Shown here: positions 1 to 64,000 of the stretch, in pieces
How the letters are laid out: each line of letters opens with the position of its first letter
Position numbering within the stretch: position 1 is the stretch's first letter
Assembly: GCA_031396695.1 (NCBI GenBank)
Contig: JANNLG010000016.1
Span: 54,494 to 118,493 of the forward strand
Reading direction: 5' to 3'
From: Deltaproteobacteria bacterium
GTDB lineage: Bacteria > Myxococcota_A > UBA9160 > SZUA-336
Length of the DNA stretch: 64,000 nucleotides
Notes under the pieces: generated by a model
Told to the model about the DNA's origin: nothing
What the model saw: the letters and a program-made list of their open reading frames with translations, nothing else
Databases searched by the model: none
Position numbers and translations under genes: made by a program

Positions 1-328
1 CGATCGCGCGGCGGCGCGGTCGTCTGGAGCGACGCGAGCAGCGCGCGCGCCACGTCGGCGGTGCGCTCGACCGCGAGCTGGAACGCGGGCTCGTTCGCCT
101 TCGACGGCTTGCTGAAGCCCGAGAGCTTGCGCACGAACTGCAGCGACGCGGCGTGGATTTCGTCGTCCGTCACCGGCGGCTCGAAGTTGAAGAGCGTCTT
201 GATGCTTCGACACACCGTTCCGTCCTCCTCTAGCAAGCGCTCGCGCTCATGCGAGCGAATCTACCATGCGCGGCGGCCGCCACGGACCGGACGCCGAAAC
301 TCCAGCGAGCCTGAGATACTGCGCCGCC

Positions 329-1591
329 ATGTCGGACCCCGTCGCGCTCGAAGCTCCGCCCGCGCGCCCGCGCACGTTCGCGGCGCTGGGCGTGCCGAGC
401 TTCCGGGTGATGTGGGCGGGGACCTGGGCCTCGTACATCCCTTTCTTCATGGCGACCGTCGTGAACGGCGTGGTCGCGTTCCAGATCGCGCACGTGAACC
501 GCGCGGTCGGCACGGTGGTGTTCGCGCAGGGCGTGGCGATGGCCGCGCTCGCACCGCTCGGCGGCGCGGGTGCCGATCGCTGGCCCAAGCGGCGCGTGCT
601 GGTGGTGACGCAGCTCGCGGCAGCGGCGGTGTTCGGCGCGTTCGCGCTCCTGCTCGCGGCCGAGCGCCTCTCGATCGCCGCGCTCGCGGTGGGCTCGTTC
701 GTGCTCGGCGTCTCGATCTCCTTCCTCGGCCCGGCGCGCCAGGCGCTGGCCGCGGAGCTGGTCGGACCCGAGCTGCGCGGAAACGCGGTCGCGCTGAACC
801 AAGTTCCGCTCACGGGCTCTCAGGTGCTGGGTCCCGCGATCGCGGGGCTCCTGCTCACGTCTCCGTACGGTGCGACCGGCGCGTACGCGCTGATGAGCGC
901 GCTCTACGTCGCCGCGGCGATCTCGCTCGCGCCACTGCCGCCGTCGGTCGCGCGCACGAACGCCTCCGACACGCACGTGCTCGCGGATCTGCGCGACGGG
1001 CTCCGCTACGTCGCGACGCACCGGCGCCTGCGCCTGCTCGTGGGCTTCTTCGTGGGCGTGATCATGATGGGCTTCTCGTACATCACCGTGCTGCCGGGCC
1101 TGGTCGAGCACGCGCTCGAACGCTCGGCGGAAGCCGTGCCGACGCTGTTCTTCACGAGCGCCCTGGGCGGTCTTGCGGTCACGCTCGGCACCGCGCGGCT
1201 GGCGGACTCTCGCCGCGCGCTGCCGCTCTTCCTGGCCATGCCGTTCGTGTTCGCGGCGGGCCTCTTCGGCCTGTCCGCCGCGCCGTCGTACGCGCTCGCG
1301 GTCGCGAGCATGTTCGTGGTGGGCATGGGCTTCGGCGGCTTCCAGACCCTGAACGCGGCGGTGATCGTGCGCACGACCGAGCCAGCCTATCTCGGGCGCG
1401 TCTTCTCGCTCACCATGCTCGCGTTCGCGGGCGTCTCGCTGATGAGCCTGCCGGTCAGCGTGCTGGCCGACGCGATCGGCGAGCGCGTGACGCTGGCGAC
1501 GCTTTCCGGTGTGGTGGTAGGGATCGCGCTGTTCGTCGCGGTCGCGCTGCGTCGGATCGACCGTCCTCAGGCCAGCTCGACCGACACGTAG
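329..1591 (+). CDS. MFS transporter
   Basis: Twelve-helix-like hydrophobic profile and MFS-like loops in the 266..1591 ORF. Start is probably the second ATG at 329 (MSDPVALE...); 266 is an alternative. Confidence 0.6.
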   Translation: MSDPVALEAPPARPRTFAALGVPSFRVMWAGTWASYIPFFMATVVNGVVAFQIAHVNRAVGTVVFAQGVAMAALAPLGGAGADRWPKRRVLVVTQLAAAAVFGAFALLLAAERLSIAALAVGSFVLGVSISFLGPARQALAAELVGPELRGNAVALNQVPLTGSQVLGPAIAGLLLTSPYGATGAYALMSALYVAAAISLAPLPPSVARTNASDTHVLADLRDGLRYVATHRRLRLLVGFFVGVIMMGFSYITVLPGLVEHALERSAEAVPTLFFTSALGGLAVTLGTARLADSRRALPLFLAMPFVFAAGLFGLSAAPSYALAVASMFVVGMGFGGFQTLNAAVIVRTTEPAYLGRVFSLTMLAFAGVSLMSLPVSVLADAIGERVTLATLSGVVVGIALFVAVALRRIDRPQASSTDT

Positions 1592-1809
1592 CCGCGGTCG
1601 GGGATTTCGACGCGCAGATCGAAGCGGCCGGTGGCGCGGTCGTGCGCGAGCTCGGTCGGCTGCGCGGGATCGACGCTGCACGACGCGAGCGCGCGCGAGC
1701 AGAAGCCCGAGACCGCCCCACTCGACGCGCCACGAGCCATCCTCCGACGAGACGAGCGCGAGTCCGTCGGCCGAATCCAATCGCACGGTGTCTGCTAGCC
1801 TCGCACGCC

Positions 1810-2820
1810 GTGGAGCGTGTGCGCCGCGAAGCTTACGCAAGGGCGGGCTTGCTGGGAAATCCGTCCGACATCTACGGCGGCCGGGTGATCGCGCTTGCGC
1901 TCGCGAACTTCCGCGCGGAGGTCGCGATCGAGCCCGCCGGCGCGCTCGAGATCGTGCCCGGCGCGGACGATCGACTCAGCTATCCGAGCCTGCGCGAGGC
2001 CGCCGCCGCGCTCGACGCGTACGGCTGCGACGACGGCGTGCGACTGCTGCGCGCGAGCCTGCGCAAAGCGGTCGAGCTGCGCGGCGGGCTCGGCGACGTG
2101 GCGAGCGACGACCCGCGCCTGCGCTTCCGGATCTCGTACGCGACCGACATCCCGCGGCAGGTCGGCTTCTCGGGCTCGAGCGCGATCGTCACCGCGGCGC
2201 TGCGCGCGCTGTGCGACTGGTTCGGATTCCGGCTGGAAGGCGAAGCGCTCGCCGACGCTGCGCTCGCCTGCGAGACGGAGGAGCTCGGCATCACCGCCGG
2301 CCCGATGGACCGCGTGATCCAGGCGTTCGAGGGCCTCCTGTTCATGGATTTCTCCAAGCCGCGCACGGCCCGTTCCTTCCGCAGACTCGACCCCTCGAGC
2401 CTCCCGCCGCTGTTCGTGGCCTGGAATCCGCGCGGCGGCGCTCCGTCGCGCGCGGTTCATGGCGACATGCGCTCGCGCTATCTCGGTGGTGACACCGAGC
2501 TGCGACGCGTGATCGACGAGCTCGCGAGGCTCGCCGACGCGGGCCTGCGCTGTTTCGAGTCGGGCCACGCCGCGGAGCTGCTCCCGCTGATCGACCAGAG
2601 TTTTCAGGTCCGCGCGCGCGTGTTTCCGCTCGCCGAGTCCGACCGCGCGCTGGTGCGGATCGCGCGCGAGTCGGGCGCGGTCGCAAAGCTGTGCGGCTCC
2701 GGCGGCGCCGTGATCGGCGCGCTCCGCGACGGCGACGGCTGGTCGCGGCTCGAGACCGCGTTCGCCGCCTCCGGCTTCGCCGCGCAGCGCGTGCGGATCG
2801 CGGAGGCGAGCGCGCCATGA
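1810..2820 (+). CDS. GHMP-family sugar kinase
   Basis: C-terminal third of the 61..2820 ORF carries the GHMP motifs GNPSDIYGG (N-terminal) and GFSGSSAIVTAAL (ATP-binding), and ends CGSGGAVIG. Start (GTG 1810, GTG 1819 or TTG 1846) is uncertain. The stop overlaps the next gene's start (ATGA). Confidence 0.6.
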   Translation: MERVRREAYARAGLLGNPSDIYGGRVIALALANFRAEVAIEPAGALEIVPGADDRLSYPSLREAAAALDAYGCDDGVRLLRASLRKAVELRGGLGDVASDDPRLRFRISYATDIPRQVGFSGSSAIVTAALRALCDWFGFRLEGEALADAALACETEELGITAGPMDRVIQAFEGLLFMDFSKPRTARSFRRLDPSSLPPLFVAWNPRGGAPSRAVHGDMRSRYLGGDTELRRVIDELARLADAGLRCFESGHAAELLPLIDQSFQVRARVFPLAESDRALVRIARESGAVAKLCGSGGAVIGALRDGDGWSRLETAFAASGFAAQRVRIAEASAP

Positions 2821-3554
2821 AGGTGGTCCTGCTCTGCGCCGGCTACGCGACGCGGATGTATCCGCTGACGCGCGATCTGCCCAAGCCGCTGCTCGAGGTC
2901 GCGGGCGCGCCGATCCTCTCGCACCTGCTCGCGCGCACCGCGACGCTCCCCGGTGTCGACGAGGTCGTGGTGGTCGGCAACCACCGCTTCGCCGTGCCGC
3001 TGCGAGGCTGGGTCGAAAGTGCGCGAAGCCCCGTGCCGATCCGACTGCTCGACGACGGCTCGACCGACGAGTCGAATCGGCTCGGCGCGCTCGGCGACCT
3101 CGCCTTCGCCGCGCGCGAAGTGCCGCTCGCGGGCCACGACGCGCTGGTCGCCGCGGGCGACAACCTGGTGCTGTTCGACGTCGCGCCGCTCGCGCTCGCG
3201 TTCGCACGACGACGGGCGCCGCAACTTTCGACGCGCATCGCGCCCGCCGACTCGCGCAGCAGTCGTTATGGCGAGGTGACGGTCGACGCCAGTCGCCGCA
3301 TCACGCGCTTTCGCGAGAAGCCCGCGGACCCGCAGAGCGCGCTGGCCTCGATCGCGCTCTACTTCCTGCCCGCTCGCGCCTGGGAACTCCTCGACCGCTA
3401 TCTCGACGAGGGCGGGAATCGCGACGCACCCGGGTACTTCTTTGCCTGGCTGGTGAACCAGACGGAGGTCTACGCCGAGCCGATCGCCGGGCCGTGGTGG
3501 GACATCGGCGACCTCGACTCGCTCGCCGATGCGCGCGCGAACGCGACGCGCTAG
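2817..3554 (+). CDS. Sugar-1-phosphate nucleotidyltransferase (NTP-transferase family)
   Basis: N-terminus MKVVLLCAGYATRMYPLTRDLPKPLL is the classic G-x-G-T-R NTP-transferase signature. ATG 2817 overlaps the kinase's TGA. Confidence 0.65.
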   Translation: MKVVLLCAGYATRMYPLTRDLPKPLLEVAGAPILSHLLARTATLPGVDEVVVVGNHRFAVPLRGWVESARSPVPIRLLDDGSTDESNRLGALGDLAFAAREVPLAGHDALVAAGDNLVLFDVAPLALAFARRRAPQLSTRIAPADSRSSRYGEVTVDASRRITRFREKPADPQSALASIALYFLPARAWELLDRYLDEGGNRDAPGYFFAWLVNQTEVYAEPIAGPWWDIGDLDSLADARANATR

Positions 3555-3560
3555 CGCGTC

Positions 3561-4031
3561 TCAGCGCACGAGCGCCGCTCGCAGCGACTCGATCAGCGAA
3601 GCTCGATCGGCCGGCTCGAGCCGCGTCTCGAGCATCTCGCCGACGTTGCTGAGCCAGATCGGCGCGCCCCAGCGCGCGTCGCCGAGGTAGCGCGGCACGA
3701 CGTGGAAGTGCAGGTGCGGAACCACGTTCCCGAGCGACTCGAGGTTGATGTGATCGGGCCGAAGTGCGCGCATCAGCGCGCCCTGCGCAGCAAACAGGTC
3801 CGCGCAGAAACAAGCCCACTCCGTGGCCAAGAGCTGATCGGGACGCGCCGCGTGACGCGGATCGAAGATCAGCACGCACTGCCCGCGGTAGGTCTGGTTC
3901 TTCGCCAGGTAGAGCGAGGAGATCTCGAGCTGCGCGATCAGATCCCAAGCGTCGCTCACGTCCGGGCGAGGCGAGTCCAGCGCACACTCGACGCCGCGCA
4001 CGCTGCGCTCCCAGGCCTCTCGTTCCGACAC
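3561..4031 (-). CDS. HIT (histidine triad) family protein
   Basis: HLHFHVVPRY histidine-triad motif; 156 aa. Confidence 0.75.
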   Translation of the reverse strand: MSEREAWERSVRGVECALDSPRPDVSDAWDLIAQLEISSLYLAKNQTYRGQCVLIFDPRHAARPDQLLATEWACFCADLFAAQGALMRALRPDHINLESLGNVVPHLHFHVVPRYLGDARWGAPIWLSNVGEMLETRLEPADRASLIESLRAALVR

Positions 4032-4042
4032 GCGTTCCGCCG

Positions 4043-4909
4043 TCAGCTCGAGCCGGCTTCGATCAAGAGCGTCGGCACGCCGGGAATGCCCTTGTCGATG
4101 CTGAACACGCGGGTGCCGGCCTTGTGTCCGTCGCGCGTCGGTGTCGCCTCGAAGCCGGCCGCGACCAGGCGCGCGCGCGCCGCGTCGGCGTCAGGCACAC
4201 GCCACGCGAGGCCCCACAGGCGATCGCGCGCGGACGCATCGACCGGCGTCGAGAGCCGGCTGGCGACCTCGACCGTCACTCCGCCGACGCGGAAGAACAA
4301 CAGCCGCACGCCGCGCTGCTCGAAAGTGCGGTCGAGCGCGAGCCGCAAGCCGAGCTTCTCGCCGTAGAAGGCCCGAGTCGCCTCGACGTCCTGCGTGTTC
4401 ACCACGACGTGGTCGAGGCCGCTCGCGATCGAGTCCGTCGCTGCGAGCGGTTCGGCGACCGGCAGCGCGTCGGGTGGTGAGAGGTGTTCGATCGCGAAGA
4501 CGAGCGGTCCGCGCGACTCGTTCGGCGGCAGGATCACGTTTTTCCAGCTGCGCTCGTGCGGGCGCTCGGGGTCGCGTCCCGTGCCCGGCATCGGATCGGT
4601 CGGCGACAGGCCGCGGGCGCGCAGCTCGCGCGCGCATTCGTCGGCGTCGTCGGTGCCGAAGGCCAGGCCGATCAGGCCCTCGCCGTCGCTGTCGAGCCGC
4701 GCGCGCAGCATCGACGCGGTTCCGCCCTCGCCCGTCGGCCCGAGGAGCTCGAGGTAGGTGTTGTCGAGCCGGAACAGCGCGTTCGCGGTGCCCATGCCCG
4801 GGTGCGTGCCGCGCCACGAAGGCGCGCGGCCGAGCAGCGCGCTGAACGTCTTGGTCGAAGCGTCGAGATCGCGCACGCCGACGATCACGTGGTCGAGCGA
4901 GTGGAGCAT
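4043..4909 (-). CDS. VOC/glyoxalase family protein (two tandem domains)
   Basis: Two glyoxalase/bleomycin-resistance-like halves (HVIVGVRDLDAS..., LDHVVVNTQDVEATRAFY...). Confidence 0.65.
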   Translation of the reverse strand: MLHSLDHVIVGVRDLDASTKTFSALLGRAPSWRGTHPGMGTANALFRLDNTYLELLGPTGEGGTASMLRARLDSDGEGLIGLAFGTDDADECARELRARGLSPTDPMPGTGRDPERPHERSWKNVILPPNESRGPLVFAIEHLSPPDALPVAEPLAATDSIASGLDHVVVNTQDVEATRAFYGEKLGLRLALDRTFEQRGVRLLFFRVGGVTVEVASRLSTPVDASARDRLWGLAWRVPDADAARARLVAAGFEATPTRDGHKAGTRVFSIDKGIPGVPTLLIEAGSS

Positions 4910-4944
4910 GGTTCGAGGTTACCAGAATCGCCTCGGGCCTCGTG

Positions 4945-4963
4945 ATCCCAAGTTAATCCCAAG
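4945..4963. repeat. Direct repeat ATCCCAAG-tta-ATCCCAAG in divergent promoter region
   Basis: Seen directly, between the divergent VOC (4909, -) and S8 peptidase (5028, +) starts; 11-bp periodicity. Confidence 0.4.
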
Positions 4964-5027
4964 CTCGGGCCGTGGACCTTTGCCATGATCGTGTCGCGAT
5001 GTTCCATCGACCGCACGCTGCGCAGGC

Positions 5028-6713
5028 ATGACGACCGGCTACTACACCGCATCGCACGACTTCGTCCGGCTCGAGAAGCTGCCCTTCTCGCTGCGCGAGA
5101 TCGACGGCACGATCGTGGGCGAGCTCGGCGGGCGCGACTACGCGGCGATGTCGACCGCGCGCGTGATGCGCGCCGCGCAGACGTTCTTCGAGCTGCCCAC
5201 TCGGGGGATCGGCGGCGAGTCGCGTGTCGGACGCGCGCGCGTAGAGCCGGGCAATCTCGCCGCGCTGCTGGCGCGCAAGCCGATCGCGGTGTACGAGGAT
5301 TCCGACAGTGGCCTGCTGCGGATCCAGTATCGCGAGGTCGTGCTCCGCTTCAAGCCGGACACTTCCCTGAAGCGCAGGGTGGAGATCCTCGAAGCGTCCG
5401 GCCTGAGACTCCGCAGCCGGCATCCGCTGATTCCCGACCAGATCATCGCCTACGACGCCGAACGCCGTTTCTCAGGGGACGATCTCGTCAGCACGGCCGC
5501 GCGTCTGGCCGAGACCGACGGCGTCGTCTTCGCGACGCCGAACTTCGTGTCGCAGTACCGGCGCGACGCGCGACGAGGCGGCAGCCGGCCGCCACGCGGC
5601 CAATGGCACCTGCCGCTCGTGGGCGCGGCCGAAGCCTGGAAGACAACGCGCGGCAAGTCGGCGATCACGATCGCAATCGTCGACGACGGCGTCGACATCG
5701 CGCACCCGGACCTGCGCGCAAACATCCGCCGCCGGCCGGATCGGCACGAGCGGCGCGACCTGTACGGACGCGATTTCTTCCTGCGCGACACCGATCCGGG
5801 TCACTTCGATCCGCGCCCGAAGCGCTTCCGCGCGCCCTTCGGCCAGATGCGCGGCAACGACATCCACGGCACGTCCTGCGCGGGCGTCGCCGCGGCGCGG
5901 GGTCCGCACGTCTACGGCATCGCACCGAACTGCCGGATCCTGCCCGTGAAGGCCTTCCACGCCGACGACCTCGCCGCCGACGCGCAGGTTGCGGACGCGA
6001 TTCGCTACGCGGCGCTGCACGCCGACGTGCTGTCGTGCTCCTGGGACGGACCGCGCAGCCCCGATCTCGAGTTCGCGCTTCGCGACGCGATGGCGCTCGG
6101 TCGCAACGGCCGCGGCGCGATCGTGGTGGGCGCGAGCGGCAACGGGCGCGTCGCGCGCGTCGGCTACCCCGCATCCGATCCGAACGCGATCGCGGTCGGC
6201 GCGTCTACCGACAAGGACCTGCTGGCCTCGTACTCCAATCGCGGCGTGCAGGTCTGGGTCGTCGCGCCGTCGAACGGCGGAGAGCTCGGGGTCTTCACCA
6301 CCGACGTGAGCGCGGCGGGTCGCGGCTTCAACACGGGTACGCAGGTGGCGGGCGGCAGCGACGGGCTGTGCACGAACGACTTCGGCGGCACCTCGTCGGC
6401 CACGCCGCTGGTCGCCGGACTGTGCGCGCTCCTGCTGTCGATCGATGCGAAGCTCTCGCTCGCGCAGATTCGCGGCGTGCTCAAGTCGAGCTCGCGCAAG
6501 ATCGGCCCCGCTTCGGCGTACGACCCGAACGGTCATTCGACGAGCTACGGCTGGGGCCGACTCGACGCCGCGGCCGCGGTGGCGCTGGTCGCGGAAGCCG
6601 CCAAGGCGAAGCGCAAGCGCCCCGCCGCGAAGGCGAGAACGCAGCGCGCGACGGCTTCGCACGAGACTCGCGAGCTGCGCATTTCGGCGCGGCGCGCTGC
6701 GCCGAGGCGCTAA
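5028..6713 (+). CDS. S8 family serine peptidase (subtilase)
   Basis: Catalytic motifs IVDDGVDIAHPDL (Asp), HGTSCAGVAAA (His) and GTSSATPLVAG (Ser). No obvious signal peptide. Lys/Arg-rich C-terminal tail. Confidence 0.8.
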   Translation: MTTGYYTASHDFVRLEKLPFSLREIDGTIVGELGGRDYAAMSTARVMRAAQTFFELPTRGIGGESRVGRARVEPGNLAALLARKPIAVYEDSDSGLLRIQYREVVLRFKPDTSLKRRVEILEASGLRLRSRHPLIPDQIIAYDAERRFSGDDLVSTAARLAETDGVVFATPNFVSQYRRDARRGGSRPPRGQWHLPLVGAAEAWKTTRGKSAITIAIVDDGVDIAHPDLRANIRRRPDRHERRDLYGRDFFLRDTDPGHFDPRPKRFRAPFGQMRGNDIHGTSCAGVAAARGPHVYGIAPNCRILPVKAFHADDLAADAQVADAIRYAALHADVLSCSWDGPRSPDLEFALRDAMALGRNGRGAIVVGASGNGRVARVGYPASDPNAIAVGASTDKDLLASYSNRGVQVWVVAPSNGGELGVFTTDVSAAGRGFNTGTQVAGGSDGLCTNDFGGTSSATPLVAGLCALLLSIDAKLSLAQIRGVLKSSSRKIGPASAYDPNGHSTSYGWGRLDAAAAVALVAEAAKAKRKRPAAKARTQRATASHETRELRISARRAAPRR

Positions 6714-6794
6714 CCCGAGCGAGCGCCTTCGCGTCTTTGCGAGCTTGACCGGGGCCGCACATCCGCGGAACAAACCATATGGTCATATGACCGG

Positions 6795-7100
6795 ATGGTT
6801 CAGCCGATGCCCGGGGATGCCCTCAGCCAGACCTTTGCCGCCCTCGCCGATCCGACGCGGCGCGCGATCCTCGCCCAGCTCGCGGCGGGCGATGCGTCGG
6901 TCACGGAGCTCGCCGCGCCGTTCGCGATGAGCCGGCCGGCGGTCTCGAAGCACCTGAAGGTGCTCGAGCGCGCCGGACTGATCGCGCGCGCGCGCGACGC
7001 GCAGTGGCGCCCGAGCCGACTCGAGGCGTATCTGCGCGAGCTGCAGAAGCCGTCCAAGCCCGTCGTCAGCAACGGGAAGAAGAATGTCCGCAAGCGCTAG
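6795..7100 (+). CDS. ArsR/SmtB family transcriptional regulator
   Basis: ALADPTRRAILAQLAAGDASVTELAAPFAMSRPAVSKHLKVLERAGLI helix-turn-helix. Confidence 0.8.
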   Translation: MVQPMPGDALSQTFAALADPTRRAILAQLAAGDASVTELAAPFAMSRPAVSKHLKVLERAGLIARARDAQWRPSRLEAYLRELQKPSKPVVSNGKKNVRKR

Positions 7101-7569
7101 CACCGCAGCCGCCGCGTCCGACCTCGAACTCGCGCTGACGCGGGTCTTCGACGCGCCGCGCGAGCTCGTCTTCGCCGCGTGGACACGAGCCGAGCACGCC
7201 GTGCACTGGTTCGCGCCGCACGGCTGCACGGTCACATCGTGCACCATGGGCCTGCGCGTCGGCGGCCCGTGGCGCTCGTGCATGCGCTGGCCGGACGGCA
7301 GCGACCACTGGCAGGGCGGCGAGTTCCGCGAGATCGTCCCGCCCGAGCGGCTGGTCTTCACGTACGCGTGGGAGGACGAGAACGGCCGACCCAAGCACGA
7401 GACGCTCGTGACGGTGCGGCTCGAAGCACGCGGCGCGCAGACCGCGCTCACGTTCCACCAGGCGGTGTTCGAGTCGGAGTCGTCGCGCACCTCGCACGGC
7501 GGCGGCTGGAACGGCTCGCTCGACGTGCTCGCTGAGTACCTGGCGAAGCGAACGGGGACGCGCACATGA
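7084..7569 (+). CDS. SRPBCC (AhsA1/activator of Hsp90 ATPase-like) domain protein
   Basis: Typical ArsR partner; LTRVFDAPRELVFAAWTRAEHAVHWF; overlaps arsR by 17 nt. Confidence 0.65.
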   Translation: MSASASTAAAASDLELALTRVFDAPRELVFAAWTRAEHAVHWFAPHGCTVTSCTMGLRVGGPWRSCMRWPDGSDHWQGGEFREIVPPERLVFTYAWEDENGRPKHETLVTVRLEARGAQTALTFHQAVFESESSRTSHGGGWNGSLDVLAEYLAKRTGTRT

Positions 7570-8477
7570 CCGCGGCCGAGGCGGATGCGCTCGCCTATTA
7601 CGCGACACCAGCGCGGTTCACTGAGCTCGGCCCGCACGCGCCGCTCTCGCGTGATTTGCCCGACGACCTCGGCGCTCTGTGTCGGCTGGTGCAGGGGCTG
7701 ATCGTGCACCCGTTCCTGGGCCAGCTCTACGGCCTCTCGCCGAACCCGAAGCGCCAGGGCGAGCTCGAGCTTCGCTCGGTGCAGGACATGCTCGACCGGA
7801 TGCTCGCGCTCGAACCCGCTCCGCTTTCGGCACGCCGCGCGCCCGAGCAGCGGCTACTCGGCAACTGCCGTCACTTCTCGGTGTTGACGTGTTCTCTGCT
7901 GCGCGCGCGCGGCGTACCGTCGCGGCCGCGCTGCGGCTTCGCCAGCTGGTTCGAGCCGGGCAAGTTCACGGACCACTGGGTCTGCGAGGTCTGGGATCCG
8001 CAGCGCAGCGCGTGGCGCCTGGTGGACGCACAGCTCGACGCCGAGCAGCGCGAAGCCTGCAAGATCGACTTCGACCCGCTCGACGTACCGCGCGATCGCT
8101 TCCTGATCGCGGGTCGCGCCTGGCAGCGCTGCCGACACGAAGGTGCGAATCCGACGGACTTCGGAATCCTCGACCTGCGCGGTCTCTGGTTCGTGCGCGG
8201 CAACCTGGTGCGCGACCTGGCCGCGCTCGCCAAGCGCGAGCTCCTGCCCTGGGACGGCTGGGGCCTGATGGCGGATGCGCACGAGAGCGACGCGAGCGAG
8301 CTCGCGCTGCTCGATCGTGTCGCGGCGCTCACGCTGGCCGGCGACGAGCGGCACGCCGAGCGCCTCGCGCTGCAGTCGAGCGATCCGGGTCTGCGGGTGC
8401 CGCGCGCCGTCGTCAACTTCAACCTGGGCGGCGCCGCGGTCGAACTTCCGCCCGGAGTCGCGAACGAATCGAGCTAG
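7566..8477 (+). CDS. Transglutaminase-like domain protein
   Basis: GNCRHFSVLTCSLLRARGVPSRPRCGF transglutaminase-like Cys core; ATGA overlap with the upstream gene. Confidence 0.65.
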   Translation: MTAAEADALAYYATPARFTELGPHAPLSRDLPDDLGALCRLVQGLIVHPFLGQLYGLSPNPKRQGELELRSVQDMLDRMLALEPAPLSARRAPEQRLLGNCRHFSVLTCSLLRARGVPSRPRCGFASWFEPGKFTDHWVCEVWDPQRSAWRLVDAQLDAEQREACKIDFDPLDVPRDRFLIAGRAWQRCRHEGANPTDFGILDLRGLWFVRGNLVRDLAALAKRELLPWDGWGLMADAHESDASELALLDRVAALTLAGDERHAERLALQSSDPGLRVPRAVVNFNLGGAAVELPPGVANESS

Positions 8478-8496
8478 CGCGCGGCCGGCCGGCCGC

Positions 8497-10305
8497 TCAG
8501 GTCGGGCGCTTCCTCAGATTCGACGCCAGCAGGCGCTTGCGCAAGCGCAGGCTCGCGGGCGTGACCTCGAGCAGCTCGTCGCCCTCGATCCACTCCAGCG
8601 CCGACTCGATCGTGAAGCGGCGCGGCGGCGTCAGGACCTGCGCGTCGTCGTGGCCGGTGTTGCGCACGTTGGTGAGCTTCTTCGCGCGCGCGACGTTCAC
8701 GTTCATGTCGTTGTCGCGGCGGTTCTCGCCCACGACCTGGCCTTCGTACACGCTCTCGCCGTTGCCGATGAACATGGTCGCGCGGTCTTGAATGCTGAAC
8801 AGCGCGTGCGTGGTGGAGCGGCCGGTCTCGCTGGCGACGATCGCACCGACGCCCCTGCCCGTCAGGTTGCCTGCGAGCGGCTCGTAGCCGCGCACGCTGC
8901 GGTAGAGATTTCCCTCGCCGCGCGTGTCGGTGAGGAACTCCGTGCGGTAGCCGAACAGGCCGCGCGAAGGCACGATGAAGTTGAGCAGCGTGCGCGCGCC
9001 GCGGCTCTCCATCTGCACGAGTCGGCCGCGGCGTGAGCCGAGCTTCTCGAGCACCGCGCCGGTGGCTTCCTGGGGCACATCGGCGACGACGTCCTCGACC
9101 GGCTCGCAGCGCTTGCCGTCGACGACGCGCTCGATGATCTGCGGCTGAGAGACCGCAAACTCGAAGCCCTCGCGGCGCATGGTCTCGATCAACACCGCGA
9201 TCTGCAGCTCACCGCGGCCGGCAACCTCGAAGGTGTCGGTGGATTCGCCGCTGCCGATCCGGATCGACACGTTCGTGAGCGCTTCGCGTCGCAGACGGTC
9301 GCCGATCTGACGGCTCGTGACGTACTTGCCTTCCTGACCGGCGAACGGAGAGTTGTTCACCGAGAAGCGCACGCTCACGGTCGGTGGATCGATCGCGATG
9401 CGCGGCAGCGATTCTTGCGCGTCCGGCGGACAGACGGTGTCGCCGATCTCGATCGTGTCGACGCCGGCGATGATCGCGATCTCGCCCGCGGAGGCCGACT
9501 CGCGCTCGACGCGCTCGAGCCCCTGGGGCGCAAATAGTTTCGTGATGCGGAAGCTCTGCGCCGCACCCGACTCGGGGATACGCACGACGGTGACGCCGCG
9601 TCGGAGCGTCCCCCGCTCCACGCGCCCGATCACGAGCCGGCCGACGAACTCGTCCCAGCCCAGCGTCACGGCCTGAAACTGCAGCGGCCCTTCGGTGTCG
9701 ACCACGGGTGCGGGCGCGTGCTCGAGGATCAGATCGAGCAGCGGCCGCAGGTCCTTGCGCTCGGCTTCGGGCGTGAGCGCGGCGGTGCCCTGCTTCGCGG
9801 ACGTGTAGACGATCGGGAAATCGAGCTGGCGATCGTCGGCGCCGAGCTCGACGAGCAGGTCGAAGACCTCGTCGACGACTTCGTGCGCGCGTTGCTCCGG
9901 CCGATCGATCTTGTTGACCACGACGATCGGCTTCAAGCCGCGCGCGAGCGCCTTGCCGAGCACGAAGCGCGTCTGCGGCATCACGCCCTCGACCGCGTCC
10001 ACGAGCAAGAGCACCGCGTCGACCATGCCCAGCACGCGCTCGACCTCGCCGCCGAAATCCGCGTGACCAGGCGTGTCGACGAGCTGGATCTTCACGCCCT
10101 CGTACTCCACCGCCGTGTTCTTGGCGTGGATGGTGATGCCGCGCTCGCGCTCCAGGTCCTCGCTGTCCATCGCGCGCTCCTGCACTTCCTGGTTGACGCG
10201 GAAGGTGCCGGTCTGGCGCAGGAGTCCATCGAGCAGCGTCGTCTTGCCATGATCGACGTGCGCAATGATGGCTAGGTTGCGGATGTCTTTGCGGGGGCCA
10301 CGCAT
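8497..10305 (-). CDS. typA: Translational GTPase TypA/BipA
   Basis: [23 protein letters not shown]-domain, EF-G-like domains; 602 aa. Confidence 0.9.
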
Positions 10306-10337
10306 CGGGGCGCCGAGGCTAAGATCCCTTCCTTCAG

Positions 10338-11306
10338 ATGTCCACAGGCCGAATCGCCCGCATCCACATTTTCCACGGGATCTCGCGTGAGCTCTCCGAG
10401 GCGCTCGCGCGCCCGCTGCGCGCGCGGCTGCCCGACCGCGAGGTGCTGGTCTGGACGCACGAGGACGAACTGCGCGCGGGCATCGGCGAAATCGAGGCCT
10501 TGCTCGCGTTCCGGCCGCCGCGCGGGATCTGGGCCGGCGCGGCGCGCCTGCGGCTCTTCCAGATGATGGGCGCGGGTGTGGACGCCCTGTTGCCGGCTCC
10601 CGATCTCCCCGCAGCGGTGCGGATCGCGAACGCGCGCGGCATCCACGGCCCGCACATGAGCGAGTTCGCGCTCGCCATGGTGCTCGCGCTCGCCAAGCGC
10701 GTGCCGCGCGCGCTCGAGCAGAGCCGCGACCGGCTCTGGAAACCGTACGGGGTCGACACCATCGCGGGTCGGACGCTCGCGATCCTGGGCCTGGGCTCGA
10801 TCGGCGCAGCCGTCGCGGAGCTGGCGAGCCGGCTCGGCATGCACGTGGTCGGCACGCAGCGCGAGCCCAAGCCCATCCCGCACGTGGCCGAGATCGTGCG
10901 GCCCGAGAGCACCGAGCAGGTGCTGCGCGAGGCCGACTTCGTGGTCGTGCTGCTGCCGCTCACGCCCGAGACGCGCGGGGCGCTCGGCGCGCGCGAGCTC
11001 GCGTGGCTGAAGCCGACTGCGTACCTGATCAACCTGGCGCGCGGCGGAATCGTGGACGAGGACGCGCTCGCCGACGCGCTGCGTTCCGGACGCCTCGCCG
11101 GCGCCGCGCTCGACGTGTTCGCCGAGGAGCCGCTGCCCGCGTCGAGTCCGCTGTGGAGCGCCCCGAACACGATCCTGACGCCGCACGTCGCGGGGCTCGG
11201 GCCCGGCTACATGGAGCGGCTCACGGAGATCTTCGCCGAGAACCTGGACCGGATCGAGAACGACCTGCCGCTCCGCAACGAAGTCGATCGCGCGCGCGGC
11301 TACTGA
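10338..11306 (+). CDS. D-isomer-specific 2-hydroxyacid dehydrogenase family protein
   Basis: NAD-binding GLGSIGAAVAE, and LINLARGGIVDEDAL with the catalytic region. Confidence 0.75.
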   Translation: MSTGRIARIHIFHGISRELSEALARPLRARLPDREVLVWTHEDELRAGIGEIEALLAFRPPRGIWAGAARLRLFQMMGAGVDALLPAPDLPAAVRIANARGIHGPHMSEFALAMVLALAKRVPRALEQSRDRLWKPYGVDTIAGRTLAILGLGSIGAAVAELASRLGMHVVGTQREPKPIPHVAEIVRPESTEQVLREADFVVVLLPLTPETRGALGARELAWLKPTAYLINLARGGIVDEDALADALRSGRLAGAALDVFAEEPLPASSPLWSAPNTILTPHVAGLGPGYMERLTEIFAENLDRIENDLPLRNEVDRARGY

Positions 11307-11341
11307 TGTAGACGAGCACGGCTGCACACGAGGAGTGAACG

Positions 11342-12130
11342 ATGAGGCTGGCCGGAAAGCGCGCGCTGGTGACGGGAGCCGCCAGCGGAATCGGGCGCGC
11401 GAGCGCGATCTTGTTCGCGAGCGAGGGCGCGCGCGTGCTGGCCGTGGACATGGCCGAGGACGGTCTCGCGGGCACGCGCGAAGAGATCGAGAAGCAGGGC
11501 GGCACGTGTCTGACCCGACGCGCAGATGTGTCGGATGAAGACACCGTGCGCGAGCTGGTCGCGACCGCCCGGCGCGAGCTCGGCGGCCTCGAGGTCTGCT
11601 ACGCGAACGCGGGCGTTTCCGGCGGGCTGGTGCCGTTCTTCGAACTCTCCGCCAGCGAATGGGAGCGCGTGCTGCGCGTGAACCTGATCGGCCCGTTCCT
11701 CGCCATCAAGTACGCCGCGCCTGCCATGCGCGACGCGGGCGGCGGCTCGATCCTCTGCACCGCTTCGGTCGCGGGTCTGCGCTCGGGCGCGGGCGGCAGC
11801 GCGTACAGCGCGAGCAAGGCGGGCGTGATCTCGCTGGTGCAAACGGCCGCCAACCAGCTCGTCGGCACGAACGTGCGCGTGAACGCGATCTGCCCCGGAC
11901 TGATCGAGACCGGCATGACCCGTCCCATGTTCGAGCTGGCGCGCGAGCGCGGCAGCGAGAAGAAGATCGGTCAGCTCAACCCGCTGAAGCGCGCCGGACA
12001 GCCGATCGAGATCGCGCGCATGGCGCTGTTCCTCGCCAGCGACGACGCCAGCTACGTGAACGGCCAGGCGTTCGCGGTCGACGGCGGGCTCTCGTCGAGT
12101 CACCCGTTCGTGCCCGGGCGACTCGCCTGA
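11342..12130 (+). CDS. SDR family oxidoreductase
   Basis: [12 protein letters not shown] Rossmann motif, YSASKAG catalytic tetrad. Confidence 0.8.
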
Positions 12131-12142
12131 TCGAGCGCGCGC

Positions 12143-13780
12143 TCACTCGCCCTTGAACTCGACGCCCATGATCACCTTGCCCTTGCCCTTCCATTCCTTC
12201 TCGCGCAGCCGGAACTTCTGGATCTTGCCGGTCGCTGTCTTGGGCAGGTCGCCGAATTCGATCGCCTTCGGGCACTTGAACGCCGCGAGCAGCTCCTTCG
12301 TGAAGGCGATGATCTCGTCGGCGGTCGCCTTGGCGCCGGGCTTGAGCGTGACGAACGCCTTCGGAACCTCGCCCCACTTCTCGTGCGGCATCGACACGAC
12401 CGCGCACTCGAGCACCGCGGGGTGCTTCACGATCGTGTTCTCGACTTCGATCGTGGAGATGTTCTCGCCGCCCGAGATGATGATGTCCTTCGAGCGGTCG
12501 CGCAGCTCGATGTAGCCGTCCGGGTGCATCACGCCGACGTCGCCGGAATGGAACCAACCGCCGCTGAACGCCTTCGCGGTCGCCTCGGGGTCGTTGTAGT
12601 AGCCACGCATCAGGTTGTTTCCGCGCATCACCATCTCGCCCATGGTCTGCCCGTCGGCGGGAACGTCGGCCATCTGCTCGTCGACGACGCGCAGGTACAC
12701 GGCGTGCGGGTACGGCACGCCCTGGCGCGACATCATCTTCGCGCGGGCGGAGGTTTCGAGCTTCTCCCAACCGTCCTGGATCTCGCAGATCACGTGCGGA
12801 CCGTAGGTCTCGGTGAGCCCGTACAGGTGGGTGATCTTCACGCCGAGCTTCTCCATCTGCTCGAGTAGCGTCGGCGACGGCGGCGCGCCGCCCGTGCAGG
12901 TGTGGATCGGCGGATCGAAGTGCTTGCCCTGCGCGGCCGGGTCACTCGCCAGCATCAAGAGCACCGTCGGCGCGCCGTTCAGGTGCGTGATGCCTTCCTC
13001 GTCGATCAGGCGGAACAGCTCGGGCGGATCGACCTTGCGCAGGCAGATGTGCTTGCCCGACGCGCCGGTGAAGGCCCACGGCATGCACCAACCGTTGCAG
13101 TGGAACATGGGCACCGTCCAGACCAGCGTCGAGCTCTTGCCGAGACCGAGTACACCGATTTGGTTCACCGCGTTCAGGTACGCGCCGCGGTGCGTGAACA
13201 TCACGCCCTTGGGCATGCCGGTCGTGCCCGAGGTGTAGTTGATCGAGATCACGTCCTCTTCGTCCTGCACGGTGTTCTCGATCGGCAGCACCGGCGCGCC
13301 GGCGGCGAACGTGTGCCAGGCGAGCTTGCCGGGGCGTGCGGCGACGAAGCCGTCGGGAATCTCGATCACCTGCTGCAGCGCCCGGCGTTCGGGCAGGATC
13401 GCATCGAGCGGCGGCGCCAGCTCCGGATCGACCAAGAGCAGCTTCGCGCCGCAGTGATCGAGGATGTACGCGATCTCCGCCGCGGCCAGGCGCGTGTTGA
13501 TCGAGACCAGCGGCGCGCCGAGCAGCGGCATCGCGAAGTGCGCGACCAGATGTGCGGGCGTGTTCGGCGCGAGCACGGCCACGCGATCGCCGTGGCCTAC
13601 ACCGGCGCGGCGCAGCGCCCCCGCCATGCGTCCGACCTCTTCCGCGAACTGTGCGTAGCTCCAGCGCAGCTTGCCGTGCACCACCGCTTCTCGGTTCGGA
13701 AACACGCGCGCGGTGCGCATCAGCATGACCAACGGCGTGAGAGGATCCGTCCATACGTTCGCGTGTGGCTTGGCCGACAT
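12143..13780 (-). CDS. Acyl-CoA synthetase / AMP-binding enzyme
   Basis: YTSGTTGMPKGV AMP-binding motif; 545 aa; RBS AAGGGAGAAA upstream. Confidence 0.8.
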   Translation of the reverse strand: MSAKPHANVWTDPLTPLVMLMRTARVFPNREAVVHGKLRWSYAQFAEEVGRMAGALRRAGVGHGDRVAVLAPNTPAHLVAHFAMPLLGAPLVSINTRLAAAEIAYILDHCGAKLLLVDPELAPPLDAILPERRALQQVIEIPDGFVAARPGKLAWHTFAAGAPVLPIENTVQDEEDVISINYTSGTTGMPKGVMFTHRGAYLNAVNQIGVLGLGKSSTLVWTVPMFHCNGWCMPWAFTGASGKHICLRKVDPPELFRLIDEEGITHLNGAPTVLLMLASDPAAQGKHFDPPIHTCTGGAPPSPTLLEQMEKLGVKITHLYGLTETYGPHVICEIQDGWEKLETSARAKMMSRQGVPYPHAVYLRVVDEQMADVPADGQTMGEMVMRGNNLMRGYYNDPEATAKAFSGGWFHSGDVGVMHPDGYIELRDRSKDIIISGGENISTIEVENTIVKHPAVLECAVVSMPHEKWGEVPKAFVTLKPGAKATADEIIAFTKELLAAFKCPKAIEFGDLPKTATGKIQKFRLREKEWKGKGKVIMGVEFKGE

Positions 13781-13796
13781 CGTTTCTCCCTTCGCC

Positions 13797-14615
13797 TCAG
13801 GCTTTGAAGCGCTCGGCGGCTTCGTAGCGGGCTTCGAGCCCGACCAGTGCCGTGAATTCGTCGAAGCCCAGCTTGCTGCGCGTCTCGTCGGGCGCGACGC
13901 CCGTCTTCAAAAGCTCCGCGAACGCGCGCTCGAGCGCGCGCGACGCCGACAGCAGCCCGGTGAGCGGATAGACCACGTACTCGAAGCCGAGCTCGGCCAG
14001 CTCCGAGGCGCCGAGGATCGGCGTCTTGCCGCCCTCGACCATGTTCGCCATCAGCGGACCCGGAACCTCGCGACCGATGCGCACGAGCTCCTCGCGCGAC
14101 AGCGGCGCCTCGACGAAGATCCAATCCGCGCCCGCCTCGCGGTACAGGCGCCCGCGCCGGATCGCTTCGTCGAGTCCGAGCGGAGCGCGCGCGTCGGTGC
14201 GACCCAAGATCGTGAACGAGGCGCTGCCGCGCGCCTCGACCGCGGCGCGGATCTTCTGCACGTGCTCCTCGGCGGGAATCACTTCCTTGCCGCGCATGTG
14301 CCCGCAGCGCTTGGGCCAGACCTGGTCTTCGAGCAGCATCCCCGCGGCTCCGATCGCGATCAGCTCGCGCACCACGCGCTGCACGTTCAGCGGTCCGCCG
14401 TGGCCCGTGTCGCCGTCGACGATCACCGGAACGCGCACGGCGCGCACGATGTTTCGCGCGGTCGCGAGCATTTCCGTCTGCGTGAGCAGGCCGAAGTCCG
14501 GCTCGCCGAGCTGCGTGCCGGCGACGGCGAAGCCCGACACGAACAAGAGCTCGAAGCCGGCGCGCTCCGCGAGCTTCGCCGAGAGCGCGTCCCATACACC
14601 GACCGAGAGCGTCAC
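13797..14615 (-). CDS. Isocitrate lyase/PEP mutase family protein (PrpB/methylisocitrate-lyase-like)
   Basis: C-terminal ~270 aa of the 13797..15734 ORF: VPVIVDGDTGHGGPLNV, LEDQVWPKRCGHMRGK, ILGRTDA. Start taken as the GTG overlapping the upstream TGA (GTGA); it could lie a few codons upstream. Confidence 0.6.
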   Translation of the reverse strand: MTLSVGVWDALSAKLAERAGFELLFVSGFAVAGTQLGEPDFGLLTQTEMLATARNIVRAVRVPVIVDGDTGHGGPLNVQRVVRELIAIGAAGMLLEDQVWPKRCGHMRGKEVIPAEEHVQKIRAAVEARGSASFTILGRTDARAPLGLDEAIRRGRLYREAGADWIFVEAPLSREELVRIGREVPGPLMANMVEGGKTPILGASELAELGFEYVVYPLTGLLSASRALERAFAELLKTGVAPDETRSKLGFDEFTALVGLEARYEAAERFKA

Positions 14616-15940
14616 GAAAGCCCTCGGGCCAGCTCGCGCACGTCGGCGTGCTTCTCGAGCGAGTCGATCGCTTCGATGAGCGCACGCGCGCGCGCGGCGC
14701 CGAGCGCGGGCTCGAGACAGAGCTGCGCCTTCGCCACGCGCTGCTCGTGGCTGAGCGGGTTCTGCGGGTTGCCACGCGCGATGCGCACCGTCTCTCGCGC
14801 GCGCGTGCCGTCCGCGAACACGAGCTCGACCTGCTCGTCGGCCGAGCGCGATTCGCGCACCGCCACGCGCCGCAGCAGCGCCTGCACATCGTCCGAGCTC
14901 GCGCGCGCGTCGGCGAAGGCGCCGAGCCCGGGCCAGCCGTCGAGCCAGGCGATCGCGACACAATATTGGAGCGAGAACTTCCCCTCGAGGCCCGTGCTCG
15001 GCTCGTCGTAGATCAGGATCTTCAGCCCGAGCCGATCGCTCGCGCACTCGATCGCACGCAGCTCGCGGCCCGCGTGCTTCTCGCGCAAGCAGAGCACCGC
15101 GTCGATCGCGCGGTGCGTGAAACGGCACGACGGATAGGGCTTCAACTCCACGCCCGGCCGCTCGAGCGCGAAGCCGTCGTCGAGATCTGGCAGCGCGAAC
15201 GGCACCGCGCCGCCGTACAGATCCGCGAGACCCATCTTCATCTCGAGGCCGTCCTCGCGCGCGGTCAGGCCGCGCTTCGCCAGCTCGGCGGCTTCGAGCC
15301 CGGCGCGCGCGGCCAGTCCCGCGTGCAGCGGCTTGGCGTCGGTGCCGAAATTCGCGCGCGTGCCGGACGCACGCGAGACCGCGATCCCGAAGGCTCGGCG
15401 CAAGCCCGCTTCGTCGAGCCCGAGCAGCACGGCCGACGCCGCCGTGGCGCCGAACACGCCCATCGTCGAGGTCGCGTGCCAGCCGCGCTCGTAGTGCGGC
15501 GTGCCGAGCGCCTGACCGAGCCGCGCCTCGACCTCGAAGCCGACCACGTACGCGCGCAGGAGCTGCTCGCCCGTGGCGCCCACCGTCTCGGCGCACGCGA
15601 ACGCCGCGGGCAAGAGCGGCACGGTCGGGTGGCCGTTCATCGCCCACGACACGTCGTCGAAGTCGAGCGCGTGTGCGGCCGTGCCGTTCACGAGCGCGGC
15701 GAGCGCAGGCGACACGCGCTCGCCGGTCCCCCACAGCGTCGCGCGCGGGTGCGATCCCTGCTCGAGCGCGAAGCCACGCAGCTCTCGCGTCACGCGCTCG
15801 TCGCGGCCCGCCACCGCGCAGGCCAGACCGTCCAGGATCGCCGCGCGCGCACTCGCGCGCACCGTTTCGGGGACGCGATCGAGCGACAGCCCGAGCGCAA
15901 ATCGCGCCAGCCGCGCGGTCTCGCTCGTCGGCTCGCTCAT
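14612..15940 (-). CDS. MmgE/PrpD family protein (2-methylcitrate dehydratase-like)
   Basis: 442 aa; PrpD-like HALDFDD, PTVPLLPAAFA and other conserved segments. Confidence 0.75.
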   Translation of the reverse strand: MSEPTSETARLARFALGLSLDRVPETVRASARAAILDGLACAVAGRDERVTRELRGFALEQGSHPRATLWGTGERVSPALAALVNGTAAHALDFDDVSWAMNGHPTVPLLPAAFACAETVGATGEQLLRAYVVGFEVEARLGQALGTPHYERGWHATSTMGVFGATAASAVLLGLDEAGLRRAFGIAVSRASGTRANFGTDAKPLHAGLAARAGLEAAELAKRGLTAREDGLEMKMGLADLYGGAVPFALPDLDDGFALERPGVELKPYPSCRFTHRAIDAVLCLREKHAGRELRAIECASDRLGLKILIYDEPSTGLEGKFSLQYCVAIAWLDGWPGLGAFADARASSDDVQALLRRVAVRESRSADEQVELVFADGTRARETVRIARGNPQNPLSHEQRVAKAQLCLEPALGAARARALIEAIDSLEKHADVRELARGLS

Positions 15941-16012
15941 CGGGTCCCTTCCGTCGCCATGCCGCGCAGTTGACCGCGAGGCGACGCGGGGGTCAAGTAT
16001 GCGTTCCGACGC

Positions 16013-16678
16013 CTACTTGCGCAGGATCGTCGGCGCGATCTCGCGCGGGTGTTCGAGCAGGAATTCCGCGCCCGCCGCAATCAGCTCCTCGCGCCCGCGC
16101 AGCCCCCAGCCGCAGCCGATCGTGCGCGCGCCGGCCGCGAGGCCTGTTTCTACGTCGATCGCGCTGTCGCCGACCATCCAGACATCGGCATCTCGGCTGC
16201 CGAGCCGCTCGAGCACGTGCACGAGCACGGCCGGGTCGGGCTTGCGGATCGAGAGCGTGTCGCCGCCCAGCACCGCGCCGAACACCGACTTCAGCCCGAG
16301 GCCGTCGATGATCCGATGCAGGAAGCGCGCGGGCTTGTTCGAAAGCACAGCCAGCGTTTCGCCCGAAAGCGCTTCCAGGCATTGCCCCATGCCCGGGTAT
16401 AGATCGGTGGTGTCGAGACAGCAGCGGTCGTAGTGCGAGCGAAAACGCTCGTAGTGCGACTCGAGTCGCTCGGGCGCGCGCTCTTGCTCGGGCAGCGCGT
16501 TCGCGAGCAGCTTGAGCGCGCCGTCTCCGATCCAGGCTTTCACCTGGGGTCCCTCGACCGGCGCGAGACCCGCGTCTGCGAGCGTGCGATTGAGCGCCGC
16601 CGCAAGATCGCGCCAGGTGTCGGCGAGCGTGCCGTCGAAGTCGAAGATCACGACGCGGCCGGACCGGGAATGCCCCAT
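16013..16678 (-). CDS. HAD family hydrolase (phosphoglycolate phosphatase-like)
   Basis: VVIFDFDGTLADT motif I within the 16013..17113 ORF. Start ATG at 16678 (MGHSRSGRVVIFDFDG). Confidence 0.65.
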   Translation of the reverse strand: MGHSRSGRVVIFDFDGTLADTWRDLAAALNRTLADAGLAPVEGPQVKAWIGDGALKLLANALPEQERAPERLESHYERFRSHYDRCCLDTTDLYPGMGQCLEALSGETLAVLSNKPARFLHRIIDGLGLKSVFGAVLGGDTLSIRKPDPAVLVHVLERLGSRDADVWMVGDSAIDVETGLAAGARTIGCGWGLRGREELIAAGAEFLLEHPREIAPTILRK

Positions 16679-16787
16679 CGGGCACAGACTAGGGCTAGCC
16701 CGCTTTGCGCGCGAGATCCTCGGTGGTAGCCTCAGCAAACTCCGGGTTTGAGGCCAAGGCTTTGTACGGAAAGGGAATTTCCCGCCA

Positions 16788-18125
16788 GTGATCTTCCCGC
16801 TGCGATTCAAGCTCGCGATCCTGTCGAGCGTCCTCCTGGTCGGCGCGATCGGCACCATCTCGCTCGTGGTGCTGGAGCGCAGCGCGCAGGCGCTGGCCGA
16901 CGAGGCCGGCAAGCGCGCGATCGTCCTGGCCGAGCAGCTCGCCCGCAACGCGCGCGAGCCGCTCCTGCTCGAGGACGACCTGACGCTCTCGCAGCTGCTC
17001 GAGACGGTCTCGGAGGAGTCCGAGGTCACCGTCACGCGCGTGCTCGACAAGAGCGGGCGCGTGATCGCCTCGTCGCGTCCCGACGACGTGGCGCAGCGCG
17101 ACCGCCTGACCACCGATCAGGAGCTCGCCACGCGGCCGAGCGGAGGCGTGCTGGTGGTGGCCGCGCGCATGACGTACCGCGAGCTCGACATCGGCGAGGC
17201 GCAGGTCGCGCTCGACGTCGATGCCGTCACGGGCCGTGTGATCCGAGCAGCGCGCCGCCAGGTCCTGGTCGCGGCCGGCATCCTGCTCGCGATCGGTCTC
17301 GCGATCGCGTTCGTCGTGTCCGGAATCCTGTCCCGCCCGCTGCGCCAGCTGCGCCTGGCGGTGAACGCGCTCGCCGCGGGCGACTTGTCGGCGCGCGTGC
17401 AGCCCACCTCGCGCGACGAGATCGGCGTGCTCGCGCGCGCCTTCAACGAGATGAGCGAGAGCCTGGGCGAGAAGCGCCGCATCGAGACGGCGTTCCGCCG
17501 CTACGTCTCCGACCACGTGCTGCGCGAGGTGATCGACTCGCCCGAATCGATCCACCTGAAGGGCGAGCTGCGCGAGGTCTCGGTGATCTACCTCGACATC
17601 CGCAAGTTCACGCGGCTGACCGGCACGATCGGACCGGAACGGACGGTCGCGTTCCTGAACGAGTGCTTCGATCTGATCACGGGGCGGCTGCTCGAGCACG
17701 GCGCCACGGTCGACAAGTACATCGGCGACGCGATCCTCGCCTACCTCGGCGCGCCGATCGAGACCGATGATCACGCGCAGCGCGCGGTCGCCGCAGCGAT
17801 CGCGGTGCAACGCGCGATCCACGAGCGGAACCGCCGCTGCGAGGCCACCGGCCAGCCGTTCGTGCGGCTCGAAGTCGGCATCGGCATCGAGACCGGCCCC
17901 GTGGTCGTAGGCAACATCGGTTCGGAGCTGAAGATGGACTACACCGCGATCGGCGAGCCCGTGAACGTCGCGAACCGGCTGCAGTCGCTCGCGGGCCCTG
18001 GCCAGATCAAGATCACCGGCGAGGTGCGCGACCGCATTGGCGAGCTGGTCGACGTGAAGGCCGAAGGTACGCGCATGCTCGAGGGGGTCGATCACCCCAT
18101 CGAGGTCTACGAAGTCCTCTACTAG
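16788..18125 (+). CDS. Adenylate/guanylate cyclase with two TM helices, periplasmic sensor and HAMP domain
   Basis: GTG start; N-terminal TM helix; HAMP (IGVLARAFNEMSESL); class III cyclase domain (VSVIYLDIRKFT..., YIGDAILAYLGAP). Confidence 0.75.
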   Translation: MIFPLRFKLAILSSVLLVGAIGTISLVVLERSAQALADEAGKRAIVLAEQLARNAREPLLLEDDLTLSQLLETVSEESEVTVTRVLDKSGRVIASSRPDDVAQRDRLTTDQELATRPSGGVLVVAARMTYRELDIGEAQVALDVDAVTGRVIRAARRQVLVAAGILLAIGLAIAFVVSGILSRPLRQLRLAVNALAAGDLSARVQPTSRDEIGVLARAFNEMSESLGEKRRIETAFRRYVSDHVLREVIDSPESIHLKGELREVSVIYLDIRKFTRLTGTIGPERTVAFLNECFDLITGRLLEHGATVDKYIGDAILAYLGAPIETDDHAQRAVAAAIAVQRAIHERNRRCEATGQPFVRLEVGIGIETGPVVVGNIGSELKMDYTAIGEPVNVANRLQSLAGPGQIKITGEVRDRIGELVDVKAEGTRMLEGVDHPIEVYEVLY

Positions 18126-18140
18126 GAACGGCTCGAGCCC

Positions 18141-19289
18141 ATGGTCCCGCGCCGGCGAGTAGAGGGACGCGCGGCTTCGGGTAACATCCGCGCAGTGCGG
18201 CGGATTGGAATTGCGCTCGGTTGCGCGCTGCTTGCAACGCTTTCGGGCTGCGCGAGTCCGTACGAGCATGGCGATCGCTTGTACAGTCAGGGCGATGTAG
18301 CCGGCGCACTCGCGGCGTGGCGCGAGATCCCGCCGAAGAGTGGCGAGTACGCGCGCGCGCACGCGCGGCTCGAAACGGTGGAAGCCGAGCTCGCGAGCTC
18401 GCTCGCGCGCTACGAGAAGCGCGCGGAGTTCTTCGAGGACGAAGGACGCCTGTCCGAGGCGGTGCTGTACTACCGGCTCGCGCTGAAGCTCGATCCCGAC
18501 CGGCCGCAGACGCTCGCGCGCACGCAGTCGCTGTACCGCGAGCTGCGCGCGAAGGAAGCGGACGAGCGTGAGCGGCTCGCGGCGGCGCTCGCGGCGGGCA
18601 GCCTGCGCGAGGCGAACCAGAGCGCCGAGCACCTGCAGCGGCTCGACCCGTTCGATCCCGCGATCCAGATCGAGCTGCGTCAGGTGCGCGCGGAGACCGG
18701 CGCTCAGGTGCTGCGATTTCTCGAGGACGGCAAGCGCGCGTATGCACTCGGCGATCGCACGGGCGCGCGCACCGCGTTCGAGCACGTGCTCGAGCTCGAC
18801 GGCGAGAACGAGGCCGCGCTCGGCTACCTGTCGTACCTGAAGCGTTACGACGAGGGCGTCGCGGCGCAGACGCTGCAGCCGCAGCCGAGCGACCGCCGCC
18901 CCGCGCGCGTCGCCGCGGTGCTGCCGCCGCCTTCGGTGTCGTCGGAGGAGATCCTCGCCGAGGGACGCTACCGATCCGGCCGGTCCGCCGAAGCCGCGGG
19001 CGACCCGTACCGCGCGATCCGCGACTTCCAGGAGGCGCTGCGCATCGACCCGAAGCACGCGCCCGCGCGGCGCAGACTCACGGAGCTGCGCGCGGAGCTC
19101 GCACCGCGCGTGCCCGGGCTCTACGAACAGGGCAAGCGCTACTTCCAGGACGAGGATCTCGAGAAGGCGCTCGTGGTATGGCGCAACGCGCTCCTGATCG
19201 CGCCCGACGACCAGCGCACCAGGGAAAACGTCGATCGCGCGGAGCGCATCCTGTCGCGGCTCGAGGAGATCCAGACCCGTGGCCCGTGA
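18141..19289 (+). CDS. TPR repeat lipoprotein
   Basis: Lipobox LSGCAS; several TPR-like repeats (YYRLALKLDPDRPQ, ALRIDPKHAPARRRL). The true start may be an internal GTG near 18195. Confidence 0.55.
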   Translation: MVPRRRVEGRAASGNIRAVRRIGIALGCALLATLSGCASPYEHGDRLYSQGDVAGALAAWREIPPKSGEYARAHARLETVEAELASSLARYEKRAEFFEDEGRLSEAVLYYRLALKLDPDRPQTLARTQSLYRELRAKEADERERLAAALAAGSLREANQSAEHLQRLDPFDPAIQIELRQVRAETGAQVLRFLEDGKRAYALGDRTGARTAFEHVLELDGENEAALGYLSYLKRYDEGVAAQTLQPQPSDRRPARVAAVLPPPSVSSEEILAEGRYRSGRSAEAAGDPYRAIRDFQEALRIDPKHAPARRRLTELRAELAPRVPGLYEQGKRYFQDEDLEKALVVWRNALLIAPDDQRTRENVDRAERILSRLEEIQTRGP

Positions 19290-20559
19290 TCCCCGCGCGC
19301 TCGCGCTACTGCTCGTCGCCATCTGCGCGCTCGCCTGCGCGAGCACCACCGACCGGATCGCGGAGCGTCTCTTCGCGCGCGATCAGCCGCTGGTCTTCGA
19401 TCGCGGCTCGCGCCTGCTTCCGCCCGAGGGACTGCGCGTGACTTCGAACCAGGATCGACAGGTCGCGCTCGCCTGGGATCCCGTGCTGGTCGGCGATGTC
19501 GCGGGCTACACGATCCTGCGCGCGAAGGGCAGCGGCGAGGAGCCGTACGCGCGCGTCGGCATCACCAAGTCGCGCTTCGGCACCGTCTTCACCGACACGG
19601 GCGCAAGCGCGGGGGCGCTGGGCGACGGCCAGACCTACACGTACCGCGTGCACCCGTACGACACCAAAGGGCGTATCTCGCGCAGCCACGCCGCGCTGCT
19701 CGCGACCACGGAGCCCAAGCCGGACGTGCCGGACGGACTGCAGGTGTACTCGAACCTGCCGCGCAGCGCCGTGCTCTCATGGAGGCCGAGCGACGCGACG
19801 GCGGTCTCGGGCTACGCGATCTACCGGAGCCCCACGATGGCCGGCCCCTGGGAGCGCGTGACCTTCGTCGACGGACGACTCAATACGGTGTACGAGGACA
19901 CGGTACCCGGCGACCTGCGCGTGATGTACTACCGGATCGCCGCGGTGAATCGCTTCGGCGGCGAGAGCGAGCCGACCGAGCAACCGATCCGCGCGGTGAC
20001 GAAGGCCGAGCCGCTGCCGCCGATCGGTCTCGAGGCGAGCGCGGCGAGCCTGGGCCGCGCGGATCTGCGCTGGGCGCCGAACGTGGAGCCGGACTTGGCG
20101 AGCTACGAGGTCTGGCGCGCGCTGGCCAACGGCGCGGGCTACGGCGAAGAGCTGCAGATCGCGGAGGTTCCGGCCGGAACCACGGAGCTCGTCGACGACG
20201 CGCTCGGCTGCGGCGAGAGCGCGCGCTATCGCCTGCGCGCGACCGACGCCGACGCGCTCGTGAGCCTGCCGTCCGAGCCGCTCGAGGTGCAGGGTGCCAA
20301 CGCCGGGCTCTCGATCGAGCGCCGGGACGGCGCGCTGGTCGTGTCCTGGGATCCGGCGCGCGCCGGCGACTGGACGGGCGCGCGCGTGGCCGAGGTACGC
20401 AGCGCGCTGCCGGATCGGGAGCTCGCGATCGTGTCAGCGGGGAACGAAGTGGTGCTCCCCGATCTCGGCGCGGGGACGGAGATTCGGGTCACGTTCTTGC
20501 GCACCGAGGCCGGTACCGCGCTGTCCGAGGCCGCTCCCTGTCGGCTTGTCGTCCCCTGA
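19279..20559 (+). CDS. Fibronectin type III repeat lipoprotein
   Basis: Signal/lipobox LLVAICALACAS; four FN3-like repeats (ALAWDPV...GYTILRA, LSWRPSD...GYAIYRS, LRWAPNVEPDLASYEVWRA, VSWDPARAGDWTGARV). Confidence 0.55.
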   Translation: MARDPRALALLLVAICALACASTTDRIAERLFARDQPLVFDRGSRLLPPEGLRVTSNQDRQVALAWDPVLVGDVAGYTILRAKGSGEEPYARVGITKSRFGTVFTDTGASAGALGDGQTYTYRVHPYDTKGRISRSHAALLATTEPKPDVPDGLQVYSNLPRSAVLSWRPSDATAVSGYAIYRSPTMAGPWERVTFVDGRLNTVYEDTVPGDLRVMYYRIAAVNRFGGESEPTEQPIRAVTKAEPLPPIGLEASAASLGRADLRWAPNVEPDLASYEVWRALANGAGYGEELQIAEVPAGTTELVDDALGCGESARYRLRATDADALVSLPSEPLEVQGANAGLSIERRDGALVVSWDPARAGDWTGARVAEVRSALPDRELAIVSAGNEVVLPDLGAGTEIRVTFLRTEAGTALSEAAPCRLVVP

Positions 20560-20584
20560 TTTATCCGTAGACTGAGCCACCCAT

Positions 20585-20660
20585 TCCCCGATAGCTCAGT
20601 TGGTAGAGCGGGTGGCTGTTAACCACTAGGTCGGCGGTTCAAGTCCGTCTCGGGGAGCCA
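20585..20660 (+). tRNA. tRNA-Asn (anticodon GTT)
   Basis: 76 nt with CCA: 7-bp acceptor stem TCCCCGA/TCGGGGA, D-arm GCTCAGTTGGTAGAGC, anticodon loop CTGTTAA (GTT), T-arm GGTTCAAGTCC. Closely resembles canonical bacterial tRNA-Asn. Confidence 0.85.
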
Positions 20661-20688
20661 TTTCCGAACCCGTCGCCGCTCGAGCAGG

Positions 20689-21963
20689 ATGATGAGCCCC
20701 GTCGACGTCGGCCTCGGCATTCCGGAGATCCTGCTGCCCGCGCCGGGCATCGACCTGGCGCGCTGGGCGGTGGTCGCATGCGACCAGTACACGTCGCAGC
20801 CCGAGTATTGGAAGGCCGTCGCGGAGCGGGTCGGCGACGCGCCCTCTGCGCTGCACCTGGTCCTGCCCGAAGTGTGGCTCGGCGCTCCGGACGAGGACGC
20901 GCGGATCGAAGCGATCCAGGCCCGCATGCGCGAGTACCTGGCGACGGGCGTGTTCGCGAAGCCGCTGCGCGGCTTCATCGCCGTCGAGCGCGCTACGCCG
21001 CACGTCGCCGCGCGGCGCGGCCTGATGGTCGCGCTCGATCTCGACCGCTACGACTGGCGCCCGGCCGCGCGCGCGCTCGTGCGCGCCACCGAAGCCACGG
21101 TCGAGGAGCGGCTGCCGCCGCGCCTGCGCGTGCGCGAGGGCGCGGCGCTCGAGCTTCCGCACGTGCTGGTTCTGGTCGACGATCCCGAGCGCAGCGTGAT
21201 CGAGCCGGTCGGCGAGAACGCCTCGCGCGGTGCGCCGCTCTACGACGTCGAGCTGATGGACGGCGCCGGACGCGTGCGCGGCTGGGCGGTGGCGGAGCCG
21301 GCCGAGATCGCGCGCGTCGAGCACGCGCTCGCGGCGCTCGCGCAGCCCGAAGTGCAGCGCGCGAAGTACGGCGCGAGCGACGGCGACCCGTTCCTGTACG
21401 CCTCGGGCGACGGCAACCACTCGCTCGCCGCTGCCAAGCTCTTCTGGGAGCGGCGCAAGCTCGCGCTCTCCGCCGCCGAACGCGAGCAAGACCCGGCGCG
21501 CTTCGCGCTGGTCGAGCTCGTGAACGTGCACGACCCGGGACTGCGCTTCGAGCCGATCCACCGCGTGCTGTTCGGCGTCGATCCGGACGCGCTGCTCGCC
21601 GAGCTCGCGCGCACGCGCGGCGCGGGTCCGGCCCACGCGCTGCGCTGGGTCGCAGCGACACGATCCGGTGTCGCGACGCTTCGCTCGACCGACGAGCCGC
21701 TCGCCGTGGCGGCGCTGCAGACGTTCCTCGACGAGTTCCTGGTCACGCAGCCGGACGCGCGCATCGACTACATCCACGGCGACGACGCGCTCGCGCAGCT
21801 TGCGGCCGAGCCGGGCCGGATCGGCTTCTTCCTGCCCGCCTTCGAGAAGTCCGCGCTGTTCCCGACCGTCGCTCGACGCGGTGTCTTGCCGCGCAAGGCG
21901 TTCTCGCTCGGCGAGGCCGAAGAGAAGCGCTTCTACCTGGAGGCCCGCCGGATCCGCGCCTGA
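20689..21963 (+). CDS. Conserved hypothetical protein (DUF1015-like)
   Basis: 424-aa ORF; N-terminal ILLPAPGIDLARWAVVACDQYTSQPEYW resembles the DUF1015 N-terminal signature as I remember it. Family assignment is tentative. Confidence 0.45.
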   Translation: MMSPVDVGLGIPEILLPAPGIDLARWAVVACDQYTSQPEYWKAVAERVGDAPSALHLVLPEVWLGAPDEDARIEAIQARMREYLATGVFAKPLRGFIAVERATPHVAARRGLMVALDLDRYDWRPAARALVRATEATVEERLPPRLRVREGAALELPHVLVLVDDPERSVIEPVGENASRGAPLYDVELMDGAGRVRGWAVAEPAEIARVEHALAALAQPEVQRAKYGASDGDPFLYASGDGNHSLAAAKLFWERRKLALSAAEREQDPARFALVELVNVHDPGLRFEPIHRVLFGVDPDALLAELARTRGAGPAHALRWVAATRSGVATLRSTDEPLAVAALQTFLDEFLVTQPDARIDYIHGDDALAQLAAEPGRIGFFLPAFEKSALFPTVARRGVLPRKAFSLGEAEEKRFYLEARRIRA

Positions 21964-22015
21964 CGCCGCTCGCGCGCGGTATGATCGTCGCGCGGGCCAG
22001 ACGAGGAGCGGCGAG

Positions 22016-22864
22016 ATGAGCGAGAGCGAGTTCCAGGCGATCCGCTACGAGCAGCCCGCGGCCGGCGTCGCGCGCATCGTGCTCGCGCGTCCCGAGGCGC
22101 GCAACGCGCAGGACAAGCGCATGCTCTACGAGCTGAACGCCGCCTTCGACCGCGCCGCGCGCGACAACGCGGTGAAGGTGATCGTGCTCTCGGCCGACGG
22201 GCCGCACTTTTCGTCGGGGCACGACCTGCGCGATCGCTCGAACGTCGCCGACTTCGAGCCGGTCGGAACCTGGGGCGGCTTCGATCTGCCCGGCGCCGAG
22301 GGCACCATGGCCGTCGAGCACGAGATCTACCTCGGTCTGTGCTGGCGCTGGCGGAACCTGCCCAAGCCGACCATCGCGCAGGTGCACGGCAAGACGATCG
22401 CCGGCGGGCTGATGCTGATGTGGGTCTGCGATCTGGTGATCGCGAGCGAGGACGCCACGTTCTCCGATCCGGTCGTCGCCTTCGGCGTGAACGGGGTCGA
22501 GTACTTCGCGCATCCGTGGGAAGTCGGTGTGCGCAAGGCCAAGGAGATGCTCTTCACCGGCGCGGCGATCGGCGCCGCCGAGGCGCGAACGCTCGGTATG
22601 GTGAACCAAGTGGTGCCGCTCGCTGAGCTCGAGAAGTTCACGCTCGAGCTCGCGCTTCGCATCGCGTCGCGGCCGAGCATGGGGCTCAAGCTCGCCAAGC
22701 AGTCGGTCAACCAGGCGCAGGACGCGCAGGGTTTCTGGACCGCGCTGCAGGCGGCGATGTCATTGCAGCAGCTCGGTCACTCGAACAACGCGCAGGTGCA
22801 CGGAATGCTCGTCGACCCCAGCGGCGCCGAGGTCATCCGGCGCGAAGCCAAGTCGGGCACGTGA
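22016..22864 (+). CDS. Enoyl-CoA hydratase/isomerase family protein
   Basis: Crotonase fold: VIVLSADGPHFSSGHDL and GGGLMLMWVCDLVIASEDATF. ATG 22016 preceded by AGGAG; the upstream part of the 21668 ORF is shadow. Confidence 0.75.
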   Translation: MSESEFQAIRYEQPAAGVARIVLARPEARNAQDKRMLYELNAAFDRAARDNAVKVIVLSADGPHFSSGHDLRDRSNVADFEPVGTWGGFDLPGAEGTMAVEHEIYLGLCWRWRNLPKPTIAQVHGKTIAGGLMLMWVCDLVIASEDATFSDPVVAFGVNGVEYFAHPWEVGVRKAKEMLFTGAAIGAAEARTLGMVNQVVPLAELEKFTLELALRIASRPSMGLKLAKQSVNQAQDAQGFWTALQAAMSLQQLGHSNNAQVHGMLVDPSGAEVIRREAKSGT

Positions 22865-22871
22865 GCGCGAA

Positions 22872-23957
22872 ATGAAACTCGGCGCGTTCATGATGCCCTC
22901 GCACCCGCCCGAACGAAGCATCTACGACGGCTACCAGTGGGACCTGTCGCAGCTCGAGCTGTTCGACCGGCTCGGCTTCGACGAGGCCTGGATCGGGGAG
23001 CACTTCACCGCGCCTTGGGAGCCGAATCCGGCGCCCGACCTTCTGATCGCGCAGGCGCTCATGCGCACCAAGCGCATCAAGCTGGCGCCCGGCGCGCACC
23101 TGCTGCCCTACCACCACCCGGTCGAGCTCGCACACCGCGTGGCCTTCCTCGACCACATCTCGCAGGGTCGGACCATGCTCGGAGTCGGGATCAGCGCGCT
23201 GCCGAGCGATCTCGCGCTGTTCAACGTCGACGCAGCCACCGGACAGAACCGGCGCATGACGCTCGAGTCGCTCGACATCATGCTGCGGCTCTGGACCGAG
23301 GGGCCGATCAAGTTCGACGGCGAGTTCTGGTCGGTGCGCCCGCCCGAGACGCAGTTCGACTTCCTGTCCTTGCACCTGCGCCCGTTCCAGAAGCCGCATC
23401 CGCCGATCGGGATCGCCGGCCTGTCACCTGGGTCGGAGACGCTGAAGATCGCGGGCGAGCGCGGCTTCATGCCGCTGTCGATCTCCCTCAACCTCGCGCA
23501 CACCGCGTCGCACTGGGCCTCGATCGAGGCCGGCGCCGCGCGCGGCGGCCGCACACCGGACCGCCGCGATTGGCGACTCGTGAAGGAAGTCTACGTCGCG
23601 CGTACGGACGACCAGGCGCGCCGCTTCGCGCGCGAGGGCGCGATGGGCCGCTGCTGGCGCGAGTACCTGCTGCCGTTCTACCTGGGCAGTGGCATGCACT
23701 CGAGCTTCAAGGCCGATCCGAGCCACGCGGATTCGAGCCTGGACGTCGACTACCTGATCGAGCACAGCTGGTTCGTCGGCTCGGTGCAGACGGTCATCGA
23801 CAAGATCGGCGCGCACCAGCAGCGCACGGGTGGCTTCGGCGGACTGCTCGCGATGGTCTACGACATGAGCGGAGAAGCCGAGCGCTGGTCGGAGTCGCTC
23901 GAACTGCTCACGCGCGAAGTCATGCCGCACTTCCCCGAGGAGCGGAAGATCGGCTGA
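22872..23957 (+). CDS. LLM-class flavin-dependent oxidoreductase (luciferase-like monooxygenase)
   Basis: MKLGAFMMPSHPPERS... and GEHFTAPWE, typical of the LLM family. Confidence 0.75.
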   Translation: MKLGAFMMPSHPPERSIYDGYQWDLSQLELFDRLGFDEAWIGEHFTAPWEPNPAPDLLIAQALMRTKRIKLAPGAHLLPYHHPVELAHRVAFLDHISQGRTMLGVGISALPSDLALFNVDAATGQNRRMTLESLDIMLRLWTEGPIKFDGEFWSVRPPETQFDFLSLHLRPFQKPHPPIGIAGLSPGSETLKIAGERGFMPLSISLNLAHTASHWASIEAGAARGGRTPDRRDWRLVKEVYVARTDDQARRFAREGAMGRCWREYLLPFYLGSGMHSSFKADPSHADSSLDVDYLIEHSWFVGSVQTVIDKIGAHQQRTGGFGGLLAMVYDMSGEAERWSESLELLTREVMPHFPEERKIG

Positions 23958-23960
23958 CGC

Positions 23961-24635
23961 TCAGATGTGCTTGCGCACCTGAGTCGCGACGATGCCCGCG
24001 CCGACGATCATCAGCAGCACCGAGCTCGGCTCCGGGATCGGGTTGTTCGGGCCGGGGCCGGGCGTCGGGATGCGGTTCTCGTCGATGCGCAGCCCGGCGA
24101 GCGCGAAGTCGTTGTGCTCGCCCGAATCCGGCACGAGTCGGATCGAGGTGACCCAGCGGTTCACGCGCACGCTGAGCTCGCCGTCGCTGTTCGCGTAGTC
24201 GGAGTCGAAGTTGATGTCGAAGCCGTTGCCCATGATCGAGCCGGTCTCGTCGACGCGCAGGTAGTAGCGGCCCGAAGTGCTGAGCAGCGCGATGTCCACC
24301 GAGGTCAGGAACACGGCCTGCTCGAAGCGCACCGTGAGAACCTCCGGCGAGTCGATCTGGTACGTCGAGTCAGCGCTGCAGCCGCTCACCGAGCTCGGGC
24401 AGTTGATGCCCAGGCCGTTGCCGGAGCTCCAGGTCAGGTCGCTGCCGTTCGGGCTGGCGATGAACGTGACGTCGCCGAAGGCGGAGTTCCCGCTGTAGGT
24501 GACGGTCCCGTCGTAGCCGCTCGCGATGGTCGATCCGACGGAGCGCGTCAGATTGAGGCGCGCGGCACTCGCGGTGGAACCCAACAGGGTGGCAGAGGCA
24601 GCAAGGACGACAGCAGCGGACACCAGGAAGCGCAT
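23961..24635 (-). CDS. PEP-CTERM sorting-domain protein (secreted, exosortase substrate)
   Basis: N-terminal signal peptide MRFLVSAAVVLAASATLLGSTASA. C-terminus NNPIPEPSSVLLMIVGAGIVATQVRKHI is a PEP motif + TM helix + basic tail. Confidence 0.75.
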   Translation of the reverse strand: MRFLVSAAVVLAASATLLGSTASAARLNLTRSVGSTIASGYDGTVTYSGNSAFGDVTFIASPNGSDLTWSSGNGLGINCPSSVSGCSADSTYQIDSPEVLTVRFEQAVFLTSVDIALLSTSGRYYLRVDETGSIMGNGFDINFDSDYANSDGELSVRVNRWVTSIRLVPDSGEHNDFALAGLRIDENRIPTPGPGPNNPIPEPSSVLLMIVGAGIVATQVRKHI

Positions 24636-24681
24636 AGCGAAAGTACCCTCAGAGCTGGAAGTTTGGAGACCGATCCTCGAT

Positions 24682-24697
24682 GGTGATTTGTATCACC
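24682..24697. repeat. Inverted repeat GGTGA-N6-TCACC in AT-richer promoter region upstream of the PEP-CTERM gene
   Basis: Seen directly, in the 165-bp spacer between the selenoprotein stop and the PEP-CTERM gene start. Confidence 0.4.
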
Positions 24698-24800
24698 TTC
24701 CTAACTACCCGGTCAAGCTCACCTTTTTCGAACATTCAACGTTCGGAGTGGTATGCCAGCCACACACCGGAGGCAGCGAAGCGAAGCTTCGCGAGCTCCG

Positions 24801-25325
24801 CTACTTGGCGTCGGAAATTGCCTGTAGGACCGAGTCCACGATCGCCTCCGCCTTGGCGCGCATCTCGGCGTCGGTGGCGTCCTGGATCGGGTGAGGTACG
24901 AAGACGCAGCGAACGTCGGGCAGGCCGAGTGCGCGCGCCTGACCCGCGGCGGCGTCCTCGAAGACGCTCGAGGCCACGAAAACCGACGGCCGACCCTGGA
25001 GCTCGAACCAAACTGTGTCGTGCACACTGCACGTCGTACAGGAGCCTCAATCGGCCAGGGCTTCGATCACGAAGCCGCACTCCTCTGCGATCCGGCGCCG
25101 CAGTTCGAGCGGCGCGGGCTTGGTGAACGTGGGTTTGCGGTAGCGCCGGAACGCGACGTCGGGCAATCGCTCGCGCAGTAGCTGCTCGAGCCGGTCGAGC
25201 AGCACATCGCCGCGCGGCTTGATGATGTCGAGCAACGCGACCGTGCCCGTCACGGTGCCGTGTCGAGCCGCGAGCGCGCGGCGGATCGGCACGCGCTCAT
25301 CGGTGGGATCGAGAATCGTCGTCAC
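24801..25325 (-). CDS. UGSC-motif selenoprotein (in-frame TGA at 25049..25047 read as Sec)
   Basis: ORFs 25047..26003 (C-terminal ~92 codons) and 24801..25025 are in the same frame, separated only by TGA. Read-through gives ...IAEECGFVIEALAD-U-GSCTTCSVHDTVWFEL... (Sec-Gly-Ser-Cys then CxxC). Start GTG 25325 overlaps the upstream TGA (GTGA). A hairpin lies 7 nt downstream of the UGA. Confidence 0.6.
25013..25041 (-). promoter_or_regulatory. SECIS-like hairpin downstream of in-frame UGA
   Basis: mRNA sequence CUGU-ACGA-CGUG-CAGUGUG-CACG-AC-ACAG: 4+4 bp stem with internal loop and 7-nt apical loop, starting 7 nt 3' of UGA. Position is consistent with bacterial SECIS elements. Not energy-computed. 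Confidence 0.4.
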
Positions 25326-27949
25326 CCGGAGCTTCCCTCGTCTGTTTCGATCGCGCGGGTCGTCATTACAGAGCCGAGCGGTCCCGACACCCAGCCCTGG
25401 AAGTATGCGCCGAACTTCCCCGCCTCGCCGCCCGCGACGACCAGGGTGATGTCCCCGGGCGTGCGGAACTTCGGCACGCGCGCCTCGGCGCCGAGCTTCG
25501 CGAGCAGCTCGTCGGGCAGGCCCTCGGCGCAAACGTCGTCGCGCAGCAGCTCGCGCAGCGGACGCGACGTGACCTCCTGAATGCGCGCGCGGAGCTGATC
25601 CTTCGTGAAAGCGTCGCGTTTGAAGGTGTCGACGTGCTCGGGCGGCACGACCACCACGATCTCGCCGTGCAGGTAGTGCTTGGGGTGGTTCGCCGCCTGC
25701 AGCACGAGTCCGTAGCTGGTGGCGAGCCCGCGCGCATCGCGGGACAGCTGGTCGATGAAGCCGTTCGGCGCGCCGCCGGCGAAGGCGGTGACGGTGCTCT
25801 GCTCGCGCGCGAAGCCGCGCTCGACGTGCAGCGGCGCCCAGTCGCTGCGCTCTTCGTTCTCCGCGAAGCACATCGTGAACTTGCCCGGCTGACCGAGCGC
25901 CGCGCGGTCGACCTCGCCGGGTCGACCGCCACCCAGGTTCCGCACCACGAGCTGCACCGCCCGGCCGATCGTCGCGTTGGCGCGGTTGCCCTGCCCCAGG
26001 CAATTGATTCCGGAGTTCATGCCGATGCGCGCGCGGATCGGGCCGTTCACGATCAGCACCGGCGTGGGAAAGAACGTGGTCGCCAACACGCCGTGCAGGT
26101 TGAACTCGGGCGTGCAGATCGCCTCGACCGCTGCGATCACGACTGGAAGGTAGGCGGGCTTGCAGCCCGCCATGACCGCGTTGATCGCGATCTTCTCGAC
26201 CGTCGCGGGCGCGTAGTTCGGCGCGACCTCGGCCACCACGTCCTGCGCCGCGCGGCGTGTGCCCTCGAGCATGCGCATGACACGCTCGGGTGTCGGCGGA
26301 ACGACGGGTAGCCCGTCCGTCAGGCCCTGGTCGAACAGGAACTCGAACGGATCGTCGGCGTCGCCGAGCTCGATCCGGCGCGCGCGCATCGGGCTGCTCG
26401 AGGCACGCGCCTCGAACCGCGCGGCCACTTCGGGATCGTTCGTGCGCGAGCCGCAGCCGGGGCGAAGCTCAGGTAGACGCGACCAATCGCGCGCCGGAGC
26501 GGGCGTTCCGGCGAGCTGCGCCATGCGTTCGAATAGCGCGCGCCAATCCTCGCGCGCGAAGCCGACGTAGCGAGCGAGCTCCTCGCCCCCTGCGTCGAGC
26601 AGCACTGTGGTCGGAACTGCATCGATCTCCGCGCCGAACGAGACCGTGAGCGCGGAGTCGTCGAGAAACGGCGTGCGCAGGCCGTGCTTCTCGCGCAGCG
26701 CGCGCCCGCCGTCGTCATCCTGCGAGACGATCGCCACGTCGAGCACCGTGCCGAACGCTTCGTGCGCCGCCTCGACGATCGGAAGCGTGAGCTCGCAGGT
26801 GGGACAGCCCGCGTGGGCGAACACGAGCAGCCTCGCTCGGCCCGACGGCCACACGTGCGCGCGCGCATCGGTGTCGAGCAAGCGAAACGCGGGAACCGCC
26901 GCCACGCGCGCAGTATAGCCGGAGCGCCAGCGAGCCTGCGGGGCAGGCTTCGGAGCGCGCATCTTCTCGAGCTCGTGCTTGAAGCGCTCGCACGGGTCCT
27001 CGTCGTCGACGCGCGGCGTGAACCAGATCAGATCGAACTCCGTGCCGAACTCGGCCGCGCGTAGCGACGGGTCCTGCTTCGATTCGACGGAACCGGCGGG
27101 CACCTCGCTGAAGGCGAGCGTGAGCACTCGGCGCTGCGGCTCCCGCCGAGCCAAGTAGAGCGGCACGCCGCGGTCGCGCCGGACGTGCCCCGTGCCCGCG
27201 ATCAACACGCCACCGTCGGACTCGCCCGACCCGAGTAGCGCGTCGGCGAGCGTCGCGTCGCGCGCGCGTTGCACGGCGATCATCGCGTCGACCATCGCCT
27301 CGGGCGCCATCCCGCAGTGCGCCTCGCGCACTTCGTCCGCGAACGCCCGCCGCGCCTCGTCCGACGGGGGAGGCTCGAGCGCGAGCCGCGCGCGCTCGGC
27401 GGGCGGAAGCGCGTCGAGTGAGCGAAGCCGCATCTGCGCGAGCTGCGCGCGAGCGAGATCTCCGGGCACGATCGCCAACCGCGCTGCGAGCGCCGCCGCG
27501 AAGATCGGCCGGTACAGCGCGAAGTCGGGCCAGCCGCCGTGCGCCCAGTCGAGCGCCACGGCGAGCGCGTCGGGGTCGTCGGGATGCGCCGCGATCGCGG
27601 CCTCCAACACCGCTGCGCGATCGCGGGGAATCATCTCGAACACCACGGCCGGCCGCCGTCCCGCGCCCGCGAGCGATTCGACCAGCCACGCCTGCAGCCG
27701 GTGATGGTCCGGGTTGTCGTGCTTCTCGCCCAGCAGCACGAACGCGGAGCCGCGCGCGCGCGAGAGAACGTCGGCGGGCGTGACGAAGCGACGCTGTTCG
27801 GTGTCGAGGATGCGCCCGACCAACGCGTCCTCGCGACCCAGCGGTGCCTGCCAGGCGAGCCACGGCTCTGGCACCGCTCGCGGCGCGATCGCGGAATTCG
27901 CGCAGCCAACGACGAGGCTCGCGAAGAGCAGCGCGGTGGCGAGCCGCAT
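25322..27949 (-). CDS. 876-aa lipoprotein: ChaN-family domain + TlpA-like thioredoxin (CPTC) domain + C-terminal domain of unknown function
   Basis: Single stop-free frame from ATG 27949. Lipobox LVVGCANS. ChaN motifs VLLGEKHDNPDHH and VVFEMIPRD. Redoxin segment LLVFAHAGCPTCELTLPIVEA ... VPTTVLLDAGG. Then ~430 aa with Cys-containing conserved-looking blocks (AINAVMAGCKPAYLPVVIAAV, GINCLGQGNRANATIGRA). The upstream part of the 25322..28480 ORF is shadow. Confidence 0.6.
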   Translation of the reverse strand: MRLATALLFASLVVGCANSAIAPRAVPEPWLAWQAPLGREDALVGRILDTEQRRFVTPADVLSRARGSAFVLLGEKHDNPDHHRLQAWLVESLAGAGRRPAVVFEMIPRDRAAVLEAAIAAHPDDPDALAVALDWAHGGWPDFALYRPIFAAALAARLAIVPGDLARAQLAQMRLRSLDALPPAERARLALEPPPSDEARRAFADEVREAHCGMAPEAMVDAMIAVQRARDATLADALLGSGESDGGVLIAGTGHVRRDRGVPLYLARREPQRRVLTLAFSEVPAGSVESKQDPSLRAAEFGTEFDLIWFTPRVDDEDPCERFKHELEKMRAPKPAPQARWRSGYTARVAAVPAFRLLDTDARAHVWPSGRARLLVFAHAGCPTCELTLPIVEAAHEAFGTVLDVAIVSQDDDGGRALREKHGLRTPFLDDSALTVSFGAEIDAVPTTVLLDAGGEELARYVGFAREDWRALFERMAQLAGTPAPARDWSRLPELRPGCGSRTNDPEVAARFEARASSSPMRARRIELGDADDPFEFLFDQGLTDGLPVVPPTPERVMRMLEGTRRAAQDVVAEVAPNYAPATVEKIAINAVMAGCKPAYLPVVIAAVEAICTPEFNLHGVLATTFFPTPVLIVNGPIRARIGMNSGINCLGQGNRANATIGRAVQLVVRNLGGGRPGEVDRAALGQPGKFTMCFAENEERSDWAPLHVERGFAREQSTVTAFAGGAPNGFIDQLSRDARGLATSYGLVLQAANHPKHYLHGEIVVVVPPEHVDTFKRDAFTKDQLRARIQEVTSRPLRELLRDDVCAEGLPDELLAKLGAEARVPKFRTPGDITLVVAGGEAGKFGAYFQGWVSGPLGSVMTTRAIETDEGSSG

Positions 27950-28590
27950 CAGCCCGATTCCAGGTCGACGCCCGCGAGCGCGAGTCCGATCCAGACGATC
28001 CCGAGCAGCAGCGACGCGAGCGATGCCGCCACGAACACGCGCCGATAGGCGCGGCTCGCCTCCTGTTGCGGCGCGAGCACCCCGAGCAGCCAGGCGATCC
28101 CCATCATCGAGACGACGGTGCCTGCGCCGAAGCCGGCCAGATAGAGCGACGACTCCAGCCAGGAATGCATGCCGGCGGCGGGCAGCACCGCCAGCGTGGC
28201 GCCCGTTCCGACGAGCCCGTGCAGCGTGCCGATCGAGAGCGCGGCGGTCGCGTGAATGTGAACGTGCCCCCGGCCGGCCGCGTGGGAGAAGTGGTCCACT
28301 GCGCGGCGCTGGTGCCGCAACCCCCACAGTCCGACGGCCACGAGCACGAACCCGACCAGGTAGTCGCCCGCGTCCCCGAGCAGGTCCAGGTCGAGCCAAT
28401 CTGTCGCCGAGACGACCAGCAGAGCCACCGTGATGATGCCGAGCGCATGACCGATGCCCCAGCGCAGGCCGACGACCCACGCTTTCTCGCGCGCCTCGAC
28501 CGAGAACGGCGCGAGCGCGGCGACGTGATCGGGCCCGAGCACCACGTGCCCGAAGCCGGCTGCGAGACCGGTGAAGAAGACGAGGATCAC
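27949..28590 (-). CDS. HupE/UreJ-like (or NicO-like) metal transporter membrane protein
   Basis: Polytopic membrane protein with GFGHVVLGPDHVAALAP (H-x4-G-x-DH type motif) and HVHIH. GTG start overlaps the gamma-CA stop (GTGA); stop overlaps the downstream ATG. Confidence 0.5.
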   Translation of the reverse strand: MILVFFTGLAAGFGHVVLGPDHVAALAPFSVEAREKAWVVGLRWGIGHALGIITVALLVVSATDWLDLDLLGDAGDYLVGFVLVAVGLWGLRHQRRAVDHFSHAAGRGHVHIHATAALSIGTLHGLVGTGATLAVLPAAGMHSWLESSLYLAGFGAGTVVSMMGIAWLLGVLAPQQEASRAYRRVFVAASLASLLLGIVWIGLALAGVDLESG

Positions 28591-29123
28591 GGGGTCGGAC
28601 GCGCCAGCGCGGCCCGGTACTCGGCCGCGAGCTCCACGTAGTGGCGGTTCTGCTCGTCGAGCACCGCGCGTTCCTCGTCGGACACGGGCCGGACGAAGCG
28701 GGCGGGCCGGCCGAGCCAGAGCTCGCGCGAGCCGACGCGCTTTCCGGGCGAGAGCAGCGAGCCTGCGCCCAGCATGCCCTCGCTCGCGACCACCGCGCCG
28801 TCCAGGATCACCGAGCCCATACCCACGAAGGCGCGATCCTCGAGCGTGCAGGCGTGCACGATGCAGCCGTGGCCGATCGTGACCTCTACACCGATCAGCG
28901 TCGGCAGCCCCTCGCGCGAGACGTGGATGATCGAGCCGTCCTGGAAGTTCGTGCGCGCGCCGATCCGCACCTGCTGCACGTCCCCGCGCACCACGCAGCC
29001 GAACCACACGCTCGCCTGTGCGCCGAGCTCGACGTCACCGATCAGCGTCGCCCCCGGAGCCACGAACGCATCGGGCGCGAGACGCGGCAGGCATCCGCGG
29101 TAGGGCAGCAACCGGGCTTCCAA
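28587..29123 (-). CDS. Gamma carbonic anhydrase family protein (hexapeptide-repeat, YrdA/PaaY-like)
   Basis: Left-handed beta-helix hexapeptide repeats (IGDVELGAQASVWFGCVVRGDVQQVRIGARTNFQDGSIIH) with the His ligand pattern. Confidence 0.8.
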   Translation of the reverse strand: MEARLLPYRGCLPRLAPDAFVAPGATLIGDVELGAQASVWFGCVVRGDVQQVRIGARTNFQDGSIIHVSREGLPTLIGVEVTIGHGCIVHACTLEDRAFVGMGSVILDGAVVASEGMLGAGSLLSPGKRVGSRELWLGRPARFVRPVSDEERAVLDEQNRHYVELAAEYRAALARPTP

Positions 29124-29235
29124 AGTGCGCGGATTCTACCGCCCGCGCGCAGGCTTAGAAGCTCGGGGGCGGCGCCGCGAACGGTCCCGGGATGAATCTT
29201 GACTTGTTTGTACAGTTTATTAGGCTGCGGGCTCG
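29124..29235. promoter_or_regulatory. Divergent promoter region between the gamma-CA/selenoprotein operon and rrf2-suf operon
   Basis: 112-bp spacer with the only AT-rich tract locally (CTTGACTTGTTTGTACAGTTTATTAGGCT), containing a TTGACT -35-like hexamer and partial dyad symmetry. Likely the Rrf2 operator and promoters. Confidence 0.4.
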
Positions 29236-29709
29236 ATGCAGCTTCTCGCGCAAGAAGAGTATGGGTTGCGCTGCCTGATCCAGGTGGCCCGGCAGCGAGG
29301 CCCTGACCCGCTCACGATCCCCGAGATCGCCGAGCGCGAGGGGATTTCGCCCGAATACGCCGCCAAGCTGATGCGCGCGCTGCGTCAGACCGAGTTCGTG
29401 CTCAGCACGCGCGGCGCCGGGGGTGGCTATCGGCTCGCGCGCCCGGCCGGCGAGATCACCGCCTGGCAGGTGATCCAGGCGCTGGGCGGCTCGCTCTTTC
29501 CGGCCGAGTTCTGCGAGACGCATCCCGGCCAGCTGCGCGACTGCGTCCACTCGACCGGCTGCTCGCTGCGCGGACTCTGGAGCTCGGTCGAGAGCGCGAT
29601 CCGCAACGTGCTCGAGGGCGTGACGCTCGCCGACCTCGCACGCGACGACCGGATCCTGTTCGGGATCGACGGGCCGCCGCTCGAGCCCAAAGCGCAGGCG
29701 CCGCGATGA
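29236..29709 (+). CDS. Rrf2 family transcriptional regulator (IscR/SufR-like)
   Basis: N-terminal wHTH ([24 protein letters not shown]) and C-terminal Cys cluster (C..C..C: [18 protein letters not shown]) for Fe-S sensing. Confidence 0.8.
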
Positions 29710-31154
29710 GCAGCAATCCCGAGATCGCCGCGCTCACCAATCGCGAGTACGAGGCGGGCTTCACCACCGACGTCGAGTCCGAGACCGTCGCGCCCGGGCT
29801 CGACGAGAACGTGATCCGGCGCATCTCCGAGAAGAAGGGCGAGCCGCAGTGGCTGCTCGACTGGCGCTTGCGCGCGTACGCGCGCTGGCTCGAGATGCGC
29901 GAAGAAGACGCGCGCTGGGCGAAGGTCACGTTCCCGAAGATCGACTACCAGGCGATCAGCTACTACTCCGCGCCCAAACCGCGTAAGAAGCTCGGCAGCA
30001 TGGACGAGGTCGACCCGGAGATCCGGGCGACGTTCGAGAAGCTCGGCATCCCGCTCAGCGAGCAGAAGATGCTCTCGGGCGTCGCGGTCGACGCGGTCTT
30101 CGACTCGGTCTCGGTCGCCACCACGTTCCGCGCCAAGCTCGCCGAGCTCGGCATCATCTTCTGCTCGTTTTCGGACGCAGTGAAGAGTCACCCGGAGCTG
30201 GTGCGGAAATATCTCGGATCGGTCGTGCCCTACTCCGACAACTACTTCGCGACGCTGAACTCGGCCGTGTTCACCGATGGCTCCTTCGTGTACATCCCGC
30301 CGGGCGTGCGCTGCCCGATGGAGCTCTCGACCTATTTCAGAATCAACGAAGCGAAGACCGGCCAGTTCGAGCGCACGCTGATCGTCGCCGACGAGGGCGC
30401 GTACGTGTCGTATCTCGAGGGTTGCACCGCGCCGATGCGCGACGAGAACCAGCTGCACGCCGCGGTGGTCGAACTGGTCGCGCTCGAGCGCGCGACCATC
30501 AAGTACTCGACCGTGCAGAATTGGTACCCGGGCGACAAGGAAGGCCGCGGCGGCATCTTCAACTTCGTGACCAAGCGCGGCGCGTGCCGCGGGAAGCGTT
30601 CGAAGATCAGCTGGACGCAGGTGGAGACCGGCTCTGCGATCACCTGGAAGTACCCGAGCTGCATCCTGCAGGGCGACGAATCGGTGGGCGAGTTCTACTC
30701 GGTCGCGGTGACCAATCACTATCAGCAGGCCGACACCGGCACGAAGATGCTGCACATCGGCAAGAACACGCGCAGCACGATCGTCTCGAAGGGCATCTCG
30801 TGCGGACACGGCCAGCAGACCTACCGCGGCCTGGTCGAGATCCACCAGAAGGCGACCGGCGCGCGCAATCACTCGCAGTGCGACTCGCTCTTGATCGGCG
30901 ACAAGTGCGGCGCGCACACCTTTCCCTATCTGGATGTTCGCAACGCGAGCGCGCAGGTGGAGCACGAGGCCACCACCAGCAAGATCAGCGACGACCAGCT
31001 GTTCTACTGCCAGCAGCGAGGGCTCGGCACCGAGGACGCCGTTTCGATGATCGTGAACGGCTTCTGCAAGGAGGTCTTCCGCGAGCTGCCGATGGAGTTC
31101 GCGGTCGAGGCCTCCAAACTTCTGTCCGTGACGCTCGAAGGCGCGGTCGGTTAG
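29706..31154 (+). CDS. sufB: Fe-S cluster assembly protein SufB
   Basis: 482 aa, strong SufB conservation throughout (e.g. ...[18 protein letters not shown]...); ATGA overlap with rrf2. Confidence 0.9.
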
Positions 31155-31166
31155 CACGGAGGCGTG

Positions 31167-31927
<761 letters not shown>

Positions 31928-31931
<4 letters not shown>

Positions 31932-33256
31932 GAGGCACGCCGGCCGAGCTCGCCTTCGCGCGGCACTTCGCGGCCGCGCGGGTAGCGCAGGCGTCGCGCG
32001 AGCCGGCCTGGCTCGCCCGACACCGTGCGGAGTCGTTCGCCGCGTTCGAGGCGCAGGGTCTGCCGACCGCCAAGCACGAGGACTGGCGCTTCACGTCGCT
32101 CGCGAAGCTCGAGCAGATCGAGTTCACGGCGGGCGGAGTGGACGCGAGCGCGCCGACCGCGGAGCTCATCGCCGCTTCGCGAATCGCGCTGGGACCGGCA
32201 CACCGACTGGTGTTCGTGAACGGATGCTACGCGGCGCAGCTCTCCAGCGTCGGCGCGCTGCCTCCAGGCTGTCGCGTCGCCCCGCTCTCCGCGCTGCTCG
32301 GCTCGGACGGCGAAGCGGTCGAGCGCGTGCTCGCGAGCGCCGCCGAGCCCAAGCGGCGCGCGCTGGTCGACCTGAACTCCGCGCTGTGGAGCGACGGCGT
32401 GTTGATCGAGCTCGAGCCCGGTGCGGTGCTCGATCGTCCCGTGCACCTGCTCTTCCACCAGTCCGGAGCCGACGCCCCGGTCGGCGCCCACGTGCGCACG
32501 CTGATCGCGGCCGGCGCAGGTAGCCGCGGCACGATCGTGGAGCAACACAGCGGCGAGACGCGCCATCCCGACCTGACGAACGCCGTGACGGAGATCCGCG
32601 CCGATCGCGGCGCGCAGCTCGACCACGTGCTGGTCCAGGACCTTCCCGAGCAGAGCACCGCGTTCAGCGCGCTGCTGTCGCGCCAGGAAGCGCAGAGCCG
32701 GCTCGGCTTGCACGCGTTCACGCTCGGCGCCGCGCTCGCGCGCGCCGAGGTCGAGAGCCGGCTCGAGGGCGAAGGCGCGGAGCTCGCGCTCTACGGCCTG
32801 TACCTCGGACGCGGCACGCAGCACCCCGACCAGCACACCACGATCGACCACGCCGCGCCGCGCACGAACAGCCGCGAGCTGTTCAAGGGCATCCTCGACG
32901 AGCGCGCGCATGGCGTCTTCCACGGCCGCATCCACGTGCGGCCCGACGCGCAGAAGATCAGCGCGGACCAGACCAATCGCGCGCTCCTGCTCTCGGACCG
33001 CGCGACGATCAACAGCAAGCCGCAGCTCGAGATCTACGCCGACGACGTGAAGTGCAGCCACGGCGCGTCGATCGGCCAGCTCGACGACGAGCAGCTCTTC
33101 TACCTGCGCGCGCGCGGACTCGATCTCGCGACGGCGCGCGCGCTGTTGACCGTCGCGTTCGCCAGCGAAGTGCTCGAGAAGCTGCCGCACGATGGCTTGC
33201 GCGCGTCGCTCGAGCGCGCGCTGCTCGGCTGGCTGCCGAGCGGAGGCGGAGCATGA
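31928..33256 (+). CDS. sufD: Fe-S cluster assembly protein SufD
   Basis: Position after sufC with ATGA overlap. C-terminal SufB/D-family conservation (DQTNRALLLSDRATINSKPQLEIYADDVKCSHGASIGQLD). Confidence 0.8.
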
Positions 33257-34476
33257 GCGCGCTCGACGTCGAAGCGCTGCGCAAACAGTTCCCGATCCTC
33301 GCGCGCCGAATCCACGGCAAGCCGCTCGTCTATCTGGACAGCGCGGCGTCGAGTCAGAAGCCGGCCTGCGTGATCGAGGCGATCGCCGACTACTACGGCC
33401 GCTACCACTCGAACGTCCACCGCGGCGTGCACACGCTCTCCGAGGAAGCCACCGCGGCTTACGAGCACGCGCGCGCGAAGGTGCGCGACTTCGTGCGCGC
33501 GCAGTCTTCGCGCGAGATCGTGTTCGTGCGCGGCACGACCGAGGCCATCAACCTGGTCTCGCAGGCGTGGGCGCGACCGCGGCTCCGCCCGGGCGACGAG
33601 GTGCTCGTGACCGAGCTCGAGCACCACTCGAACATCGTGCCTTGGCAGATCGTGTGCGAGCAGACCGGCGCCAAGCTCGTGGTCGCGCCGATCGACGAGC
33701 GCGGCGACGTGATCCCCCAGGAGTACGCGCGGCGGCTCGGCGAGCGCACGCGCGTGGTCGCGCTCGCGCACGTCTCGAACGCGCTCGGCAGCGTGCTGCC
33801 GGTGGCGGAGTTCGCGCGCCAGGCGAAGTCCGTCGGCGCGCTGGTGGTCGTCGACGGCGCGCAGGGCGTTCCGCACATGCCCGTCGACGTTGGCGCGTTG
33901 GGCTGCGACTTCTACGCGTTCTCGGGTCACAAGATGTACGCACCGACGGGCATCGGTGCGCTGTTTGGACGGCTCGAGCTGCTCGATGCGATGGAGCCGT
34001 GGCAGGGCGGCGGCTCGATGATCCGCAGCGTCTCGTTCGCGAAGACCACCTTCGCGAGCTCACCCGAGCGCTTCGAAGCCGGCACGCCCAACATCGAAGG
34101 CGCGATCGGCCTGGGCGTCGCGATCGAGTGGCTCGAGCGGCTCGACTTGTCAGCCGTTCACGCGCACGAGGCGGATCTGATCGCGTACGCGACCGCGTCG
34201 CTCTCGGCGATCCCGGGCGTGCGCTTGATCGGGGATCCACGCGAGCGCGCGGGCGCGGTGTCGTTCGTGGTCGGCGACGTACACGCACACGACGTCGGCA
34301 CGATCCTCGACGGTGAAGGCATCGCGATCCGCGCGGGACACCACTGCGCGCAGCCGGTGATGGACCACTTCGACGTGCCCGCCACCGCGCGCGCGTCGTT
34401 CGCGGTGCACAACGGCCGCGACGACGTCGATCTTCTGGTCGCCGGCGTTCGCCGCGTGCAGGAGATCTTCGCCTGA
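33253..34476 (+). CDS. sufS: Cysteine desulfurase SufS
   Basis: Class II aminotransferase/desulfurase: PLVYLDSAASSQKP, SGHKMY (PLP Lys), HHCAQP active-site Cys region; ATGA overlap. Confidence 0.85.
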   Translation: MSALDVEALRKQFPILARRIHGKPLVYLDSAASSQKPACVIEAIADYYGRYHSNVHRGVHTLSEEATAAYEHARAKVRDFVRAQSSREIVFVRGTTEAINLVSQAWARPRLRPGDEVLVTELEHHSNIVPWQIVCEQTGAKLVVAPIDERGDVIPQEYARRLGERTRVVALAHVSNALGSVLPVAEFARQAKSVGALVVVDGAQGVPHMPVDVGALGCDFYAFSGHKMYAPTGIGALFGRLELLDAMEPWQGGGSMIRSVSFAKTTFASSPERFEAGTPNIEGAIGLGVAIEWLERLDLSAVHAHEADLIAYATASLSAIPGVRLIGDPRERAGAVSFVVGDVHAHDVGTILDGEGIAIRAGHHCAQPVMDHFDVPATARASFAVHNGRDDVDLLVAGVRRVQEIFA

Positions 34477-34928
34477 TGTCCGATCTGCGCGAGCTGTACC
34501 AGGAGGTCATCCTCGACCACACCAAGCGCCCGCGGAACTTCGGGACGCTCGAGCACGCGACCCATCGCGCGCAGGGACACAACCCGCTGTGCGGCGATCA
34601 GCTCGCGCTGTTCGTCGAAGTCGAAGGCGACCGCCTGCGCGACGTGAGCTTCGCGGGCCGCGGCTGCGCGATCTCGACCGCGTCCGCATCGCTTCTGACC
34701 GAAGCGTTGAAGGGCAAGACCACCGCCGAGGCGCACGCGCTGTTCGAGCGCTTCCACGCGGCCGTGACGTCGTCGTCCGACCAGCCGATCGACGTGGCGG
34801 GTCTCGGCAAGCTCGCGGTGCTCGCGGGCGTTCGCGAATTCCCCATGCGCGTGAAGTGCGCGAGCCTGGCCTGGCACACGCTCGAGGCCGCGCTCGCCCG
34901 ACGCGCCGAGCCCGTGTCGACGGAGTAG
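34476..34928 (+). CDS. sufU: SUF system NifU-family Fe-S assembly protein SufU
   Basis: HNPLCGDQL..., GRGCAIS and the third Cys (KCASLA), typical of SufU; TGATG overlap with sufS. Confidence 0.8.
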   Translation: MSDLRELYQEVILDHTKRPRNFGTLEHATHRAQGHNPLCGDQLALFVEVEGDRLRDVSFAGRGCAISTASASLLTEALKGKTTAEAHALFERFHAAVTSSSDQPIDVAGLGKLAVLAGVREFPMRVKCASLAWHTLEAALARRAEPVSTE

Positions 34929-34931
34929 ACC

Positions 34932-35270
34932 ATGAGCATGGATTCGATCGAGACCCGAGACCCCGCGACCGAGGCCCTGCGCGAGAGCGTGATCGAGGTG
35001 CTGCGCAGCATCTTCGATCCCGAGATCCCGGTGAACATCTACGAGCTCGGGCTGGTGTACGGCATCGAGATCGGCGAGGAGAACCACGTGAAGGTGCGCA
35101 TGACGCTCACCTCGCCCATGTGCCCCGTCGCCGAAAGCCTTCCCCCCGAAGTCGAGCAAAAGGTCCGCCAGATCCCCGGCGTCGCCCACGCCGAAGTCGA
35201 CCTCACCTGGGAACCCACCTGGAACCCTTCCATGATGTCCGAAGCCGCGAAGCTCCAACTCGGCTTCTAG
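34932..35270 (+). CDS. sufT: SufT/DUF59 (MIP18-family) Fe-S assembly protein
   Basis: DPEIPVNIYELGLVY...VKVRMTLTSPMCPVAE motif of DUF59. Confidence 0.75.
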   Translation: MSMDSIETRDPATEALRESVIEVLRSIFDPEIPVNIYELGLVYGIEIGEENHVKVRMTLTSPMCPVAESLPPEVEQKVRQIPGVAHAEVDLTWEPTWNPSMMSEAAKLQLGF

Positions 35271-35340
35271 GCAGCGTCTCGAACGCATCGAAATCGAAGT
35301 ATCGATTCCGCGAGCGTTGTCGGACCCGCGCGGAGGGCGA

Positions 35341-36504
35341 CTACGCGCGAGTCTTGACCTTGTAGAGCTCCCGCACGTTGTCGCCCAGGAAGCGCACGCG
35401 ACTCTGCTCGTCGAGCAAGCCCGCGAGCTCCTCCACTTCCCGCATGTAGCTCGCGGTGTGATCCGCGTGCGGGTAGTCGGACGCCCAGAAGAAGCGGTCG
35501 GCGCCGAGCAGATCAATCAGCGCCGGGATCGTGCGTTCGTCGGGATCGGACGAGATCCAGCAGCGCGTCTTGAAGTAGTGACTCGGCTTCTCGCGAAGCG
35601 GCACGCGCTCGCCGATGAAGGTCGAGCCGTACACCGCATCGAGTCGGTCGAGCCAGTAGCCGATCCAGCCCGCGCCAGATTCGAGCACCACGATCTTCAG
35701 GCGCGGGAAGCGGTCGAAGACGCCGAAGTCGAACAGCGTCGTGAACGCGTGGCGCACGCCGTCGGCGGCGGTCACGCTCGAGAGCAGGCGCGACTTGCGC
35801 ATCTGCGTGAAGCGCGTCGACGCGATCGCCGGCGGCTCGAACGCGGGGTGCAGCGCGAGCGGCACGTCGAGCGCCTGCGCCGCTGCGAATAGCGGATCGT
35901 GGTCCGAGTGGCCGTGCGGCAGGTGCGACCAGGTGAACGGCACCACGAACGCGCCGCGACAGCCGTCGCGCACCGCGCGCTCGAGCTCGCGCGCGGCGGC
36001 CGCCGGATCGGAGAGCGAGACGTGCGCGATCGGGATCAACCGACCACCGGAGTCGAAACAGAACTCCGCGATCCAGCGGTTGTAGGCGCGACAGTACGCG
36101 TCGGTCAGCTCGGCGTCCTCGAGCTCCGCTTCCCAGAGTATCCCGATCGTCGGATACAGCACCGCCGCCTCGAGGTTCTCCGCGTCGAGCCGCTCGAGCC
36201 GCTCCTTCATGTCCATCGAGCCGTGCGGCGCGCCCGCCAGGTACGTGCGCTCGGGGTTCGGCCGCACGTCCTCGACGTGCATCTTGCCCATCGCGCCGAG
36301 CGTCCCGGGAAATCCCTTGCGCGACATCAGCGACGGCACGCCTCCGATCTCGATGTACTCGAGACCCTCCTCGTCGGTGCGGATCCGCAGCGCGCGGTCG
36401 CGGTAGCGCGGCTCGAGGTAGCGCTCCCACAGATCCGGCGGCTCGAGGATGTGACCGTCCGCGTCGATCACGCCGTTGTACTTGATCCGATAGACGTCGC
36501 GCAT
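35341..36504 (-). CDS. Amidohydrolase family protein (amidohydrolase-2/ACMSD-like)
   Basis: N-terminal VIDADGHILEPPDLWERYL, and later metal-binding His/Asp, typical of PF04909-type TIM-barrel hydrolases. Confidence 0.7.
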   Translation of the reverse strand: MRDVYRIKYNGVIDADGHILEPPDLWERYLEPRYRDRALRIRTDEEGLEYIEIGGVPSLMSRKGFPGTLGAMGKMHVEDVRPNPERTYLAGAPHGSMDMKERLERLDAENLEAAVLYPTIGILWEAELEDAELTDAYCRAYNRWIAEFCFDSGGRLIPIAHVSLSDPAAAARELERAVRDGCRGAFVVPFTWSHLPHGHSDHDPLFAAAQALDVPLALHPAFEPPAIASTRFTQMRKSRLLSSVTAADGVRHAFTTLFDFGVFDRFPRLKIVVLESGAGWIGYWLDRLDAVYGSTFIGERVPLREKPSHYFKTRCWISSDPDERTIPALIDLLGADRFFWASDYPHADHTASYMREVEELAGLLDEQSRVRFLGDNVRELYKVKTRA

Positions 36505-36579
36505 CGGTGTCTCCCGCCTTTGTCCCGTGCGATTCTACTTCGTGGCCGGAGCTCGATGCGAGCGGTACGATCGCCGCGC

Positions 36580-37068
36580 ATGAATGCCTGGCTCGCCAGC
36601 CGCGCCGCCGCGATTTTCGTGAGCGCGTGCGCGTGCGCCTGTCTCGGCTCGTACTCGCGCGCGCTCGAAGAGACGCGCGCGGGCCTGCTCGGACTCGACG
36701 GCCGCGCGCTGCGCGCGTGTCTCGGCGTGCCGACCGACTTCACCGTCGACGGGGACTTCGAGCAGCAGACCTACCGCTTCGAGCGCGACGACGACTTCGG
36801 CGGACTGGAACCGCCCGGCGGAATCGGCGGCGTCGTGCTCGGCGGGCGCGGACCGACCGATCGTGGCTACGAGCCCGGCGGGTTTCCGAGCGACGAGCCC
36901 GACCAGTCGTTCTGCCAGCTCGACTTCGAGCTCACCCAGGGCCGCGTGTCGCGCGTCTCCGCGCAGGGACGCACGCGCGAGGGCATGAACGCGGACGGAA
37001 GCTGCTTGCTGCGCGCGGAGCCGTGCCTCGACTACGTCGACGGCGAGCCCGAGTCCGACCTGGAGTAG
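36580..37068 (+). CDS. Hypothetical lipoprotein
   Basis: Second half of the 35899..37068 ORF. ATG 36580; signal/lipobox MNAWLASRAAAIFVSACAC; Gly/Asp-rich mature part. No family recognised. Confidence 0.45.
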   Translation: MNAWLASRAAAIFVSACACACLGSYSRALEETRAGLLGLDGRALRACLGVPTDFTVDGDFEQQTYRFERDDDFGGLEPPGGIGGVVLGGRGPTDRGYEPGGFPSDEPDQSFCQLDFELTQGRVSRVSAQGRTREGMNADGSCLLRAEPCLDYVDGEPESDLE

Positions 37069-38087
37069 GCGCGCGCGCTGCGCGCGATCGCGTCGGCGAG
37101 CGCGGAAGCGCCGATCAGACCCACGACCAGCGAAGCCGGGTTCGCGAGCCAGGCCGTGCACAGCTCGCGTACGCGCACGCTGCCGGGCCGCTCGCCGACG
37201 AGTGTGGTCTCGAGCTCCACGAGCTCCGCTTGCGCGGCGATCCAGTCGCCGCGCAGCCGAACGCGCGCGAGACGACCGCCCGCGTCGAGCGCCACGTGCG
37301 CTTCGAGAGCGCCGATCGGCGTAGCGAGCGCGCCGGCGCAGCTGAGCTCGGCGAGCTCGGCCTCGACCAGCGGCGGGCGCGCGTCCGCTTCGAAGAGCCG
37401 CGCTTCGTCGCTGGTGAGCGGCGTGTCGTCGAGTGTCAGCTCGAACTTGGCAGCGAATCCGGCGCAGAGCGCGCTCGCGAGCGGCTCGAACTCCGGCGTC
37501 GGCACGCGCTCGCGCGCGAGCGAGCTCGCGGCCGGAGCCAACGGCAGCCCCGGCCAGCTCGGCTCGCGTTCCTCCGTGGTGTAGGGTGCGCCGACGCCGA
37601 GCACGGCCTGGAACAGCAGCACGCCGCTCGGTTCGCGCGAGAGCGACACGTACGCGAGTCGCCGGCCGTTCGCCGACACGAAGTCCCGCCCCGGGTAGCT
37701 CGCAGGTAGACCGAGCCGCGAGAGGCCCGCGAGCAGGCCGCGCACCAGCCGGTTCAAGAGCCTCGGGCCCGTCAGCGAGCCGGCTTCCGGGAACCACGCC
37801 CGCGGCGAGGGCAGAAGCGCGCACAGCGAGACGACTCCGTCACCGTAGCGTGTAGAGCGGCCGCCGCTCAGCCTGCGCACTTCGTGCTTCGCGAGCGAGC
37901 TTCCCGCTCGCTGAAGGCGCCCGAGCGAGGCCGCCTCGCCGGTGAGCTCCGCGACCACCAGCGCGGCGCTGCCAGGCCGTCGCGCCAGGCCCGCCACCAG
38001 CTCGAGCTCGCGCTCGGGCGACACACGCGCCAGACGGATCACGCGTACGCAGCTTCGCGCTGCGGATTCCGCCCCGTGATCGCTCAT
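37032..38087 (-). CDS. Lipoate-protein ligase / BPL-LPL family protein
   Basis: RRLSGGRSTRYGDGVVSLCALLP and GRDFVSANGRRLAYVSLSREPSGVLLFQAVLGV match the LplA/LipB catalytic-domain pattern (R.SGGG.V.HD.G...GRND...G.KI.G.A...LHHG.LL). Confidence 0.55.
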   Translation of the reverse strand: MSDHGAESAARSCVRVIRLARVSPERELELVAGLARRPGSAALVVAELTGEAASLGRLQRAGSSLAKHEVRRLSGGRSTRYGDGVVSLCALLPSPRAWFPEAGSLTGPRLLNRLVRGLLAGLSRLGLPASYPGRDFVSANGRRLAYVSLSREPSGVLLFQAVLGVGAPYTTEEREPSWPGLPLAPAASSLARERVPTPEFEPLASALCAGFAAKFELTLDDTPLTSDEARLFEADARPPLVEAELAELSCAGALATPIGALEAHVALDAGGRLARVRLRGDWIAAQAELVELETTLVGERPGSVRVRELCTAWLANPASLVVGLIGASALADAIARSARAYSRSDSGSPST

Positions 38088-38258
38088 GCTCGAATGAATC
38101 CTTTCCCGGCCGTCTCACCAACCGGCAACTCCACTAGTTGCACACGGCAAACGTTTCCACCCGACCGAGCGCCCCCCTAAACAGTCTTTGCTTCAACCCC
38201 GTCGTCCCCGACGCCGAAGCAGTGATGTCGGGGGGTTACCCCCCGGGGGAGAGCCGTT

Positions 38259-39248
38259 TTGGGGATCCGCGTCACTGCGCGGAACTGGATCGCGCGCTGC
38301 GCGCTGGCCGCTCTCTGCTTGCTCGCCGCCTCCGACGCGTTCGCGCTCGGCACGCCCGCGGGTACGGTCGTCACCAACACGGCGACCGTCACGTACGTGG
38401 TCGGCGCGAGCGCGTACACGCAGAGCGCGAACTCGGCTTTCACGGTCGACGAGCGCGTCGACGTCGTCGTCACCTGGCAGGACGCGGCGCCGGTAGCGGT
38501 CGCACCCGCGGACGTCGATCGGCTGCTCACGTTCCTGCTCACGAACGCGGGCAACGGCAACGAGGCGTTCGCGCTGGTGGTCGACGCGCTCGTGCTCGGC
38601 GACCAGTTCGATCCGACCAACGCGCGAGTCTACATCGACAGCAACGCTTCGGGCGTCTACGAGCCCGGCGTCGATCCGCTCTACGTGGCCGGCGTGAACG
38701 ATCCGCTGCTCGCCGCGGACGCCTCGCGGCTCGTGTTCGTGCTCGCCGACATCCCCCCGGCGACCCTGAACGGCGAGCGCGGCGACGCGGAGCTCGAGGC
38801 GACCTCGCTCAGCGGCGGCGTCACGGGCACGATCGTCGCGGGCGCCGGCGACGGCGGCACCGATGCGGTGATCGGCGGCGGCACTAGCGCCGTGATCGGC
38901 AGCTACCTCGTCTCGGATCTGTTCGTCTCGATCGCGAAGACCGCGGTCGTGACGGATCTCGGCGGCGGCGCCACGCCCGCGCCTGGCTCGACCATCACCT
39001 ACACGCTGGTCGTCACCCCGAACGGCACCGGCACGCTCGCGAACGTGGTGATCACGGACGCCTTGCCACCGTTCACCAGCTACGTCGCGGGCTCGCTGAC
39101 GCTCGACGCCGTCTCGCTCACCGACGCCGTCGACGGCGACGCGGGCGACTTCGGCGGCACCACCGCGAATCAAGTCACCGTCGCGCTAGGGAACGTGGCC
39201 GGCGGATCTCTCCCCCAGACAATCACGTTCGCAGTCACGATCGACTAG
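38259..39248 (+). CDS. Secreted DUF11 ('conserved repeat domain') protein
   Basis: TTG start (ORF track); signal peptide ARCALAALCLLAASDAFA; GTVVTNTATVTYVV motif; Thr/Val/Gly/Asp-rich beta-repeat composition. Confidence 0.55.
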   Translation: MGIRVTARNWIARCALAALCLLAASDAFALGTPAGTVVTNTATVTYVVGASAYTQSANSAFTVDERVDVVVTWQDAAPVAVAPADVDRLLTFLLTNAGNGNEAFALVVDALVLGDQFDPTNARVYIDSNASGVYEPGVDPLYVAGVNDPLLAADASRLVFVLADIPPATLNGERGDAELEATSLSGGVTGTIVAGAGDGGTDAVIGGGTSAVIGSYLVSDLFVSIAKTAVVTDLGGGATPAPGSTITYTLVVTPNGTGTLANVVITDALPPFTSYVAGSLTLDAVSLTDAVDGDAGDFGGTTANQVTVALGNVAGGSLPQTITFAVTID

Positions 39249-39259
39249 GAGGGAATGCC

Positions 39260-39754
39260 TTGAAACATGTAGTTGCTTTGGGTCTTTCGATTCTGCTCTT
39301 CGCTGAGAGCGCGCACGCGGTCGAAACCGCGGGAGACACCGCAGTCGAGATCAAGATCACGGCCGAGATAGAGGTCACGGTGAAGACCGCGGACGGGCGC
39401 GAGGAAGTGAAGCGCATGCCCGCGGCCAAGGTTCCGCCCGGCACGGCGGTGATCTACACGCTCAATGCGAAGAACACCAGTGCGGCGCCCGTGGCCGACG
39501 TGGTGATGACGGACCCGATCCCGGCCGAGATGGAGTACGTCGACGGCTCGGTCAGCGCCGCGGATGCGCGCGTCACGTTTTCCGTCGACGGCGGCAAGAG
39601 CTTCGCGACCAAGGAGTCCCTGAAGGTGAAGGGCGAGGACGGCGCGATGCGCGCGGCGCTCCCCGCCGACTTCACGCACATCCGTTGGCAGCTCGAGAAG
39701 CCGCTCGCGCCGGGCGAAGTCCGCGCGGTCAGCTTCCGTGCGCGCGTGGAGTGA
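39260..39754 (+). CDS. Small secreted DUF11-like protein
   Basis: Signal peptide MKHVVALGLSILLFAESAHA; PGTAVIYTLNAKNTS... single repeat domain. Confidence 0.55.
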   Translation: MKHVVALGLSILLFAESAHAVETAGDTAVEIKITAEIEVTVKTADGREEVKRMPAAKVPPGTAVIYTLNAKNTSAAPVADVVMTDPIPAEMEYVDGSVSAADARVTFSVDGGKSFATKESLKVKGEDGAMRAALPADFTHIRWQLEKPLAPGEVRAVSFRARVE

Positions 39755-39852
39755 TTGAGTGAGTTCCCCCCCCTGAAAAGGCGGAAGCGTCGGCACACGC
39801 TGCAGTGCCCGGTCGAGTTGAGTTGAGTTGGAAATACTGCAAGGAGAAGGCA

Positions 39853-40920
39853 ATGTTGAGGCATGACTTGAAACGATTGGCGAGTTCGCTCGCCGCCGCT
39901 GCGCTCTTGTGGAGCGCGGCGGACACCGCATCGGCCGTGGGCGCCGACGCGGGCATCACCGTCTCGAACACGGCATCGGTGGTCTACACCGTGAACGCCG
40001 TGCTTCAGCCGGCAGTGGCGAGCAACGCGGCCGACTTCGTCGTCGACCGCCTGGTCGATCTGACGGTGACGGCGATCGGGGTGACCTACACCTCCGTGAC
40101 GCCGGCGACGAACGGGGCGTTCCTGTTCTCGGTCGCAAACATCAGCAACGCCACCCTCGGGTTCAACCTGAGCGCGGCCAACAACGCGACGGATCCGTTC
40201 GGCGGCACCGACAACTTCGACCCGACTACGCTCACGGCGGTCGTCGATACGGGTGTCATCGGAACCTACGAGCCGGGCACCGACGTGGCGACCACGATGG
40301 ACACGGTCGCCGAGGACGGAACCTTCGGCGTGTGGATCGTCGCGGCGATCCCGGGCGGTCAGGGCAACCTCGACATCGCGGCGGTCACGCTGACCGCGAC
40401 GGCGCGCGAGCCGGGTATCGGCGGCGCGGCGCTCACCGAGGAAGTCAACCCGGAGAACCCGCTGGTCATGGAGACCGTGTTCGGCGACGGCGCGGGTGAC
40501 ACCGACGCGGTGCAGGACGCGGCCTTCTCGGACAGCGGCGCCTATCAGGTGGCTTCTGCGGACGTCACGATCACCAAGACCGAGACGCTGCTCAGCGACC
40601 CGATCAACGGTGCCGCGCCGAACGCACGCCACATTCCGGGTGCACTCGTCGAGTACGTGGTGACGGTCACCAACGACGCGGGCTCCGCGTTCCCCGCGAC
40701 CACGCTCACCATCAGCGACGTGCTGCCGGGTGACGTCACGTTCGCGCCGGATACGTACGGGATTGGCTCGGGCATCGACCTCGACGGCGCGCCGCAGACC
40801 AACGCGGCGGACTCGCCGACCGACGAGAGCTCGTTCGCAGCCGGAACGGTGACCGTGACCGTGCCGTCACTCGCAGCGGGCGCCTCTGCGGTCATCACCT
40901 TCCAGGTGACGGTGAACTAG
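39853..40920 (+). CDS. Secreted DUF11 repeat protein
   Basis: ATG 39853 preceded by AAGGAGAAGG; signal peptide LAAAALLWSAADTASA; GITVSNTASVVYTV motif; paralogous to 38259..39248. Confidence 0.55.
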   Translation: MLRHDLKRLASSLAAAALLWSAADTASAVGADAGITVSNTASVVYTVNAVLQPAVASNAADFVVDRLVDLTVTAIGVTYTSVTPATNGAFLFSVANISNATLGFNLSAANNATDPFGGTDNFDPTTLTAVVDTGVIGTYEPGTDVATTMDTVAEDGTFGVWIVAAIPGGQGNLDIAAVTLTATAREPGIGGAALTEEVNPENPLVMETVFGDGAGDTDAVQDAAFSDSGAYQVASADVTITKTETLLSDPINGAAPNARHIPGALVEYVVTVTNDAGSAFPATTLTISDVLPGDVTFAPDTYGIGSGIDLDGAPQTNAADSPTDESSFAAGTVTVTVPSLAAGASAVITFQVTVN

Positions 40921-41138
40921 CCACCGGCTAGCTCTCGATGGTGAGCCCCCTCCCCCCAGTGCCGCGGCACGTCGAGTGCCCGCGCGCCGGCCTACATGGC
41001 GGCGCGACGGGAGACTTGCGTTCGCGCACCGGGAACGGGCGCTCACCGGACCGCGACCATGCGGTTCGCACGTTGTGCCTCAACGAACCGGCTGCGACGG
41101 GAAAGCCCCGCCGCAGCCGGTTCCGCGAGGCGCTGGTG

Positions 41139-44100
41139 ATGCTCGCGCTCACCGTGCTTCTGTTTCCGTTCAGCGCACGCGCGCAGACACCCGCGGGCAC
41201 GCCGATCCCGAACACGGGCTACGCGACCTACGACATCGGCGCCACCACCGGAATCGTCCGGCCGTCGAACACGCTGGTCATCACGACCGCCGCGTTCGGA
41301 ACCAGTTCGAGCCTGGAGTTCATGCGCTATGCGCCCGGCGCTCCCGGCTCGATCACCTACGCCGTCTCGCCCACGCAGTGCTTCACGGGCGGATCGTTCA
41401 GCGCCCTGCCCGCGCCCACCGCGTACGGCGGCGGCGTGATCAACCTGGCCAACGTCGAGCTCGAGCTCACGTCGAGCTACCACCCGGGTGAGCCGGTCTT
41501 CGTGCGGCTGGTCGACGCGGATCAGAACCTGAATCCCGCGCTCGCCGAATCGATCCTGGTCACGCTCGCGACACCGAGCGTCGCGGACGTCGAGCAGCTG
41601 CAGCTCTTCGAGACTGGCGTGAACACGGGCATCTTCGTCGGCTACGTGCCCACGGCGGCGCCACCGGCGCCGGCGAACGACTGCGTGCTCGCCGCTCCGT
41701 CGGGTCAGACCGTCACCGGCAGCTACACCGATGCGAGTAACGCCGCGGACACCGATACCGACAGCGCGCTGATCGACCCCGAGAGCCGGGTCTTCGACAG
41801 CACGAACGGCTCGCCGGTCGACGGCGCGACCGTGACCCTGATCGACGACGCCACCGGACTGCCCGCTGCGGGCATCCTCGGCGACGACGGTCTCTCCGCC
41901 TTCCCCGCCACGCTCACCAGCGGCGGCTCGGTCACCGATGGCGGCGGGCAGATCTACAACTTCGGCCCGGGCGGCTACCGCTACCCGGTCGTTCCCGCGG
42001 GCAGCTATCGACTGCAGGTGACGCCGCCCGCCGCGTACACGTTCCCGAGCGGTGTGGCCGACGCCACGCTGCAGACCTTGCCCGGCGCACCGTTCGCGCT
42101 CGCGCTCGGCTCGCGCGGCGAAGTCTTCGCCGTGCCGGTCGGTCCGACCTTCCAGCTCGATCTGCCGGTCGACACCGCGTCGGGCTTCGGCTTCATCTCG
42201 ATCGACGCCAGCCGCGACGTGGTCTCGCTCGGCGAGCACTTCCAGTTCGACGTGCGCGTCGAAAACCCGGGCGTGCTCGGAGCGCCGCTCGGCGTCGACG
42301 TGACCGTCGTATTGCCGCTCGGCATCCGCTTCCTGCCCGGCAGCGTGCGCATCGACGACGGCAAGCAGCCCGATCCGGTGATCTCGCCGGACGGCCGCAC
42401 CCTGACCTGGACGCTACCCGCGAGCGCGCTCCCCGTCGTGACACACATCCGGTTCACCGTGAAGGTCGGGCCGAGCGCCGAGATCGGCCTCACGCGCACC
42501 ACCGCGCGCGCGCAGGCGCTGGGCGGAACGAGCACCGAGGACGCCGTCGCCACGGTGCGGGTCGTCGAGGACCTGGGCGCGAACAACTCCTACATCCTCG
42601 GCCGCGTTTCCGAGGGCGCCTGCGACACCGACGACTTCGGCGGCAAGGGCGTTTCGGGCGTGCGGGTGTACCTCGAGGACGGCTCGTTCTCGATCAGCGA
42701 CTCGAACGGCTACTACCACTTCGCCGGCGTCGTTCCCGGCGCGCACGTGGTGCAGATGGACGTGCAGAGCCTGCCCGGCTTCTACGAGCCGCTGCCGTGC
42801 GCGAAGGACGAAGGCCAGGCCTTCGCCGGCCGGCCGTTCTCGCAGTTCGTCGAGATGCAGGGCGGAACGATGTGGCGCAGCGACTTCCGTGTGCAGATGC
42901 GCGCGCGCGCGCAGGGCGGCATCAGCCAGCGGCTCGAGAGCCAGCTCGTCGGCGACACCATCCACTATCAGCTCGCGCTGCGCGGCAACGGCGTGGCCGT
43001 GCGCAATGCGCGTGCGATGGTGATGCTGCCCGAGGGCGTCCAGTTCGTGCCCGGCAGCACGCGCGACGCGGGCGCGCCGATGGCGGATCCCGAGTTCAAG
43101 GACGGCGTGCTCGTCTACCGGCTCGGCGAACACACCGAAGACAACTGGACGCTGGATCTCACGTTCGATGCGAAGCCCACGGGCCCGAGCGAGCGCCAGC
43201 TCGAGACGTCGTCCGTGGTGATGTTCGAGACGCCGGTCGAGAAGATCGGCAGGACGCCCGTCGCGAAGACGTTCCTTTCCGGCGAGTCGAGCTCGGGCAG
43301 CGGCATCCAGGTGGTCGAGACGCTCGGCCTGCGGCCGGGTGAGGATTGGAACTCGGTCACGACGCCCGCACCCGACGTCACGCCCGTGAAGCCCAGGGTG
43401 TTCAACAAGGCCTGGCTCGAGCAGGCGCAGCCGGGCTTTGCGTGGCTGTCGCCCGAGCCGGGCTTCGCCGCCGCGATCGCGAGCGTGAACATCGCCATTC
43501 AGCACGCGCCCGGCACCACACTCGAGCTGACGCAAAACGGCGTCGCGGTGCCCAAGTTCAACTTCGAGGGCGAGTTCTCCAACAACGCCAAGACCGTCTC
43601 GCTGTCGCGCTGGCGCGGCGTGGATCTGGTCGACGGCGAGAACGCCTTCGTGGTGCGCGCGCTCGACGCGCAGGGCAACGAAGTCGAGCGCTTCGAGCGC
43701 GGGCTTCACTTCGCCGGTCCGCCGTTCCGTGCCGAGCTCGTGCCCGAGCTCTCCAAGCTGGTGGCCGATGGCACCACGCCGCCGGTGATCGCCGTGCGCT
43801 TCACCGACGAGGACGACAAGCCCGCGCGCGAAGGACAGGTCGGCACGTTCCAGGTCGAGGCACCGTACCGCCCGAACCTCGAGCCCGCGCTGCGCGAGCT
43901 GAAGCGTCAGGCGGGCCAGCCGCCCGAGTTGCCGAGCTACGCGATCGGTCAGGACGGCATCGCGCTGATCGAGCTCGCGCCCACCACCACTTCCGGACGC
44001 GTGAACCTCCGCTTCGCGCTGGCCGGCAACCACGAGAAGAAGCTCCACCCCTGGCTCGAGGCGACCGCGCGCGAGTGGGTGCTGGTCGGCCTGACCGGTG

Positions 44101-46640
44101 GCACGCTCATGTACGACTCGGTCTCGGAGCACAGCGAGAGTCTCGTGCCGGGCGGCGTCGAGGACGGCTACGACCTCGACCGCGGCACCACCGTGTTCGC
44201 CAAGGGCCGCGTGAAGGGCTCGTGGCTGCTCACCGCCGCCTACGATTCGCGCCGCGAGTCGTACGAGTCGTCGAACGACATCGACCGCGCCGCGCTCGAA
44301 GGCGGTCTCGATCCGAACCAGTACTACACACTGTACGGTGACGAGACCACGCAGGGTTTCGAAGCGCCGAGCCAGCGCAAGCTGTACGTGAAGCTCGAGC
44401 GCAAGCAGTTCTACGCGCTGTTCGGCGACTTCCAGACCGGCCTCACGGTCACCGAACTGTCGCGCTACAACCGCAGCCTGAACGGTTTCCACACCGAGTA
44501 CGACGGCGACTACGTGAGCTTGAACGCGTTCGGCACCGACACCAGCCAGGCCTTCGTGCAGGACGAGATCCGCGGCGACGGCACGTCGGGCCTGTACCGG
44601 CTCTCGCGCCGCGAGATCGTGCTTAACAGCGAGACGGTATCGATCGAGATCCGCAATCGCTTCCACGGCGAGCAGGTGATCTCGACCGAGAACCAGGTGC
44701 GCTGGGTCGACTACAACATCGACTACAGCTCGGGCACGATCTTCTTCAAGCGGCCGATCCCGAGTACGGGCGAGGGCTTCAACCCCGTCTTCATCGTGGT
44801 GGAGTACGAGGCCGACGACGACTCGGACGAGGAGATCAACGGCGGCGGACGCGCGGCCGTGAAGCTGTTCGACGACAACGTCGAGCTCGGCACCTCGCTG
44901 ATCCACGAGGGCACGGTCGGGCAGACCTCGAGCCTGTACGGCAGCGATCTGCGCATCGACCTCGACGCCTCCACCAGCCTGCGCGGCGAGTACGCGATGA
45001 CGCGCTCGGCGCTGCTCGACTCGGACCTGGATCCAAACGGTGGCGCGTGGCTCGCGGAGCTTTCGCGCCGCGATCGCGATCTCGACTCGCGCGTGTACTG
45101 GCGCGAGCAGCGGCCGGGCTTCGGGCTCGGCCAGCAGAGCGCGAGCGAAACGAACATGCAGCAACTCGGCCTGGACGCGCGCTATCGCCTCTCCGACTCG
45201 CTCTCGCTCTCGGGCGAGGCGTTCCGCCAGGTCGACAGCGCCTCCGACGCGCGCCGCGATCTGTTCCAGGGCCGCGTCGATCACCACGAGGGACCGGTCA
45301 GCGCCTACGGCGGCCTGCGCTTCGCGCACGACGTGTTCTCGGACGGTGAGGACGCGTCGTCGCCGCAGGCGCTCGGCGGGGGCAGCTACACCCTGTACCA
45401 GAACCGACTGAAGCTGCGCGCCGACACGGAAGTGACGCTCTCGGGCGACGAGAGCCTCGACTTCCCGACGCGCTTCCTGGTCGGCGCGGACTTCGAGCTG
45501 CTGCCCGAGCTGACCGTGTTCGGCGAGGAGGAGTTCACGCTCGCCAGCGAGCGCAGCACCGCTTCCACGCGCGTGGGCTTGCGCACGAGCCCGTGGTCCG
45601 GCGGCCAGGCCACCGCGGCGATCGGCCAGCGCAGTCAGCAAGACAGCGCGCGCCTGTTCGGCACGCTCGGCCTGTTGCAGACCTATCAGCTCAGCGACGC
45701 GCTTTCGTTCGACTTCGCGGTCGACAACTCCGTGACACTCTCCGGTGACGACACGGCCGCGACCTCGATCTCGCCGTTCGCGCCCAACCAGCCGGTGAAC
45801 TTCGGCCTGGCCGGCAACGCGCAGGGCGACGACTTCACCTCGGTCTCCGTGGGCACCACCTACGCACAGGAGCTGTGGGCCGCGAACCTGCGCCTGGAGA
45901 CGCGGATCGGCAACGTGCAGGACAAGTGGAGCATCACCGCGGGCGCCTACCGCGAGCTCGCCGAGGGCATCGGCGTGGCCGTGCGCGCCGAATTCTTCGA
46001 CGCCAGCGGCTCGAGCTCCTCGCTCACCACCGGACCGGACGCGACCTCCGGCCCGGTCTACAGCTCCGACGGCAGCTTGCGCCCGAACACCGCCTACGAC
46101 GGCATCGAGTCGCTCGGCAAGCTGCGCGTGTCGGCGGTGTACCGTCCGATCGGCGGCCGCTACACGCTGCTCGAGTCACTCGAGCTGCGCAACGAGCGCC
46201 TGGACGACGCCGTCTTCCAGAGCAGCGCCACGCGCATCGTCAACAACATGAACCTGAACATCAAGCTCGATCGCAAGACGCAGGCTTCGCTGCAGTACGG
46301 CGCGAAGTACCTGCTCGAAGAGATCGACGGCGAGAACCTGCGCGGCTACACCGACGTGACGGGCCTCGAGCTGCGCCGCGCTCTGTGGGGGAGCTGGGAC
46401 GTCGGCGGCCGCGTGGGCATGCGCCACTCCTGGAGCGACGCCAACATCCAGGAGCTGTACGGCGTGTCGCTCGGATACATCCTGATGAAGAACATGTGGG
46501 TGAGCGCGGGCTACAACTGGGAAGGCTACCGAGACTCGGACTTCTCGGAAGGCGAGTGGACGAGCCGCGGGCCGTACATCTCGTTCCGGTACAAGTTCGA
46601 TCAGGAGACGGTGAAGGAGCTGCTCGACTGGGCGGAATAG
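41139..46640 (+). CDS. Giant (1834 aa) surface protein: signal peptide, DUF11-like repeats, carboxypeptidase-regulatory/SdrD-B-like segment, large C-terminal beta-rich domain
   Basis: Start taken at the ATG giving MLALTVLLFPFSARAQTP; upstream in-frame codons from 40938 lack signal character. Contains GTPIPNTGYATYDIGA DUF11 motif and SDSNGYYHFAGVVPG (CarboxypepD_reg-like). The C-terminal ~900 aa is Tyr/Gly/Ser/Asp-rich with alternating hydrophobics, consistent with a beta-barrel or beta-sandwich. Confidence 0.6.
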   Translation: MLALTVLLFPFSARAQTPAGTPIPNTGYATYDIGATTGIVRPSNTLVITTAAFGTSSSLEFMRYAPGAPGSITYAVSPTQCFTGGSFSALPAPTAYGGGVINLANVELELTSSYHPGEPVFVRLVDADQNLNPALAESILVTLATPSVADVEQLQLFETGVNTGIFVGYVPTAAPPAPANDCVLAAPSGQTVTGSYTDASNAADTDTDSALIDPESRVFDSTNGSPVDGATVTLIDDATGLPAAGILGDDGLSAFPATLTSGGSVTDGGGQIYNFGPGGYRYPVVPAGSYRLQVTPPAAYTFPSGVADATLQTLPGAPFALALGSRGEVFAVPVGPTFQLDLPVDTASGFGFISIDASRDVVSLGEHFQFDVRVENPGVLGAPLGVDVTVVLPLGIRFLPGSVRIDDGKQPDPVISPDGRTLTWTLPASALPVVTHIRFTVKVGPSAEIGLTRTTARAQALGGTSTEDAVATVRVVEDLGANNSYILGRVSEGACDTDDFGGKGVSGVRVYLEDGSFSISDSNGYYHFAGVVPGAHVVQMDVQSLPGFYEPLPCAKDEGQAFAGRPFSQFVEMQGGTMWRSDFRVQMRARAQGGISQRLESQLVGDTIHYQLALRGNGVAVRNARAMVMLPEGVQFVPGSTRDAGAPMADPEFKDGVLVYRLGEHTEDNWTLDLTFDAKPTGPSERQLETSSVVMFETPVEKIGRTPVAKTFLSGESSSGSGIQVVETLGLRPGEDWNSVTTPAPDVTPVKPRVFNKAWLEQAQPGFAWLSPEPGFAAAIASVNIAIQHAPGTTLELTQNGVAVPKFNFEGEFSNNAKTVSLSRWRGVDLVDGENAFVVRALDAQGNEVERFERGLHFAGPPFRAELVPELSKLVADGTTPPVIAVRFTDEDDKPAREGQVGTFQVEAPYRPNLEPALRELKRQAGQPPELPSYAIGQDGIALIELAPTTTSGRVNLRFALAGNHEKKLHPWLEATAREWVLVGLTGGTLMYDSVSEHSESLVPGGVEDGYDLDRGTTVFAKGRVKGSWLLTAAYDSRRESYESSNDIDRAALEGGLDPNQYYTLYGDETTQGFEAPSQRKLYVKLERKQFYALFGDFQTGLTVTELSRYNRSLNGFHTEYDGDYVSLNAFGTDTSQAFVQDEIRGDGTSGLYRLSRREIVLNSETVSIEIRNRFHGEQVISTENQVRWVDYNIDYSSGTIFFKRPIPSTGEGFNPVFIVVEYEADDDSDEEINGGGRAAVKLFDDNVELGTSLIHEGTVGQTSSLYGSDLRIDLDASTSLRGEYAMTRSALLDSDLDPNGGAWLAELSRRDRDLDSRVYWREQRPGFGLGQQSASETNMQQLGLDARYRLSDSLSLSGEAFRQVDSASDARRDLFQGRVDHHEGPVSAYGGLRFAHDVFSDGEDASSPQALGGGSYTLYQNRLKLRADTEVTLSGDESLDFPTRFLVGADFELLPELTVFGEEEFTLASERSTASTRVGLRTSPWSGGQATAAIGQRSQQDSARLFGTLGLLQTYQLSDALSFDFAVDNSVTLSGDDTAATSISPFAPNQPVNFGLAGNAQGDDFTSVSVGTTYAQELWAANLRLETRIGNVQDKWSITAGAYRELAEGIGVAVRAEFFDASGSSSSLTTGPDATSGPVYSSDGSLRPNTAYDGIESLGKLRVSAVYRPIGGRYTLLESLELRNERLDDAVFQSSATRIVNNMNLNIKLDRKTQASLQYGAKYLLEEIDGENLRGYTDVTGLELRRALWGSWDVGGRVGMRHSWSDANIQELYGVSLGYILMKNMWVSAGYNWEGYRDSDFSEGEWTSRGPYISFRYKFDQETVKELLDWAE

Positions 46641-46665
46641 CTCGCGTTCGCGAAGCGAACGCGAG

Positions 46666-48018
46666 CTAGTGGCCTCGCAGGCTGGATTGGGAGATCTGGC
46701 GCGCGAGCTTCTTCTCGTCGGTCGGGATGGATACCGCGTTCCACTGCTCGCTGCGTACGGAGTCCTGGTTGCTCCAGTCGATCAGTGCGCTGCCGACGCC
46801 GTCGATCACGCGGACCGGGCGCGTCGGGTCGTCGGCCCAACGGGGATAGTCCTCGCGGTCTTCGCTCCAGCGTCCGACGAAGTAGCCGAGTCCGCCTTGC
46901 GTCGAGCCGTCGCGGTAGGCGGCGTAGTAGAGCGGGAAGAGCGTCTGCAGGTCCAGGTACCAGACGTAGCGGCGTACGCCGTCGCCGAACGAGCCTTGCT
47001 TCAGGCGTCCTTCGATCACGAGCGCACGGCGTAGCTCCCAGCGGTCGTTCGCGAACGACACGCCCGCGGGACCGAAGCCGCGCGACTTGTCCTCGGGGTA
47101 GATCGGCGCGCGCGCGTTGATCGGCGCGAGCACGTCGCGCACGCCGACGAGCCTCCAGTCATGGAGCTGCGGTGACTCGCCGTGCAAGAACAGGCCGTCG
47201 CCGATGCTCGCGTCCACGAGACAGCCGGTGAGCGGCGACTCGGAGTCGGGAGCGGTCGCCCGACTCACCTTGCGCGCGGCTCCGTTCCAGACGAAGAAAT
47301 CCGGCAGCCGGTTGCCACTGTCGTACTGCCGGAAGGCGCACTCTCCGCCGGTGTCCAGGTTGCGCGACGCGCCGCCCGCCGCCCACAGCGCGCGGGTCGA
47401 GGACGGAAAGCGGAAGTCCTCGCTCTCGCGATCCGCGCGCCCAACGAGCGGCACGAAGAAGTAGTCGCCGGTGAATCGCTGCTGCAGATCCTTCGCGAGC
47501 AGGCTGATCCGATACTCGCCGAAGCTGCCGCCCGCCTGGTAGCGCGAGACCCAGTTCCACGCCCAGCGCAGCGCAGCCTGTGGATCGTTCGGATCGATCG
47601 AGTCGGGCGCGAACGGCAGACCCGCGCGGTGGTTCTCGAGCTCGCCCTCGGGCGTGAGCCGCGCCTCGCCGCGGAAACGCTCCGTCACCTTCGCGAAGAA
47701 CTCCGGCGGCGCGTAGTCGCGATAGCACGGGCCGATCTCCAGATGCATCCCGTCGTAGAAGAAGCGCTCGCGGTTGGCCCACAGCTCCTCGGGCACGTAG
47801 CCCTGCAGCGCTTCGGTCTTCTTCTCGTCGAGCACCTCGCCCACGCGAAACGGCGGCGGCACCGCGTCCGCGCCGGGACGCACGAGCGCGCCGGTGGTCT
47901 CACACGACCCCTCCGCGGGAATCGCCCATGGATCGGCCGGCTCGGCCGCGATCGACCCGGCCGAAGAGACGAGCGCGATCCAACACACGAGCGTCGCTCC
48001 GCGCCTGCATTCGAGCAT
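46666..48018 (-). CDS. Secreted hypothetical protein (possibly DUF1329/LolA-like)
   Basis: ATG 48018 with GGAGG RBS; signal peptide TLVCWIALVSSAGSIAA; 450 aa. Family assignment is uncertain. The rest of the 46666..48582 ORF is shadow. Confidence 0.5.
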   Translation of the reverse strand: MLECRRGATLVCWIALVSSAGSIAAEPADPWAIPAEGSCETTGALVRPGADAVPPPFRVGEVLDEKKTEALQGYVPEELWANRERFFYDGMHLEIGPCYRDYAPPEFFAKVTERFRGEARLTPEGELENHRAGLPFAPDSIDPNDPQAALRWAWNWVSRYQAGGSFGEYRISLLAKDLQQRFTGDYFFVPLVGRADRESEDFRFPSSTRALWAAGGASRNLDTGGECAFRQYDSGNRLPDFFVWNGAARKVSRATAPDSESPLTGCLVDASIGDGLFLHGESPQLHDWRLVGVRDVLAPINARAPIYPEDKSRGFGPAGVSFANDRWELRRALVIEGRLKQGSFGDGVRRYVWYLDLQTLFPLYYAAYRDGSTQGGLGYFVGRWSEDREDYPRWADDPTRPVRVIDGVGSALIDWSNQDSVRSEQWNAVSIPTDEKKLARQISQSSLRGH

Positions 48019-48066
48019 CGAGCCCTCCTCGTGCGGGGACGATAGCGGGCGGGATACGATGCGGTC

Positions 48067-49281
48067 ATGACGACACCCTCCGATCCGTTTCTCGGCGCGA
48101 ACCCGCTCGATCCCGCGTTCCGCGCCGATCCGCACCCGGCGCTGAAGCGCCTGCGCGAGACCCACCCCGTACACGAGACGGTGATCGGGCTGTGGCGGCT
48201 CTCGCGCTACGCGGACTGCGTTCGGCTGCTGCGCGACGCGCCGACGGGCGTGCGCCTCTCCGACGGCACGCGGCCGGGGCAGGACCGCATCCCCGCCGCG
48301 CTCGGCTCGTTCGGGCAATTCATGCTGCAGCAGGATCCGCCCGCGCACACGCGCCTGCGGCGGCTGGTGTCGAAGGCGTTCACGCCGCGCGCGATCGAGC
48401 GCCTGCGCGCGCACGTGCAGAAGCTCGCCGACTCGCTCGTCGAGCGCGCGCTCGAGCGCGGCGAACTCGACGCGATCGCCGATCTCGCGCTGCCCGTTCC
48501 GTCGACCGTGATCTGCGAGATGATGGGCGTCCCGCTCGCCGACCGCGAGCGCTTCACGCAGTGGACCGCGCACTCGACCCACCTGCTGGCCGCGTTCGCC
48601 GCGCCACCCGACGTGCTCGAGCGCGGCGTCGCCGCCTCGCAGGCGCTCGCGAGCTACTTCGAGGCGCTGATCGCGGAGCGCCGCAAGTCACTCGGCGACG
48701 ATCTGCTCTCGAACTTGATCCGCGCCGAGGAGGCCGGGGATCGGCTGTCGCCGCAAGAGCTGCTCTCGCAGTCGATCGGCCTGTTGATCGCGGGCTTCGA
48801 GACCACGATCGGCCTGATCGGGAACGGCCTGCTCCAGCTCCTGCGCCACCCCGCCGAGCTCGCCAAGCTGCGCGCGAACCCGGGCCTGATCGGATCCACC
48901 GTCGAGGAATGCCTGCGCTTCGACGGCCCGATCCTGCTCACCGTGCGCATCACCCAAGACGAAGTTCGCTTCGGCGAGCAGGTGATCCCGAAGGACCGCA
49001 TGGTGATGGCGCTGCTCGCCGCAGCGAATCGCGATCCCGAGGTGTTCCCCGACCCCGAGCGCTTCGACATCGAGCGCACGCCCAACGAGCACATGGCCTT
49101 CGGCGGCGGCACTCACTTCTGCCTGGGCGCGCACCTGGCGCGCATGGAGGCGCAGGCCGCGATTGGCGCGCTGGTGCGCCGCTCGTCGAAGCTCGAGCTC
49201 GTGTCGGACCAGCTCGAGTGGGGTCAGTCGCTGTTCCGCGTGCTCGGCAAGCTGCCGCTGCGGGTCACGCCGGCGCGCTGA
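48067..49281 (+). CDS. Cytochrome P450
   Basis: Heme-binding loop FGGGTHFCLGAHLAR, EXXR (ECLRFDGP), I-helix AGFETT. Confidence 0.85.
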   Translation: MTTPSDPFLGANPLDPAFRADPHPALKRLRETHPVHETVIGLWRLSRYADCVRLLRDAPTGVRLSDGTRPGQDRIPAALGSFGQFMLQQDPPAHTRLRRLVSKAFTPRAIERLRAHVQKLADSLVERALERGELDAIADLALPVPSTVICEMMGVPLADRERFTQWTAHSTHLLAAFAAPPDVLERGVAASQALASYFEALIAERRKSLGDDLLSNLIRAEEAGDRLSPQELLSQSIGLLIAGFETTIGLIGNGLLQLLRHPAELAKLRANPGLIGSTVEECLRFDGPILLTVRITQDEVRFGEQVIPKDRMVMALLAAANRDPEVFPDPERFDIERTPNEHMAFGGGTHFCLGAHLARMEAQAAIGALVRRSSKLELVSDQLEWGQSLFRVLGKLPLRVTPAR

Positions 49282-51166
49282 CGAAGCCGGCGGACGCGAG
49301 CTCCGTGCGCAGCGCGGAGCCGGGGGCGAGCAGGCGGATCAGCGCCTGCACGGCGGGGCGCTCGAGCCGCCGCTTCGGCACCACGAAATCGTAGTGCTCG
49401 AAGCGCAGCGGGCGAAAGCGCAGTCCCGACTCGCGCGCGACGCTCTCGATCGTCACACCCCAGTCGGCCCGGCCTTGCGCGACCGCCGCCGCGACCGCGT
49501 TGTGCGAACGCGGCTCGTAAGCGAAGCCGTCGGGACGCCGACCGCCGAGCAGACCGTCGATCAGCACGCGCGTGCCGCTGCCGCGATTGCGGTTCACCAT
49601 ACGCAAGCTCGTGTCGGCGACGAGCGCCTCCGTGGGCCTGCGCTCGTCCTCGCGCGTCACCACGCCCTGCATGCGCAGGTAGCCGGGCACCAGGGCGAGA
49701 GACTCGTCGAGGAACGGCGTGTTGTAGGTGTCGGTGGACGGATCGAGCAGGTGCGCGGGCGCGACGTCGCACTCGCCGCGGCGCGCGGCCTCGATCCCGC
49801 CCTGCGAGCCGACCGCGAGCAGCTTCACCGAGAAGCCCTCCGCGTGCAGCGCGCGCGCGATCCGATCCAGGCCCGTGCAGTGGCTGCCGATCACGACCAG
49901 GTCCGCCGGCTCGAGCGAGGGGCCGAGCAGAATCACCTCGACTTCCGTGTCCGCCTCGACGATCTCGAGGTTGCGACCCAGCCGCACGAAGCCGTCGGCG
50001 CGGCTCCAGGTCGTGACGCTGCCGCTGCCCTTTCCCATCGGGTACGCGCCGAGCTCGCCGCCTTCGCCCCGCACCAGCCCGACCAGCAGATACTCGAGCC
50101 GCCCGCGCTCGGTGTGGGTGCGCAGCGCGAGCTTCGCGCGCACCGCCTCGGAGCGCAGCGGCGGCGCGCCCGCCAGCCGGCGCAGCACCGGCGCGACGAA
50201 TTCGTGGAACGTGAACACCGCCGAGGTCGGGAAGCCGGGCAGGATCACGACGGGCTTTCCGTGGTGCGCGGCCAGGCAGATCGGCTTGCCGGGCTTGAGC
50301 GCCACGCCGTGCACGAGGATGCCCGGCTCGAGCTCCGCGACCACGCGGTACGAGAGGTCACCCTCGCCTTTCGACGTGCCGCCCGACAGAACCACCGCGT
50401 CGCACGCGGCGAGGCCCCGCTCGAGCGCGCGCCGCAGCGCGGATTCCTCGTCGCGGAACGCGCCGAAGAAGACCGGCTCGCCGCCGAGCTCGCGCACGGC
50501 GTCGGTGATCATGCGCCCGTTCGAATCGAACACGAGCCCCGGGCGCATCGCGTCGCCCGGGTCGATGATCTCGTCGCCGGTCGAGATCACCGCGACGCGC
50601 GGCTTGCGCACCACCGGAATGCGCGCGGCGCCGATCGCCGCCAGCACGCCGGTCTCGCGAGAGGAGAGGCGCTGGCCCGCGAACAGCACGGTCTCGCCCA
50701 GGCCGATATCGGTGCCCGCGAACGAGACCGCCGCGCCGGGCACGCGCGCCGCGCGCACCACCACGATCCGGTCGCCGTCTTCGACGTCGGTCATCTCCAC
50801 GGGCACGACCGCGTCGGCGCCGCGCGGCAGCATGCCGCCGGTCGCGATCGGCGTCGCCGTGCCGGGCTCCACACTGAGTCGCGGGTGGACACCGGTGGGG
50901 ATCGACTCGTCGTTTCGGCGCAGGCGCACCGGCTCGAGCTCGCTCGCGCCGTAGGTGTCCTGCGCGCGCACCGCGAAGCCGTCCATGTTCGAGCGGTCGA
51001 AGCTCGGCACGTCGACGGGCGCGCGCACTTCGCCGGCGAGCACGCGGTCGAGCGCGATCTCGAGCGGGATCTCCTCGCTGTCGAGCCGCGCGAGCGCGAG
51101 CGCGGCGTGCCAGCGCTGCTCGGCGACGTCGCGGTCGAGCACCTCGAGAAACTGCTCCTGCTTCAC
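49265..51166 (-). CDS. moeA: Molybdopterin molybdo/tungsto-transferase MoeA fused to C-terminal PBP-like domain
   Basis: MoeA N-terminal and MoCF-binding domains (VLSGGTSKGEGD) followed by a ~230-aa periplasmic-binding-protein-like domain. GTG start overlaps the upstream moeA stop (GTGA). Confidence 0.7.
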   Translation of the reverse strand: MKQEQFLEVLDRDVAEQRWHAALALARLDSEEIPLEIALDRVLAGEVRAPVDVPSFDRSNMDGFAVRAQDTYGASELEPVRLRRNDESIPTGVHPRLSVEPGTATPIATGGMLPRGADAVVPVEMTDVEDGDRIVVVRAARVPGAAVSFAGTDIGLGETVLFAGQRLSSRETGVLAAIGAARIPVVRKPRVAVISTGDEIIDPGDAMRPGLVFDSNGRMITDAVRELGGEPVFFGAFRDEESALRRALERGLAACDAVVLSGGTSKGEGDLSYRVVAELEPGILVHGVALKPGKPICLAAHHGKPVVILPGFPTSAVFTFHEFVAPVLRRLAGAPPLRSEAVRAKLALRTHTERGRLEYLLVGLVRGEGGELGAYPMGKGSGSVTTWSRADGFVRLGRNLEIVEADTEVEVILLGPSLEPADLVVIGSHCTGLDRIARALHAEGFSVKLLAVGSQGGIEAARRGECDVAPAHLLDPSTDTYNTPFLDESLALVPGYLRMQGVVTREDERRPTEALVADTSLRMVNRNRGSGTRVLIDGLLGGRRPDGFAYEPRSHNAVAAAVAQGRADWGVTIESVARESGLRFRPLRFEHYDFVVPKRRLERPAVQALIRLLAPGSALRTELASAGFVSAPA

Positions 51167-52434
51167 GGCCGCACCGCGCTGCGCAGCGCCGCGCCCTCGC
51201 GCGAATCTTCGTCGTAGAGCAGAACCTCGACCTCGGCGCCCTCGGGCATGCCCTCGAGCTCCCGCGGCACGATCACGGCGCCGTCGGCGCGCACCGTCGA
51301 CGACAGGATCGACGCGCCCGCGGTGGCGAGCGGCGCCACGCGCTCGCCTTCGAAGGCGACGCGCACGTAGTCCGTGCGGCCCACCTCGGAGCTGAGCTTG
51401 CGCGCAAGCACCGCCCGCACGCGCCTGTGCGGCCAGGCACGCGTGCGGCCGCCGAGCGCGCGAATCGAGGGCCCGGCGAAGAACTCGTACGCGCACAGGC
51501 AGCTGACGGGATTGCCCGGCAAGAGGAATACCAGCGCGGCGCCGATCCGGCCGCCGCCCGCCGGGCTCGAGGGGCGCATCGAGACGCCGTGGAAGAGCAG
51601 CTCACCGTGTTCTGCGAGCAGCCGCGGCGCGTGGTCTTCGGCGCCGACGCTCGAACCGCCGGAGACCAGCACGACGTCGGCGTCGCCGGCCGTCAGCGCG
51701 GCGGCGATCAGCTCAGGACGGTCCGGGATCAGCTCGAACGGCAACAGCGCCCCGCCGTCGCGCGCGACCAGCGCGCGCAGCACCACCGAGTTCGAGTCGA
51801 CGATCTTGACGCCGTTCGGTGTAGAGCCGGGCGGAAGCAGCTCGTCGCCGGTGACGACGAGCTTCACGCGCGGCCGGCGCACGCAGGCGACGGAGCCCTG
51901 GCCGATCGACGCGATCAAGCCTGCGTCCTGCGGCCGGAGCCGGCGGCCCGCCCGGAGCACGAGCTCGCCGGCGCGGATGTCCTCGCCGATGGCGCCGATG
52001 TTCTTGCGCGGCGCGACCGGCTCGTGCAGGACGACGCGCCCGCCGCGCTCCTCGCAGACCTCCGCCTTGACGACCGCGTCGGCGCCGGCGGGGACCGGCG
52101 CGCCCGTCATGATGCGCACCGCCTCGTCCTTGCCCACGCGCCCGGCGAACGCGCGGCCGGGAAGGGTCTCGCCGATCAGCGCGAACTCGAGCCCCGCGTA
52201 GTCGGAGGCGCCGAACGTGTCCTCGCCGCGGAGCGCGTAGCCGTCCATGGCCGAGCGCGCGAAGCTCGGCACGTCCACGCGCGAGACGACACCCTCAGCG
52301 AGCACGCGACCGACGCAGTCGAGCACGCCGACGGGCTCCGCGGCAAGACTCGCGCACAGCCCCGCGAGCAGGCGATCGACCTCCTCGACGTCCTTCCGCT
52401 CCGCGAATCCCCGCATCCGCACGTCGCGAGTCAT
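51163..52434 (-). CDS. moeA: Molybdopterin molybdotransferase MoeA
   Basis: SAMDGYAL, VLVSGGSSVGAEDH, LPGNPVS motifs; 423 aa. Confidence 0.8.
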   Translation of the reverse strand: MTRDVRMRGFAERKDVEEVDRLLAGLCASLAAEPVGVLDCVGRVLAEGVVSRVDVPSFARSAMDGYALRGEDTFGASDYAGLEFALIGETLPGRAFAGRVGKDEAVRIMTGAPVPAGADAVVKAEVCEERGGRVVLHEPVAPRKNIGAIGEDIRAGELVLRAGRRLRPQDAGLIASIGQGSVACVRRPRVKLVVTGDELLPPGSTPNGVKIVDSNSVVLRALVARDGGALLPFELIPDRPELIAAALTAGDADVVLVSGGSSVGAEDHAPRLLAEHGELLFHGVSMRPSSPAGGGRIGAALVFLLPGNPVSCLCAYEFFAGPSIRALGGRTRAWPHRRVRAVLARKLSSEVGRTDYVRVAFEGERVAPLATAGASILSSTVRADGAVIVPRELEGMPEGAEVEVLLYDEDSREGAALRSAVRP

Positions 52435-52468
52435 CGCGGAACCCGAGCCGCCTTCGGTGCTGTCCCTT

Positions 52469-54190
52469 TCAGCCGGCCGCTTTGGTCGTGTAGAGCTTGT
52501 CGCGTCCCGGCTTGCGCACCTTGGCGTCGGCGATGATCTCGGCGGGCACGTCGAAGACGACCTTGGCCGGACCGATCGCGTCCTCCTTCATGCACGCCGG
52601 GAGCACGTCGTCGGCGTCGGTGAAGCCGGCGCGGCGGTTGAACTCCCACTCGTCCAGCAGCACCTGCCAGCCCTGGTCGGCGATCTCTTCGCGCGAGATC
52701 TCGCGCCCGACCATGAAGCCGTAGAACTGGCGGATGTCGTCGAGCGTCGGCTGCACGAACTGGCAGAAGCCCGACGAGTCGCAGACCGCGTTCACCAGCT
52801 GCACTTCCTGGGAGGCCTGCGCGAACTGGTCGGCGGGGAGACCCGGGTTCACGACCAGCCCCGCGGTGTGATCCGCCCCCTGCGCGCTGGTCGCGTAGGT
52901 CACGCCCGTGGCCTTGAGCGGCCGCGGATCCCAAGCCGGGATCGCCTGACCGCGCACGACCGGCACGCGGTGGTGCTTGGTGTGCTTCCCGGTCGCGGCG
53001 CAGCCGTTGCCGATCACCTTGCCGAGCTCGGTGCCCTTGCCCACGTCGGCGACCAGCTTCTTCATCGCCGCCGCGTCACCCCAGCTCATCTTGCCCGCGT
53101 CCATCAGCACGCCGATCGCGGCGCCGGTCTCGATCGTGTCGAGACCCACCTCGTCGCACAGCCGGTCGAGGTCGGCGACATCCTCCCAGCTCGCGACCGC
53201 GCAGTTCGAGCCGAGCAGCGTCAGCGTCTCGAACTCGAGCGCGCTCGTCACGTAGTTGCCCTTGCCGTCGTGCACGACGTTCGAGCACTTCACGATGCAG
53301 CCAGTCAGGCAGTTGTGCATGCCACCGCCGCGCTTGTCGAAGCTCTCCACGATGCGCGCGCCGTCGAGCGTCGCCGCGTCGGGCGACTGGCCCGAGGTGC
53401 GATTCTTGTACGGGAAGGTGTGGAGCATGTTCGCGACGGGCACGACCGACGAGGTGCCGGTCTTGAACATCTGCGGTCCGTCCAGGTACCCGCGCGTGTA
53501 CTTCTTGGAGAGCTCGTTGAAGCCGGCCTTGTCCTTCGGCTCGCGCACGCGCGCCTTGCCGCGCTCGACCGCGACGAACTTCAGGCGCTTGGAGCCCATC
53601 ACCGCGCCCACGCCGCCGCGCGCCGCGTGGCGCGCCGGGTGGCGGCTGTCCTGGTCGGTGCAGGCGACCGACGAGCCCTTCAGCATCTGCTCGCCCGCCG
53701 GGCCGATCGTGATGAACGAGGCGTTCTTCGTGTACTTGTGGGTGAGCTCTTCGCAGGTCGCGTAGTTCCACTTCAGCGCCAGGTCGTCGGCGGGCACGAT
53801 GCGCACGCCCTTGTCGTCGCACTCCAGACCGTAGAGCCGCTTCATGTCCTTCGGCTGACCCTTCACGACGATCGCGCGGATGCCGAGCTTGTTCAGGTCC
53901 TGGCCGGGATTGCCGCCGACGTTGGCTTCCTTGATGCCGTTGGTCAGCGGGCTCTTGCAGCCCACGCTGAGCCGGCCCGAGGTCGGCGCCGAAGTTCCGG
54001 CCAGCACGCCGGGCGCGAGCACAAGCACGTTCTCGGCGCCGAGCGGATCGCACTTGGCGTTCTTCAGGTCGCGCAGCAGGATCTTGGCCGACAGCCCGCG
54101 CCCGCCCAGCAGCTCCCATTCCGCCGGCAGATTCTCATTCGAGACGGTCAGGTTGGTCATGTCGACGTGAACGAGCTTGTCGCCTTGCAT
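52469..54190 (-). CDS. aor: Aldehyde:ferredoxin oxidoreductase (tungsten/molybdopterin-containing AOR family)
   Basis: 573 aa; AOR N-terminal domain (GGRGLSAKILL...) and pterin-binding domains. GGAGGA RBS before ATG 54190. Confidence 0.85.
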   Translation of the reverse strand: MQGDKLVHVDMTNLTVSNENLPAEWELLGGRGLSAKILLRDLKNAKCDPLGAENVLVLAPGVLAGTSAPTSGRLSVGCKSPLTNGIKEANVGGNPGQDLNKLGIRAIVVKGQPKDMKRLYGLECDDKGVRIVPADDLALKWNYATCEELTHKYTKNASFITIGPAGEQMLKGSSVACTDQDSRHPARHAARGGVGAVMGSKRLKFVAVERGKARVREPKDKAGFNELSKKYTRGYLDGPQMFKTGTSSVVPVANMLHTFPYKNRTSGQSPDAATLDGARIVESFDKRGGGMHNCLTGCIVKCSNVVHDGKGNYVTSALEFETLTLLGSNCAVASWEDVADLDRLCDEVGLDTIETGAAIGVLMDAGKMSWGDAAAMKKLVADVGKGTELGKVIGNGCAATGKHTKHHRVPVVRGQAIPAWDPRPLKATGVTYATSAQGADHTAGLVVNPGLPADQFAQASQEVQLVNAVCDSSGFCQFVQPTLDDIRQFYGFMVGREISREEIADQGWQVLLDEWEFNRRAGFTDADDVLPACMKEDAIGPAKVVFDVPAEIIADAKVRKPGRDKLYTTKAAG

Positions 54191-54238
54191 CGCAATCCTC
54201 CTCGAAAGTATGGGCAGCGTACCACCGGACTCCGGCCT

Positions 54239-54498
54239 TCAGCCACCCGCGATCGCGGCCACGATCTCGAGCTCGTCGCTGGCCGCGAGCGGCTGGTCGA
54301 GGCGCTTGGCATCGACCGGCTCGCCGTTCACGAACAGCTTCACGAAGCGGTGCAGGTTTCCGCGCGCGTCGAACACCTGCGGGGCGAAGCCGGGGAACTT
54401 CTTCTCGACCGCCTCGATCGCGGCGCGCACGGTCGCGGCGTCGACGGCCAGCTCCTCCTGGCCGTGGGTCGGCCCGCGGTAGGGCGAGGGGATCAGGA
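54239..54498 (-). CDS. moaD: MoaD/ThiS-family sulfur-carrier protein
   Basis: 86 aa from GTG 54498 (RBS GGAGGTG 8 nt upstream); ends ...EIVAAIAGG (C-terminal Gly-Gly). Confidence 0.65.
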
Positions 54499-54524
54499 TT
54501 CTGGGCACTTTTTCACCTCCACGA

Positions 54525-55292
54525 TCAGAACGCGAACACCCGGAACTCGTGGGTGCCACGGAAGCCGAGCGACGCGAACAGCGCGCGCGCCGCTTGCTCT
54601 CCGTCCTTCAGCTGGATCACCACGCGGCGCTCCGGGCTTTCCAGCGCGCGCACCGCCGCGCTGGCGAGCGCGCGCGCGTAGCCCTGACGGCGGCAGTCCT
54701 CGCGCGTCTCGAGGTGCGCGAGCAGCGCCACGCGCTCGCTCGTGAAGCGCGCCCCCGCGACGGCGGCGAGCTCGCCGTTCGCGTCGCGAATGCCGAAGAA
54801 CGGCCCCAGCTCGAGCTCGAGTCGCGCGAAGCTCGTGCCACAGTAGTGTGTCAGCTCGTCCGCGTCCGTGATCGCCTCCACGCGCGGGTCGCGCGCGGGC
54901 AGCGGCACGCCCGAGTCGAGCCGCGCCATCTGCAGCTCGGTGCGAATCTCGCGCCCGCCCGCGCGCGCGACCTGCGCCCCCAGACGCGCCGGCACCGGGC
55001 ACACGAACGGCCTCGGCATGCGCGGCAAGAGCGCCGCCGCGACCCCGGGCAGCGCGCCGTCGACCGCCACGACGCGGAACGGAAACAGCCCGTCGATGGC
55101 GGCCGCGAGCCCGACCACGCGCTCGCCGTGCAGCGATTCGACCACCTCGACGCGCGCGAGCAGGCCCGGCACCTCGAGCGCCGCGTGCAGCCACAGCCGC
55201 TCGAGCAACGCCGCGCGCGCAAATGCACGCGCCGCCGCGAGCGCGGCCGAGTCCCCTTCCTTCAGGGGCCGATACACGTAGCGACTTGCCAT
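54525..55292 (-). CDS. GNAT family N-acetyltransferase
   Basis: C-terminal acetyl-CoA-binding-like segment (RRQGYARALASAAV...). Weak call. Confidence 0.5.
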   Translation of the reverse strand: MASRYVYRPLKEGDSAALAAARAFARAALLERLWLHAALEVPGLLARVEVVESLHGERVVGLAAAIDGLFPFRVVAVDGALPGVAAALLPRMPRPFVCPVPARLGAQVARAGGREIRTELQMARLDSGVPLPARDPRVEAITDADELTHYCGTSFARLELELGPFFGIRDANGELAAVAGARFTSERVALLAHLETREDCRRQGYARALASAAVRALESPERRVVIQLKDGEQAARALFASLGFRGTHEFRVFAF

Positions 55293-55369
55293 CCGGCGCC
55301 GATCCTAGCCCATCCTGTCTGCAGGACGGTCTTACGAATTGTGATCAACGACCCCCTAGACAACCCGCT

Positions 55370-55690
55370 TCAGGCGGCACCCTTCTGGATCGCGGCCATG
55401 TACGCGCGCAACACCGCATTGATCCTCGACTGGTAGCGGGGACCCTGCGCCTTGAACCAGTTCAGAACGTCCTCGTCGACCCGAAGCGAGATCGGCTGCT
55501 TCGGAGTCGGGTGAACGACCGAGGCGGTCTCGAAGAAGTCAGCCGGAAGATCCGCGAGCTCCGGCGGCGAAGTGCCGCGAATCGTCCGCTCCGTCGACTT
55601 TCGAAGGCGAGCGAGATTCGCTCGTCCGCGGCGCGGCTTTTCACTCTTGCGAGAGGGCTTGGTAGTACGCTTGACGTTCACGACGATCAC
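55370..55690 (-). CDS. brnA: BrnA antitoxin (CopG-like)
   Basis: C-terminal ISLRVDEDVLNWFKAQGPRYQSRINAVLRAYM matches the BrnA family signature. The start may be an internal codon, since this ORF overlaps brnT by ~50 nt. Confidence 0.6.
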   Translation of the reverse strand: MIVVNVKRTTKPSRKSEKPRRGRANLARLRKSTERTIRGTSPPELADLPADFFETASVVHPTPKQPISLRVDEDVLNWFKAQGPRYQSRINAVLRAYMAAIQKGAA

Positions 55691-55946
55691 TCATGCGAGC
55701 CGAGATGATTCTGCGGATCACGACGCCGGCCTCGGCCCGGTCGGTGTAGACGACGGTGAGCGCATTCCCCTGAGCCAGTCCGATCGTAACCACACGCTGC
55801 TCCCCGTAGTCCCGGCGCTGATCCTGGCGCTCGAGCGTGGGGCCCTCGAATACGAGGGTTGCGAACTCGAAGTCGAATCCGCGTGCACGAAGGTTTTCTT
55901 CACTCCTGCGAAGATCCCACGCGAAGCGCACTCGTCCAAAATACAT
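55641..55946 (-). CDS. brnT: BrnT toxin (DUF497 ribonuclease)
   Basis: FAWDLRRSEENLRARGFDFEFATLVFEGP...VVTIGL...ISARMSDRRERQAY matches the BrnT/DUF497 pattern. Start is ATG 55946 or the GTG 5 codons downstream. Confidence 0.6.
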   Translation of the reverse strand: MYFGRVRFAWDLRRSEENLRARGFDFEFATLVFEGPTLERQDQRRDYGEQRVVTIGLAQGNALTVVYTDRAEAGVVIRRIISARMSDRRERQAYYQALSQE

Positions 55947-55961
55947 CTGTATATACAGATG
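55944..55961. repeat. Perfect 18-bp palindrome CATCTGTATATACAGATG overlapping brnT start codon
   Basis: Seen directly. Contains TATATA; candidate TA operator and/or -10 element. Confidence 0.5.
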
Positions 55962-56315
55962 CGCAATCGACGAGTTCGCGGAAGCGGCCACGGGCGGACG
56001 TGCTCCCGCCCCCTCGGCTTCTTGAAGGAAAGAGGCATCCAATTCGCGAATCCGACGGCTTCCTCTGTGGACGGTTCATCGCTCCTGGCTACGCCACGGC
56101 CTCACGATGGCGTCCACGTCGAGATCCGATGGATGCCACCTTCTAGGAATCGGTGGTAGAAAGAACCCCTACAGATCATTGCCTTCATGACATAGGCCAC
56201 TTGCGTTCGACCACGACGTGATCGACTACGACCGGCATCACTACACGTTGACGCGCGCGAGTGGACGGTCATCGAGGCCCGCGGACTCGCGCCGAGACGA
56301 ACGCAGGGGCGGGCC

Positions 56316-56373
56316 GGATGGGGGTCGACGAAGCGGTCGGCTGTGCCGGGCACCGCTGAGGAGACCCCCATCC
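56316..56373. repeat. Nested GC-rich inverted repeat (11-bp perfect arms GGATGGGGGTC/GACCCCCATCC with inner 6-bp IR AGCGGT/ACCGCT)
   Basis: Seen directly in the 470-bp non-coding, lower-GC spacer between the SDR stop (56417) and brnT. Confidence 0.5.
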
Positions 56374-56416
56374 GGCGCGCCCCGGCACTCGCACTCACGA
56401 ACGAATACGCGGTGCG

Positions 56417-57187
56417 TCAGCCCTTCGGCGGCATCCGGATCGCGCCGTCGAGCCGGATCACTTCCCCGTTCAGCATGCCGTTCTCGATGATCGAACGGGC
56501 GAGGTGCGCGTACTCGACCGGGCGGCCGAGGCGGCGCGGGAACGGGATGTTGGCGGCGAGCGCCTGGCGTGCGGGCTCGGGCAGGCCGGCGAGCAGCGGC
56601 GTGTCGAACAGGCCCGGCGCGATCGTCACCACGCGGATGCCGAGCGAGGACAGGTCGCGCGCGACCGGCAGGGTCATGCCGATCACCGCCGCCTTCGAGG
56701 CTGCGTAGGCGATCTGCCCGATCTGTCCGTCGTAGCCGGCGACCGAGGCGGTGTTCACGATCACGCCGCGCTCACCCTCGCTGTCTGCGTCGTTTTTGCT
56801 CATGCGGTGGGCTTCGAAGCGGATCGCGTTGAAGGTGCCGACCACGTTCACCTCGAGCACCTTCATGAACGGCTCGAGCGGGTGTGGTCCTTCCTTCGTC
56901 ACGGTGCGCTGTGCCCAGCCGATGCCCGCGCAGTTCACCGCGATGCGGATTCCGCCGAATTCGGCGACGGCGCGGTCGACCGCGGCCTCGACCTGGTCGG
57001 CCTTGGTCACGTCGCAGGGGCAGAAGATCGTGCCGCGGCCGAGCTCGGCGGCGACTTTCTCGCCGGGCGAGCGCGGCAGGTCGAGGATCGCGACGCGCGC
57101 GCCGGCGGCGATCAGCTCAGCGACCGTCGCGCCTCCGAGTCCGGACGCTCCACCCGTGACGACGGCGCCAGCGCCCTGGATCTGCAT
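56417..57187 (-). CDS. SDR family oxidoreductase (3-hydroxyacyl-CoA dehydrogenase type-2/HSD10-like)
   Basis: ATG 57187 ([20 protein letters not shown]), YAASKAAV catalytic motif. The rest of the 56417..58474 ORF is shadow over speA. Confidence 0.8.
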
Positions 57188-57192
57188 GTTGG

Positions 57193-59136
57193 CTAGGACT
57201 CCTGCTCGAGGTAGGTGTAGCCGCTCATGCCCTGCTCGAAGCGGCGGCGCAGCAGCGCGGATTCTTCCAGCGTGAGCCGGCCCTCGCGCATCGCCGTCTC
57301 GGCGGCCATGCGCACGGACTCGGTCAGCGCGCGGCGGTCGTAGCCCAGGTACTGCACCACCTGCTCGACCGAATCGCCCTGCACCACCTGCTCGACGCTG
57401 TAGCCGCCGTCCTCGTACACCTTCACGTGTACGGCGTCGGTGTCGCCGAACAGGTTGTGCATCTCGCCCAGCGTCTCTTGATAGGCGCCGACCAGGAACA
57501 CGCCCAGGTAGTAGGGGCGGCCGTTCGGCGCGTGCAGCTCGAGCACGTTCTTCACGTCGCGCAGATCGATGAACTCGCTGACCTTGCCGTCGGAGTCGCA
57601 AGTCAGGTCCGCGAAGGTGCCGCGGCGCAGCGGCGCCTCGTCGAGCCGGTGGATCGGGACCACCGGGAAGAGCTGCTTCATGGCCCACGAATCGGGCAGC
57701 GACTGGAACACCGAGAAGTTTCCGTAGTACTTGTCCGCGAGCTGGCGCTCCAAGCGCTGCAGGTCGTCGGGCACGTAGGTCATCTCGCGCACGATGCGCA
57801 GGATCTTCTCGCAGCAGGCCCAGAACAGCTCTTCCATCTTCGCGCGCGTCTGCAGGTCGAGGTAGCCGAGCGCGAACGCGGTGGTCGCCTCTTCCTTCAG
57901 CTGCAGCACGTCGTTGTACGACTCCTGTACGTTGCGGGTCGTGATCGAGCCCCAGACCTCGAACAGCTGCTGGATGACCTTCTGGTCGTCCTCGCCAGGT
58001 TGGGTCGGCGTCGCAGTCGAGCGCACGCCGTCCACGGAGAGCACGTCGAAGATCAGCACCGACGCGTGCGAGACCAGCGCGCGGCCGGCTTCCGTGACGA
58101 TGTCGGGGTGCGGCACGCCCTTCTCGTCGCAGATGTCGCGGATCGCGCTCACCACGTCGTAGGCGTACTCCTGCGTGGTGTAGTTCATCGACGAGTGGAA
58201 GTTGGTTTGCGAGCCGTCGTAGTCGACGCCGAGCCCGCCGCCCACGTCCATGAACTTCACCGGCGCGCCCAGCGTGTGCAGCTCCGTGAAGATGTGCGAC
58301 GCCTCGCGGAACGCGTCCTTGTGCGCGCGGATGGCGGTGACCTGCGAGCCGCTGTGGAAGTGCAGCATCTCGAGGCAGTCGAGCATGTCGTCGTGCCGCA
58401 GCCGGTTCACTACGCCCATCAGCTCTTCGGCCGAGAGTCCGAACTTCGAGCGGTCGCCGGACGACTCCGCCCACTTGCCCGCGCCCTTGCTGGCGAGCCG
58501 CGCGCGCACGCCGATGTGCGGGCGGATGCCGAGCTCGCGGCTGACCTTGATCAGCGTGTCGAGCTCGTTCGGGCGGTCGATCACGATCACGACGTAGCGG
58601 CCGAGCCGCTGAGCCAGCAGCGCCAGCTCCATGTACGCCCTGTCCTTGTAGCCGTTGCAGATGATCAGGGCTTCCGGCGTGTCGAGCGTCGCGAGCCCGA
58701 CCAGGAGCTCCGGCTTGGAGCCGACCTCGAGCCCGAGGTGGTGCGGGCGGCCGAAGTTGACCAACTCCTCCACGACCTGGCGCTGCTGGTTGACCTTGAT
58801 CGGGTACACGCCGCGGTAGCGGCCCTTGTACTCGTACTCAGCTATCGCGCGCGTGAAGCAGCCCGAGATGTGGCGCACGCGACTCGCGAGGATGTCGGAG
58901 AAGCGGATCACGAGCGGCGTGCGCAGGCCTCGCCCGCGCAGCTCTTCGACCAGCGCCGGCAGGTTCACCTGCGCGGTGCCCGGGCCCGCGGGATGGACGA
59001 GCATGTCGCCCGTCGCACTCACCGAAAAATACTCACCACCCCAATAGGGGATGCCGTACAGCTCAGCGGCCTCTCGAACGGTCCAAGCGCGCATCGACCA
59101 CTCCTTGGCAGACAACAGGCGCGGCGCTCGCGCCAA
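57193..59136 (-). CDS. speA: Biosynthetic arginine decarboxylase
   Basis: Conserved along its length against SpeA ([54 protein letters not shown]-terminus). Start may be the downstream ATG at 59094. Confidence 0.85.
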
Positions 59137-59231
59137 AAAAGGCGCGAGTCGCGGCGCATGTTAACGCCACTGGAACTACAGGTCGAGCGATTCGCCCAAA
59201 AACTTTGGGACTTATGGGTCCCGGCGCGCGG

Positions 59232-60026
59232 CTAGAACAGCGCCAGCGGGAGCACTTCGGCGAGTCGCGTGATGTGGTGGTGGGGCTCGGCGCTGGCTCC
59301 GACACCGCTGCCGGGCGGCGGCGCGCCCTCTTCGCGGATCAGCGCGGTGGTCATGCCGAGCGCGCGCGCGCCGGTGATGTCCTGCTCGGGTGAGTCACCC
59401 ACGAAAAGCACCTGCTCCGGGCGGCAGCCCGCCTTCGCGCAGGCGTAGCGGTAGATGCCCGCGTCCGGCTTGCACGAGCGCGCCTCTTCGGAGCTGGTCC
59501 AGTGGTGGAGCAGCTTGGTCAGCCCGGCGCGCTCGAGCATCGGCTGCAGGTAGTCATCGTCGATGTTCGACACCACCGCGATGCGCAGCCCCGACGCGCG
59601 CAGCTCCTCGAGCGTCTCCACGCAATCGTCACGCAGGCTGAACTGCTCGGTGACGACCTTGCGCTGGCCGTCGATCAGGTTGCGCACCCACGCCTCGGTC
59701 GGCTCGGCGCCGAGCACGCGCGCGAAGCGCCGCCAGCTGTCCTCGAACAGCTCGCGGTGCAGGTAGTAGGGCCGCTCCTGCAGCGCACGGTAGGCGTCGC
59801 GCATGGCGTCGTTGTACGCGGCGCCGATCCGGCCGGGCTCGATCGGGATCTGGAGCGCCATGACCGCGTCGCGGATCACCGTGCCGGTGCCACCGCCGAC
59901 CTGGCGGTAGCTGAACAGCGTGCCGCCGAAGTCGAAGAACACGGCGGCGACGCGGGCTCTGCGGGCGGGGCGGCTTCCGTCGGTCGTCACGGGCGCGAGT
60001 CTCCACAGCGGCAGCCGCCGTGTCAA
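59232..60026 (-). CDS. HAD-IA family hydrolase
   Basis: FFDFGGTL motif I, SN motif II, KPD/GD motifs III/IV. The true start is probably an internal GTG (VAAVFFDFGG). Confidence 0.55.
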   Translation of the reverse strand: MTRRLPLWRLAPVTTDGSRPARRARVAAVFFDFGGTLFSYRQVGGGTGTVIRDAVMALQIPIEPGRIGAAYNDAMRDAYRALQERPYYLHRELFEDSWRRFARVLGAEPTEAWVRNLIDGQRKVVTEQFSLRDDCVETLEELRASGLRIAVVSNIDDDYLQPMLERAGLTKLLHHWTSSEEARSCKPDAGIYRYACAKAGCRPEQVLFVGDSPEQDITGARALGMTTALIREEGAPPPGSGVGASAEPHHHITRLAEVLPLALF

Positions 60027-60052
60027 AACCGCGTGCGGTAGAATCGCCGACC

Positions 60053-61327
60053 ATGAGTGAGGGCGAATCTTTTGCGGTCGCGGTGATCGGGGGCGCCACT
60101 GCCGGTGCCGAGGCGGCGGACATTTTCGCCAAGCAGGGCTTCCTCACGGTCGTGTTCGAGCAGAACGCGCGGCCCTACGGGAAGGTCGAAGACGGGCTGC
60201 CGCGCTGGCACATCGGCCTGCGCGCGAAGGAGTACGCGACCATCGACGCGAAGCTCTCGCAGCCGCACGTGCACTTCATCCCCAAGACGCGCATCGGAAA
60301 GGACGTCGACCTGCGGGAGCTGGCCGAGCGCTGGGGCTTCCACTGCGTGGTGCTCGCGAACGGCGCCTGGCGCGACCGCGCGCTGTCGGTGCCCGACGCG
60401 GAGAAGTGGGTCGGCAAGGGCCTCGTGTACCAGAACCCGTTCATCTACTGGTTCAACCACCGCCACGAGGCCGGCTTCGCGGGCGCGGCGTTCGAGGCGC
60501 TCGACGACACGATCGTGGTCGGCGGCGGGCTGGCCTCGATCGACGTCGTGAAGGCGATCAACCTGGAGCTCGCGCGCGGCGCGCTGGAAGAGCGCGGCAT
60601 CCACGCCGACCTCGAAGAGCTCGAGGTGAAGGGGATTCCGAAGGAGCTCGAGAAGCACGGGCTCACATGGGAGCAGCTCGGCTTCAAGGGCGCGACGCTC
60701 TTCTACCGTCGGCGCCCGGAGGACATGCCGCTCGTCACGATGCCCGACAATGCCGACGAGAAAGTGCGCACGAAGATCGAGAAGACGCGCGCCAACATGC
60801 TCGAGAAGGCGACCTCGAAGTTCCTGTTCAAGGTGCGGGCGCTGCGCGCGCCGCACTCGCTGATCATCGAAAACGAGCGCGTGGCCGGCATGCGCTTCGC
60901 GAGAACTAGAATGGACGGCGGCAAGCTCGTGCAGACCGACGAGCTCGAGGAAGTGCGCGGCTCGCAGGTGATCAGCTCGATCGGCAGCATCCCCGAGCCG
61001 ATCGAGGGCGTGCCGATGAAGGGCGAGCTGTACGGCTACAGCGATTGGGATCTCGGCCGGCTGCCCGAATTCCCCACCTTGTTCGCGGCGGGGAACGTCG
61101 TGACCGGCAAGGGCAACATCGTCGACTCGCGCAAGCACGCGAAGCACGTCGGCCAGCACGTGCGCGACCACTACTTCGCGGTCGCCGAGGGCGTGCGCGC
61201 GCTCGAGCCGATCGCGCCCGCTGCGCGCGACGCGCTGCTCGCGCGCGTGAAGTCGCGCCAGGACGAGGTCGGCTACGGCGAGTATTCGAGCTGGATCAAG
61301 GCCGCGCGCCCGCCCGAGTTCGTCTGA
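60053..61327 (+). CDS. FAD/NAD(P)-binding oxidoreductase
   Basis: ATG 60053 ([18 protein letters not shown] dinucleotide-binding GxGxxG); second nucleotide-binding region [11 protein letters not shown]. Confidence 0.6.
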
Positions 61328-61355
61328 TGGCGCGTCCGATGGCGCAGGGCGCGCG

Positions 61356-63365
61356 ATGACCAATCGGCTCGCGCAGGAAAGCAGCGCGTACCTGCGCCAG
61401 CACGCGCACAACCCGGTCGACTGGTACCCGTGGGGCGACGAAGCCTGGGCGCGCGCGCGCGCCGAGGACAAGCCGGTGCTGGTCTCGATCGGCTACTCGT
61501 CGTGTCACTGGTGTCACGTGATGGAGCGCGAGTCGTTCGAGGATCCGAACGTCGGCCGGCTCATGAACGAGCACGTGATCGCGATCAAGGTCGACCGCGA
61601 GGAGCGCCCCGACGTCGACCAGATCTACATGGAAGCGGTGCAGCGCATGACGGGCTCGGGCGGCTGGCCGCTCAACATGTTCTGCATGCCGGACGGCCGG
61701 CCGTTCATGGGCGGCACGTACTTTCCGCCGCGCCGCATGCACAACCGGCCGAGCTTCGCGGAAGTCGTGCTGGCCGTCTCGCGCGCCTGGACGACGCAGC
61801 GCGACGACGTGCTGAAGGCCGCCGACGAGGTGCTCGCGTCGCTCTCCGCGCGGCCCGAGGTCACCGCGCCCGATCCGCTCGGGCGCGAGTCGCTGTCGGT
61901 GCTGGTGCGCCAGATGATGGCGCGCGCGGATCGCCGCCACGGCGGCTTCGGCGCGGCGCCGAAGTTCCCCACGCCGACCAACCTCGAGGCGGTGCTGGCG
62001 GCCGTGCGGCTCGGCATCGCGCGCGGCGACGCGCTCGAGCACGTGGTGTTCACGCTCGAGAAGATGGCGCGCGGGGGAATCTTCGATCAGCTCGGCGGCG
62101 GCTTCCACCGCTACTCGACCGACGAGCGCTGGCTGGTGCCGCACTTCGAGAAGATGCTCTACGACAACGGCCAGCTCCTGCAGCTGTACGCCGAGGCGTA
62201 CCGGCAGACGGGCAACGAGAACCTGCGCTGGCCGGTCGAGGAGACCGTCACCTGGCTCGAGCGCGAGATGCGCGATCCCGCGGGCGGCTTCTACGCCAGT
62301 CAGGACGCGGACAGCGAGGGCGAGGAGGGACGCTTCTTCGTGTTCGGCCCCGACGAGGTCGCGGCGGTGCTCGGGCCCGAGCTCGGGCGCGAGTTCTGCG
62401 ACGCGTACGGCGTCGAGCCGCAGGGCACCTTCGAGCATTCGGGCAAGAGCGTGCTCACGCACGGGCTGGCGGGCGAGCGACCGCGTTTCGCCGAAGCGAG
62501 AGCGCGGCTCTTCGAAGCGCGCAGCGCGCGCGTCGCGCCCGCCACCGACCGCAAGAACGTGTGCGCGTGGATCGGCTACGCGATCTCCGGACTCGCGTCC
62601 GCGGGCACGGCCTTCGCGCGGCCCGATTGGATCGCGGCCGGCGCGCGCGCGGCCGAGTTCGTGCTGACGCGCATGTCCGACGGCGGTCGCAACCTGCTGC
62701 GCGTGTACGAGAACGGCGAGGCCAAGATACCCGCGTTCCTCGACGACCACGCAGCGATGATCCTGGCGCTGCTCGACCTGCAGCGCGCCGACGCGGATCC
62801 GCGCTGGGTCGCTTCGGCGCTGGTCGTCGCGGACGAGCTGCGCACGCGCTTCTACGACGCCGCCAAGCGCGAGCTCTACTTCACGTCGACGAGCGACGCG
62901 ACGCTGGTTCTGCGCCCCTCGAGCGACGGCGACGGCGCCACGCCCGCCGGCGCGGGGCTCGCGGTGCTGGCGTTGCTGCGGCTCGGCGAGCTCACCGCGC
63001 GCGCCGAGCTACGCGAGGTGGTCGAAGCGGTGTTCGAACGCGAAGGCCCGGTCGCGTCGCGCGCACCGCTCTATCTGCCCACGCTCACGCGTGCGGCGGC
63101 GCTGCACGAGACCGGCCTCGGACTCGCGCTCGTGCTCGGCGCACGCGACGACGCGCGCACGCAGGCGCTGGCCGCGCGGTCGCGAACGCTGCTCGGCCCC
63201 GAGGACGCGGTCGTGATCGTGCCGCCCGGCGAGACGCCCGCGTGGCTCGCGCCCGAGCTGCTCGAAGGCCGCACGCTGCGCGGCGGCGCGCCCACCGCAT
63301 ATCTGTGTCGGGGGCAGGTGTGCGGCCTGCCTGCGATCGATCCGGACGCGCTGCGGGTGCCCTGA
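61356..63365 (+). CDS. Thioredoxin-domain protein (DUF255/YyaL-like, N-acyl-glucosamine-2-epimerase-like fold)
   Basis: [13 protein letters not shown]...[25 protein letters not shown] is the DUF255 thioredoxin-like signature; 669 aa. Confidence 0.8.
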
Positions 63366-63399
63366 CCGTGGCACTCGAGGCCGCGATGCGGAGGAAGCC

Positions 63400-64000
63400 G
63401 TGAAGATCCAACATTTCTTCGACGCCCCGTCCTCGACGCTGACCTATGTCGTGCACGACGGCCGCACGGGCATCGTGATCGACCCGGTGCGCGACTTCGA
63501 CCCGAAGAGCGGGCGTACGTCGTGGTCCTCTTCCGAGCAGGTCGCGGCCTACATCGCGCGCGAGAAGCTCCAGATTCCCTACGTGGTCGACTCGCACGCG
63601 CACGCGGATCACCTGACGGGTCTCCCGTTCTTCAAAGAACGCTACGGCGCGCGGTCGGTGACGGGCGCGCGGGTCGGCGAGGTGCAGCGCGCGTTTCGCG
63701 ACATCTACAACTTGGACCGCGCCTTCCCGGTCGACGGCCGTCAGTTCGACGTGCTGGTCGACGAGGGCAAACGGCTCGGCTTCGGCTCGCTCGAGATCGA
63801 GGCGCTCGACACTCCCGGGCACACGCCGGCGCACATGTCGTGGAAGGTCGGCGACGCGGTGTTCGTGGGCGACACGCTGTTCATGCCCGACTACGGCTCG
63901 GCGCGCTGCGACTTCCCCGGCGGGTCGGCCGCGACTCTCTACGACTCGATCCAGCGCCTGTACGCGATGCCGGAGGAGACACGGCTGTTCATGTGTCACG
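63400..64000 (+). CDS. MBL-fold metallo-hydrolase (partial, runs off window end)
   Basis: GTG 63400 with GGAGGA RBS; HAHADH zinc-binding motif; truncated at window end. Confidence 0.65.
   Translation, partial: MKIQHFFDAPSSTLTYVVHDGRTGIVIDPVRDFDPKSGRTSWSSSEQVAAYIAREKLQIPYVVDSHAHADHLTGLPFFKERYGARSVTGARVGEVQRAFRDIYNLDRAFPVDGRQFDVLVDEGKRLGFGSLEIEALDTPGHTPAHMSWKVGDAVFVGDTLFMPDYGSARCDFPGGSAATLYDSIQRLYAMPEETRLFMCH

Follow-up and report, generated by a model that had tools for sequence, protein, structure and literature searches.

A well-known type of two-step pathway turns a sugar into its 1-phosphate and then into an NDP-sugar. [quoted passage not shown] In zebrafish and Xenopus, a GlcAK-family kinase and a bacterial-type nucleotidyltransferase (NTase) of about 260 aa are joined in one protein, DrGKUP, with the NTase preceding the kinase; the glucuronokinase activity of the zebrafish protein is proven, and its pyrophosphorylase domain was nearly inactive in vitro (PMC3938481). 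Bacteroides FKP, a fusion of about 950 aa with an N-terminal NTase, likewise combines a GHMP anomeric kinase with an NTase to make an NDP-sugar for salvage, and is specific for GDP and L-fucose. Separate kinase and NTase genes that make NDP-sugars from free or phosphorylated sugars are found in HddA/HddC, GalK/GPUT (Solitalea canadensis) and AmgK/MurU; AmgK is not a GHMP kinase. The literature searched contained neither a characterised bacterial GlcAK nor a characterised bacterial route from free glucuronate to UDP-GlcA that bypasses UDP-glucose dehydrogenase.

The gene pair described here is an ordinary yet uncharacterised bacterial example of this pathway type. It lies in a 64,000-nucleotide stretch (the window) of contig JANNLG010000016.1 from a Deltaproteobacteria bacterium (assembly GCA_031396695.1). 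Whereas the plant kinase has an unlinked USP of about 600 aa and broad specificity as its partner, the window kinase is followed by what appears to be a dedicated, translationally coupled bacterial NTase of 245 aa. DrGKUP can be seen as the fused counterpart, by its published description (PMC3938481), with the order reversed: the window has kinase then NTase, as separate genes. Its kinase also differs in subfamily from those of HddA/HddC, GalK/GPUT and AmgK/MurU.

Layout of the Gene Pair

The features of the locus are as follows.

1810 to 2820, plus strand: predicted GHMP-superfamily sugar kinase, GlcAK family clade A (336 aa, GTG start, TGA stop)
2802 to 2806, plus strand: Shine-Dalgarno-like GGAGG, 10 nt before the NTase start codon and within the 3' end of the kinase frame (read from the sequence; putative function)
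2817 to 2820, plus strand: ATGA stop/start overlap (NTase ATG 2817-2819, kinase TGA 2818-2820)
2817 to 3554, plus strand: predicted short sugar-1-phosphate nucleotidyltransferase (245 aa, ATG start, TAG stop)
3561 to 4031, minus strand (4031 to 3561): HIT-family gene, convergent neighbour, judged to lie outside the module (156 aa)

The three reading frames and the overlap are placed just as the initial annotation had them. In the sequence GCGCCATGAAGG at 2812-2823 the kinase and NTase genes overlap by 4 nt, and the kinase start at 1810 agrees with the N-termini of aligned homologues. GC3 is 0.85-0.90 in the kinase, NTase and HIT frames, similar to that of neighbouring genes. A promoter and terminator scan of positions 1400-5200 gave no signal above chance, and a tRNA was the sole Rfam match in the window.

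Among about 35 window genes scanned, which lie outside approximately 24.7-29.3, 32-35 and 55-57 kb, there were no glycosyltransferase, exosortase/PEP-CTERM or uronate-metabolism genes, and checks of the neighbourhood found no gene for making or using GlcA near the pair. The idea that the product feeds a surface-glycan/PEP-CTERM system thus found no footing, either beside the pair or among the genes scanned. Related loci include L001, in a Myxococcota MAG (85% identical, with overall synteny), and L083 (67% identical). An MFS gene at 266-1591 was considered as a sugar importer and rejected, as it is EntS/efflux-like, lies 218 nt off and is not beside the pair in L001.

The Kinase

The kinase has the N-terminal domain, the phosphate-binding motif II and the glycine-rich motif III of the GHMP superfamily. 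Its translation carries AGLLGNPSDIYGGR, PRQVGFSGSSA and KLCGSGGA, it matches PF00288 (GHMP_kinases_N) at E 7e-13 (49 bits, cut-off 22.3), and its AF2 model (pLDDT 88.5) has the GHMP fold, with a Foldseek probability of 1.0. Within the superfamily, it is homologous from end to end to Arabidopsis GLAK1, the comparison sequence being an exact match to Q93ZC9 (36% identity, 179 bits, E 4e-58), and this lies well above its similarity to other GHMP subfamilies: the best equivalog model outside GlcAK in NCBIfam reached no more than 37.6 bits, with HddA at 37.6 against a cut-off of 600, mevalonate kinase at 35 against 163 and galactokinase at 23 against 443. PDB entries for HddA gave a local match of only 80 residues. 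The plant and window enzymes have the motif set GNPSD / PRQxGxSGSSA / GSGGA in common, and the GlcAK N-terminal signature (V/A)G(F/L)LGNPSD(V/I)Y is present in the kinase and invariant across the homologue alignment A1. The Lilium GlcAK peptide VGFLGNPSDVYFGR (PMC2823444) is matched by the N-terminal AGLLGNPSDIYGGR of the kinase, and one member of the kinase's 90% cluster bears the JGI label 'glucuronokinase'. Further along, GPMDRVIQ lines up with the galactokinase stretch CGIMDQFI, which we take to be the site of the catalytic Asp. Judged by its sequence, the kinase is assigned to a sugar-1-kinase family, that of glucuronokinase, and not to the mevalonate, homoserine or other non-sugar GHMP kinases; tree and HMM scores agree in this placement, which the initial annotation had left to be made.

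The family has two clades, which were resolved in a neighbour-joining tree (Poisson distance, 200 bootstraps) with Arabidopsis GlcAK (AtGlcAK) as its sole characterised sequence. Clade A unites the window kinase with those of NTase-paired loci and with the fusions in 195 of 200 bootstraps (97.5%). AtGlcAK groups with clade B in 190 of 200 (95%) and with clade A in 0 of 200, so that the window kinase, unlike plant GLAK1, stands in the sister clade to that of the characterised enzyme. Identity to AtGlcAK is 33-39% in clade A against 40-48% in clade B. In the alignment, 52 columns are at least 90% conserved in both clades and 4 are clade-specific; the latter include M166 (Q in the other clade, a Q-to-M/L change), which adjoins the predicted catalytic Asp. 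The NTase partner also differs by clade, being the window NTase family in clade A and a GalU-type uridylyltransferase in clade B.

The Nucleotidyltransferase

The downstream protein begins with MKVVLLCAGYATRMYPLT and matches PF00483 (NTP_transferase) at E 9e-27, aligning with positions 1-242 of the 245 in the profile. Its signature loop reads AGYATR, where GGxGTR is usual, and the residues G9, T12, R13, K23, D115, N116, E167, K168, P169 and D229 are invariant in the family alignment, so that the catalytic residues are intact. Its AF2 model (pLDDT 94.3) has a Rossmann-like fold, and Foldseek against the PDB returned GalU, RmlA and GMPPA/B folds (TM 0.76-0.86, identity at most 26%). Both the Pfam match and the modelled fold identify it as a putative sugar-1-phosphate nucleotidyltransferase, and it does not fall among the non-sugar nucleotidyltransferases, in keeping with the initial annotation.

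None of the NCBIfam equivalogs RmlA, GalU, AglF, HddC, MurU, GlmU and ManC was matched above its curated cut-off. The best scores were those of Arch_glmU (70 bits, cut-off 292) and AglF (61, cut-off 400), the rest being lower, with MurU at 46 against 250 and HddC at 30.7 against 300. Taken with the HddA score of the kinase, the last of these places the pair outside HddA/HddC.

Likeness to FKP was part of the initial annotation, which called the pair split and FKP-like. The genes are indeed separate and coupled, but a split of this kind is not unusual, since bacteria normally encode the two steps separately, and specific similarity to FKP was not detectable: the pair is neither one polypeptide nor headed by an NTase, and an FKP-annotated chain appeared neither in phmmer searches of PDB sequences (E<=1) nor in the Foldseek top 50. 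The relation of the window pair to FKP is best described as one of analogy, not membership.

Linkage and Fusions in Relatives

Across Myxococcota, Gemmatimonadota, Sumerlaeota and Spirochaetes, 15 of the 20 clade A loci have the NTase gene directly 3' of the kinase gene. A script found the 4-nt NTGA overlap in 12 of these 15 paired loci, and the addition of L001 by eye brings the count to 12-13 of 15. Fusions of the kinase and NTase, of about 550 aa, fall into 119 or more 90%-identity clusters, mostly from Planctomycetota (more than 100), and 41 full-length fused loci were seen in metagenomes. Those of Planctomycetota (e.g., P0320 and P0437) combine the two families in the order seen in the window, belong to clade A and, as single polypeptides, differ from the two genes of the window; P0437 is 38% identical to the window kinase and 44% identical to the window NTase. 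A conserved Gfo/Idh/MocA sugar oxidoreductase often adjoins these fused loci, unlike the window, which has none beside the pair. Profile and fusion-query searches for eukaryotic NTase-GlcAK fusions returned prokaryotic fusions and one record labelled Hyaloraphidium (a fungus), in the order kinase then NTase.

The recurrence of adjacency, 4-nt overlap and natural fusion in other phyla is more than chance, and, read from the sequences, the kinase and NTase appear to form a conserved, translationally coupled unit that is fused in many Planctomycetota. Clade B homologues are paired with GalU-type NTases in 49 loci, which shows that the logic of a kinase plus a pyrophosphorylase holds family-wide. 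The window NTase family is in addition fused to classical galactokinases (P0368 and P0282), so that its use is not confined to GlcA. When 85 ORFs lying up to 2.5 kb from clade A pairs were classified with Pfam, no partner recurred, and the commonest family, TetR, accounted for 4 of the 85.

Proposed Pathway and Alternative Readings

Taken together, the pair probably makes a nucleotide-sugar from a free sugar, of which glucuronic acid is the likeliest candidate. By homology, the GlcAK-family kinase would transfer phosphate from ATP to the anomeric C1-OH of the free sugar, most likely D-glucuronic acid, giving the sugar-1-phosphate, and the NTase would join this to an NTP, most likely UTP, with the release of pyrophosphate and the formation of an NDP-sugar such as UDP-GlcA. 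The overlapping stop and start codons would hold the two proteins at a fixed proportion. The inferred role of the pair would be to recover free uronic acid for the making of glycan precursors, for which UDP-glucose dehydrogenase would not be needed. That a translationally coupled two-gene module takes a sugar through its 1-phosphate to an NDP-sugar, with D-GlcA and UDP-GlcA the likeliest substrate and product, is in our judgement somewhat better than an even chance. The salvage pair proposed in the initial annotation is largely upheld by the identity of 36% to GLAK1, the conserved linkage and the fusions: the kinase falls with sugar-1-kinases, the NTase is of the sugar type and the unit is conserved.

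Two other readings would change the make-up or the chemistry of the module, and both appear very improbable. The HIT gene had been put forward as a partner that might hydrolyse or transfer nucleotide-sugars or nucleotide by-products. It encodes a HIT superfamily protein by its intact histidine triad (HLHFHVV) and fold (PF01230, E 3.5e-6; best PDB match 2oik, an uncharacterised HIT protein, E 4e-15), HIT enzymes act on nucleotide conjugates, and its stop codon is only 6 nt from the convergent stop of the NTase. Against a place in the module, it adjoins the pair in just 1 of 80 related loci, that of L001, is absent within 8 kb of the pair in L083 and is missing from the 25 commonest families around clade A pairs. 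It is encoded on the strand opposite to the pair and begins 11 nt after a VOC/glyoxalase gene (4909-4043, minus strand), an arrangement that points to co-transcription of the two; we place the HIT gene outside the kinase/NTase module. Just as implausible is a non-sugar pair, in which the kinase would act, like mevalonate, homoserine or pantoate kinases, on a hydroxy-acid or alcohol that is not a sugar, and the NTase would activate a non-sugar. One NCBI homologue record is titled 'mevalonate kinase family protein', and mevalonate kinases are the top PDB folds for the kinase model in Foldseek, at 15-20% identity, but this ranking is uninformative and confirms the superfamily fold without separating GHMP subfamilies, because the PDB has no close GlcAK-family chain (best match in a sequence search, 36 bits). 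The match to GlcAK at 179 bits, compared with 35 for mevalonate kinase, speaks against such a pair, as do the fusion of the NTase family to galactokinases and the end-to-end PF00483 match of the NTase, whose IspD match is sub-threshold (18.8 bits against 27) and confined to the first 57 residues.

A weightier alternative keeps the same two steps and changes the sugar: clade A kinases could use one other than D-glucuronate (e.g., GalA, another uronic or neutral sugar, or a rare sugar), and the product of the AGYATR NTase would then not be UDP-GlcA, a possibility that we regard as real if rather doubtful. Counted against the favoured reading were the split between clade A and AtGlcAK, the different NTase family, the M166 change, the near-inactivity in vitro of the DrGKUP pyrophosphorylase domain and the lack of a nearby GlcA gene. 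Clade A is the well-supported sister of the clade with the characterised enzyme, its NTase partner is unlike that of clade B, so that sugar or nucleotide could differ, and the clade-specific change adjoins the predicted catalytic Asp. The NTase family also partners galactokinases, its unusual AGYATR loop is compatible with various nucleotide preferences, and the Gfo/Idh/MocA gene beside fused Planctomycetota loci hints at further sugar chemistry. Opposed to this are the conserved motif residues, nearly all of which are common to AtGlcAK, the strict specificity for GlcA of all assayed members of the wider family (PMC3938481, PMC2823444), and the absence of a positive pointer to any particular other sugar. 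Should the alternative hold, which seems unlikely, clade A kinases and AGYATR NTases would make up an undescribed, non-glucuronate nucleotide-sugar route, fused and flanked by Gfo/Idh/MocA in Planctomycetota, that would occur widely in Myxococcota, Planctomycetota, Gemmatimonadota, Sumerlaeota and Spirochaetes.

Annotation and Broader Meaning

Homologues of the two proteins go by a variety of names, with 'GHMP kinase', 'mevalonate kinase family protein' and 'nucleotidyltransferase family protein' at NCBI, and 'glucuronokinase' for the kinases and 'glucose-1-phosphate thymidylyltransferase' for the NTases at JGI. On the strength of the linkage and the fusions, kinase and NTase merit a common annotation that is more specific. 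The coupled bacterial pairs and the natural fusions readily suggest themselves as a source of one-enzyme catalysts from sugar to NDP-sugar. If the favoured reading, UDP-GlcA made from free glucuronate, is true, many environmental bacteria would bypass UDP-glucose dehydrogenase on the way to a central glycan precursor.

The gene pair

Three open reading frames make up the region of interest in the window, which has a G+C content of 70%:

1810-2820 (+): kinase, GTG 1810 to TGA 2820, 336 aa; AGLLGNPSDIYGGR and PRQVGFSGSSA present in the translation
2817-3554 (+): nucleotidyltransferase (NTase), ATG 2817 to TAG 3554, 245 aa; translated N-terminus MKVVLLCAGYATRMYPLT
3561-4031 (-): HIT protein, read from 4031 to 3561, 156 aa; HLHFHVV present in the translation

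The stop of the kinase and the start of the NTase overlap in an ATGA at 2817-2820, visible in the string GCGCCATGAAGG, and a GGAGG precedes the NTase ATG by 10 nt. The kinase start at 1810 agrees with the aligned N-termini of homologues (M-x-x-V-R-R-E-A-Y-A-R-A-G). GC3 is 0.85-0.90 in all three frames and similar in the flanking genes. Pfam assigned the kinase to GHMP_kinases_N (E 7e-13), the NTase to NTP_transferase (PF00483, E 9e-27, matched end to end) and the third product to the HIT family (E 3.5e-6). The initial annotation, a coupled kinase/NTase pair beside a HIT gene, was thus borne out in its reading frames, overlap and families.

A kinase of the glucuronokinase family

With Arabidopsis glucuronokinase 1 (AtGlcAK) as the query, an exact match to UniRef100_Q93ZC9 by look-up, BLASTP aligned the kinase over its whole length at 36% identity (179 bits, E 4e-58). 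Its N-terminal motif also agrees with the peptide VGFLGNPSDVYFGR, sequenced from purified Lilium glucuronokinase (PMC2823444). No NCBIfam equivalog came near its cut-off, with HddA at 37.6 bits vs 600, mevalonate kinase at 35 vs 163 and galactokinase at 23 vs 443. The AtGlcAK similarity, the Lilium motif and these low scores together argue that the kinase is a member of the glucuronokinase family, broadly defined, and not one of the non-sugar GHMP kinases, in keeping with the sugar-type enzyme first proposed. Many of the 3,716 homologues found in the database search are labelled "glucuronokinase" by JGI, as is one member of the kinase's own 90% cluster; names at NCBI are only "GHMP kinase", "mevalonate kinase family protein" and "nucleotidyltransferase family protein". 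In a profile alignment to the galactokinase domain, GPMDRVIQ lies opposite CGIMDQFI, the stretch in which GalK structures have the catalytic Asp. A GHMP fold is seen in the AF2 model (pLDDT 88.5). Among PDB sequences, nothing was nearer than an 80-residue local HddA match. Since the PDB holds no close glucuronokinase-family chain, Foldseek could not separate the GHMP subfamilies, and its matches were mevalonate kinases, galactokinases and heptokinases, all at ≤20% identity.

A neighbor-joining tree (64 sequences, 200 bootstraps, galactokinase domains as the outgroup) set the glucuronokinase family apart from the outgroups in 200/200 replicates. Within it, clade A (the window kinase, the NTase-paired loci and the fusions) was recovered in 195/200 and clade B (AtGlcAK and bacteria whose kinase is paired with GalU) in 190/200, while no replicate (0/200) joined clade A to AtGlcAK. 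Clade A sequences are 33-39% identical to AtGlcAK, against 40-48% for those of clade B. Fifty-two alignment columns are ≥90% conserved in both clades and only four are clade-specific (A/B: W137/F, A148/P, M166/Q, W205/Y), M166 adjoining the catalytic Asp. By sequence, then, the window kinase is a well-conserved sister of the plant-enzyme clade, not an AtGlcAK orthologue.

The nucleotidyltransferase

The AF2 model of the NTase is very confident (pLDDT 94.3) and superposes on GalU, RmlA, GMPPA/B and tlr0611 with TM 0.76-0.86 and ≤26% identity (Foldseek). It fell below every NCBIfam equivalog cut-off, the best being Arch_glmU (70 bits vs 292) and AglF (61 vs 400). The catalytic residues G9, T12, R13, K23, D115, N116, E167, K168, P169 and D229 are invariant in the 26 family members compared, and the signature loop reads AGYATR in place of the canonical GGxGTR. 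A profile search of 1.8 billion representatives returned 1,050 relatives at E < 1e-30. Among four proteins examined (P0368, P0282, P0265, P0257), the family was also seen fused to classical galactokinase in either domain order, joined to an N-terminal domain resembling a P-loop ATPase, and in tandem duplication.

Linkage and fusion

Relatives of the kinase were scanned in one genome per species, giving 80 loci in two groups. The closest group comprises 20 loci at 41-85% identity, from Myxococcota, Gemmatimonadota, Sumerlaeota and Spirochaetes. The same short NTase lies directly downstream in 15 of these 20, and the kinase stop and NTase start overlap by 4 nt (A/G/T-TGA) in 12 of the 15. The same overlap was read by eye in the closest relative, an 85% identical Myxococcota MAG (L001). 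Compared with the window, the L001 NTase gene has 2 nt deleted (L001:9110-9125); this breaks the tblastn match across two frames and reflects either a pseudogene or a mistake in the assembly.

The remaining loci belong to Cytophagales (including Dyadobacter), Planctomycetota, Acidobacteriota and others, and in 49 of them a GalU-type uridylyltransferase of ~293 aa adjoins the kinase on the same strand, upstream or downstream. These 49 fall among L016-L080 (for example L063:2043-2924 (+)). The clade B kinase and this UTP-sugar-1-phosphate uridylyltransferase form a second bacterial kinase/pyrophosphorylase pairing, distinct from the first and apparently uncharacterised.

Fusions among the relatives from the NTase profile search run from glucuronokinase-like kinase to AGYATR NTase (P0269, P0320, P0278), from NTase to classical galactokinase (P0368) and from a galactokinase-like protein to NTase (P0282). 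A search with P0320 found at least 119 clusters of ~550-aa kinase-NTase fusions with both Pfam domains, the named ones from Planctomycetota and Phycisphaerales, and a further 41 full-length fused loci came from metagenomes. One fusion, P0512, is 55% identical to the Planctomycetota proteins but was deposited, on a 590-kb scaffold, as a protein of the fungus Hyaloraphidium curvatum; contamination or horizontal transfer could account for it.

A conserved 393-aa Gfo/Idh/MocA oxidoreductase (L082:6776-7954 (-), with orthologues in L081 and L084-L130) lies ≤3.5 kb from the fused gene in 19 of the 41 full-length Planctomycetota fused loci. It is directly divergent from the fusion (~47 nt) in seven loci and directly downstream on the same strand in L110. 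The oxidoreductase matches no NCBIfam equivalog (iolG, 49 bits vs 355), occurs neither in the window nor at the split clade A loci, and may catalyse a third step on the sugar or NDP-sugar.

The proposed pathway

Conserved adjacency and translational coupling, together with abundant fusions, are strong genomic evidence that kinase and NTase catalyse successive steps. The best-supported reading is that an anomeric sugar kinase would form a sugar-1-phosphate, which the coupled NTase would turn into an NDP-sugar. This two-step salvage core, as initially annotated, stood up on the families, the conserved linkage, the 4-nt overlap and the fusions.

For the substrate, conversion of D-glucuronate to UDP-GlcA is the leading candidate. 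It leads because the assayed members of the wider kinase family are all strictly GlcA-specific (PMC3938481, PMC2823444), because zebrafish DrGKUP offers a precedent in which a short bacterial-type NTase is fused with a glucuronokinase (PMC3938481), and because the partner of clade B kinases is a uridylyltransferase. A less probable but serious rival is that the two steps would act on a different sugar or nucleotide: as the window kinase is a sister of the plant-enzyme clade and not an orthologue within it, the sugar cannot be assigned confidently.

The HIT gene and the surrounding genes

The convergent HIT hydrolase, first suggested as a functional add-on, was rejected as part of the module. 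A HIT homologue occurs near the pair in only one of 80 loci, L001, where the glyoxalase and MFS genes are shared as well. In the 67% identical L083, the overlapping pair is present with no HIT gene within 8 kb, and is differently placed relative to BipA and 2-hydroxyacid dehydrogenase. The window's HIT gene starts 11 nt downstream of the minus-strand gene at 4043-4909, which encodes a two-domain VOC/glyoxalase-like protein (Glyoxalase_3 and Glyoxalase_4), an order conserved in L001; the two genes (4043-4909 (-) and 3561-4031 (-)) are probably one operon. The best structural relatives of the HIT protein are uncharacterised structural-genomics HIT proteins.

A neighbor census found no recurrent family around clade A loci. 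The ~35 window genes scanned are general metabolism and housekeeping, including dehydrogenases, acyl-CoA synthetase, PrpD, SufBD, BipA, an S8 peptidase, an ArsR regulator, P450, MoeA, aldehyde:ferredoxin oxidoreductase and arginine decarboxylase; among them, the idea that the product feeds a PEP-CTERM/surface-glycan system found no support. Other features of the window are:

6795-7569 (+): ArsR-type HTH regulator overlapping the start of an AHSA1/SRPBCC-domain gene (7084 vs 7100)
20585-20657 (+): single tRNA gene (Rfam 68.9 bits) overlapping a DUF1015 ORF in its annotated start region
38226-46640 (+): two DUF11-repeat proteins, then a 1,902-aa ORF with only a weak CarboxypepD_reg match

ArsR-type regulators and AHSA1/SRPBCC small-ligand-binding proteins are a common pair. 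Given the tRNA overlap, the true DUF1015 start lies further downstream. The last region is possibly a large surface-protein cluster, unrelated to the kinase/NTase pair.

Relation to known systems

The pair works like FKP and HddA/HddC, in each of which a kinase and an NTase yield an NDP-sugar, but it belongs to neither family; of the "FKP-like" label, the working logic therefore holds and the family membership does not. GalK/GPUT (PMC11267548) and plant GlcAK/USP work in the same way. The literature search turned up no publication characterising a bacterial glucuronokinase or the AGYATR NTase family, and the pair is an uncharacterised instance of an already known pathway type. For specialists, the points of interest are the two bacterial glucuronokinase clades, each tied to its own type of NTase, the large family of Planctomycetota fusions and the unusual AGYATR signature of the NTase.

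Follow-up and report, generated by a model that had tools for sequence, protein, structure and literature searches.

Proteins with a PEP-CTERM sorting domain are handled by exosortase (EpsH/Xrt), a membrane protein with at least eight transmembrane helices. A genome usually encodes several PEP-CTERM proteins (the median is eight), and in proteobacteria their genes are associated with a sigma-54/PrsR motif. The C-terminal end of the domain has been described as five residues long and strongly basic, and a warning has been given about genomes with single PEP-CTERM hits (Haft 2006, PMC1569441). The window analysed here, i.e., the whole 64-kb stretch of DNA, from an uncultured bacterium of Myxococcota type, probably holds a gene for one such small exported protein, in which a Sec signal, a beta-sandwich passenger and a sorting tail are combined, which has its own sigma-70-type promoter, and whose product would be sorted by exosortase to the surface or matrix.

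The gene spans 23961..24635 on the minus strand (stop codon 23961..23963 included) and encodes 224 amino acids from an ATG start, a call that draws on the list of open reading frames, a GC3 of 0.89, homologues and dN/dS. A Shine-Dalgarno-like GAGGG can be read from the sequence 10-14 nt 5' of the ATG (24646..24650, minus strand), and (G)AGG is shared at this position by most aligned loci. The N-terminus, MRFLVSAAVVLAASATLLGSTASA|A, has an MR/basic n-region, a hydrophobic core and an A-S-A site and, judged by inspection, is a Sec-type signal peptide (residues 1-24, 24564..24635, minus strand), with cleavage predicted after A-S-A; A24 is invariant in an alignment of 26 homologues (alignment A1). 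At the other end, the sorting domain (residues 199-224, 23964..24041, minus strand), delimited by HMM scores and invariance, comprises PIPEPSS, a transmembrane helix and RKHI, so that the C-terminus reads in order N-P-I-P-E-P-S-S, VLLMIVGAGIVATQV and R-K-H-I. The near-invariant Pro-Glu-Pro of such domains is found at residues 201-203 of 224, and directly after it comes the hydrophobic stretch VLLMIVGAGIVATQV (residues 206-220), which qualifies as transmembrane; a helix is predicted at residues 206-223, and column conservation of the transmembrane stretch is 0.83. The R-K-H-I end offers two basic residues and a histidine, with R221 invariant, and is weaker than the basic region of Haft 2006. 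Thus, the signal peptide and the IPEP, transmembrane and RKH tail that the first-pass annotation had assigned to this 224-residue reading frame are all present where it placed them.

The profile searches proposed in that annotation as a check gave a split result. The NCBIfam model TIGR02595 scored the tail at 19.0 bits, above its cutoff of 16, whereas the Pfam model PF07589 fell narrowly below its gathering score (18.5 vs 20.7). Conservation of the tail points the same way as the NCBIfam score: P199-I-P-E-P-S-S205, G212 and R221 are invariant in the 26 homologues of alignment A1, and the PEP-CTERM identity of the protein is borne out by the fixed PIPEPSS together with the above-cutoff TIGR02595 match. 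A homologue with 84% identity also carries the NCBI name 'PEP-CTERM sorting domain-containing protein [Myxococcota bacterium]'.

The same annotation had taken the tail to imply an exosortase elsewhere in the genome. No exosortase candidate was found among the scanned open reading frames of the 64-kb window. Its polytopic membrane proteins are limited to an MFS transporter and a DsbD_2-like protein, and no scanned frame lacking a Pfam family is predicted to have more than one membrane helix; nor was there a second PEP-CTERM protein in any of the six frames of the window. The sorting steps that we envisage come from established knowledge of PEP-CTERM systems (Haft 2006, PMC1569441; Haft 2023, bioRxiv 10.1101/2023.06.07.544157). 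After Sec export, the C-terminal helix would hold the protein in the inner membrane; an exosortase encoded elsewhere in the genome would recognise the PEP motif at the membrane face, remove the anchor and pass the protein to the cell surface or the exopolysaccharide matrix, where its lectin-like domain would most likely bind a glycan or matrix polymer. The observations that tell against this explanation are the PF07589 score just under the gathering score, the weak R-K-H basic end, and 64 kb with neither an exosortase nor a second PEP-CTERM protein. Each of them, as well as the warning of Haft 2006 on single-hit genomes, would fit a protein whose C-terminal helix is a mere anchor, i.e., a bitopic inner-membrane protein that keeps its beta-sandwich in the periplasm, undergoes no exosortase processing and resembles PEP-CTERM proteins only marginally or as a relic. 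We regard such an anchor as unlikely. A plain anchor needs no fixed motif at the membrane face, and the invariance of PIPEPSS in 26 sequences with variable transmembrane helices and basic ends speaks against it, as do the above-cutoff TIGR02595 score and the finding that 24 of 37 members of the wider family match PF07589 at E < 0.01.

Between the signal peptide and the tail, to which it is joined by a short Pro/Gly linker, lies a passenger domain (residues 25-190, 24066..24563, minus strand) with invariant C79 and C86 and a GxGLG...QID..E core. In the predicted structure, pLDDT is 80-93 across most of residues 22-190 and <50 for residues 1-21. The top Foldseek matches of the domain are CBM32 and discoidin domains, and the model is similar in fold to solved carbohydrate-binding modules, which indicates that the approximately 165 residues of the passenger are a beta-sandwich with a carbohydrate-binding-module/galactose-binding-like fold. 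By sequence, the passenger has no match in Pfam or NCBIfam outside the tail and so belongs to no described carbohydrate-binding-module family there, and a profile search of PDB sequences matched no chain. Structural matches to DUF4465 did not surpass matches to generic carbohydrate-binding modules. Named PEP-CTERM families were also considered and rejected: XDP1 (NF041927) scored 25.4 bits against a cutoff of 125, its best stretch (residues 174-221) being the tail only, and for XDP1, PepA, NF038129, THxN and EDSAP-1 alike the best stretches lay within the last 25-65 residues, far below the curated cutoffs.

The protein has approximately 34 homologues, all from Myxococcota-type metagenomes. Outside PIPEPSS they drift to 46-55% identity, and mean pairwise identity is 0.95 in the PEP motif, 0.64 in the passenger domain and 0.43 in the linker. 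Neighbouring genes are 75-95% identical across loci in which the PEP-CTERM protein is 46-84% identical. The full range for the protein is 46-88%, which omits the 34% of locus L015; L015 was rejected as an extremely divergent ortholog, since a frameshift appears to affect its middle part when it is compared with its 66%-identical relative. The dN/dS of the gene, 0.23-0.46 (vs 0.10-0.15 for the adjacent LLM oxidoreductase gene), places it under purifying selection. The rate of evolution of the protein is several times that of its neighbours, whereas its PEP motif is invariant, and a passenger that diverges fast beside a fixed sorting motif neatly illustrates how selection differs between cargo and tag. 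In a profile search at E <= 0.001, the family grew to 168 cluster representatives. With few exceptions these are 200-230 aa long, have near full-length matches and end in a PEP-CTERM or related tail.

The region upstream of the gene appears to hold a promoter of its own. The 165-bp spacer at 24636..24800 has a GC content of 0.539, compared with 0.699 in the window, and the lowest-GC stretch of this length in the entire 64 kb (24625..24789, 0.521) nearly coincides with it; the spacer had been noted as the most AT-rich stretch of its neighbourhood, and this holds for the whole window. Fifteen distinct loci (12 in alignment A2, plus L017, L018 and L019) were compared. A -35 hexamer, TTGACC (24711..24716, minus strand), is invariant in all 15 and lies 18 nt 5' of TACAAA, which forms part of an extended -10-like element, TG-A-TACAAA (24687..24695, minus strand), recognised by its conservation across the compared loci. 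Within alignment A2, all 12 loci have the G of the TG and 11 have its T; the next two bases, TA, are retained in 10 loci, L007 and L013 being the exceptions, and are also present in L017-L019. Just 5' of the -35, an A-rich tract, AAAAAGG (24722..24728, minus strand), in which two A positions are invariant in A2, is possibly a UP-like element. The gene is thus predicted to have a sigma-70-type promoter of its own, with TTGACC, an 18-nt spacing and TG-n-TA(C/G)AAA, conserved in every orthologous locus examined, and the earlier placement of a promoter in this AT-rich spacer is supported. The distant homologues L021 and L022 likewise have upstream intergenic regions, of approximately 300-390 bp, and lie outside exopolysaccharide loci. 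A consensus promoter scan of the region around the gene returned no site, since a T is missing from the end of the -10 hexamer. A sigma-54 -24/-12 promoter was rejected: both GG-N10-GC matches of the spacer are in stretches that the loci do not conserve. When 23500..25500 was scanned against Rfam at E <= 1, no known riboswitch, leader or small RNA was detected.

Overlapping the -10 is a palindrome, GGTGATTTGTATCACC (24682..24697; GGTGAT-N4-ATCACC, with 6-nt arms, a 4-nt centre and the core GTGA-N6-TCAC), which had been proposed as a plausible operator. Its position was confirmed; a role as an operator is possible at most, given its overlap with the -10, its absence from six orthologous promoters and the frequency of such repeats in shuffled sequence. 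A perfect 6-bp inverted repeat whose loop does not exceed 10 nt is found in 29% of spacer shuffles, and the window contains the core once where 0.81 occurrences are expected. The palindrome alone is not beyond chance, and any significance must come from comparing loci, not from single-sequence statistics. GTGAT..ATCAC is retained in L001, L004, L008, L009, L010 and L017, and GTGA-N6-TCAC in L007 and L013/L014; the palindrome is absent from the corresponding promoter position in L003, L011, L012, L015, L018 and L019. The core is thus present in 9/15 distinct orthologous promoters and absent from 6/15. Much of this conservation may be promoter conservation, since the palindrome overlaps the -10.

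A true operator is conceivable but doubtful. In this case a repressor dimer, such as a CRP/FNR-type protein, would bind GTGA-N6-TCAC over the -10 and block the promoter, possibly in response to a cyclic nucleotide from a conserved neighbouring HAMP-cyclase. The CRP/FNR consensus is TGTGA-N6-TCACA. Seven distinct loci share the 14-nt GTGATAC(A/G)AATCAC with hardly any change despite divergence of the flanking 5'-UTR, yet the left arm is the TG-extended -10 itself, which accounts for half of the conservation without an operator. Likewise, L007 and L013/L014, at 48-50% protein identity, keep GTGA-N6-TCAC with a different central six bases and a different distance to the -35, whereas the six orthologous promoters without the palindrome keep the -35 and the -10. 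At the outermost position of the arms, the window and L017 have G..C, L004 and L010 have C..G, and the two bases do not pair in L001, L008 or L009. The motif occurs only once in most of the approximately 20-kb loci, and a gene with HAMP and class III cyclase domains is conserved nearby, although the window has no excess of CRP-like sites (3 vs 10.2 expected with <=2 mismatches) and no Crp/Fnr-family gene was found among its scanned open reading frames. As judged from these comparisons, the palindrome may be a repressor site in part of the clade at most, or else the -10 plus sequence inherited among close relatives.

The gene had been described as lying immediately downstream of a selenoprotein operon, and this is confirmed. 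The upstream neighbour (24801..25325, minus strand) has an in-frame TGA at 25047..25049 in the context ALAD-U-GSC and, with U replaced by C, scores 157.6 bits on the NCBIfam model UGSC_fam (NF041046; cutoff 125), by which it is identified as a genuine UGSC-family selenoprotein. On the other side, the stop of the convergent LLM oxidoreductase gene ends at 23957 and the complement of the PEP-CTERM stop starts at 23961, leaving 3 nt (23958..23960). The 'no room for terminators' of the first-pass annotation is accurate as geometry, and an intrinsic-terminator scan of 23700..25100 detected no terminator-like site; however, abutting convergent stops recur in related loci with gaps of 3-30 nt and are therefore a normal feature of the region rather than a peculiarity. 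The RNA across the convergent junction is structured (z = -2.9), with structures that differ between loci. Right after the UGSC stop codon, a GC-rich hairpin without a T-run (24769..24799, minus strand; -26 kcal/mol, z = -2.6 in the window) may act weakly as a terminator. The matching stretch in five other loci folds no better than shuffles; the hairpin is not conserved, and transcription may read through from the UGSC operon into the PEP-CTERM gene.

Upstream, the cluster comprises genes for a gamma-carbonic-anhydrase-like protein, a DsbD_2-like membrane protein, a ChaN-like haem-binding lipoprotein, a thioredoxin-like 527-aa protein and the UGSC selenoprotein. It could be imagined that the PEP-CTERM protein acts together with this cluster, for example by capturing a cofactor or metal as a surface receptor, in the manner of the DUF4465/BtuJ B12-binding proteins, which share its fold. 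The gene is co-directional behind the cluster in all loci that reach far enough upstream (all except L012), down to 46% protein identity, and it stays behind the ChaN-like gene where Trx527 and UGSC are deleted (L004, L008 and L010). These loci, however, represent one shallow lineage, and with neighbours 75-95% identical in all of them the synteny may be plain inheritance, for which reason it was discounted as proof of a functional tie to the UGSC/ChaN cluster. In addition, the gene has its own predicted promoter, the DUF4465 matches have no edge over generic carbohydrate-binding modules, and the distant homologues L020, L021 and L022 lie in unrelated contexts. A joint function with the cluster thus seems very improbable.

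Several described systems can be compared with the protein. TraA of Myxococcus xanthus (PMC11980579) is, like the present protein, a myxobacterial surface protein with a variable lectin-like domain and a C-terminal tripartite sorting tag, although the parallel is one of analogy only: the protein described here is far smaller, and its tag, a PEP-CTERM, has no counterpart to MYXO-CTERM's invariant Cys, so that a different sorting enzyme would be needed. The analogy could be carried further. The passenger would then define an undescribed and fairly widespread small lectin-like family sorted in the exosortase manner (168 or more clusters at 50% identity, no Pfam/NCBIfam model), and in this Myxococcota lineage the gene would encode a surface molecule that diversifies rapidly, recognises matrix, prey or kin in analogy to TraA's variable lectin domain and is switched by a repressor on GTGA-N6-TCAC over the -10; in this full form we consider the proposal improbable. 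RTX adhesin modules, including the putative Aeromonas salmonicida RTX carbohydrate-binding module 9q5u (bioRxiv 10.1101/2025.09.30.679566; PMC12077191), share Gram-negative surface display and a sequence that is highly variable between relatives. However, 9q5u, whose own ligand is only putative, has only 13% sequence identity to the passenger and is not among the 50 best Foldseek matches, and an RTX module is part of a giant type I-secreted adhesin, whereas the present domain makes up a free-standing 224-aa protein with a PEP-CTERM tail. XDP1 (NF041927), PepA (NF033554), NF038129, THxN and EDSAP-1 have the same plan, i.e., approximately 200-260 aa with a signal peptide, a passenger and a PEP-CTERM tail, but the passenger domain here belongs to none of these families.

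The PEP-CTERM/exosortase system itself is matched in its signal peptide, in a PEP motif followed by a transmembrane helix and basic residues, in a passenger without a Pfam family, in a single gene placed behind a comparatively large AT-rich intergenic region, and in an environmental two-membrane bacterium as host. The differences are a weak basic end (RKH), no partner exosortase or further PEP-CTERM proteins within 64 kb, and a promoter that looks sigma-70-like, without conserved GG-N10-GC, in contrast to the sigma-54/PrsR type of proteobacteria. Thus, the cargo list of the PEP-CTERM/exosortase system gains a free-standing carbohydrate-binding-module-like domain, and an uncultured Myxococcota lineage provides a PEP-CTERM gene under a predicted sigma-70-type rather than a proteobacterial sigma-54/PrsR promoter. 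Understanding of the PEP-CTERM system is unchanged by these findings; the practical gain is better annotation and a defined unnamed domain family fit for a model. The gene product is an ordinary, fast-evolving secreted protein that belongs to a known kind of system.

The open reading frame at 23961..24635 on the minus strand (224 residues; GC3 0.89, in a window of 70% G+C) was correctly spotted by the first-pass annotation but is ordinary, being an additional member of the PEP-CTERM cargo class. The descriptive statements of that annotation (the reading frame and its ends, the spacer, the palindrome coordinates, the convergent stops and the upstream selenoprotein) are all correct. The protein begins with MRFLVSAAVVLAASATLLGSTASA followed by A and ends in NPIPEPSSVLLMIVGAGIVATQVRKHI, and the ATG is preceded, at 10-14 nt, by a GAGGG ribosome-binding site. 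The C-terminus, first described as a textbook PEP-CTERM tail, passes the NCBIfam model TIGR02595 (19.0 bits, cutoff 16) and narrowly fails the Pfam model PF07589 (18.5 bits, gathering score 20.7). The comparative evidence for the tail is stronger than these scores. A database search yielded 34 homologues, all metagenomic or MAG-derived, the named organisms being Myxococcota, Myxococcales or 'delta proteobacterium'. When 26 of the homologues were aligned, P-I-P-E-P-S-S, G212, V216 and R221 proved invariant in the tail, and mean pairwise identity is 0.95 in the motif, 0.74 in the helix, 0.64 in the passenger domain (residues 25-190) and 0.43 in the linker. A motif fixed at the membrane face amid drifting surroundings has the look of an enzyme recognition site.

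Support for a putative partner enzyme is indirect and comes solely from the invariance of the PEP motif. No second PEP-CTERM tail was found in a six-frame scan of the 64-kb window, and no exosortase family was found among the candidate window ORFs scanned with Pfam or NCBIfam; no more than one membrane helix is predicted in any of those that lack a Pfam family, and the only polytopic membrane proteins among the candidates are an MFS transporter and a DsbD_2-like protein. This absence says little, because exosortases are typically encoded elsewhere, within exopolysaccharide loci (Haft 2006, PMC1569441). The window also holds a 1902-aa ORF (40932..46637, plus strand) whose GC3 is very high (0.93) and which matches no Pfam family above threshold, its sole match being a weak CarboxypepD_reg. 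In a minus-strand cluster (49268..54238), an aldehyde:ferredoxin oxidoreductase (AFOR) gene is grouped with two genes of MoeA type for molybdopterin/tungstopterin biosynthesis, one carrying a fused PBP-like domain.

Outside the tail, the protein has no match in Pfam or NCBIfam, and a sequence-profile search of the PDB returned none. In an AlphaFold2 model built from the 26-sequence alignment, residues 22-190 fold as an all-beta sandwich, with pLDDT 80-93 across most of this region and a low-confidence loop at 122-129. The invariant passenger residues include C79 and C86 and an acidic set (D66, D89, D95, E98); a disulfide is plausible, as is a site for a metal or ligand. In a profile search, 168 of 1.84 billion cluster representatives matched at E <= 0.001, and 37 of these at E <= 1e-10; nearly all are 200-230 residues long and align over almost their full length. 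Sampled members carry a terminal VPEP, or a related motif (VPEL or VPIPA, for example), ahead of a hydrophobic stretch and RRR, and PF07589 is detected at E < 0.01 in 24 of 37 sampled members. Membership in the named small PEP-CTERM families XDP1, PepA, THxN, NF038129 and EDSAP-1 was rejected, since the sampled members' top matches to them are confined to the last 25-65 residues and fall far under the cutoffs. Given these tails and tail-only matches, the passenger represents an unnamed family found repeatedly as the cargo of exosortase-type tags; it is a free-standing domain resembling a carbohydrate-binding module.

The 165-bp spacer upstream of the gene (24636..24800; 53.9% G+C) had been singled out as AT-rich, and the 165-bp interval with the lowest G+C anywhere in the 64 kb (24625..24789, 52.1%) indeed overlaps it. 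An alignment of upstream regions from 12 distinct loci, with inspection of three more, showed that a minus-strand -35 element, TTGACC (24711..24716), preceded by an A-rich tract, is invariant. Eighteen nucleotides downstream lies an extended -10, TG-n-TA(C/G)AAA (24687..24695, minus), in whose TG the G is invariant and the T nearly so across the 12 loci. Judged by this conservation, the two elements constitute a predicted sigma-70-type promoter with an extended -10, and the gene would be expressed from its own conserved promoter. A simple consensus scan misses it because the TACAAA hexamer lacks the final T. No conserved sigma-54 motif was found in the locus alignment and spacer scan, and no Rfam family was found in the spacer.

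The inverted repeat proposed as a plausible operator, GGTGATTTGTATCACC, does lie at 24682..24697. On the gene strand it reads GGTGAT-ACAA-ATCACC, and its left arm and centre are therefore the extended -10 element itself. In favour of an operator, GTGAT..ATCAC is retained in six of the homologous loci (L001, L004, L008, L009, L010 and L017) despite otherwise diverged 5'-UTRs, and in L007 and L013/L014 GTGA-N6-TCAC is retained, its centre differing and its distance to the -35 being 2 nt shorter; the outer pair shows covariation in some loci (G..C vs C..G) and is unpaired in others. However, the palindrome is missing from the -10 position in L003, L011, L012, L015, L018 and L019, though the -35 and -10 are kept. 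A 6-bp inverted repeat occurs in 29% of shuffled spacers, the palindrome core is found a single time in the window (0.81 expected), and CRP-like sites are not enriched (3 vs 10.2 expected). A genuine operator is rather unlikely, and it would have to be a repressor site, because the palindrome covers the -10 element. The repeat is best understood as the -10 region, a clade-specific repressor site being an unproven possibility. In L011 (5828-5841), a GTGA-N6-TCAC lies on the UGSC stop codon (AAGTGATCGAGATCACAG), approximately 100 nt upstream of the -35 and away from the -10. A plus-strand gene for a HAMP and class III nucleotide cyclase protein (16752..18125) lies a few kb away from the PEP-CTERM gene, and every long related locus has it with 90-95% conservation; any connection to the CRP-like palindrome is speculation.

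The convergent LLM oxidoreductase stop ends at 23957 and the complement of the PEP-CTERM stop begins at 23961, as first described, and stops that abut in this way, 3-30 nt apart, are seen again in related loci. Scanning on either side of the gene revealed no intrinsic terminator. The convergent junction is structured in the window (z = -2.9), with structures not conserved between loci. A hairpin directly after the UGSC stop (24769..24799; -26 kcal/mol, z = -2.6) lacks a T-run, and in five other loci the corresponding stretch is no more stable than shuffled sequence; transcription from the UGSC operon may therefore read through.

The long loci L001, L003 and L017 share the order of a Suf operon and Rrf2 regulator on one strand, followed by a cluster of gamma-carbonic-anhydrase-like, DsbD_2-like, ChaN-like (Cofac_haem_bdg), thioredoxin-like 527-aa, UGSC and PEP-CTERM genes, although the 527-aa gene is called only in part in L003 and L017 has an additional OmpA-family gene. 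The shorter L011, L018 and L019 retain as much of this order as they reach, and in related loci LLM, enoyl-CoA hydratase and DUF1015 genes converge on the cluster. The UGSC selenoprotein gene (24801..25325, minus; in-frame TGA 25047..25049, context ALAD-U-GSC) scores 157.6 bits on NCBIfam UGSC_fam (NF041046; cutoff 125), and in several related loci gene callers report it as two separate pieces, of 92 aa and 74 aa. The 527-aa gene (25325..26905, minus; TlpA/MauD-like thioredoxin N-terminus with a CPTC motif, then approximately 400 residues without a family match) accompanies UGSC in loci that carry UGSC and reach far enough upstream. In the window, the ChaN-like lipoprotein ORF continues in frame into it through a TGG codon (26927..26929, minus), where L001, L017 and L011 have a stop; a fusion, a read-through allele and a sequencing error are all conceivable. 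The 527-aa and UGSC genes are both absent altogether from L004 (8800-10000), L008 (1-520) and L010 (4800-6000), in which the PEP-CTERM gene, together with its promoter, comes immediately after the ChaN-like gene. In L008 the ChaN-like ORF ends in sequence resembling the UGSC tail, which suggests a deletion.

Across related loci, neighbouring proteins are 75-95% identical to those of the window, and for the PEP-CTERM protein identity falls from 84% to 46-55%. L015, at an apparent 34%, was set aside: in this copy (2205-2828) an Arg/Asp/Gly-rich middle replaces the conserved GSDLTW...GLG...C...C core, and it is probably frameshifted, as a pseudogene or through assembly error. Against the window, dN/dS is 0.23-0.46 for the PEP-CTERM gene and 0.10-0.15 for LLM, with dN three to six times that of LLM. 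The gene is therefore real and constrained, yet fast-evolving, as is frequent among surface proteins. Because their neighbours are so similar, these loci represent one shallow lineage, and adjacency to the selenoprotein cluster is thus weak evidence of shared function. Distant homologues have unrelated gene contexts. The two with long flanks, L021 and L022, have upstream spacers of 300-390 bp and fit the pattern of long upstream spacers described for PEP-CTERM genes (Haft 2006, PMC1569441). The basic end of the present protein, R-K-H, is weaker than in the definition given in that study, whose tripartite PEP-CTERM architecture the tail nonetheless matches.

Follow-up and report, generated by a model that had tools for sequence, protein, structure and literature searches.

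The Locus and Its Reading Frame

The minus strand of the window (by which we mean the whole 64 kb stretch of DNA analysed here, with a G+C content of 69.9%) carries at 24801..25325 what we read as a UGSC-family selenoprotein gene of 174 codons, the selenocysteine (Sec) codon included. The frame opens with GTG (25325..25323), runs through 92 sense codons to a TGA at 25049..25047, and continues for another 81 sense codons to a TAG stop (24803..24801). A preliminary inspection of the letters, here called the sequence-only reading, had proposed that the two open reading frames found on either side share one minus-strand frame and are split only by this TGA, that read-through gives a protein of 174 residues with Sec-Gly-Ser-Cys followed by CTTC, and that the GTG start overlaps the TGA of the upstream gene; translation and coordinates agree on each of these points. 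The read-through product is ...RIAEECGFVIEALAD-U-GSCTTCSVHDTVWFELQGRPSVF..., and at its junction, EALAD-U-GSCTTCSVHD, the putative Sec is residue 93 and the first residue of U-G-S-C-T-T-C (25047..25049, minus strand). The start codon overlaps the stop codon of the upstream “partner” gene (25324..25322) in the tetranucleotide GTGA, and inspection of the sequence located a GAGGG about 10 nt before the GTG (25335..25339, minus strand), a candidate Shine-Dalgarno-like element.

TGA is an ordinary stop codon in this DNA: it terminates 21 of the 32 window genes supported by HMM matches, including the gene immediately upstream. Any recoding must therefore be local and site-specific, and a genome-wide reassignment of TGA is ruled out.

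Membership of the UGSC Family

The “UGSC-containing protein” was first noted as a selenoprotein of unknown function in Hyphomonas neptunium (PMC1976440), and publications on the family date back to 2007–2008 (Zhang and Gladyshev, PMC1976440, PMC2398784) and describe it as a selenoprotein family (PMC2398784); curated models of it exist. No member has been characterised (PMC1976440, PMC13188914), and recent reviews still give the function as unknown (PMC9312934, PMC13188914).

Membership of this family, which the sequence-only reading had suggested from the motif and left to an HMM search, is borne out by both curated models. With U replaced by C, the joined protein scores 157.6 bits (cut-off 125, E = 2e-46) against the NCBIfam model NF041046, “UGSC family (seleno)protein,” and 154.9 bits (cut-off 25) against the Pfam model PF24696, “UGSC family,” where the match covers profile positions 1–170 of 172. 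Scanned separately against the 147 positions of NF041046, the N-terminal half matches 4–68 and the C-terminal half 70–146; as these stretches are adjacent in the profile, the TGA falls at one position within a single domain, and the junction of the two halves is far beyond what chance would produce. A domain continuous across the UGA is also what the predicted structure of a Cys-containing homolog presents, as a single fold of five β-α units (see below). The U(or C)-G-S-C motif occupies a conserved mid-protein position in the window, in all of the 80 related loci introduced below and in the Cys-containing relatives. Like the type example from H. neptunium (ABI76733.1), the window protein matches both HMMs over its full length with U-G-S-C at the same position, and the alternation of Sec and Cys among homologs that marks the family is seen here as well. 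We find no essential difference from the family: the feature is a further member, from a Myxococcota-like genome, of a known and curated selenoprotein family, and not a new kind of system.

Conservation of the UGA Codon

A search with the protein returned 1224 relatives, most of them fragments of some 95–100 residues whose C-terminus is exactly ...EALAD, and a search with the C-terminal half returned hundreds of “proteins” of 72–74 residues beginning V/M-HDTVWFE. The presence of both kinds of fragment in the databases means that gene callers routinely split the UGSC selenoprotein gene; the expectation voiced beforehand, that such a gene would be cut into two small ORFs, is thus matched by public entries that are halves of about 95 and 72–74 residues.

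A scan of genomes yielded 80 related loci from Myxococcota, Chloroflexota, Binatota, Gamma- and Alphaproteobacteria and Acidobacteriota, that is, from five or more phyla. The homologous codon is TGA in every one of them (80/80), flanked by [A/G]LAD on one side and GSCTTCS[V/L/M]HD on the other. The closest locus (L001), in a metagenome-assembled genome of Myxococcota, encodes a protein with 87% identity and also shares neighboring genes with the window, which makes a related source organism probable for the latter. Farther off, the homologs P0004 and P0034 are continuous and have Cys at the Sec position. An exhaustive profile search gave 2747 cluster representatives at E ≤ 1e-3; among the best 150, which were classified, about 65 are continuous proteins whose core, with Cys, reads D-C-G-S-C, some 70 are halves of the Sec type, and three have Ser, Trp or Gly. 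The core found across the family is CxxC; at the third Cys of the Sec-subfamily motif, other members frequently have Trp, Ala or Ser.

The pattern expected of a selenoprotein is accordingly present: orthologs retain the in-frame UGA, and homologs have Cys aligned with it. Measured against six relatives, dN/dS is 0.14–0.29 before the TGA and 0.11–0.17 after it, which points to purifying selection of similar strength on the two halves. With the near-invariant flanks, this speaks for conservation across the TGA, and nowhere among the homologs are the two halves unrelated proteins; the Cys-containing ones are continuous.

An RNA Hairpin Downstream of the UGA

Downstream of the UGA lies a SECIS-like hairpin, CGUGCA-GUG-UGCACG (25019..25033, minus strand), with six base pairs and a loop of 3 nt. 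It spans positions +14 to +28, leaving a spacer of 13 nt after the UGA, and places the G and U of its loop at +20 and +21. We compared it across 81 aligned sequences, 75 of them distinct: the hairpin is paired in 75/75 distinct sequences, the six-base-pair stem pairs in 100% of the cells of that comparison, and the consensus is CGUGCA-GUN-UGCA(C/U)G. Variation in the stem amounts to 23 changes from G-C to G-U and one compensatory change from G-C to A-U; the sole change at G+18, to A in the locus L008, is met by U in the opposite arm.

Most stem pairs are invariant, covariation is weak, and shuffling controls for covariation were not significant. Because covariation statistics are weak where most pairs never vary, we measured synonymous variation instead, taking as the baseline for normalised codon entropy the 79 conserved degenerate codons outside the 12 codons that follow the UGA (mean 0.74, sd 0.14, minimum 0.33). 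Codons +5, +6 and +7, which encode the 5′ arm and the loop, have entropies of 0.05, 0 and 0: Thr is ACG in 80/81 sequences, Cys is TGC in 81/81 and Ser is AGT in 81/81. By contrast, codons +1 to +4 (Gly, Ser, Cys, Thr), whose amino acids are just as invariant, show free synonymous variation, at entropies of 0.64–0.99. AGT is a rare Ser codon, used in 1/79 sequences at another conserved Ser of the same gene, and the Val or Leu codon at +8 is always NUG. The freezing of synonymous sites at +5 to +7 calls for selection on the RNA itself; the case for the hairpin is one of synonymous-site constraint, covariation being thin.

Folding energy has no part in that case. Taken by themselves, the 63 nt that follow the UGA fold with a minimum free energy of −16.8 kcal/mol and z = +0.69 relative to shuffles, which is unexceptional at 70% G+C, so that the evidence for the hairpin comes from comparison and not from energy; single-sequence folding energy was dropped as evidence, the stability being no greater than that of the shuffles. 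The sequence-only reading had proposed a longer hairpin, with a lower stem CUGU/ACAG and an internal loop, beginning 7 nt after the UGA. The sequence it quoted is present (25013..25041, minus strand), but it starts at the sixth nucleotide, after a spacer of 5 nt. Its upper six base pairs (25033..25019) are the ones kept among relatives; the extended form occurs in the window and L001 only, and the lower stem was discarded as a conserved element since, across relatives, no more than 66% of its cells are paired. The suggestion of a folded element after the UGA stands as far as conserved pairing goes.

Rfam reports no SECIS family in the window at the gathering threshold, nor at E ≤ 10 on 24900..25150; the only Rfam hit for the hairpin region lies on the opposite strand and is a matter of chance. 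Such a negative tells no more than that the element fits none of the Rfam families. The general features of a SECIS element, namely a stem-loop a short way downstream of the UGA and a G in the apical loop, are present, the loop being G-U-N. For comparison we took the SECIS of E. coli fdhF, whose reference sequence was verified in 5419 of 5426 genomes. There too a hairpin within the coding region directly follows the UGA; its apical, SelB-binding hairpin is GGUUGCAGGUCUGCACC. The two elements have in common the arms UGCA...UGCAC, and in both the 3′ arm UGCAC lies at +23 to +27, while G and U of the loop are at +20 and +21. These two loop bases correspond to G23 and U24 of fdhF, the main contacts of SelB. 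The window hairpin differs in having a loop of 3 nt instead of 4, a spacer of 13 nt instead of 11, no bulged U and no conserved lower helix, and SelB binding is proposed for it by analogy.

The Partner Gene and Its Neighborhood

Upstream of the selenoprotein gene, the partner gene (25322..26905, minus strand) begins with GTG and encodes 527 residues, combining a TlpA/ResA-like thioredoxin domain with a domain of about 370 residues that we call X. Its homologs, of 517–530 residues, retain 71–91% identity across phyla, and in 70 of the 80 loci the partner lies directly upstream of the selenoprotein gene on the same strand. The thioredoxin domain comprises residues ~4–135, has an invariant CPTC (residues 34–37; 26795..26806, minus strand) and has no signal peptide; it scores 22 bits against the Pfam Redoxin model, under the gathering cut-off of 26.6. 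As the domain begins at residue ~4, the partner, unlike TlpA, ResA and DsbE, has neither a signal peptide nor a membrane anchor, and it differs from TlpA proteins also in the fused domain of ~370 residues, which they lack. The X domain proper (residues about 185–527; 25325..26353, minus strand) is very strongly conserved, and its Cys248 and Cys346 are invariant; it matches no Pfam or NCBIfam model, and searches by sequence and by profile gave it no neighbor in the PDB.

At least ten cluster representatives, of 350–575 residues, are fusions of a UGSC protein of the Cys type with an X domain (blastp against the window X domain, E = 4e-77 to 4e-43). They match the “UGSC/Unknown_1 fusion” described from the GOS data (PMC2398784), in which the same association with an unknown domain can be recognised, and suggest that the selenoprotein and X act together.

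When the ORFs of the 80 loci were clustered, no neighbor other than the partner was found in more than 16 loci. The genes for ChaN, a PEP-CTERM protein, an LLM oxidoreductase, a gamma-carbonic anhydrase, a DUF1015 protein and SufB that surround the pair in the window recur in L001 only, apart from the LLM oxidoreductase, which is found in one further locus; these neighbors were rejected as functional context on that ground. The window does have a suf operon for Fe-S assembly and a ChaN-like gene within a few kb of the pair.

Selenocysteine-Decoding Genes

ARAGORN and Rfam found no tRNA-Sec in the 64 kb window, the only tRNA being tRNA-Asn. HMM scans of the supported window ORFs did not find selA, selB or selD, nor did six-frame tblastn of the window with E. 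coli SelA, SelB and SelD; the single SelB match was set aside as the GTPase domain of TypA. Among the relatives, selA is found within ~6 kb in 12 of the 80 loci, nine of which also have selB and three selD. Ten alphaproteobacterial loci have a tRNA-SeC(tca) directly upstream of the pair formed by the partner and the UGSC gene, and in alphaproteobacterial relatives selA, selB and tRNA-Sec occur within ~6 kb upstream of the orthologous pair. In the isolate Sulfitobacter sp. M05 (L065), selA, selB, tRNA-Sec, the partner and the UGSC gene follow one another in this order on one strand. With no decoding genes found in these 64 kb, the capacity of the organism to decode Sec is judged from L001 and from the other lineages, and on that comparison the host probably decodes Sec.

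Predicted Fold and Redox Motif

A “likely Trx-like fold” was proposed for the UGSC protein in 2008 (PMC2398784). PDB searches by sequence and by profile returned nothing for the protein. The AF2 model of the Cys homolog P0004, which is 55% identical to the window protein and stands in for it here, has a mean pLDDT of 90.5 and consists of five β-α units; the Cys equivalent to Sec (Cys95) sits between a strand (87–93) and a helix (96–111), and the second Cys falls in the first turn of that helix, as is usual for a redox CxxC. The fold so predicted is α/β of the flavodoxin/Rossmann-like kind, and the thioredoxin fold, a mixed β-sheet whose CxxC sits on the helix following β1, was set aside. Fe-S cluster binding by two other domains (PMC12176620) is kept as a lead only.

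The selenoproteins GrdB, GrdF and PrdB of the clostridial glycine, sarcosine and D-proline reductases are likewise UxxC proteins that work with a partner subunit, and GrdB and GrdF are re-reduced via the thioredoxin system. Similarity to them near the Sec is weak (GrdF, E = 0.03; GrdB, E = 0.11), with residues 81–170 aligned to profile positions ~340–424. Membership of these families (TIGR01917, NF040794, PF07355) was rejected, the scores of 11.4 and 13 bits falling far below the cut-offs (602 and 800); PF07355 (GRDB) went unreported at E ≤ 1 in a Pfam scan of the joined protein, the UGSC protein does not reach half the size of these selenoproteins, and the partner has no similarity to the GrdE or PrdA models. 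The logic of the clostridial glycine and proline reductases, in which a UxxC selenoprotein is combined with a partner subunit and thioredoxin, offers the nearest functional analogy, as an analogy and not as membership.

Weighing of the Alternatives

One alternative would have the TGA as a real stop: the locus would then encode a pair of small proteins, or be a split gene in decay, with the GTG at 25025 as the start of the downstream ORF. Hundreds of database entries show the same split, no stop codon is commoner in the window than TGA, and no Sec machinery was found there; yet across the phyla sampled the codon is always TGA and never TAA or TAG, the two halves belong to one HMM and one predicted fold, and the Cys-type homologs run straight through the position. 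Similar purifying selection on either side of the codon, the frozen synonymous sites just after it, and selA, selB and tRNA-Sec upstream of the pair in Alphaproteobacteria all count against termination as well, and we regard it as extremely improbable. Nor does the codon seem to specify one of the standard amino acids (Trp, Cys or Gly, inserted by near-cognate or suppressor decoding). A few homologs do have Trp (P0002, P0371) or Gly (P0001, P0460) at the position, and the want of Sec machinery in the 64 kb would suit this idea too, but the UGA aligns with the first Cys of the conserved CxxC in the Cys homologs, the classic Sec/Cys pattern; it is followed by a conserved hairpin of fdhF-like geometry; relatives link the gene physically to selA, selB and tRNA-Sec; and the family is curated as one of selenoproteins (NF041046; PMC2398784). 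This makes insertion of a standard amino acid very improbable.

The hairpin itself might be a by-product of the invariant peptide CTTCSVHD with no function in the RNA, as it coincides with the most conserved peptide, its pairs hardly vary, covariation does not exceed the shuffled controls and its stability is ordinary. Conservation of amino acids leaves synonymous sites free, however, as codons +1 to +4 illustrate; against this background the frozen codons +5 to +7, among them an AGT otherwise seldom chosen, the constant NUG at +8 and the matched change at G+18 in L008 render a mere by-product very improbable. A different role for the protein has more to recommend it, though we consider it unlikely: Sec would be inserted, and U-x-x-C-x-x-C would be a set of metal or Fe-S ligands in a metal or cluster carrier. 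CxxCxxC is a common spacing in cluster binding, and the suf operon and the ChaN-like gene of the window lie near. Against such a carrier, only the D-C-G-S-C pair is kept throughout the family while the third Cys is often replaced, the suf and ChaN neighbors are conserved in L001 only, and the CPTC of the constant partner points to dithiol/disulfide chemistry.

Proposed Mechanism

We therefore favor, with a probability of about 0.9, the reading that 24801..25325 is one UGSC selenoprotein gene whose UGA is read as Sec by means of the hairpin and whose product acts with the upstream partner. The proposal of a Sec-containing UGSC protein had already been made in the sequence-only reading, and the HMMs, the constancy of the TGA and the constraint on the hairpin all agree with it. 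Comparison among relatives shows a single gene with a conserved UGA, followed by a conserved hairpin on which selection acts in the RNA and accompanied by a partner that stays constant; SelB-dependent insertion of Sec at UGA93 is the step we infer from them. The ribosome would decode the UGA at 25049..25047 as selenocysteine, with the hairpin at 25033..25019 presenting its loop G-U 20–21 nt past the UGA and, by analogy with E. coli fdhF, recruiting SelB-GTP-Sec-tRNA(Sec). In the protein, Sec93 would stand at the end of a β-strand, ahead of a helix with Cys96 and Cys99, and the U/CxxC pair Sec93/Cys96 most likely cycles between selenolate/thiol and selenenylsulfide. The partner would consist of a TlpA-like thioredoxin domain (CPTC), located in the cytoplasm, and X, and the two proteins would together be a thiol/selenol oxidoreductase, in which the thioredoxin-like domain is the likely re-reductant, exchanging electrons through its CPTC, and X a likely catalytic or substrate-binding module.

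Implications

The tail of ORF 25047..26003 and ORF 24801..25025 should be merged into one selenoprotein annotation, and the same split recurs across hundreds of public entries. In aquatic metagenomes, few selenoproteins are as abundant as those of the UGSC family. The picture of selenocysteine decoding is unchanged by this finding; its remaining value is a well-defined two-gene module, with handles on function in the constant partner, in the “Rosetta-stone” fusions of Cys-type UGSC proteins with X, and in Sulfitobacter, which can be cultured and in which the pair is linked to selA, selB and tRNA-Sec. More speculatively, and at somewhat less than even odds, UGSC and Trx-X may form a self-contained and widespread selenium-dependent two-protein oxidoreductase, in which X would be a catalytic domain with no structural relative solved so far and for which, in large part, some Alphaproteobacteria may keep selA, selB and tRNA-Sec.

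Gene neighborhood of the UGSC selenoprotein gene in the window

Directly upstream of the gene for the UGSC-family selenoprotein (24801..25325, minus strand) lies its partner gene, which encodes a TlpA-like thioredoxin domain and a domain X of about 370 residues, and upstream of the partner is a gene for a ChaN-like haem-binding lipoprotein (PF04187), running on the minus strand from 27949, where its signal peptide starts with MRLATALLFASLVVGC. At 26927..26929 (minus strand) the ChaN-like gene has TGG where the close relative L001, a Myxococcota locus, has the stop codon TAG, so that in the window the ChaN-like frame enters the partner gene without a stop; this open frame is either a genuine stop-loss fusion or a sequence error. 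The immediate downstream neighbor of the selenoprotein gene (23961..24635, minus strand) is common to the window and L001 alone. Its product is secreted and bears a weak PEP-CTERM sorting signal (TIGR02595 at 19 bits, the cut-off being 16), which implies an exosortase system in the organism.

On the plus strand, a suf-type Fe-S assembly operon (29307..35270) encodes SufB, a SufC-like ABC ATPase, a NifU-like scaffold and an FeS_assembly_P protein along with further ORFs, and a gamma-carbonic anhydrase gene (28587..29135) is divergent from it. Two MoeA genes, one of them fused to a PBP-like domain, cluster on the minus strand (49265..54607) with genes for an aldehyde:ferredoxin oxidoreductase (AFOR_N/AFOR_C) and a ThiS/MoaD-family protein, which suggests a molybdenum or tungsten pterin enzyme module. 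The 1902-codon ORF at 40932..46640 (plus strand) has a strong coding GC3 bias (0.93); neither it nor the 385-codon ORF preceding it has a Pfam match at E <= 1e-6.

Variation among UGSC homologs and loci

In a few continuous homologs (P0001, P0002, P0362, P0371, P0460) the Sec position is occupied by Gly, Trp or Ser rather than Cys; these could be true substitutions, or one-base changes from TGA (GGA, TGG) in low-coverage assemblies. Many of the orphan downstream halves of UGSC genes (72-74 aa; P0244, P0250, P0260 and others) carry the JGI name [quoted passage not shown] a label unsupported by the sequences, all of which contain the UGSC Pfam domain.

The partner gene is missing from four Tepidiformaceae loci (L028, L036, L055, L069), where a conserved ORF, 109-113 codons long (M/V-PFMLVRL[EQ]C[KR]YGK...; about 5170..5610), lies ahead of UGSC on the opposite strand; in these genomes the partner must be encoded elsewhere or be absent.

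Selenocysteine genes and possible further selenoprotein genes beside UGSC

The stretch of about 6 kb upstream of the partner and UGSC pair contains selA, selB and a gene for tRNA-SeC(tca) in Alphaproteobacteria of the groups Sulfitobacter, Hyphomonadaceae and Caulobacteraceae (about 600-6500 in each of L056, L058, L059, L064, L065, L066, L068, L073, L074 and L080), a grouping that forms a compact “Sec island”; selD is also close by in L059 and L066.

Some Chloroflexota and Binatia loci have ORFs upstream of UGSC (L053 2655..3095; L011 1..2646) that match AhpC/TSA and DUF3179. The AhpC/TSA match begins only at profile position 39, and the DUF3179 match falls in two stretches. Since Sec forms are known for both families, these ORFs may be additional selenoprotein genes interrupted at UGA.

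What the first reader, a model, noticed from the sequence alone, without database searches (positions are those of the whole stretch)
24801..29123. Translationally coupled operon: gamma-CA -> HupE/UreJ-like permease -> ChaN-thioredoxin-X lipoprotein -> UGSC selenoprotein (candidate undescribed metal/redox system)
Four minus-strand genes are chained by 4-nt or 1-nt start/stop overlaps (GTGA at 28587-28590, TGATG at 27947-27951, GTGA at 25322-25325), which implies tight co-expression.
- The genes are a gamma-class carbonic anhydrase/hexapeptide protein, a HupE/UreJ- or NicO-like metal permease (H..G.DH motif), and an 876-aa lipoprotein with a ChaN-type (haem/iron-uptake-associated) domain fused to a CPTC thioredoxin-like domain and an unknown ~430-aa domain.
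- The last gene is the Sec-containing UGSC protein, also carrying a CxxC.
- I am not aware of a characterised system that couples a ChaN/HupE metal-uptake module to a thioredoxin/selenoprotein redox pair.
- A PEP-CTERM protein follows, and the operon is divergent from the Rrf2-suf Fe-S operon, which suggests a link to metal-cofactor or sulfur/selenium trafficking.
Basis: inference. Interest (0 to 1): 0.8.

Follow-up and report, generated by a model that had tools for sequence, protein, structure and literature searches.

The report
Selenoprotein UGSC and its conserved partner
The four "coupled" genes are really two unrelated units placed side by side. The interesting unit is a widespread gene pair: a thioredoxin-like protein carrying a large domain with no solved relative, followed by the selenocysteine protein UGSC, whose function has been unknown since 2007.

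Summary
The start/stop overlaps and the in-frame TGA are real. The gamma-CA-like, ChaN, thioredoxin-like and UGSC assignments hold up in HMM or fold searches. Two parts of the observation fail.

- The "HupE/UreJ permease" matches no HupE or NicO model. It is a Cys-free, His-rich six-helix permease that scores marginally as DsbD_2.
- The 875-aa "ChaN-Trx-X lipoprotein" exists only in this window. Five related contigs have a stop codon (TAG or TGA) 15-27 nt before the GTG start of a separate 526-527-aa Trx-X protein. The window has TGG at that position.

The proposed metal-uptake/redox coupling is not conserved. Permease and ChaN are absent from 80 species loci and 120 metagenome contigs that carry Trx-X and/or UGSC. 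Some relatives have gCA, permease and ChaN without Trx-X/UGSC.

What is conserved is X plus UGSC:
- UGSC lies within 150 nt downstream of Trx-X in 66 of 80 species.
- X lies directly upstream of UGSC in 90 of 100 informative contigs.
- X and UGSC are fused, in both orders, in 25 of 150 family representatives.
- A ferredoxin-thioredoxin-reductase-like domain replaces Trx in one lineage.

X models confidently (pLDDT 93) but has no Pfam, NCBIfam or PDB relative. The most likely function is a cytoplasmic thiol/selenol reductase relay with an unknown substrate.

The parts
28587..29123 (-). Gamma-carbonic-anhydrase-like hexapeptide protein (178 aa, TTG start). Part of unit A, not of the conserved selenoprotein module.
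   Evidence: Scores 47.9 bits on Hexapep. Scores 174.8 bits on NF050158, below its cutoff of 250, with CaiE and PaaY as the next best models. H67, H85 and H90 have the spacing expected of gamma-CA metal ligands; this rests on reading the sequence plus prior knowledge. The gene is syntenic in L001, L086, L088 and L217-219.
27949..28590 (-). His-rich six-helix permease with no cysteine (213 aa, GTG start overlapping the gCA stop). Likely a metal-ion transporter. Part of unit A.
   Evidence: Marginal DsbD_2 hit at 26.4 bits, cutoff 24.9. No HupE, NicO or TauE hit passes. H15, D21, H22, H48, H111, H113 and H124 are at least 97% conserved across 117 homologues, and 63 of the 117 contain no Cys.
26927..27949 (-). 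ChaN-family (Tiki/TraB superfamily) lipoprotein with lipobox LVVGC. In relatives this is a separate gene of 339-342 aa. Part of unit A.
   Evidence: PF04187, E 5e-45. Weak match to PDB 2g5g, deposited as 'putative lipoprotein' and identified as C. jejuni ChaN only from prior knowledge. Lipobox read. Annotated as a separate gene in L001, L002 and L217-219.
26927..26929 (-). TGG codon at the position where relatives carry the ChaN stop codon. This single difference creates the window-specific 875-aa read-through ORF.
   Evidence: Junction alignment: L001 and L002 have TAG at this position, while L217, L218 and L219 have TGA nearby. Only the window lacks a stop.
26912..26917 (-). TATACT motif 6 nt upstream of the Trx-X GTG, conserved in all six related sequences. 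Possible internal -10 element (inference only).
   Evidence: The consensus promoter scan did not report it.
25322..26905 (-). Trx-X protein (527 aa from the internal GTG): a TlpA/ResA-like thioredoxin domain, a flexible Cys arm, and the X domain. Core of unit B.
   Evidence: AF2 model of the full protein has pLDDT 86.
26510..26905 (-). Thioredoxin-like domain. The active-site CPTC lies at 26795-26806.
26447..26464 (-). RPGCGS motif in a low-confidence, probably flexible linker between Trx and X. Candidate shuttle cysteine (C151).
   Evidence: C151 is invariant in A2 and A3. PGCGS is present in 117 of 120 close homologues but in only about half of the more distant Trx-X proteins. pLDDT is 57-67 in this stretch.
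25346..26368 (-). X domain core (about 340 aa). No Pfam, NCBIfam or PDB relative. Carries conserved C248 (AGC), C346, a GxGxRAN motif, GRA, and E349/E351.
24801..25325 (-). UGSC family selenoprotein (174 aa) with motif AD-U-GSC-TT-C-S. Its GTG start overlaps the Trx-X stop. Core of unit B.
   Evidence: Scores 154.9 bits on PF24696 and 157.6 bits on NF041046, cutoff 125. Found within 150 nt downstream of Trx-X in 66 of 80 species.
25047..25049 (-). In-frame UGA that encodes selenocysteine.
   Evidence: The aligned codon is TGA in 74 of 75 homologous genes and TAG in one. Database gene calls are almost all fragments of about 95 aa that end at this codon, and Cys forms are rare.
25019..25033 (-). 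SECIS-like hairpin CGUGCA-GUG-UGCACG, starting 13 nt after the UGA.
   Evidence: Five core pairs are 100% paired in 70 distinct sequences. One pair varies G-C to G-U to A-U, and another shows a single C-G to U-A change. The loop is always GUN. It appears in the MFE structure, but the energy z-score is not significant.

Best explanation
The minus-strand gene chain is a mosaic of two separable units.

Unit A consists of a gamma-CA-like protein, a His-rich permease with no Cys, and a ChaN-family lipoprotein. It is a lineage-specific envelope or metal-related set that sits beside Rrf2-suf in this Myxococcota-like clade.

Unit B consists of Trx-X plus UGSC. It is a widely distributed two-gene cassette that has been inserted downstream of unit A.

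How unit B is likely to work (inferred):
- It encodes a cytoplasmic thiol/selenol redox relay.
- The TlpA-like thioredoxin domain (CPTC) delivers reducing equivalents. In another lineage a ferredoxin-thioredoxin-reductase-like domain takes this role.
- In this subfamily the equivalents probably pass through a flexible Cys arm (RPGCGS).
- They reach the complex formed by the X domain and UGSC.
- X, a large domain with no solved relative, binds the substrate. Its conserved residues are two Cys plus Arg, Asn and Glu.
- The Sec-x-x-Cys centre of UGSC carries out the reductive chemistry and is recycled as a selenenylsulfide.

What is shown directly:
- UGA is decoded as Sec, directed by a hairpin 13 nt downstream.
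- The 875-aa ChaN-Trx-X ORF results from a TAG-to-TGG difference specific to this window.

Further inference: functional Trx-X is most likely still made from its own GTG.

Shown overall: the modular structure, the X-UGSC linkage, Sec decoding, and the lack of any known relative of X. Inferred: the direction of electron flow, the catalytic role of X, and reductase chemistry. The substrate is unknown.
For: Separability of the two units:
- Relatives L086, L088 and L092 have Rrf2-suf, gCA, permease and ChaN but no Trx-X/UGSC.
- 80 species loci and 120 metagenome contigs with Trx-X/UGSC contain no permease or ChaN.

Linkage of X and UGSC:
- UGSC is present in 71 of 80 species loci and lies within 150 nt downstream on the same strand in 66.
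- In the UGSC-centred census, X is directly upstream in 90 of 100 informative contigs and further upstream in 3 more.
- Among 150 X-family representatives, 20 are UGSC-X fusions and 5 are X-UGSC fusions.
- The FeThRed_B-X protein P0148 has a Sec-UGSC gene immediately upstream.
- No third gene is universally conserved.

Redox character:
- The CPTC motif and Cys151, Cys248 and Cys346 are conserved.
- The motif U-x-x-C is invariant.

Sec decoding: 74 of 75 aligned codons are TGA, and the hairpin pairs are conserved with some variation that preserves pairing.

Cytoplasmic location: homologues have no signal peptide.

Stop loss.

No known relative of X.
Against: - No biochemical or expression data exist. 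The electron path and the catalytic role of X are inferred only from domain content and fusions.
- The five-gene arrangement is conserved in five related contigs with tight spacing, so co-transcription of units A and B in this clade is likely.
- In L087 a 49%-identical permease sits directly upstream of Trx-X-UGSC. A clade-specific functional link therefore cannot be excluded.
- About 9 of 80 Trx-X loci lack UGSC within the fetched flank, although 3 of these have 1.2 kb or less of downstream sequence.
- Many X proteins have no fused Trx domain.
- If the window's TGG is real and no internal initiation occurs, Trx-X would be exported as part of a lipoprotein and separated from UGSC.
- The SECIS hairpin lies in strongly conserved codons, and its folding energy is not exceptional.
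Confidence: 0.6

Rival explanations
1. One reading: all four or five genes form one integrated system in which ChaN/permease-mediated metal or haem uptake is functionally coupled to the Trx/selenoprotein redox pair.
For: - Start/stop overlaps or spacers of 24 nt or less link all the genes.
- The same order is found in five related contigs.
- L087 has a homologous permease immediately upstream of Trx-X-UGSC.
- The location next to Rrf2-suf recurs.
Against: - No permease or ChaN hit occurs in any of 80 species loci or 120 metagenome contigs that carry the X-UGSC pair.
- Relatives have unit A without unit B.
- An OmpA gene is inserted within unit A in L217.
- UGSC and stand-alone Trx-X lack export signals, whereas ChaN is a lipoprotein, so the proteins would sit in different compartments.
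- The HupE/UreJ assignment is not supported.
Confidence: 0.12
2. The 875-aa ORF is a genuine new fusion: an exported ChaN-Trx-X lipoprotein that acts in the periplasm, which is where TlpA/ResA-type thioredoxins normally work.
For: - The ORF is uninterrupted in the window.
- The Trx domain is structurally closest to extracytoplasmic TlpA, ResA and DsbE proteins.
Against: - All five related contigs have a stop codon there.
- The 120 best homologues start at the internal position with no signal peptide.
- The near-obligate partner UGSC has no signal peptide and is fused directly to X in many lineages.
- A single A-to-G difference, or a base-calling error, would be enough to produce the fusion.
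Confidence: 0.1
3. X-UGSC is not a substrate reductase. Instead it is a carrier or chaperone pair, for example for trafficking of selenium, sulfur or metal, or a peroxide/repair antioxidant.
For: - Cys/Sec-rich motifs could bind Se, S or metals.
- selA-selB lie directly downstream of UGSC in several Burkholderiales and Marinobacter loci.
- Reviews classify most such selenoproteins loosely as redox or antioxidant proteins (PMC13188914).
Against: - The very high conservation of a 340-aa domain (62-90% identity across phyla), together with conserved Arg, Asn and Glu residues, looks more like an enzyme active site than a carrier.
- Recurrent fusion to dedicated disulfide-reductase modules (Trx-like or FTR-like) implies catalytic turnover.
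- There is no consistent association with selD, suf or isc genes outside this clade.
Confidence: 0.15
4. The in-frame TGA is a true stop or a pseudogene lesion, so the two UGSC halves are separate or dead ORFs.
For: Gene callers split the gene into products of 92 and 74 aa.
Against: - TGA occupies the same codon in 74 of 75 genes across many phyla, and both halves are conserved in frame.
- A conserved hairpin follows it.
- The full-length sequence matches the curated (seleno)protein model NF041046.
Confidence: 0.02

Closest known systems
UGSC-containing selenoprotein family (NCBIfam NF041046, Pfam PF24696; Zhang & Gladyshev 2007/2008)
   Same: The last gene is a full-length member with Sec in the UGSC motif and a SECIS-like hairpin. 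[quoted passage not shown] Sec forms greatly outnumber Cys forms there (255 against 21; PMC2398784), which matches my counts.
   Different: The family's function is still listed as unknown in 2022 and 2026 reviews. The 2008 paper mentions a fusion to an 'Unknown_1' domain. I could not confirm that this is X, because the figure is stored as an image. The near-obligate pairing with X and the alternative Trx or FTR modules are not described in the eight library papers that mention UGSC.
Thioredoxin-dependent selenoenzyme reductases (glycine/sarcosine/betaine reductase GrdA/B/E, D-proline reductase PrdA/B)
   Same: The logic is similar: a substrate-binding protein, a small or partner selenoprotein with a U-x-x-C or C-x-x-U redox centre, and a thioredoxin-type reductant encoded alongside. 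This comparison rests on established knowledge of those systems.
   Different: UGSC gives no HMM hit to GRDB (PF07355) or to any family other than UGSC, even at E<=10. The X profile matches no PDB sequence. The hosts are mostly aerobic aquatic and soil lineages rather than Stickland fermenters. This is an analogy, not membership.
TlpA/ResA/DsbE (CcmG) thiol-disulfide oxidoreductases
   Different: Those proteins are extracytoplasmic, membrane-anchored, single-domain reductants for cytochrome maturation. This one has no signal peptide or anchor in any homologue and is fused to a 390-aa domain. The public name describes only a quarter of the protein.
Ferredoxin:thioredoxin reductase catalytic subunit (FTR-B, PF02943)
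   Same: In one lineage an FTR-B-like domain with the CPC...CPC...CHC motif replaces the Trx domain in front of X, and Sec-UGSC is adjacent. This supports the idea that X-UGSC receives electrons from a disulfide-reducing module.
   Different: The domain is not present in this window. It is relevant only as comparative evidence.
ChaN (Campylobacter jejuni Cj0177, PDB 2g5g) / Tiki-TraB-erythromycin-esterase superfamily
   Same: The first 340 aa of the big ORF match PF04187 strongly (E 5e-45) and begin with a lipoprotein signal, as ChaN does.
   Different: Identity to the solved ChaN is low (phmmer E 1.4e-5). The haem-binding residues were not examined. The partner here is a His-rich permease rather than a TonB-dependent receptor.
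HupE/UreJ and NiCoT (NicO) Ni/Co permeases; DsbD_2/CcdA
   Same: The topology is a small six-helix permease. It has an H-x3-G-x-DH motif in helix 1 and further invariant His residues, which resembles the Ni/Co permease signatures known from the literature.
   Different: There is no HMM match to HupE_UreJ or NicO. The DsbD_2 match is marginal, and the two Cys residues that are essential in CcdA/DsbD are absent.

Membership tests
UGSC family (seleno)protein (NF041046 / PF24696) | Full-length HMM match above the curated cutoff | tested here: met
   NF041046 scores 157.6 bits against a cutoff of 125. PF24696 scores 154.9 bits against a cutoff of 25.
UGSC family (seleno)protein (NF041046 / PF24696) | Sec (UGA) or Cys at the first position of the UGSC motif, followed by Cys at +3 | tested here: met
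   The motif reads AD-TGA-GSC-TTC, with TGA at 25047-25049. The aligned codon is TGA in 74 of 75 homologues.
Bacterial selenoprotein gene (SECIS-dependent recoding) | Stem-loop shortly downstream of the UGA with G/U in the apical loop | tested here: met
   A 6-bp hairpin lies 13 nt after the UGA with loop GUG. Its pairs are conserved, with G-C/G-U/A-U variation at one pair and a single C-G to U-A change at another. The energy z-score alone is not significant.
Bacterial selenoprotein gene (SECIS-dependent recoding) | The host encodes selA, selB, selD and tRNA-Sec | tested here: inconclusive
   None of these was found in the 64-kb window. The rest of the genome is not available. selA-selB do flank UGSC in other lineages.
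ChaN / Cofac_haem_bdg (PF04187) | HMM match above the gathering score | tested here: met
   Scores 151.9-154.5 bits against a cutoff of 27.7.
ChaN / Cofac_haem_bdg (PF04187) | Haem-binding function (cofacial haem ligands) | not tested
   Only a weak sequence match to 2g5g was obtained. The ligand residues were not aligned.
HupE/UreJ (PF04955) or NicO/NiCoT (PF03824) metal permease | HMM match to the family model | tested here: not met
   No hit at E<=10 for the window protein or for four homologues.
HupE/UreJ (PF04955) or NicO/NiCoT (PF03824) metal permease | His/Asp signature in helix 1 (HxxxxDH-type) | tested here: inconclusive
   GH15-x3-GP-D21-H22 is conserved in at least 97% of 117 homologues. 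This resembles the signature, but the match was judged from memory rather than against a curated motif.
DsbD_2 / CcdA thiol-disulfide electron transporter | HMM match | tested here: met
   Scores 26.4 bits against a cutoff of 24.9, which is marginal.
DsbD_2 / CcdA thiol-disulfide electron transporter | Two conserved transmembrane cysteines | tested here: not met
   The window protein has no Cys, and 63 of 117 homologues have none.
Gamma-class carbonic anhydrase | Equivalog-level HMM score | tested here: not met
   NF050158 scores 174.8 bits, below its cutoff of 250. CaiE and PaaY models also score below their cutoffs. The protein belongs to the wider gamma-CA-like/hexapeptide family only.
Gamma-class carbonic anhydrase | Three metal-binding histidines | tested here: inconclusive
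   H67, H85 and H90 are present with the expected 18/5 spacing. This rests on reading the sequence and on prior knowledge of the family.
TlpA/ResA-type thioredoxin-fold oxidoreductase | Thioredoxin fold with a CxxC motif at the N-terminus of helix 1 | tested here: met
TlpA/ResA-type thioredoxin-fold oxidoreductase | Extracytoplasmic location (signal peptide or membrane anchor) | tested here: not met
   Homologues start MxxLPxF... with no hydrophobic leader. Only the window's read-through ORF would supply a signal peptide.
Glycine/proline reductase-type selenoenzyme | GrdB/PrdB-family selenoprotein (PF07355) | tested here: not met
   UGSC hits only PF24696 at E<=10.

The most novel reading that the evidence does not exclude
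X plus UGSC, fed by a fused Trx-like or FTR-like module, is an uncharacterised selenocysteine-dependent enzyme whose roughly 340-aa catalytic domain has no solved relative. It would catalyse a reductive reaction on an as-yet-unknown small metabolite. It is found in hundreds of mostly aerobic aquatic and soil species, spanning Chloroflexota, Acidimicrobiia, Pseudomonadales, Myxococcota, Binatia, Vicinamibacteria, Burkholderiales and others. [quoted passage not shown]
Probability: 0.45. Interest if true: 0.8.

Novelty: new variant of a known kind. Interest (0 to 1): 0.62.

Why it matters
UGSC was catalogued as a selenoprotein of unknown function in 2007. [quoted passage not shown]

This analysis shows three things:
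- UGSC almost always comes with one specific partner domain, X, which is adjacent or fused in either order.
- X is a very large and very conserved family with no Pfam, NCBIfam or PDB relative.
- The pair is wired to interchangeable disulfide-reductase modules.

Together these turn "unknown redox protein" into a concrete, testable three-part enzyme hypothesis, with defined residues to mutate.

The analysis also corrects public annotation, which calls the whole protein a "TlpA family protein disulfide reductase". Finally, it shows that the proposed metal-uptake link is an accident of gene order in one clade.

Tried and rejected
1. Sec in the Trx motif. Several 481-aa homologues begin just after CPTC, which suggested a UGA in that motif. 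Reading the locus showed miscalled GTG starts with CPTC intact. Rejected.
2. UGSC has a thioredoxin-like fold, as suggested in PMC2398784. A profile-profile comparison of UGSC against the Trx domain gave probability 0.3%, and there were no PDB sequence hits. This is unsupported by sequence.
3. Identity of 'Unknown_1' in the 2008 paper. The figure panel is stored as an image and the dataset is truncated, and a motif search gave no relevant match: only a chance 'DGLPV' hit in an unrelated Prx-like read. Unresolved.
4. Fold search of the full Trx-X model. The Trx domain swamped the hit list, so X was remodelled on its own.
5. The AFDB Foldseek library was not available.
6. Promoter and terminator scan of 23800-29400. 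It was uninformative, with no promoters and terminator-like sites at chance level.
7. Search for Sec machinery in the window. Only a generic GTPase match to SelB was found.
8. A third conserved neighbour of X-UGSC. The next most common families occur in 18 or fewer of 82 loci: acyl-CoA dehydrogenase-like, SDR, CoA-transferase III and an ABC ATPase. This is suggestive at most.
9. A [4Fe-4S] reading of U-x2-C-x2-C. The third Cys is replaced by Trp in fused Cys forms. Rejected.
10. Literature search on ChaN/PF04187. It returned nothing useful.

Full report
**1. What is in the sequence**

The region has about 70% G+C. On the minus strand it carries, in order:
- a 178-aa hexapeptide/gamma-CA-like gene (28587-29123);
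- a 213-aa membrane protein (27949-28590);
- an uninterrupted 875-codon ORF (25322-27949);
- a 174-codon gene with an in-frame TGA (24801-25325);
- after a 165-nt gap, a 224-aa protein with a PEP-CTERM signal.

Rrf2 and sufBCD lie divergently upstream (Pfam labels from the syntenic relative). Such overlaps are routine in bacterial operons and do not on their own imply a shared function.

**2. Domain assignments**

Pfam and NCBIfam support the following:
- Hexapep/gamma-CA-like: NF050158 scores 174.8 bits, below its equivalog cutoff of 250.
- ChaN/Cofac_haem_bdg: E 3e-44.
- UGSC: PF24696 scores 154.9 bits and NF041046 scores 157.6 bits, cutoff 125.

The permease is not HupE/UreJ or NicO by HMM, even at E<=10. 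It scores only marginally as DsbD_2 (26.4 against 24.9). It has no cysteine, so it cannot be a CcdA/DsbD-type thiol transporter. An alignment of 117 homologues shows H15, D21, H22, H48, H111, H113 and H124 conserved in at least 97% of sequences. A metal-ion permease is therefore a reasonable reading by motif, but membership of the named families is not established.

The C-terminal stretch of about 390 aa in the big ORF (called X here) has no Pfam hit at E<=10.

**3. The 'fusion lipoprotein' is specific to this window**

The best 120 are stand-alone proteins of about 521-527 aa made of Trx plus X. They start at the residue equivalent to V349 of the big ORF and have no signal peptide.

Five related contigs (L001, L002, L217, L218, L219) show 84-90% identity in X and 86-88% across the neighbouring proteins of L001/L002. 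They keep the same gene order, but in each one ChaN is a separate gene of 339-342 aa. It ends in TAG or TGA 15-27 nt before the GTG start of Trx-X. The window has TGG (26927-26929) exactly where L001 and L002 have TAG, and the 21-nt spacer happens to be in frame.

The 875-aa ORF therefore reflects a single-base stop loss, or possibly a base-calling error. If the fusion were exported through the ChaN lipoprotein signal, Trx-X would be separated from UGSC, which has no signal. I infer that the functional Trx-X (25322-26905, 527 aa) is still initiated at its own GTG. A TATACT motif 6 nt upstream of that GTG is conserved in all six sequences. It may be an internal -10 element, but this is inference only.

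**4.

*Census centred on Trx-X.* A scan of one genome per species found at least 597 species with a relative, and 80 loci were fetched. They come from Chloroflexota, Binatia, Pseudomonadales and other Gammaproteobacteria, Alphaproteobacteria, Vicinamibacteria, Acidimicrobiia, Myxococcota, Burkholderiales, Spirochaetaceae, Blastococcus and Marinobacter.
- UGSC is present in 71 of the 80 and lies within 150 nt downstream on the same strand in 66.
- Of the 9 without UGSC, 3 have 1.2 kb or less of downstream sequence.
- Permease and ChaN are present in 0 of 80.
- A gCA homologue appears only about 3 kb upstream on the opposite strand in six Acidimicrobiales loci.

*Census centred on UGSC.* A scan of metagenome contigs with the conserved UGA/SECIS codon pattern returned 120 contigs.
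- X is directly upstream on the same strand in 90, and further upstream in 3.
- In 20 there is less than 400 nt of upstream sequence.
- In 7 there is room but no X.
- Permease and ChaN are present in 0 of 120.

*Other neighbours.* Clustering all ORFs from the loci found no third universally conserved neighbour. The next families occur in 18 or fewer of 82 loci.

*Unit A without unit B.* Homologues of the permease in related lineages lie in Rrf2-suf / gCA-permease ... ChaN neighbourhoods that lack Trx-X/UGSC (L086, L088, L092). L217 has an OmpA gene inserted between permease and ChaN. One related contig, L087, has the permease directly upstream of Trx-X-UGSC with no ChaN between them and no gCA nearby.

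*Conclusion.* The chain is a mosaic. Unit A (gCA, permease, ChaN) belongs to this clade's suf-adjacent backbone. Unit B (Trx-X, UGSC) is a separable cassette found across many phyla.

**5. X and UGSC are functionally linked**

An exhaustive HMMER search with X found 5353 representative clusters at 50% identity with E<=1e-3. I classified the 150 best with local HMMs and Pfam. The architectures were:

| Architecture | Count |
|---|---|
| X alone (including fragments) | 87 |
| Trx-X | 26 |
| UGSC-X fusion | 20 |
| X-UGSC fusion | 5 |
| FeThRed_B-X | 1 |
| X-X (tandem or split hits) | 8 |
| Other multi-domain (Trx-Trx-X, Trx-X-X, X-X-X) | 3 |

- Several UGSC-X entries begin just after the UGA, which means the fusion contains Sec.
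- The X-UGSC entries sampled (P0142, and P0452/P0467 from the UGSC search) end at the UGA.
- About five of the tandem entries are true 709-741-aa X-X proteins.
- The locus with the FTR-like fusion has a Sec-containing UGSC gene immediately upstream.

Fusion in both orders, near-obligate adjacency, and replacement of one disulfide-reductase module by another are strong comparative evidence. They indicate that X and UGSC act together and receive electrons from a dithiol/disulfide module.

**6. Selenocysteine decoding**

The codon aligned with U is TGA in 74 of 75 neighbouring UGSC genes. It is TAG in one, the Blastococcus locus L063. The motif AD-U-GSC-T[TS]-C-[SC] is essentially invariant.

A hairpin, CGUGCA-GUN-UGCACG, starts 13 nt after the UGA.
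- Five core pairs are paired in all 70 distinct sequences.
- One pair varies G-C to G-U to A-U.
- Another pair shows a single C-G to U-A change.
- The loop always begins GU.

The hairpin is part of the MFE fold, but its energy is not exceptional for this G+C content (z = 0.22), and the bases are also constrained by conserved codons. Database gene calls for UGSC are almost all fragments of about 95 aa that end at the UGA, and Cys forms are rare. This agrees with the 255 Sec against 21 Cys sequences reported for GOS (PMC2398784).

**7. What X is**

I modelled X alone with a diverse 117-sequence alignment. The result is confident (pLDDT 93.1, pTM 0.90).
- Foldseek against the whole PDB finds nothing at E<=1e-3, with TM-scores of 0.23 or less.
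- A family profile finds no PDB sequence at E<=1.

With the libraries available, X has no solved or curated relative. AFDB could not be searched.

Columns conserved across the diverse family include DGLP...PT, NAVxAGC (C248 in Trx-X numbering), GxGxRAN, GRA, NxGG, C346, E349, E351, W356 and GG. In the close subfamily a further invariant Cys (RPGC151GS) lies in a low-confidence, probably flexible linker between Trx and X.

**8. Mechanism**

*Shown:* a cytoplasmic Trx-fold CxxC domain, a conserved Cys-bearing X domain, and a U-x-x-C selenoprotein form one conserved unit, with an FTR-like alternative to Trx.

*Inferred:* electrons pass from the Trx (or FTR-like) module, possibly through the C151 arm, to a selenenylsulfide or disulfide formed between or within UGSC and X during turnover. 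X supplies the substrate pocket, lined by conserved Arg, Asn and Glu, which suggests a small polar or anionic ligand.

The logic resembles thioredoxin-dependent selenoenzyme reductases such as glycine and proline reductase. There is no sequence relationship to them, and the hosts are mostly aerobes, so this is an analogy only.

Weak contextual hints point to acyl-CoA or organic-acid metabolism. CoA-transferase III lies immediately adjacent in seven diverse loci, and SDR, acyl-CoA dehydrogenase-like, enoyl-CoA hydratase and MaoC-like dehydratase genes also recur. These families are also common in such genomes. The substrate remains unknown.

**9. Comparison with the literature**

- UGSC-containing proteins were first listed as selenoproteins of unknown function in 2007 (PMC1976440).
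- They were found to be a major GOS family, and a fusion to an uncharacterised 'Unknown_1' domain was noted in 2008 (PMC2398784).
- They are still described as uncharacterised in 2022 and 2026 reviews.
- Only eight papers in the library mention the family.
- Public annotation names Trx-X a 'TlpA family protein disulfide reductase', which describes only its first 130 residues.

**10. Verdict**

The window's instance is an ordinary member of the X-UGSC cassette. The cassette itself is a poorly understood, widespread, Sec-dependent system whose core domain has no known relative, and it deserves follow-up.

Noticed in passing
window 26912-26917 (minus strand); L001, L002, L217-L219 at the equivalent position: A TATACT hexamer 6 nt upstream of the Trx-X GTG is conserved in all six related sequences, although the surrounding spacer varies. 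It could be a -10 element that gives a leaderless or very short-leader transcript for Trx-X-UGSC.
   Followed up: partly
L063 (Candidatus Blastococcus massiliensis AP3), codon aligned with the window's UGA: This UGSC homologue has TAG instead of TGA at the Sec position (GAT TAG GGC instead of GAT TGA GGC), while the rest of the gene and the hairpin are intact. It could be a sequencing error, a pseudogene or something unusual.
   Followed up: no
L075, L080, L082, L042, L049 (Burkholderiales, Betaproteobacteria, Marinobacter and a Candidatus Cybelea MAG): selA and/or selB homologues lie directly downstream of UGSC, giving the order Trx-X, UGSC, selA, selB. This suggests UGSC may be the main client of the Sec machinery in those genomes.
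   Followed up: partly
L060, L066, L073 (Dehalococcoidia): A second X-domain paralogue without a Trx domain follows UGSC, giving the order Trx-X, UGSC, X'.
   Followed up: no
L214-L216 (protein P0148): A ferredoxin-thioredoxin-reductase catalytic-chain domain (PF02943, with its CPC...CPC...CHC motif) is fused to X in place of Trx. Sec-UGSC lies immediately upstream, and a histidine-phosphatase gene lies before that.
   Followed up: yes
P0136, P0154, P0179, P0184, P0185 (709-741 aa): These proteins carry tandem X-X duplications and lack both Trx and UGSC domains.
   Followed up: no
L003, L019, L027, L040, L053, L061, L072: A CoA-transferase family III gene lies immediately adjacent to the Trx-X/UGSC pair, often on the opposite strand, in taxonomically diverse loci. 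SDR and acyl-CoA dehydrogenase-like genes also recur. This may hint at the substrate or may just reflect genomic background.
   Followed up: partly
L044, L069, L070, L071, L076, L077 (Acidimicrobiales): A gamma-CA-like gene (34-40% identical to the window's) recurs about 3 kb upstream of Trx-X on the opposite strand. This is probably lineage-specific synteny.
   Followed up: no
L217, 1936-2748: An OmpA-domain gene is inserted between the permease and ChaN in one close relative, which breaks the tight coupling seen in the window.
   Followed up: no
L087, 5001-7759: A 49%-identical permease lies directly upstream of Trx-X (496 aa) and UGSC, with no ChaN between them and no gCA nearby, again close to Rrf2-suf. 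This is the only hint that the permease and the selenoprotein cassette might be linked within this broader lineage.
   Followed up: partly
window 27949-28590 and homologues P0271-P0390: The permease family has seven near-invariant His/Asp residues (H15, D21, H22, H48, H111, H113, H124) and a variable His-rich loop. Public names are inconsistent: TauE/SafE, DsbD-like, RcnA and NqrB.
   Followed up: partly
P0391, P0392 (full-length UGSC database entries): Two full-length entries show Gly or Trp at the Sec position (ADGGSC, ADWGSC). These may be true substitutions or gene calls made with a code that reads TGA as an amino acid.
   Followed up: no
window 20585-20660: tRNA-Asn (GTT) is the only RNA gene detected in the 64-kb window. 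No tRNA-Sec was found.
   Followed up: yes
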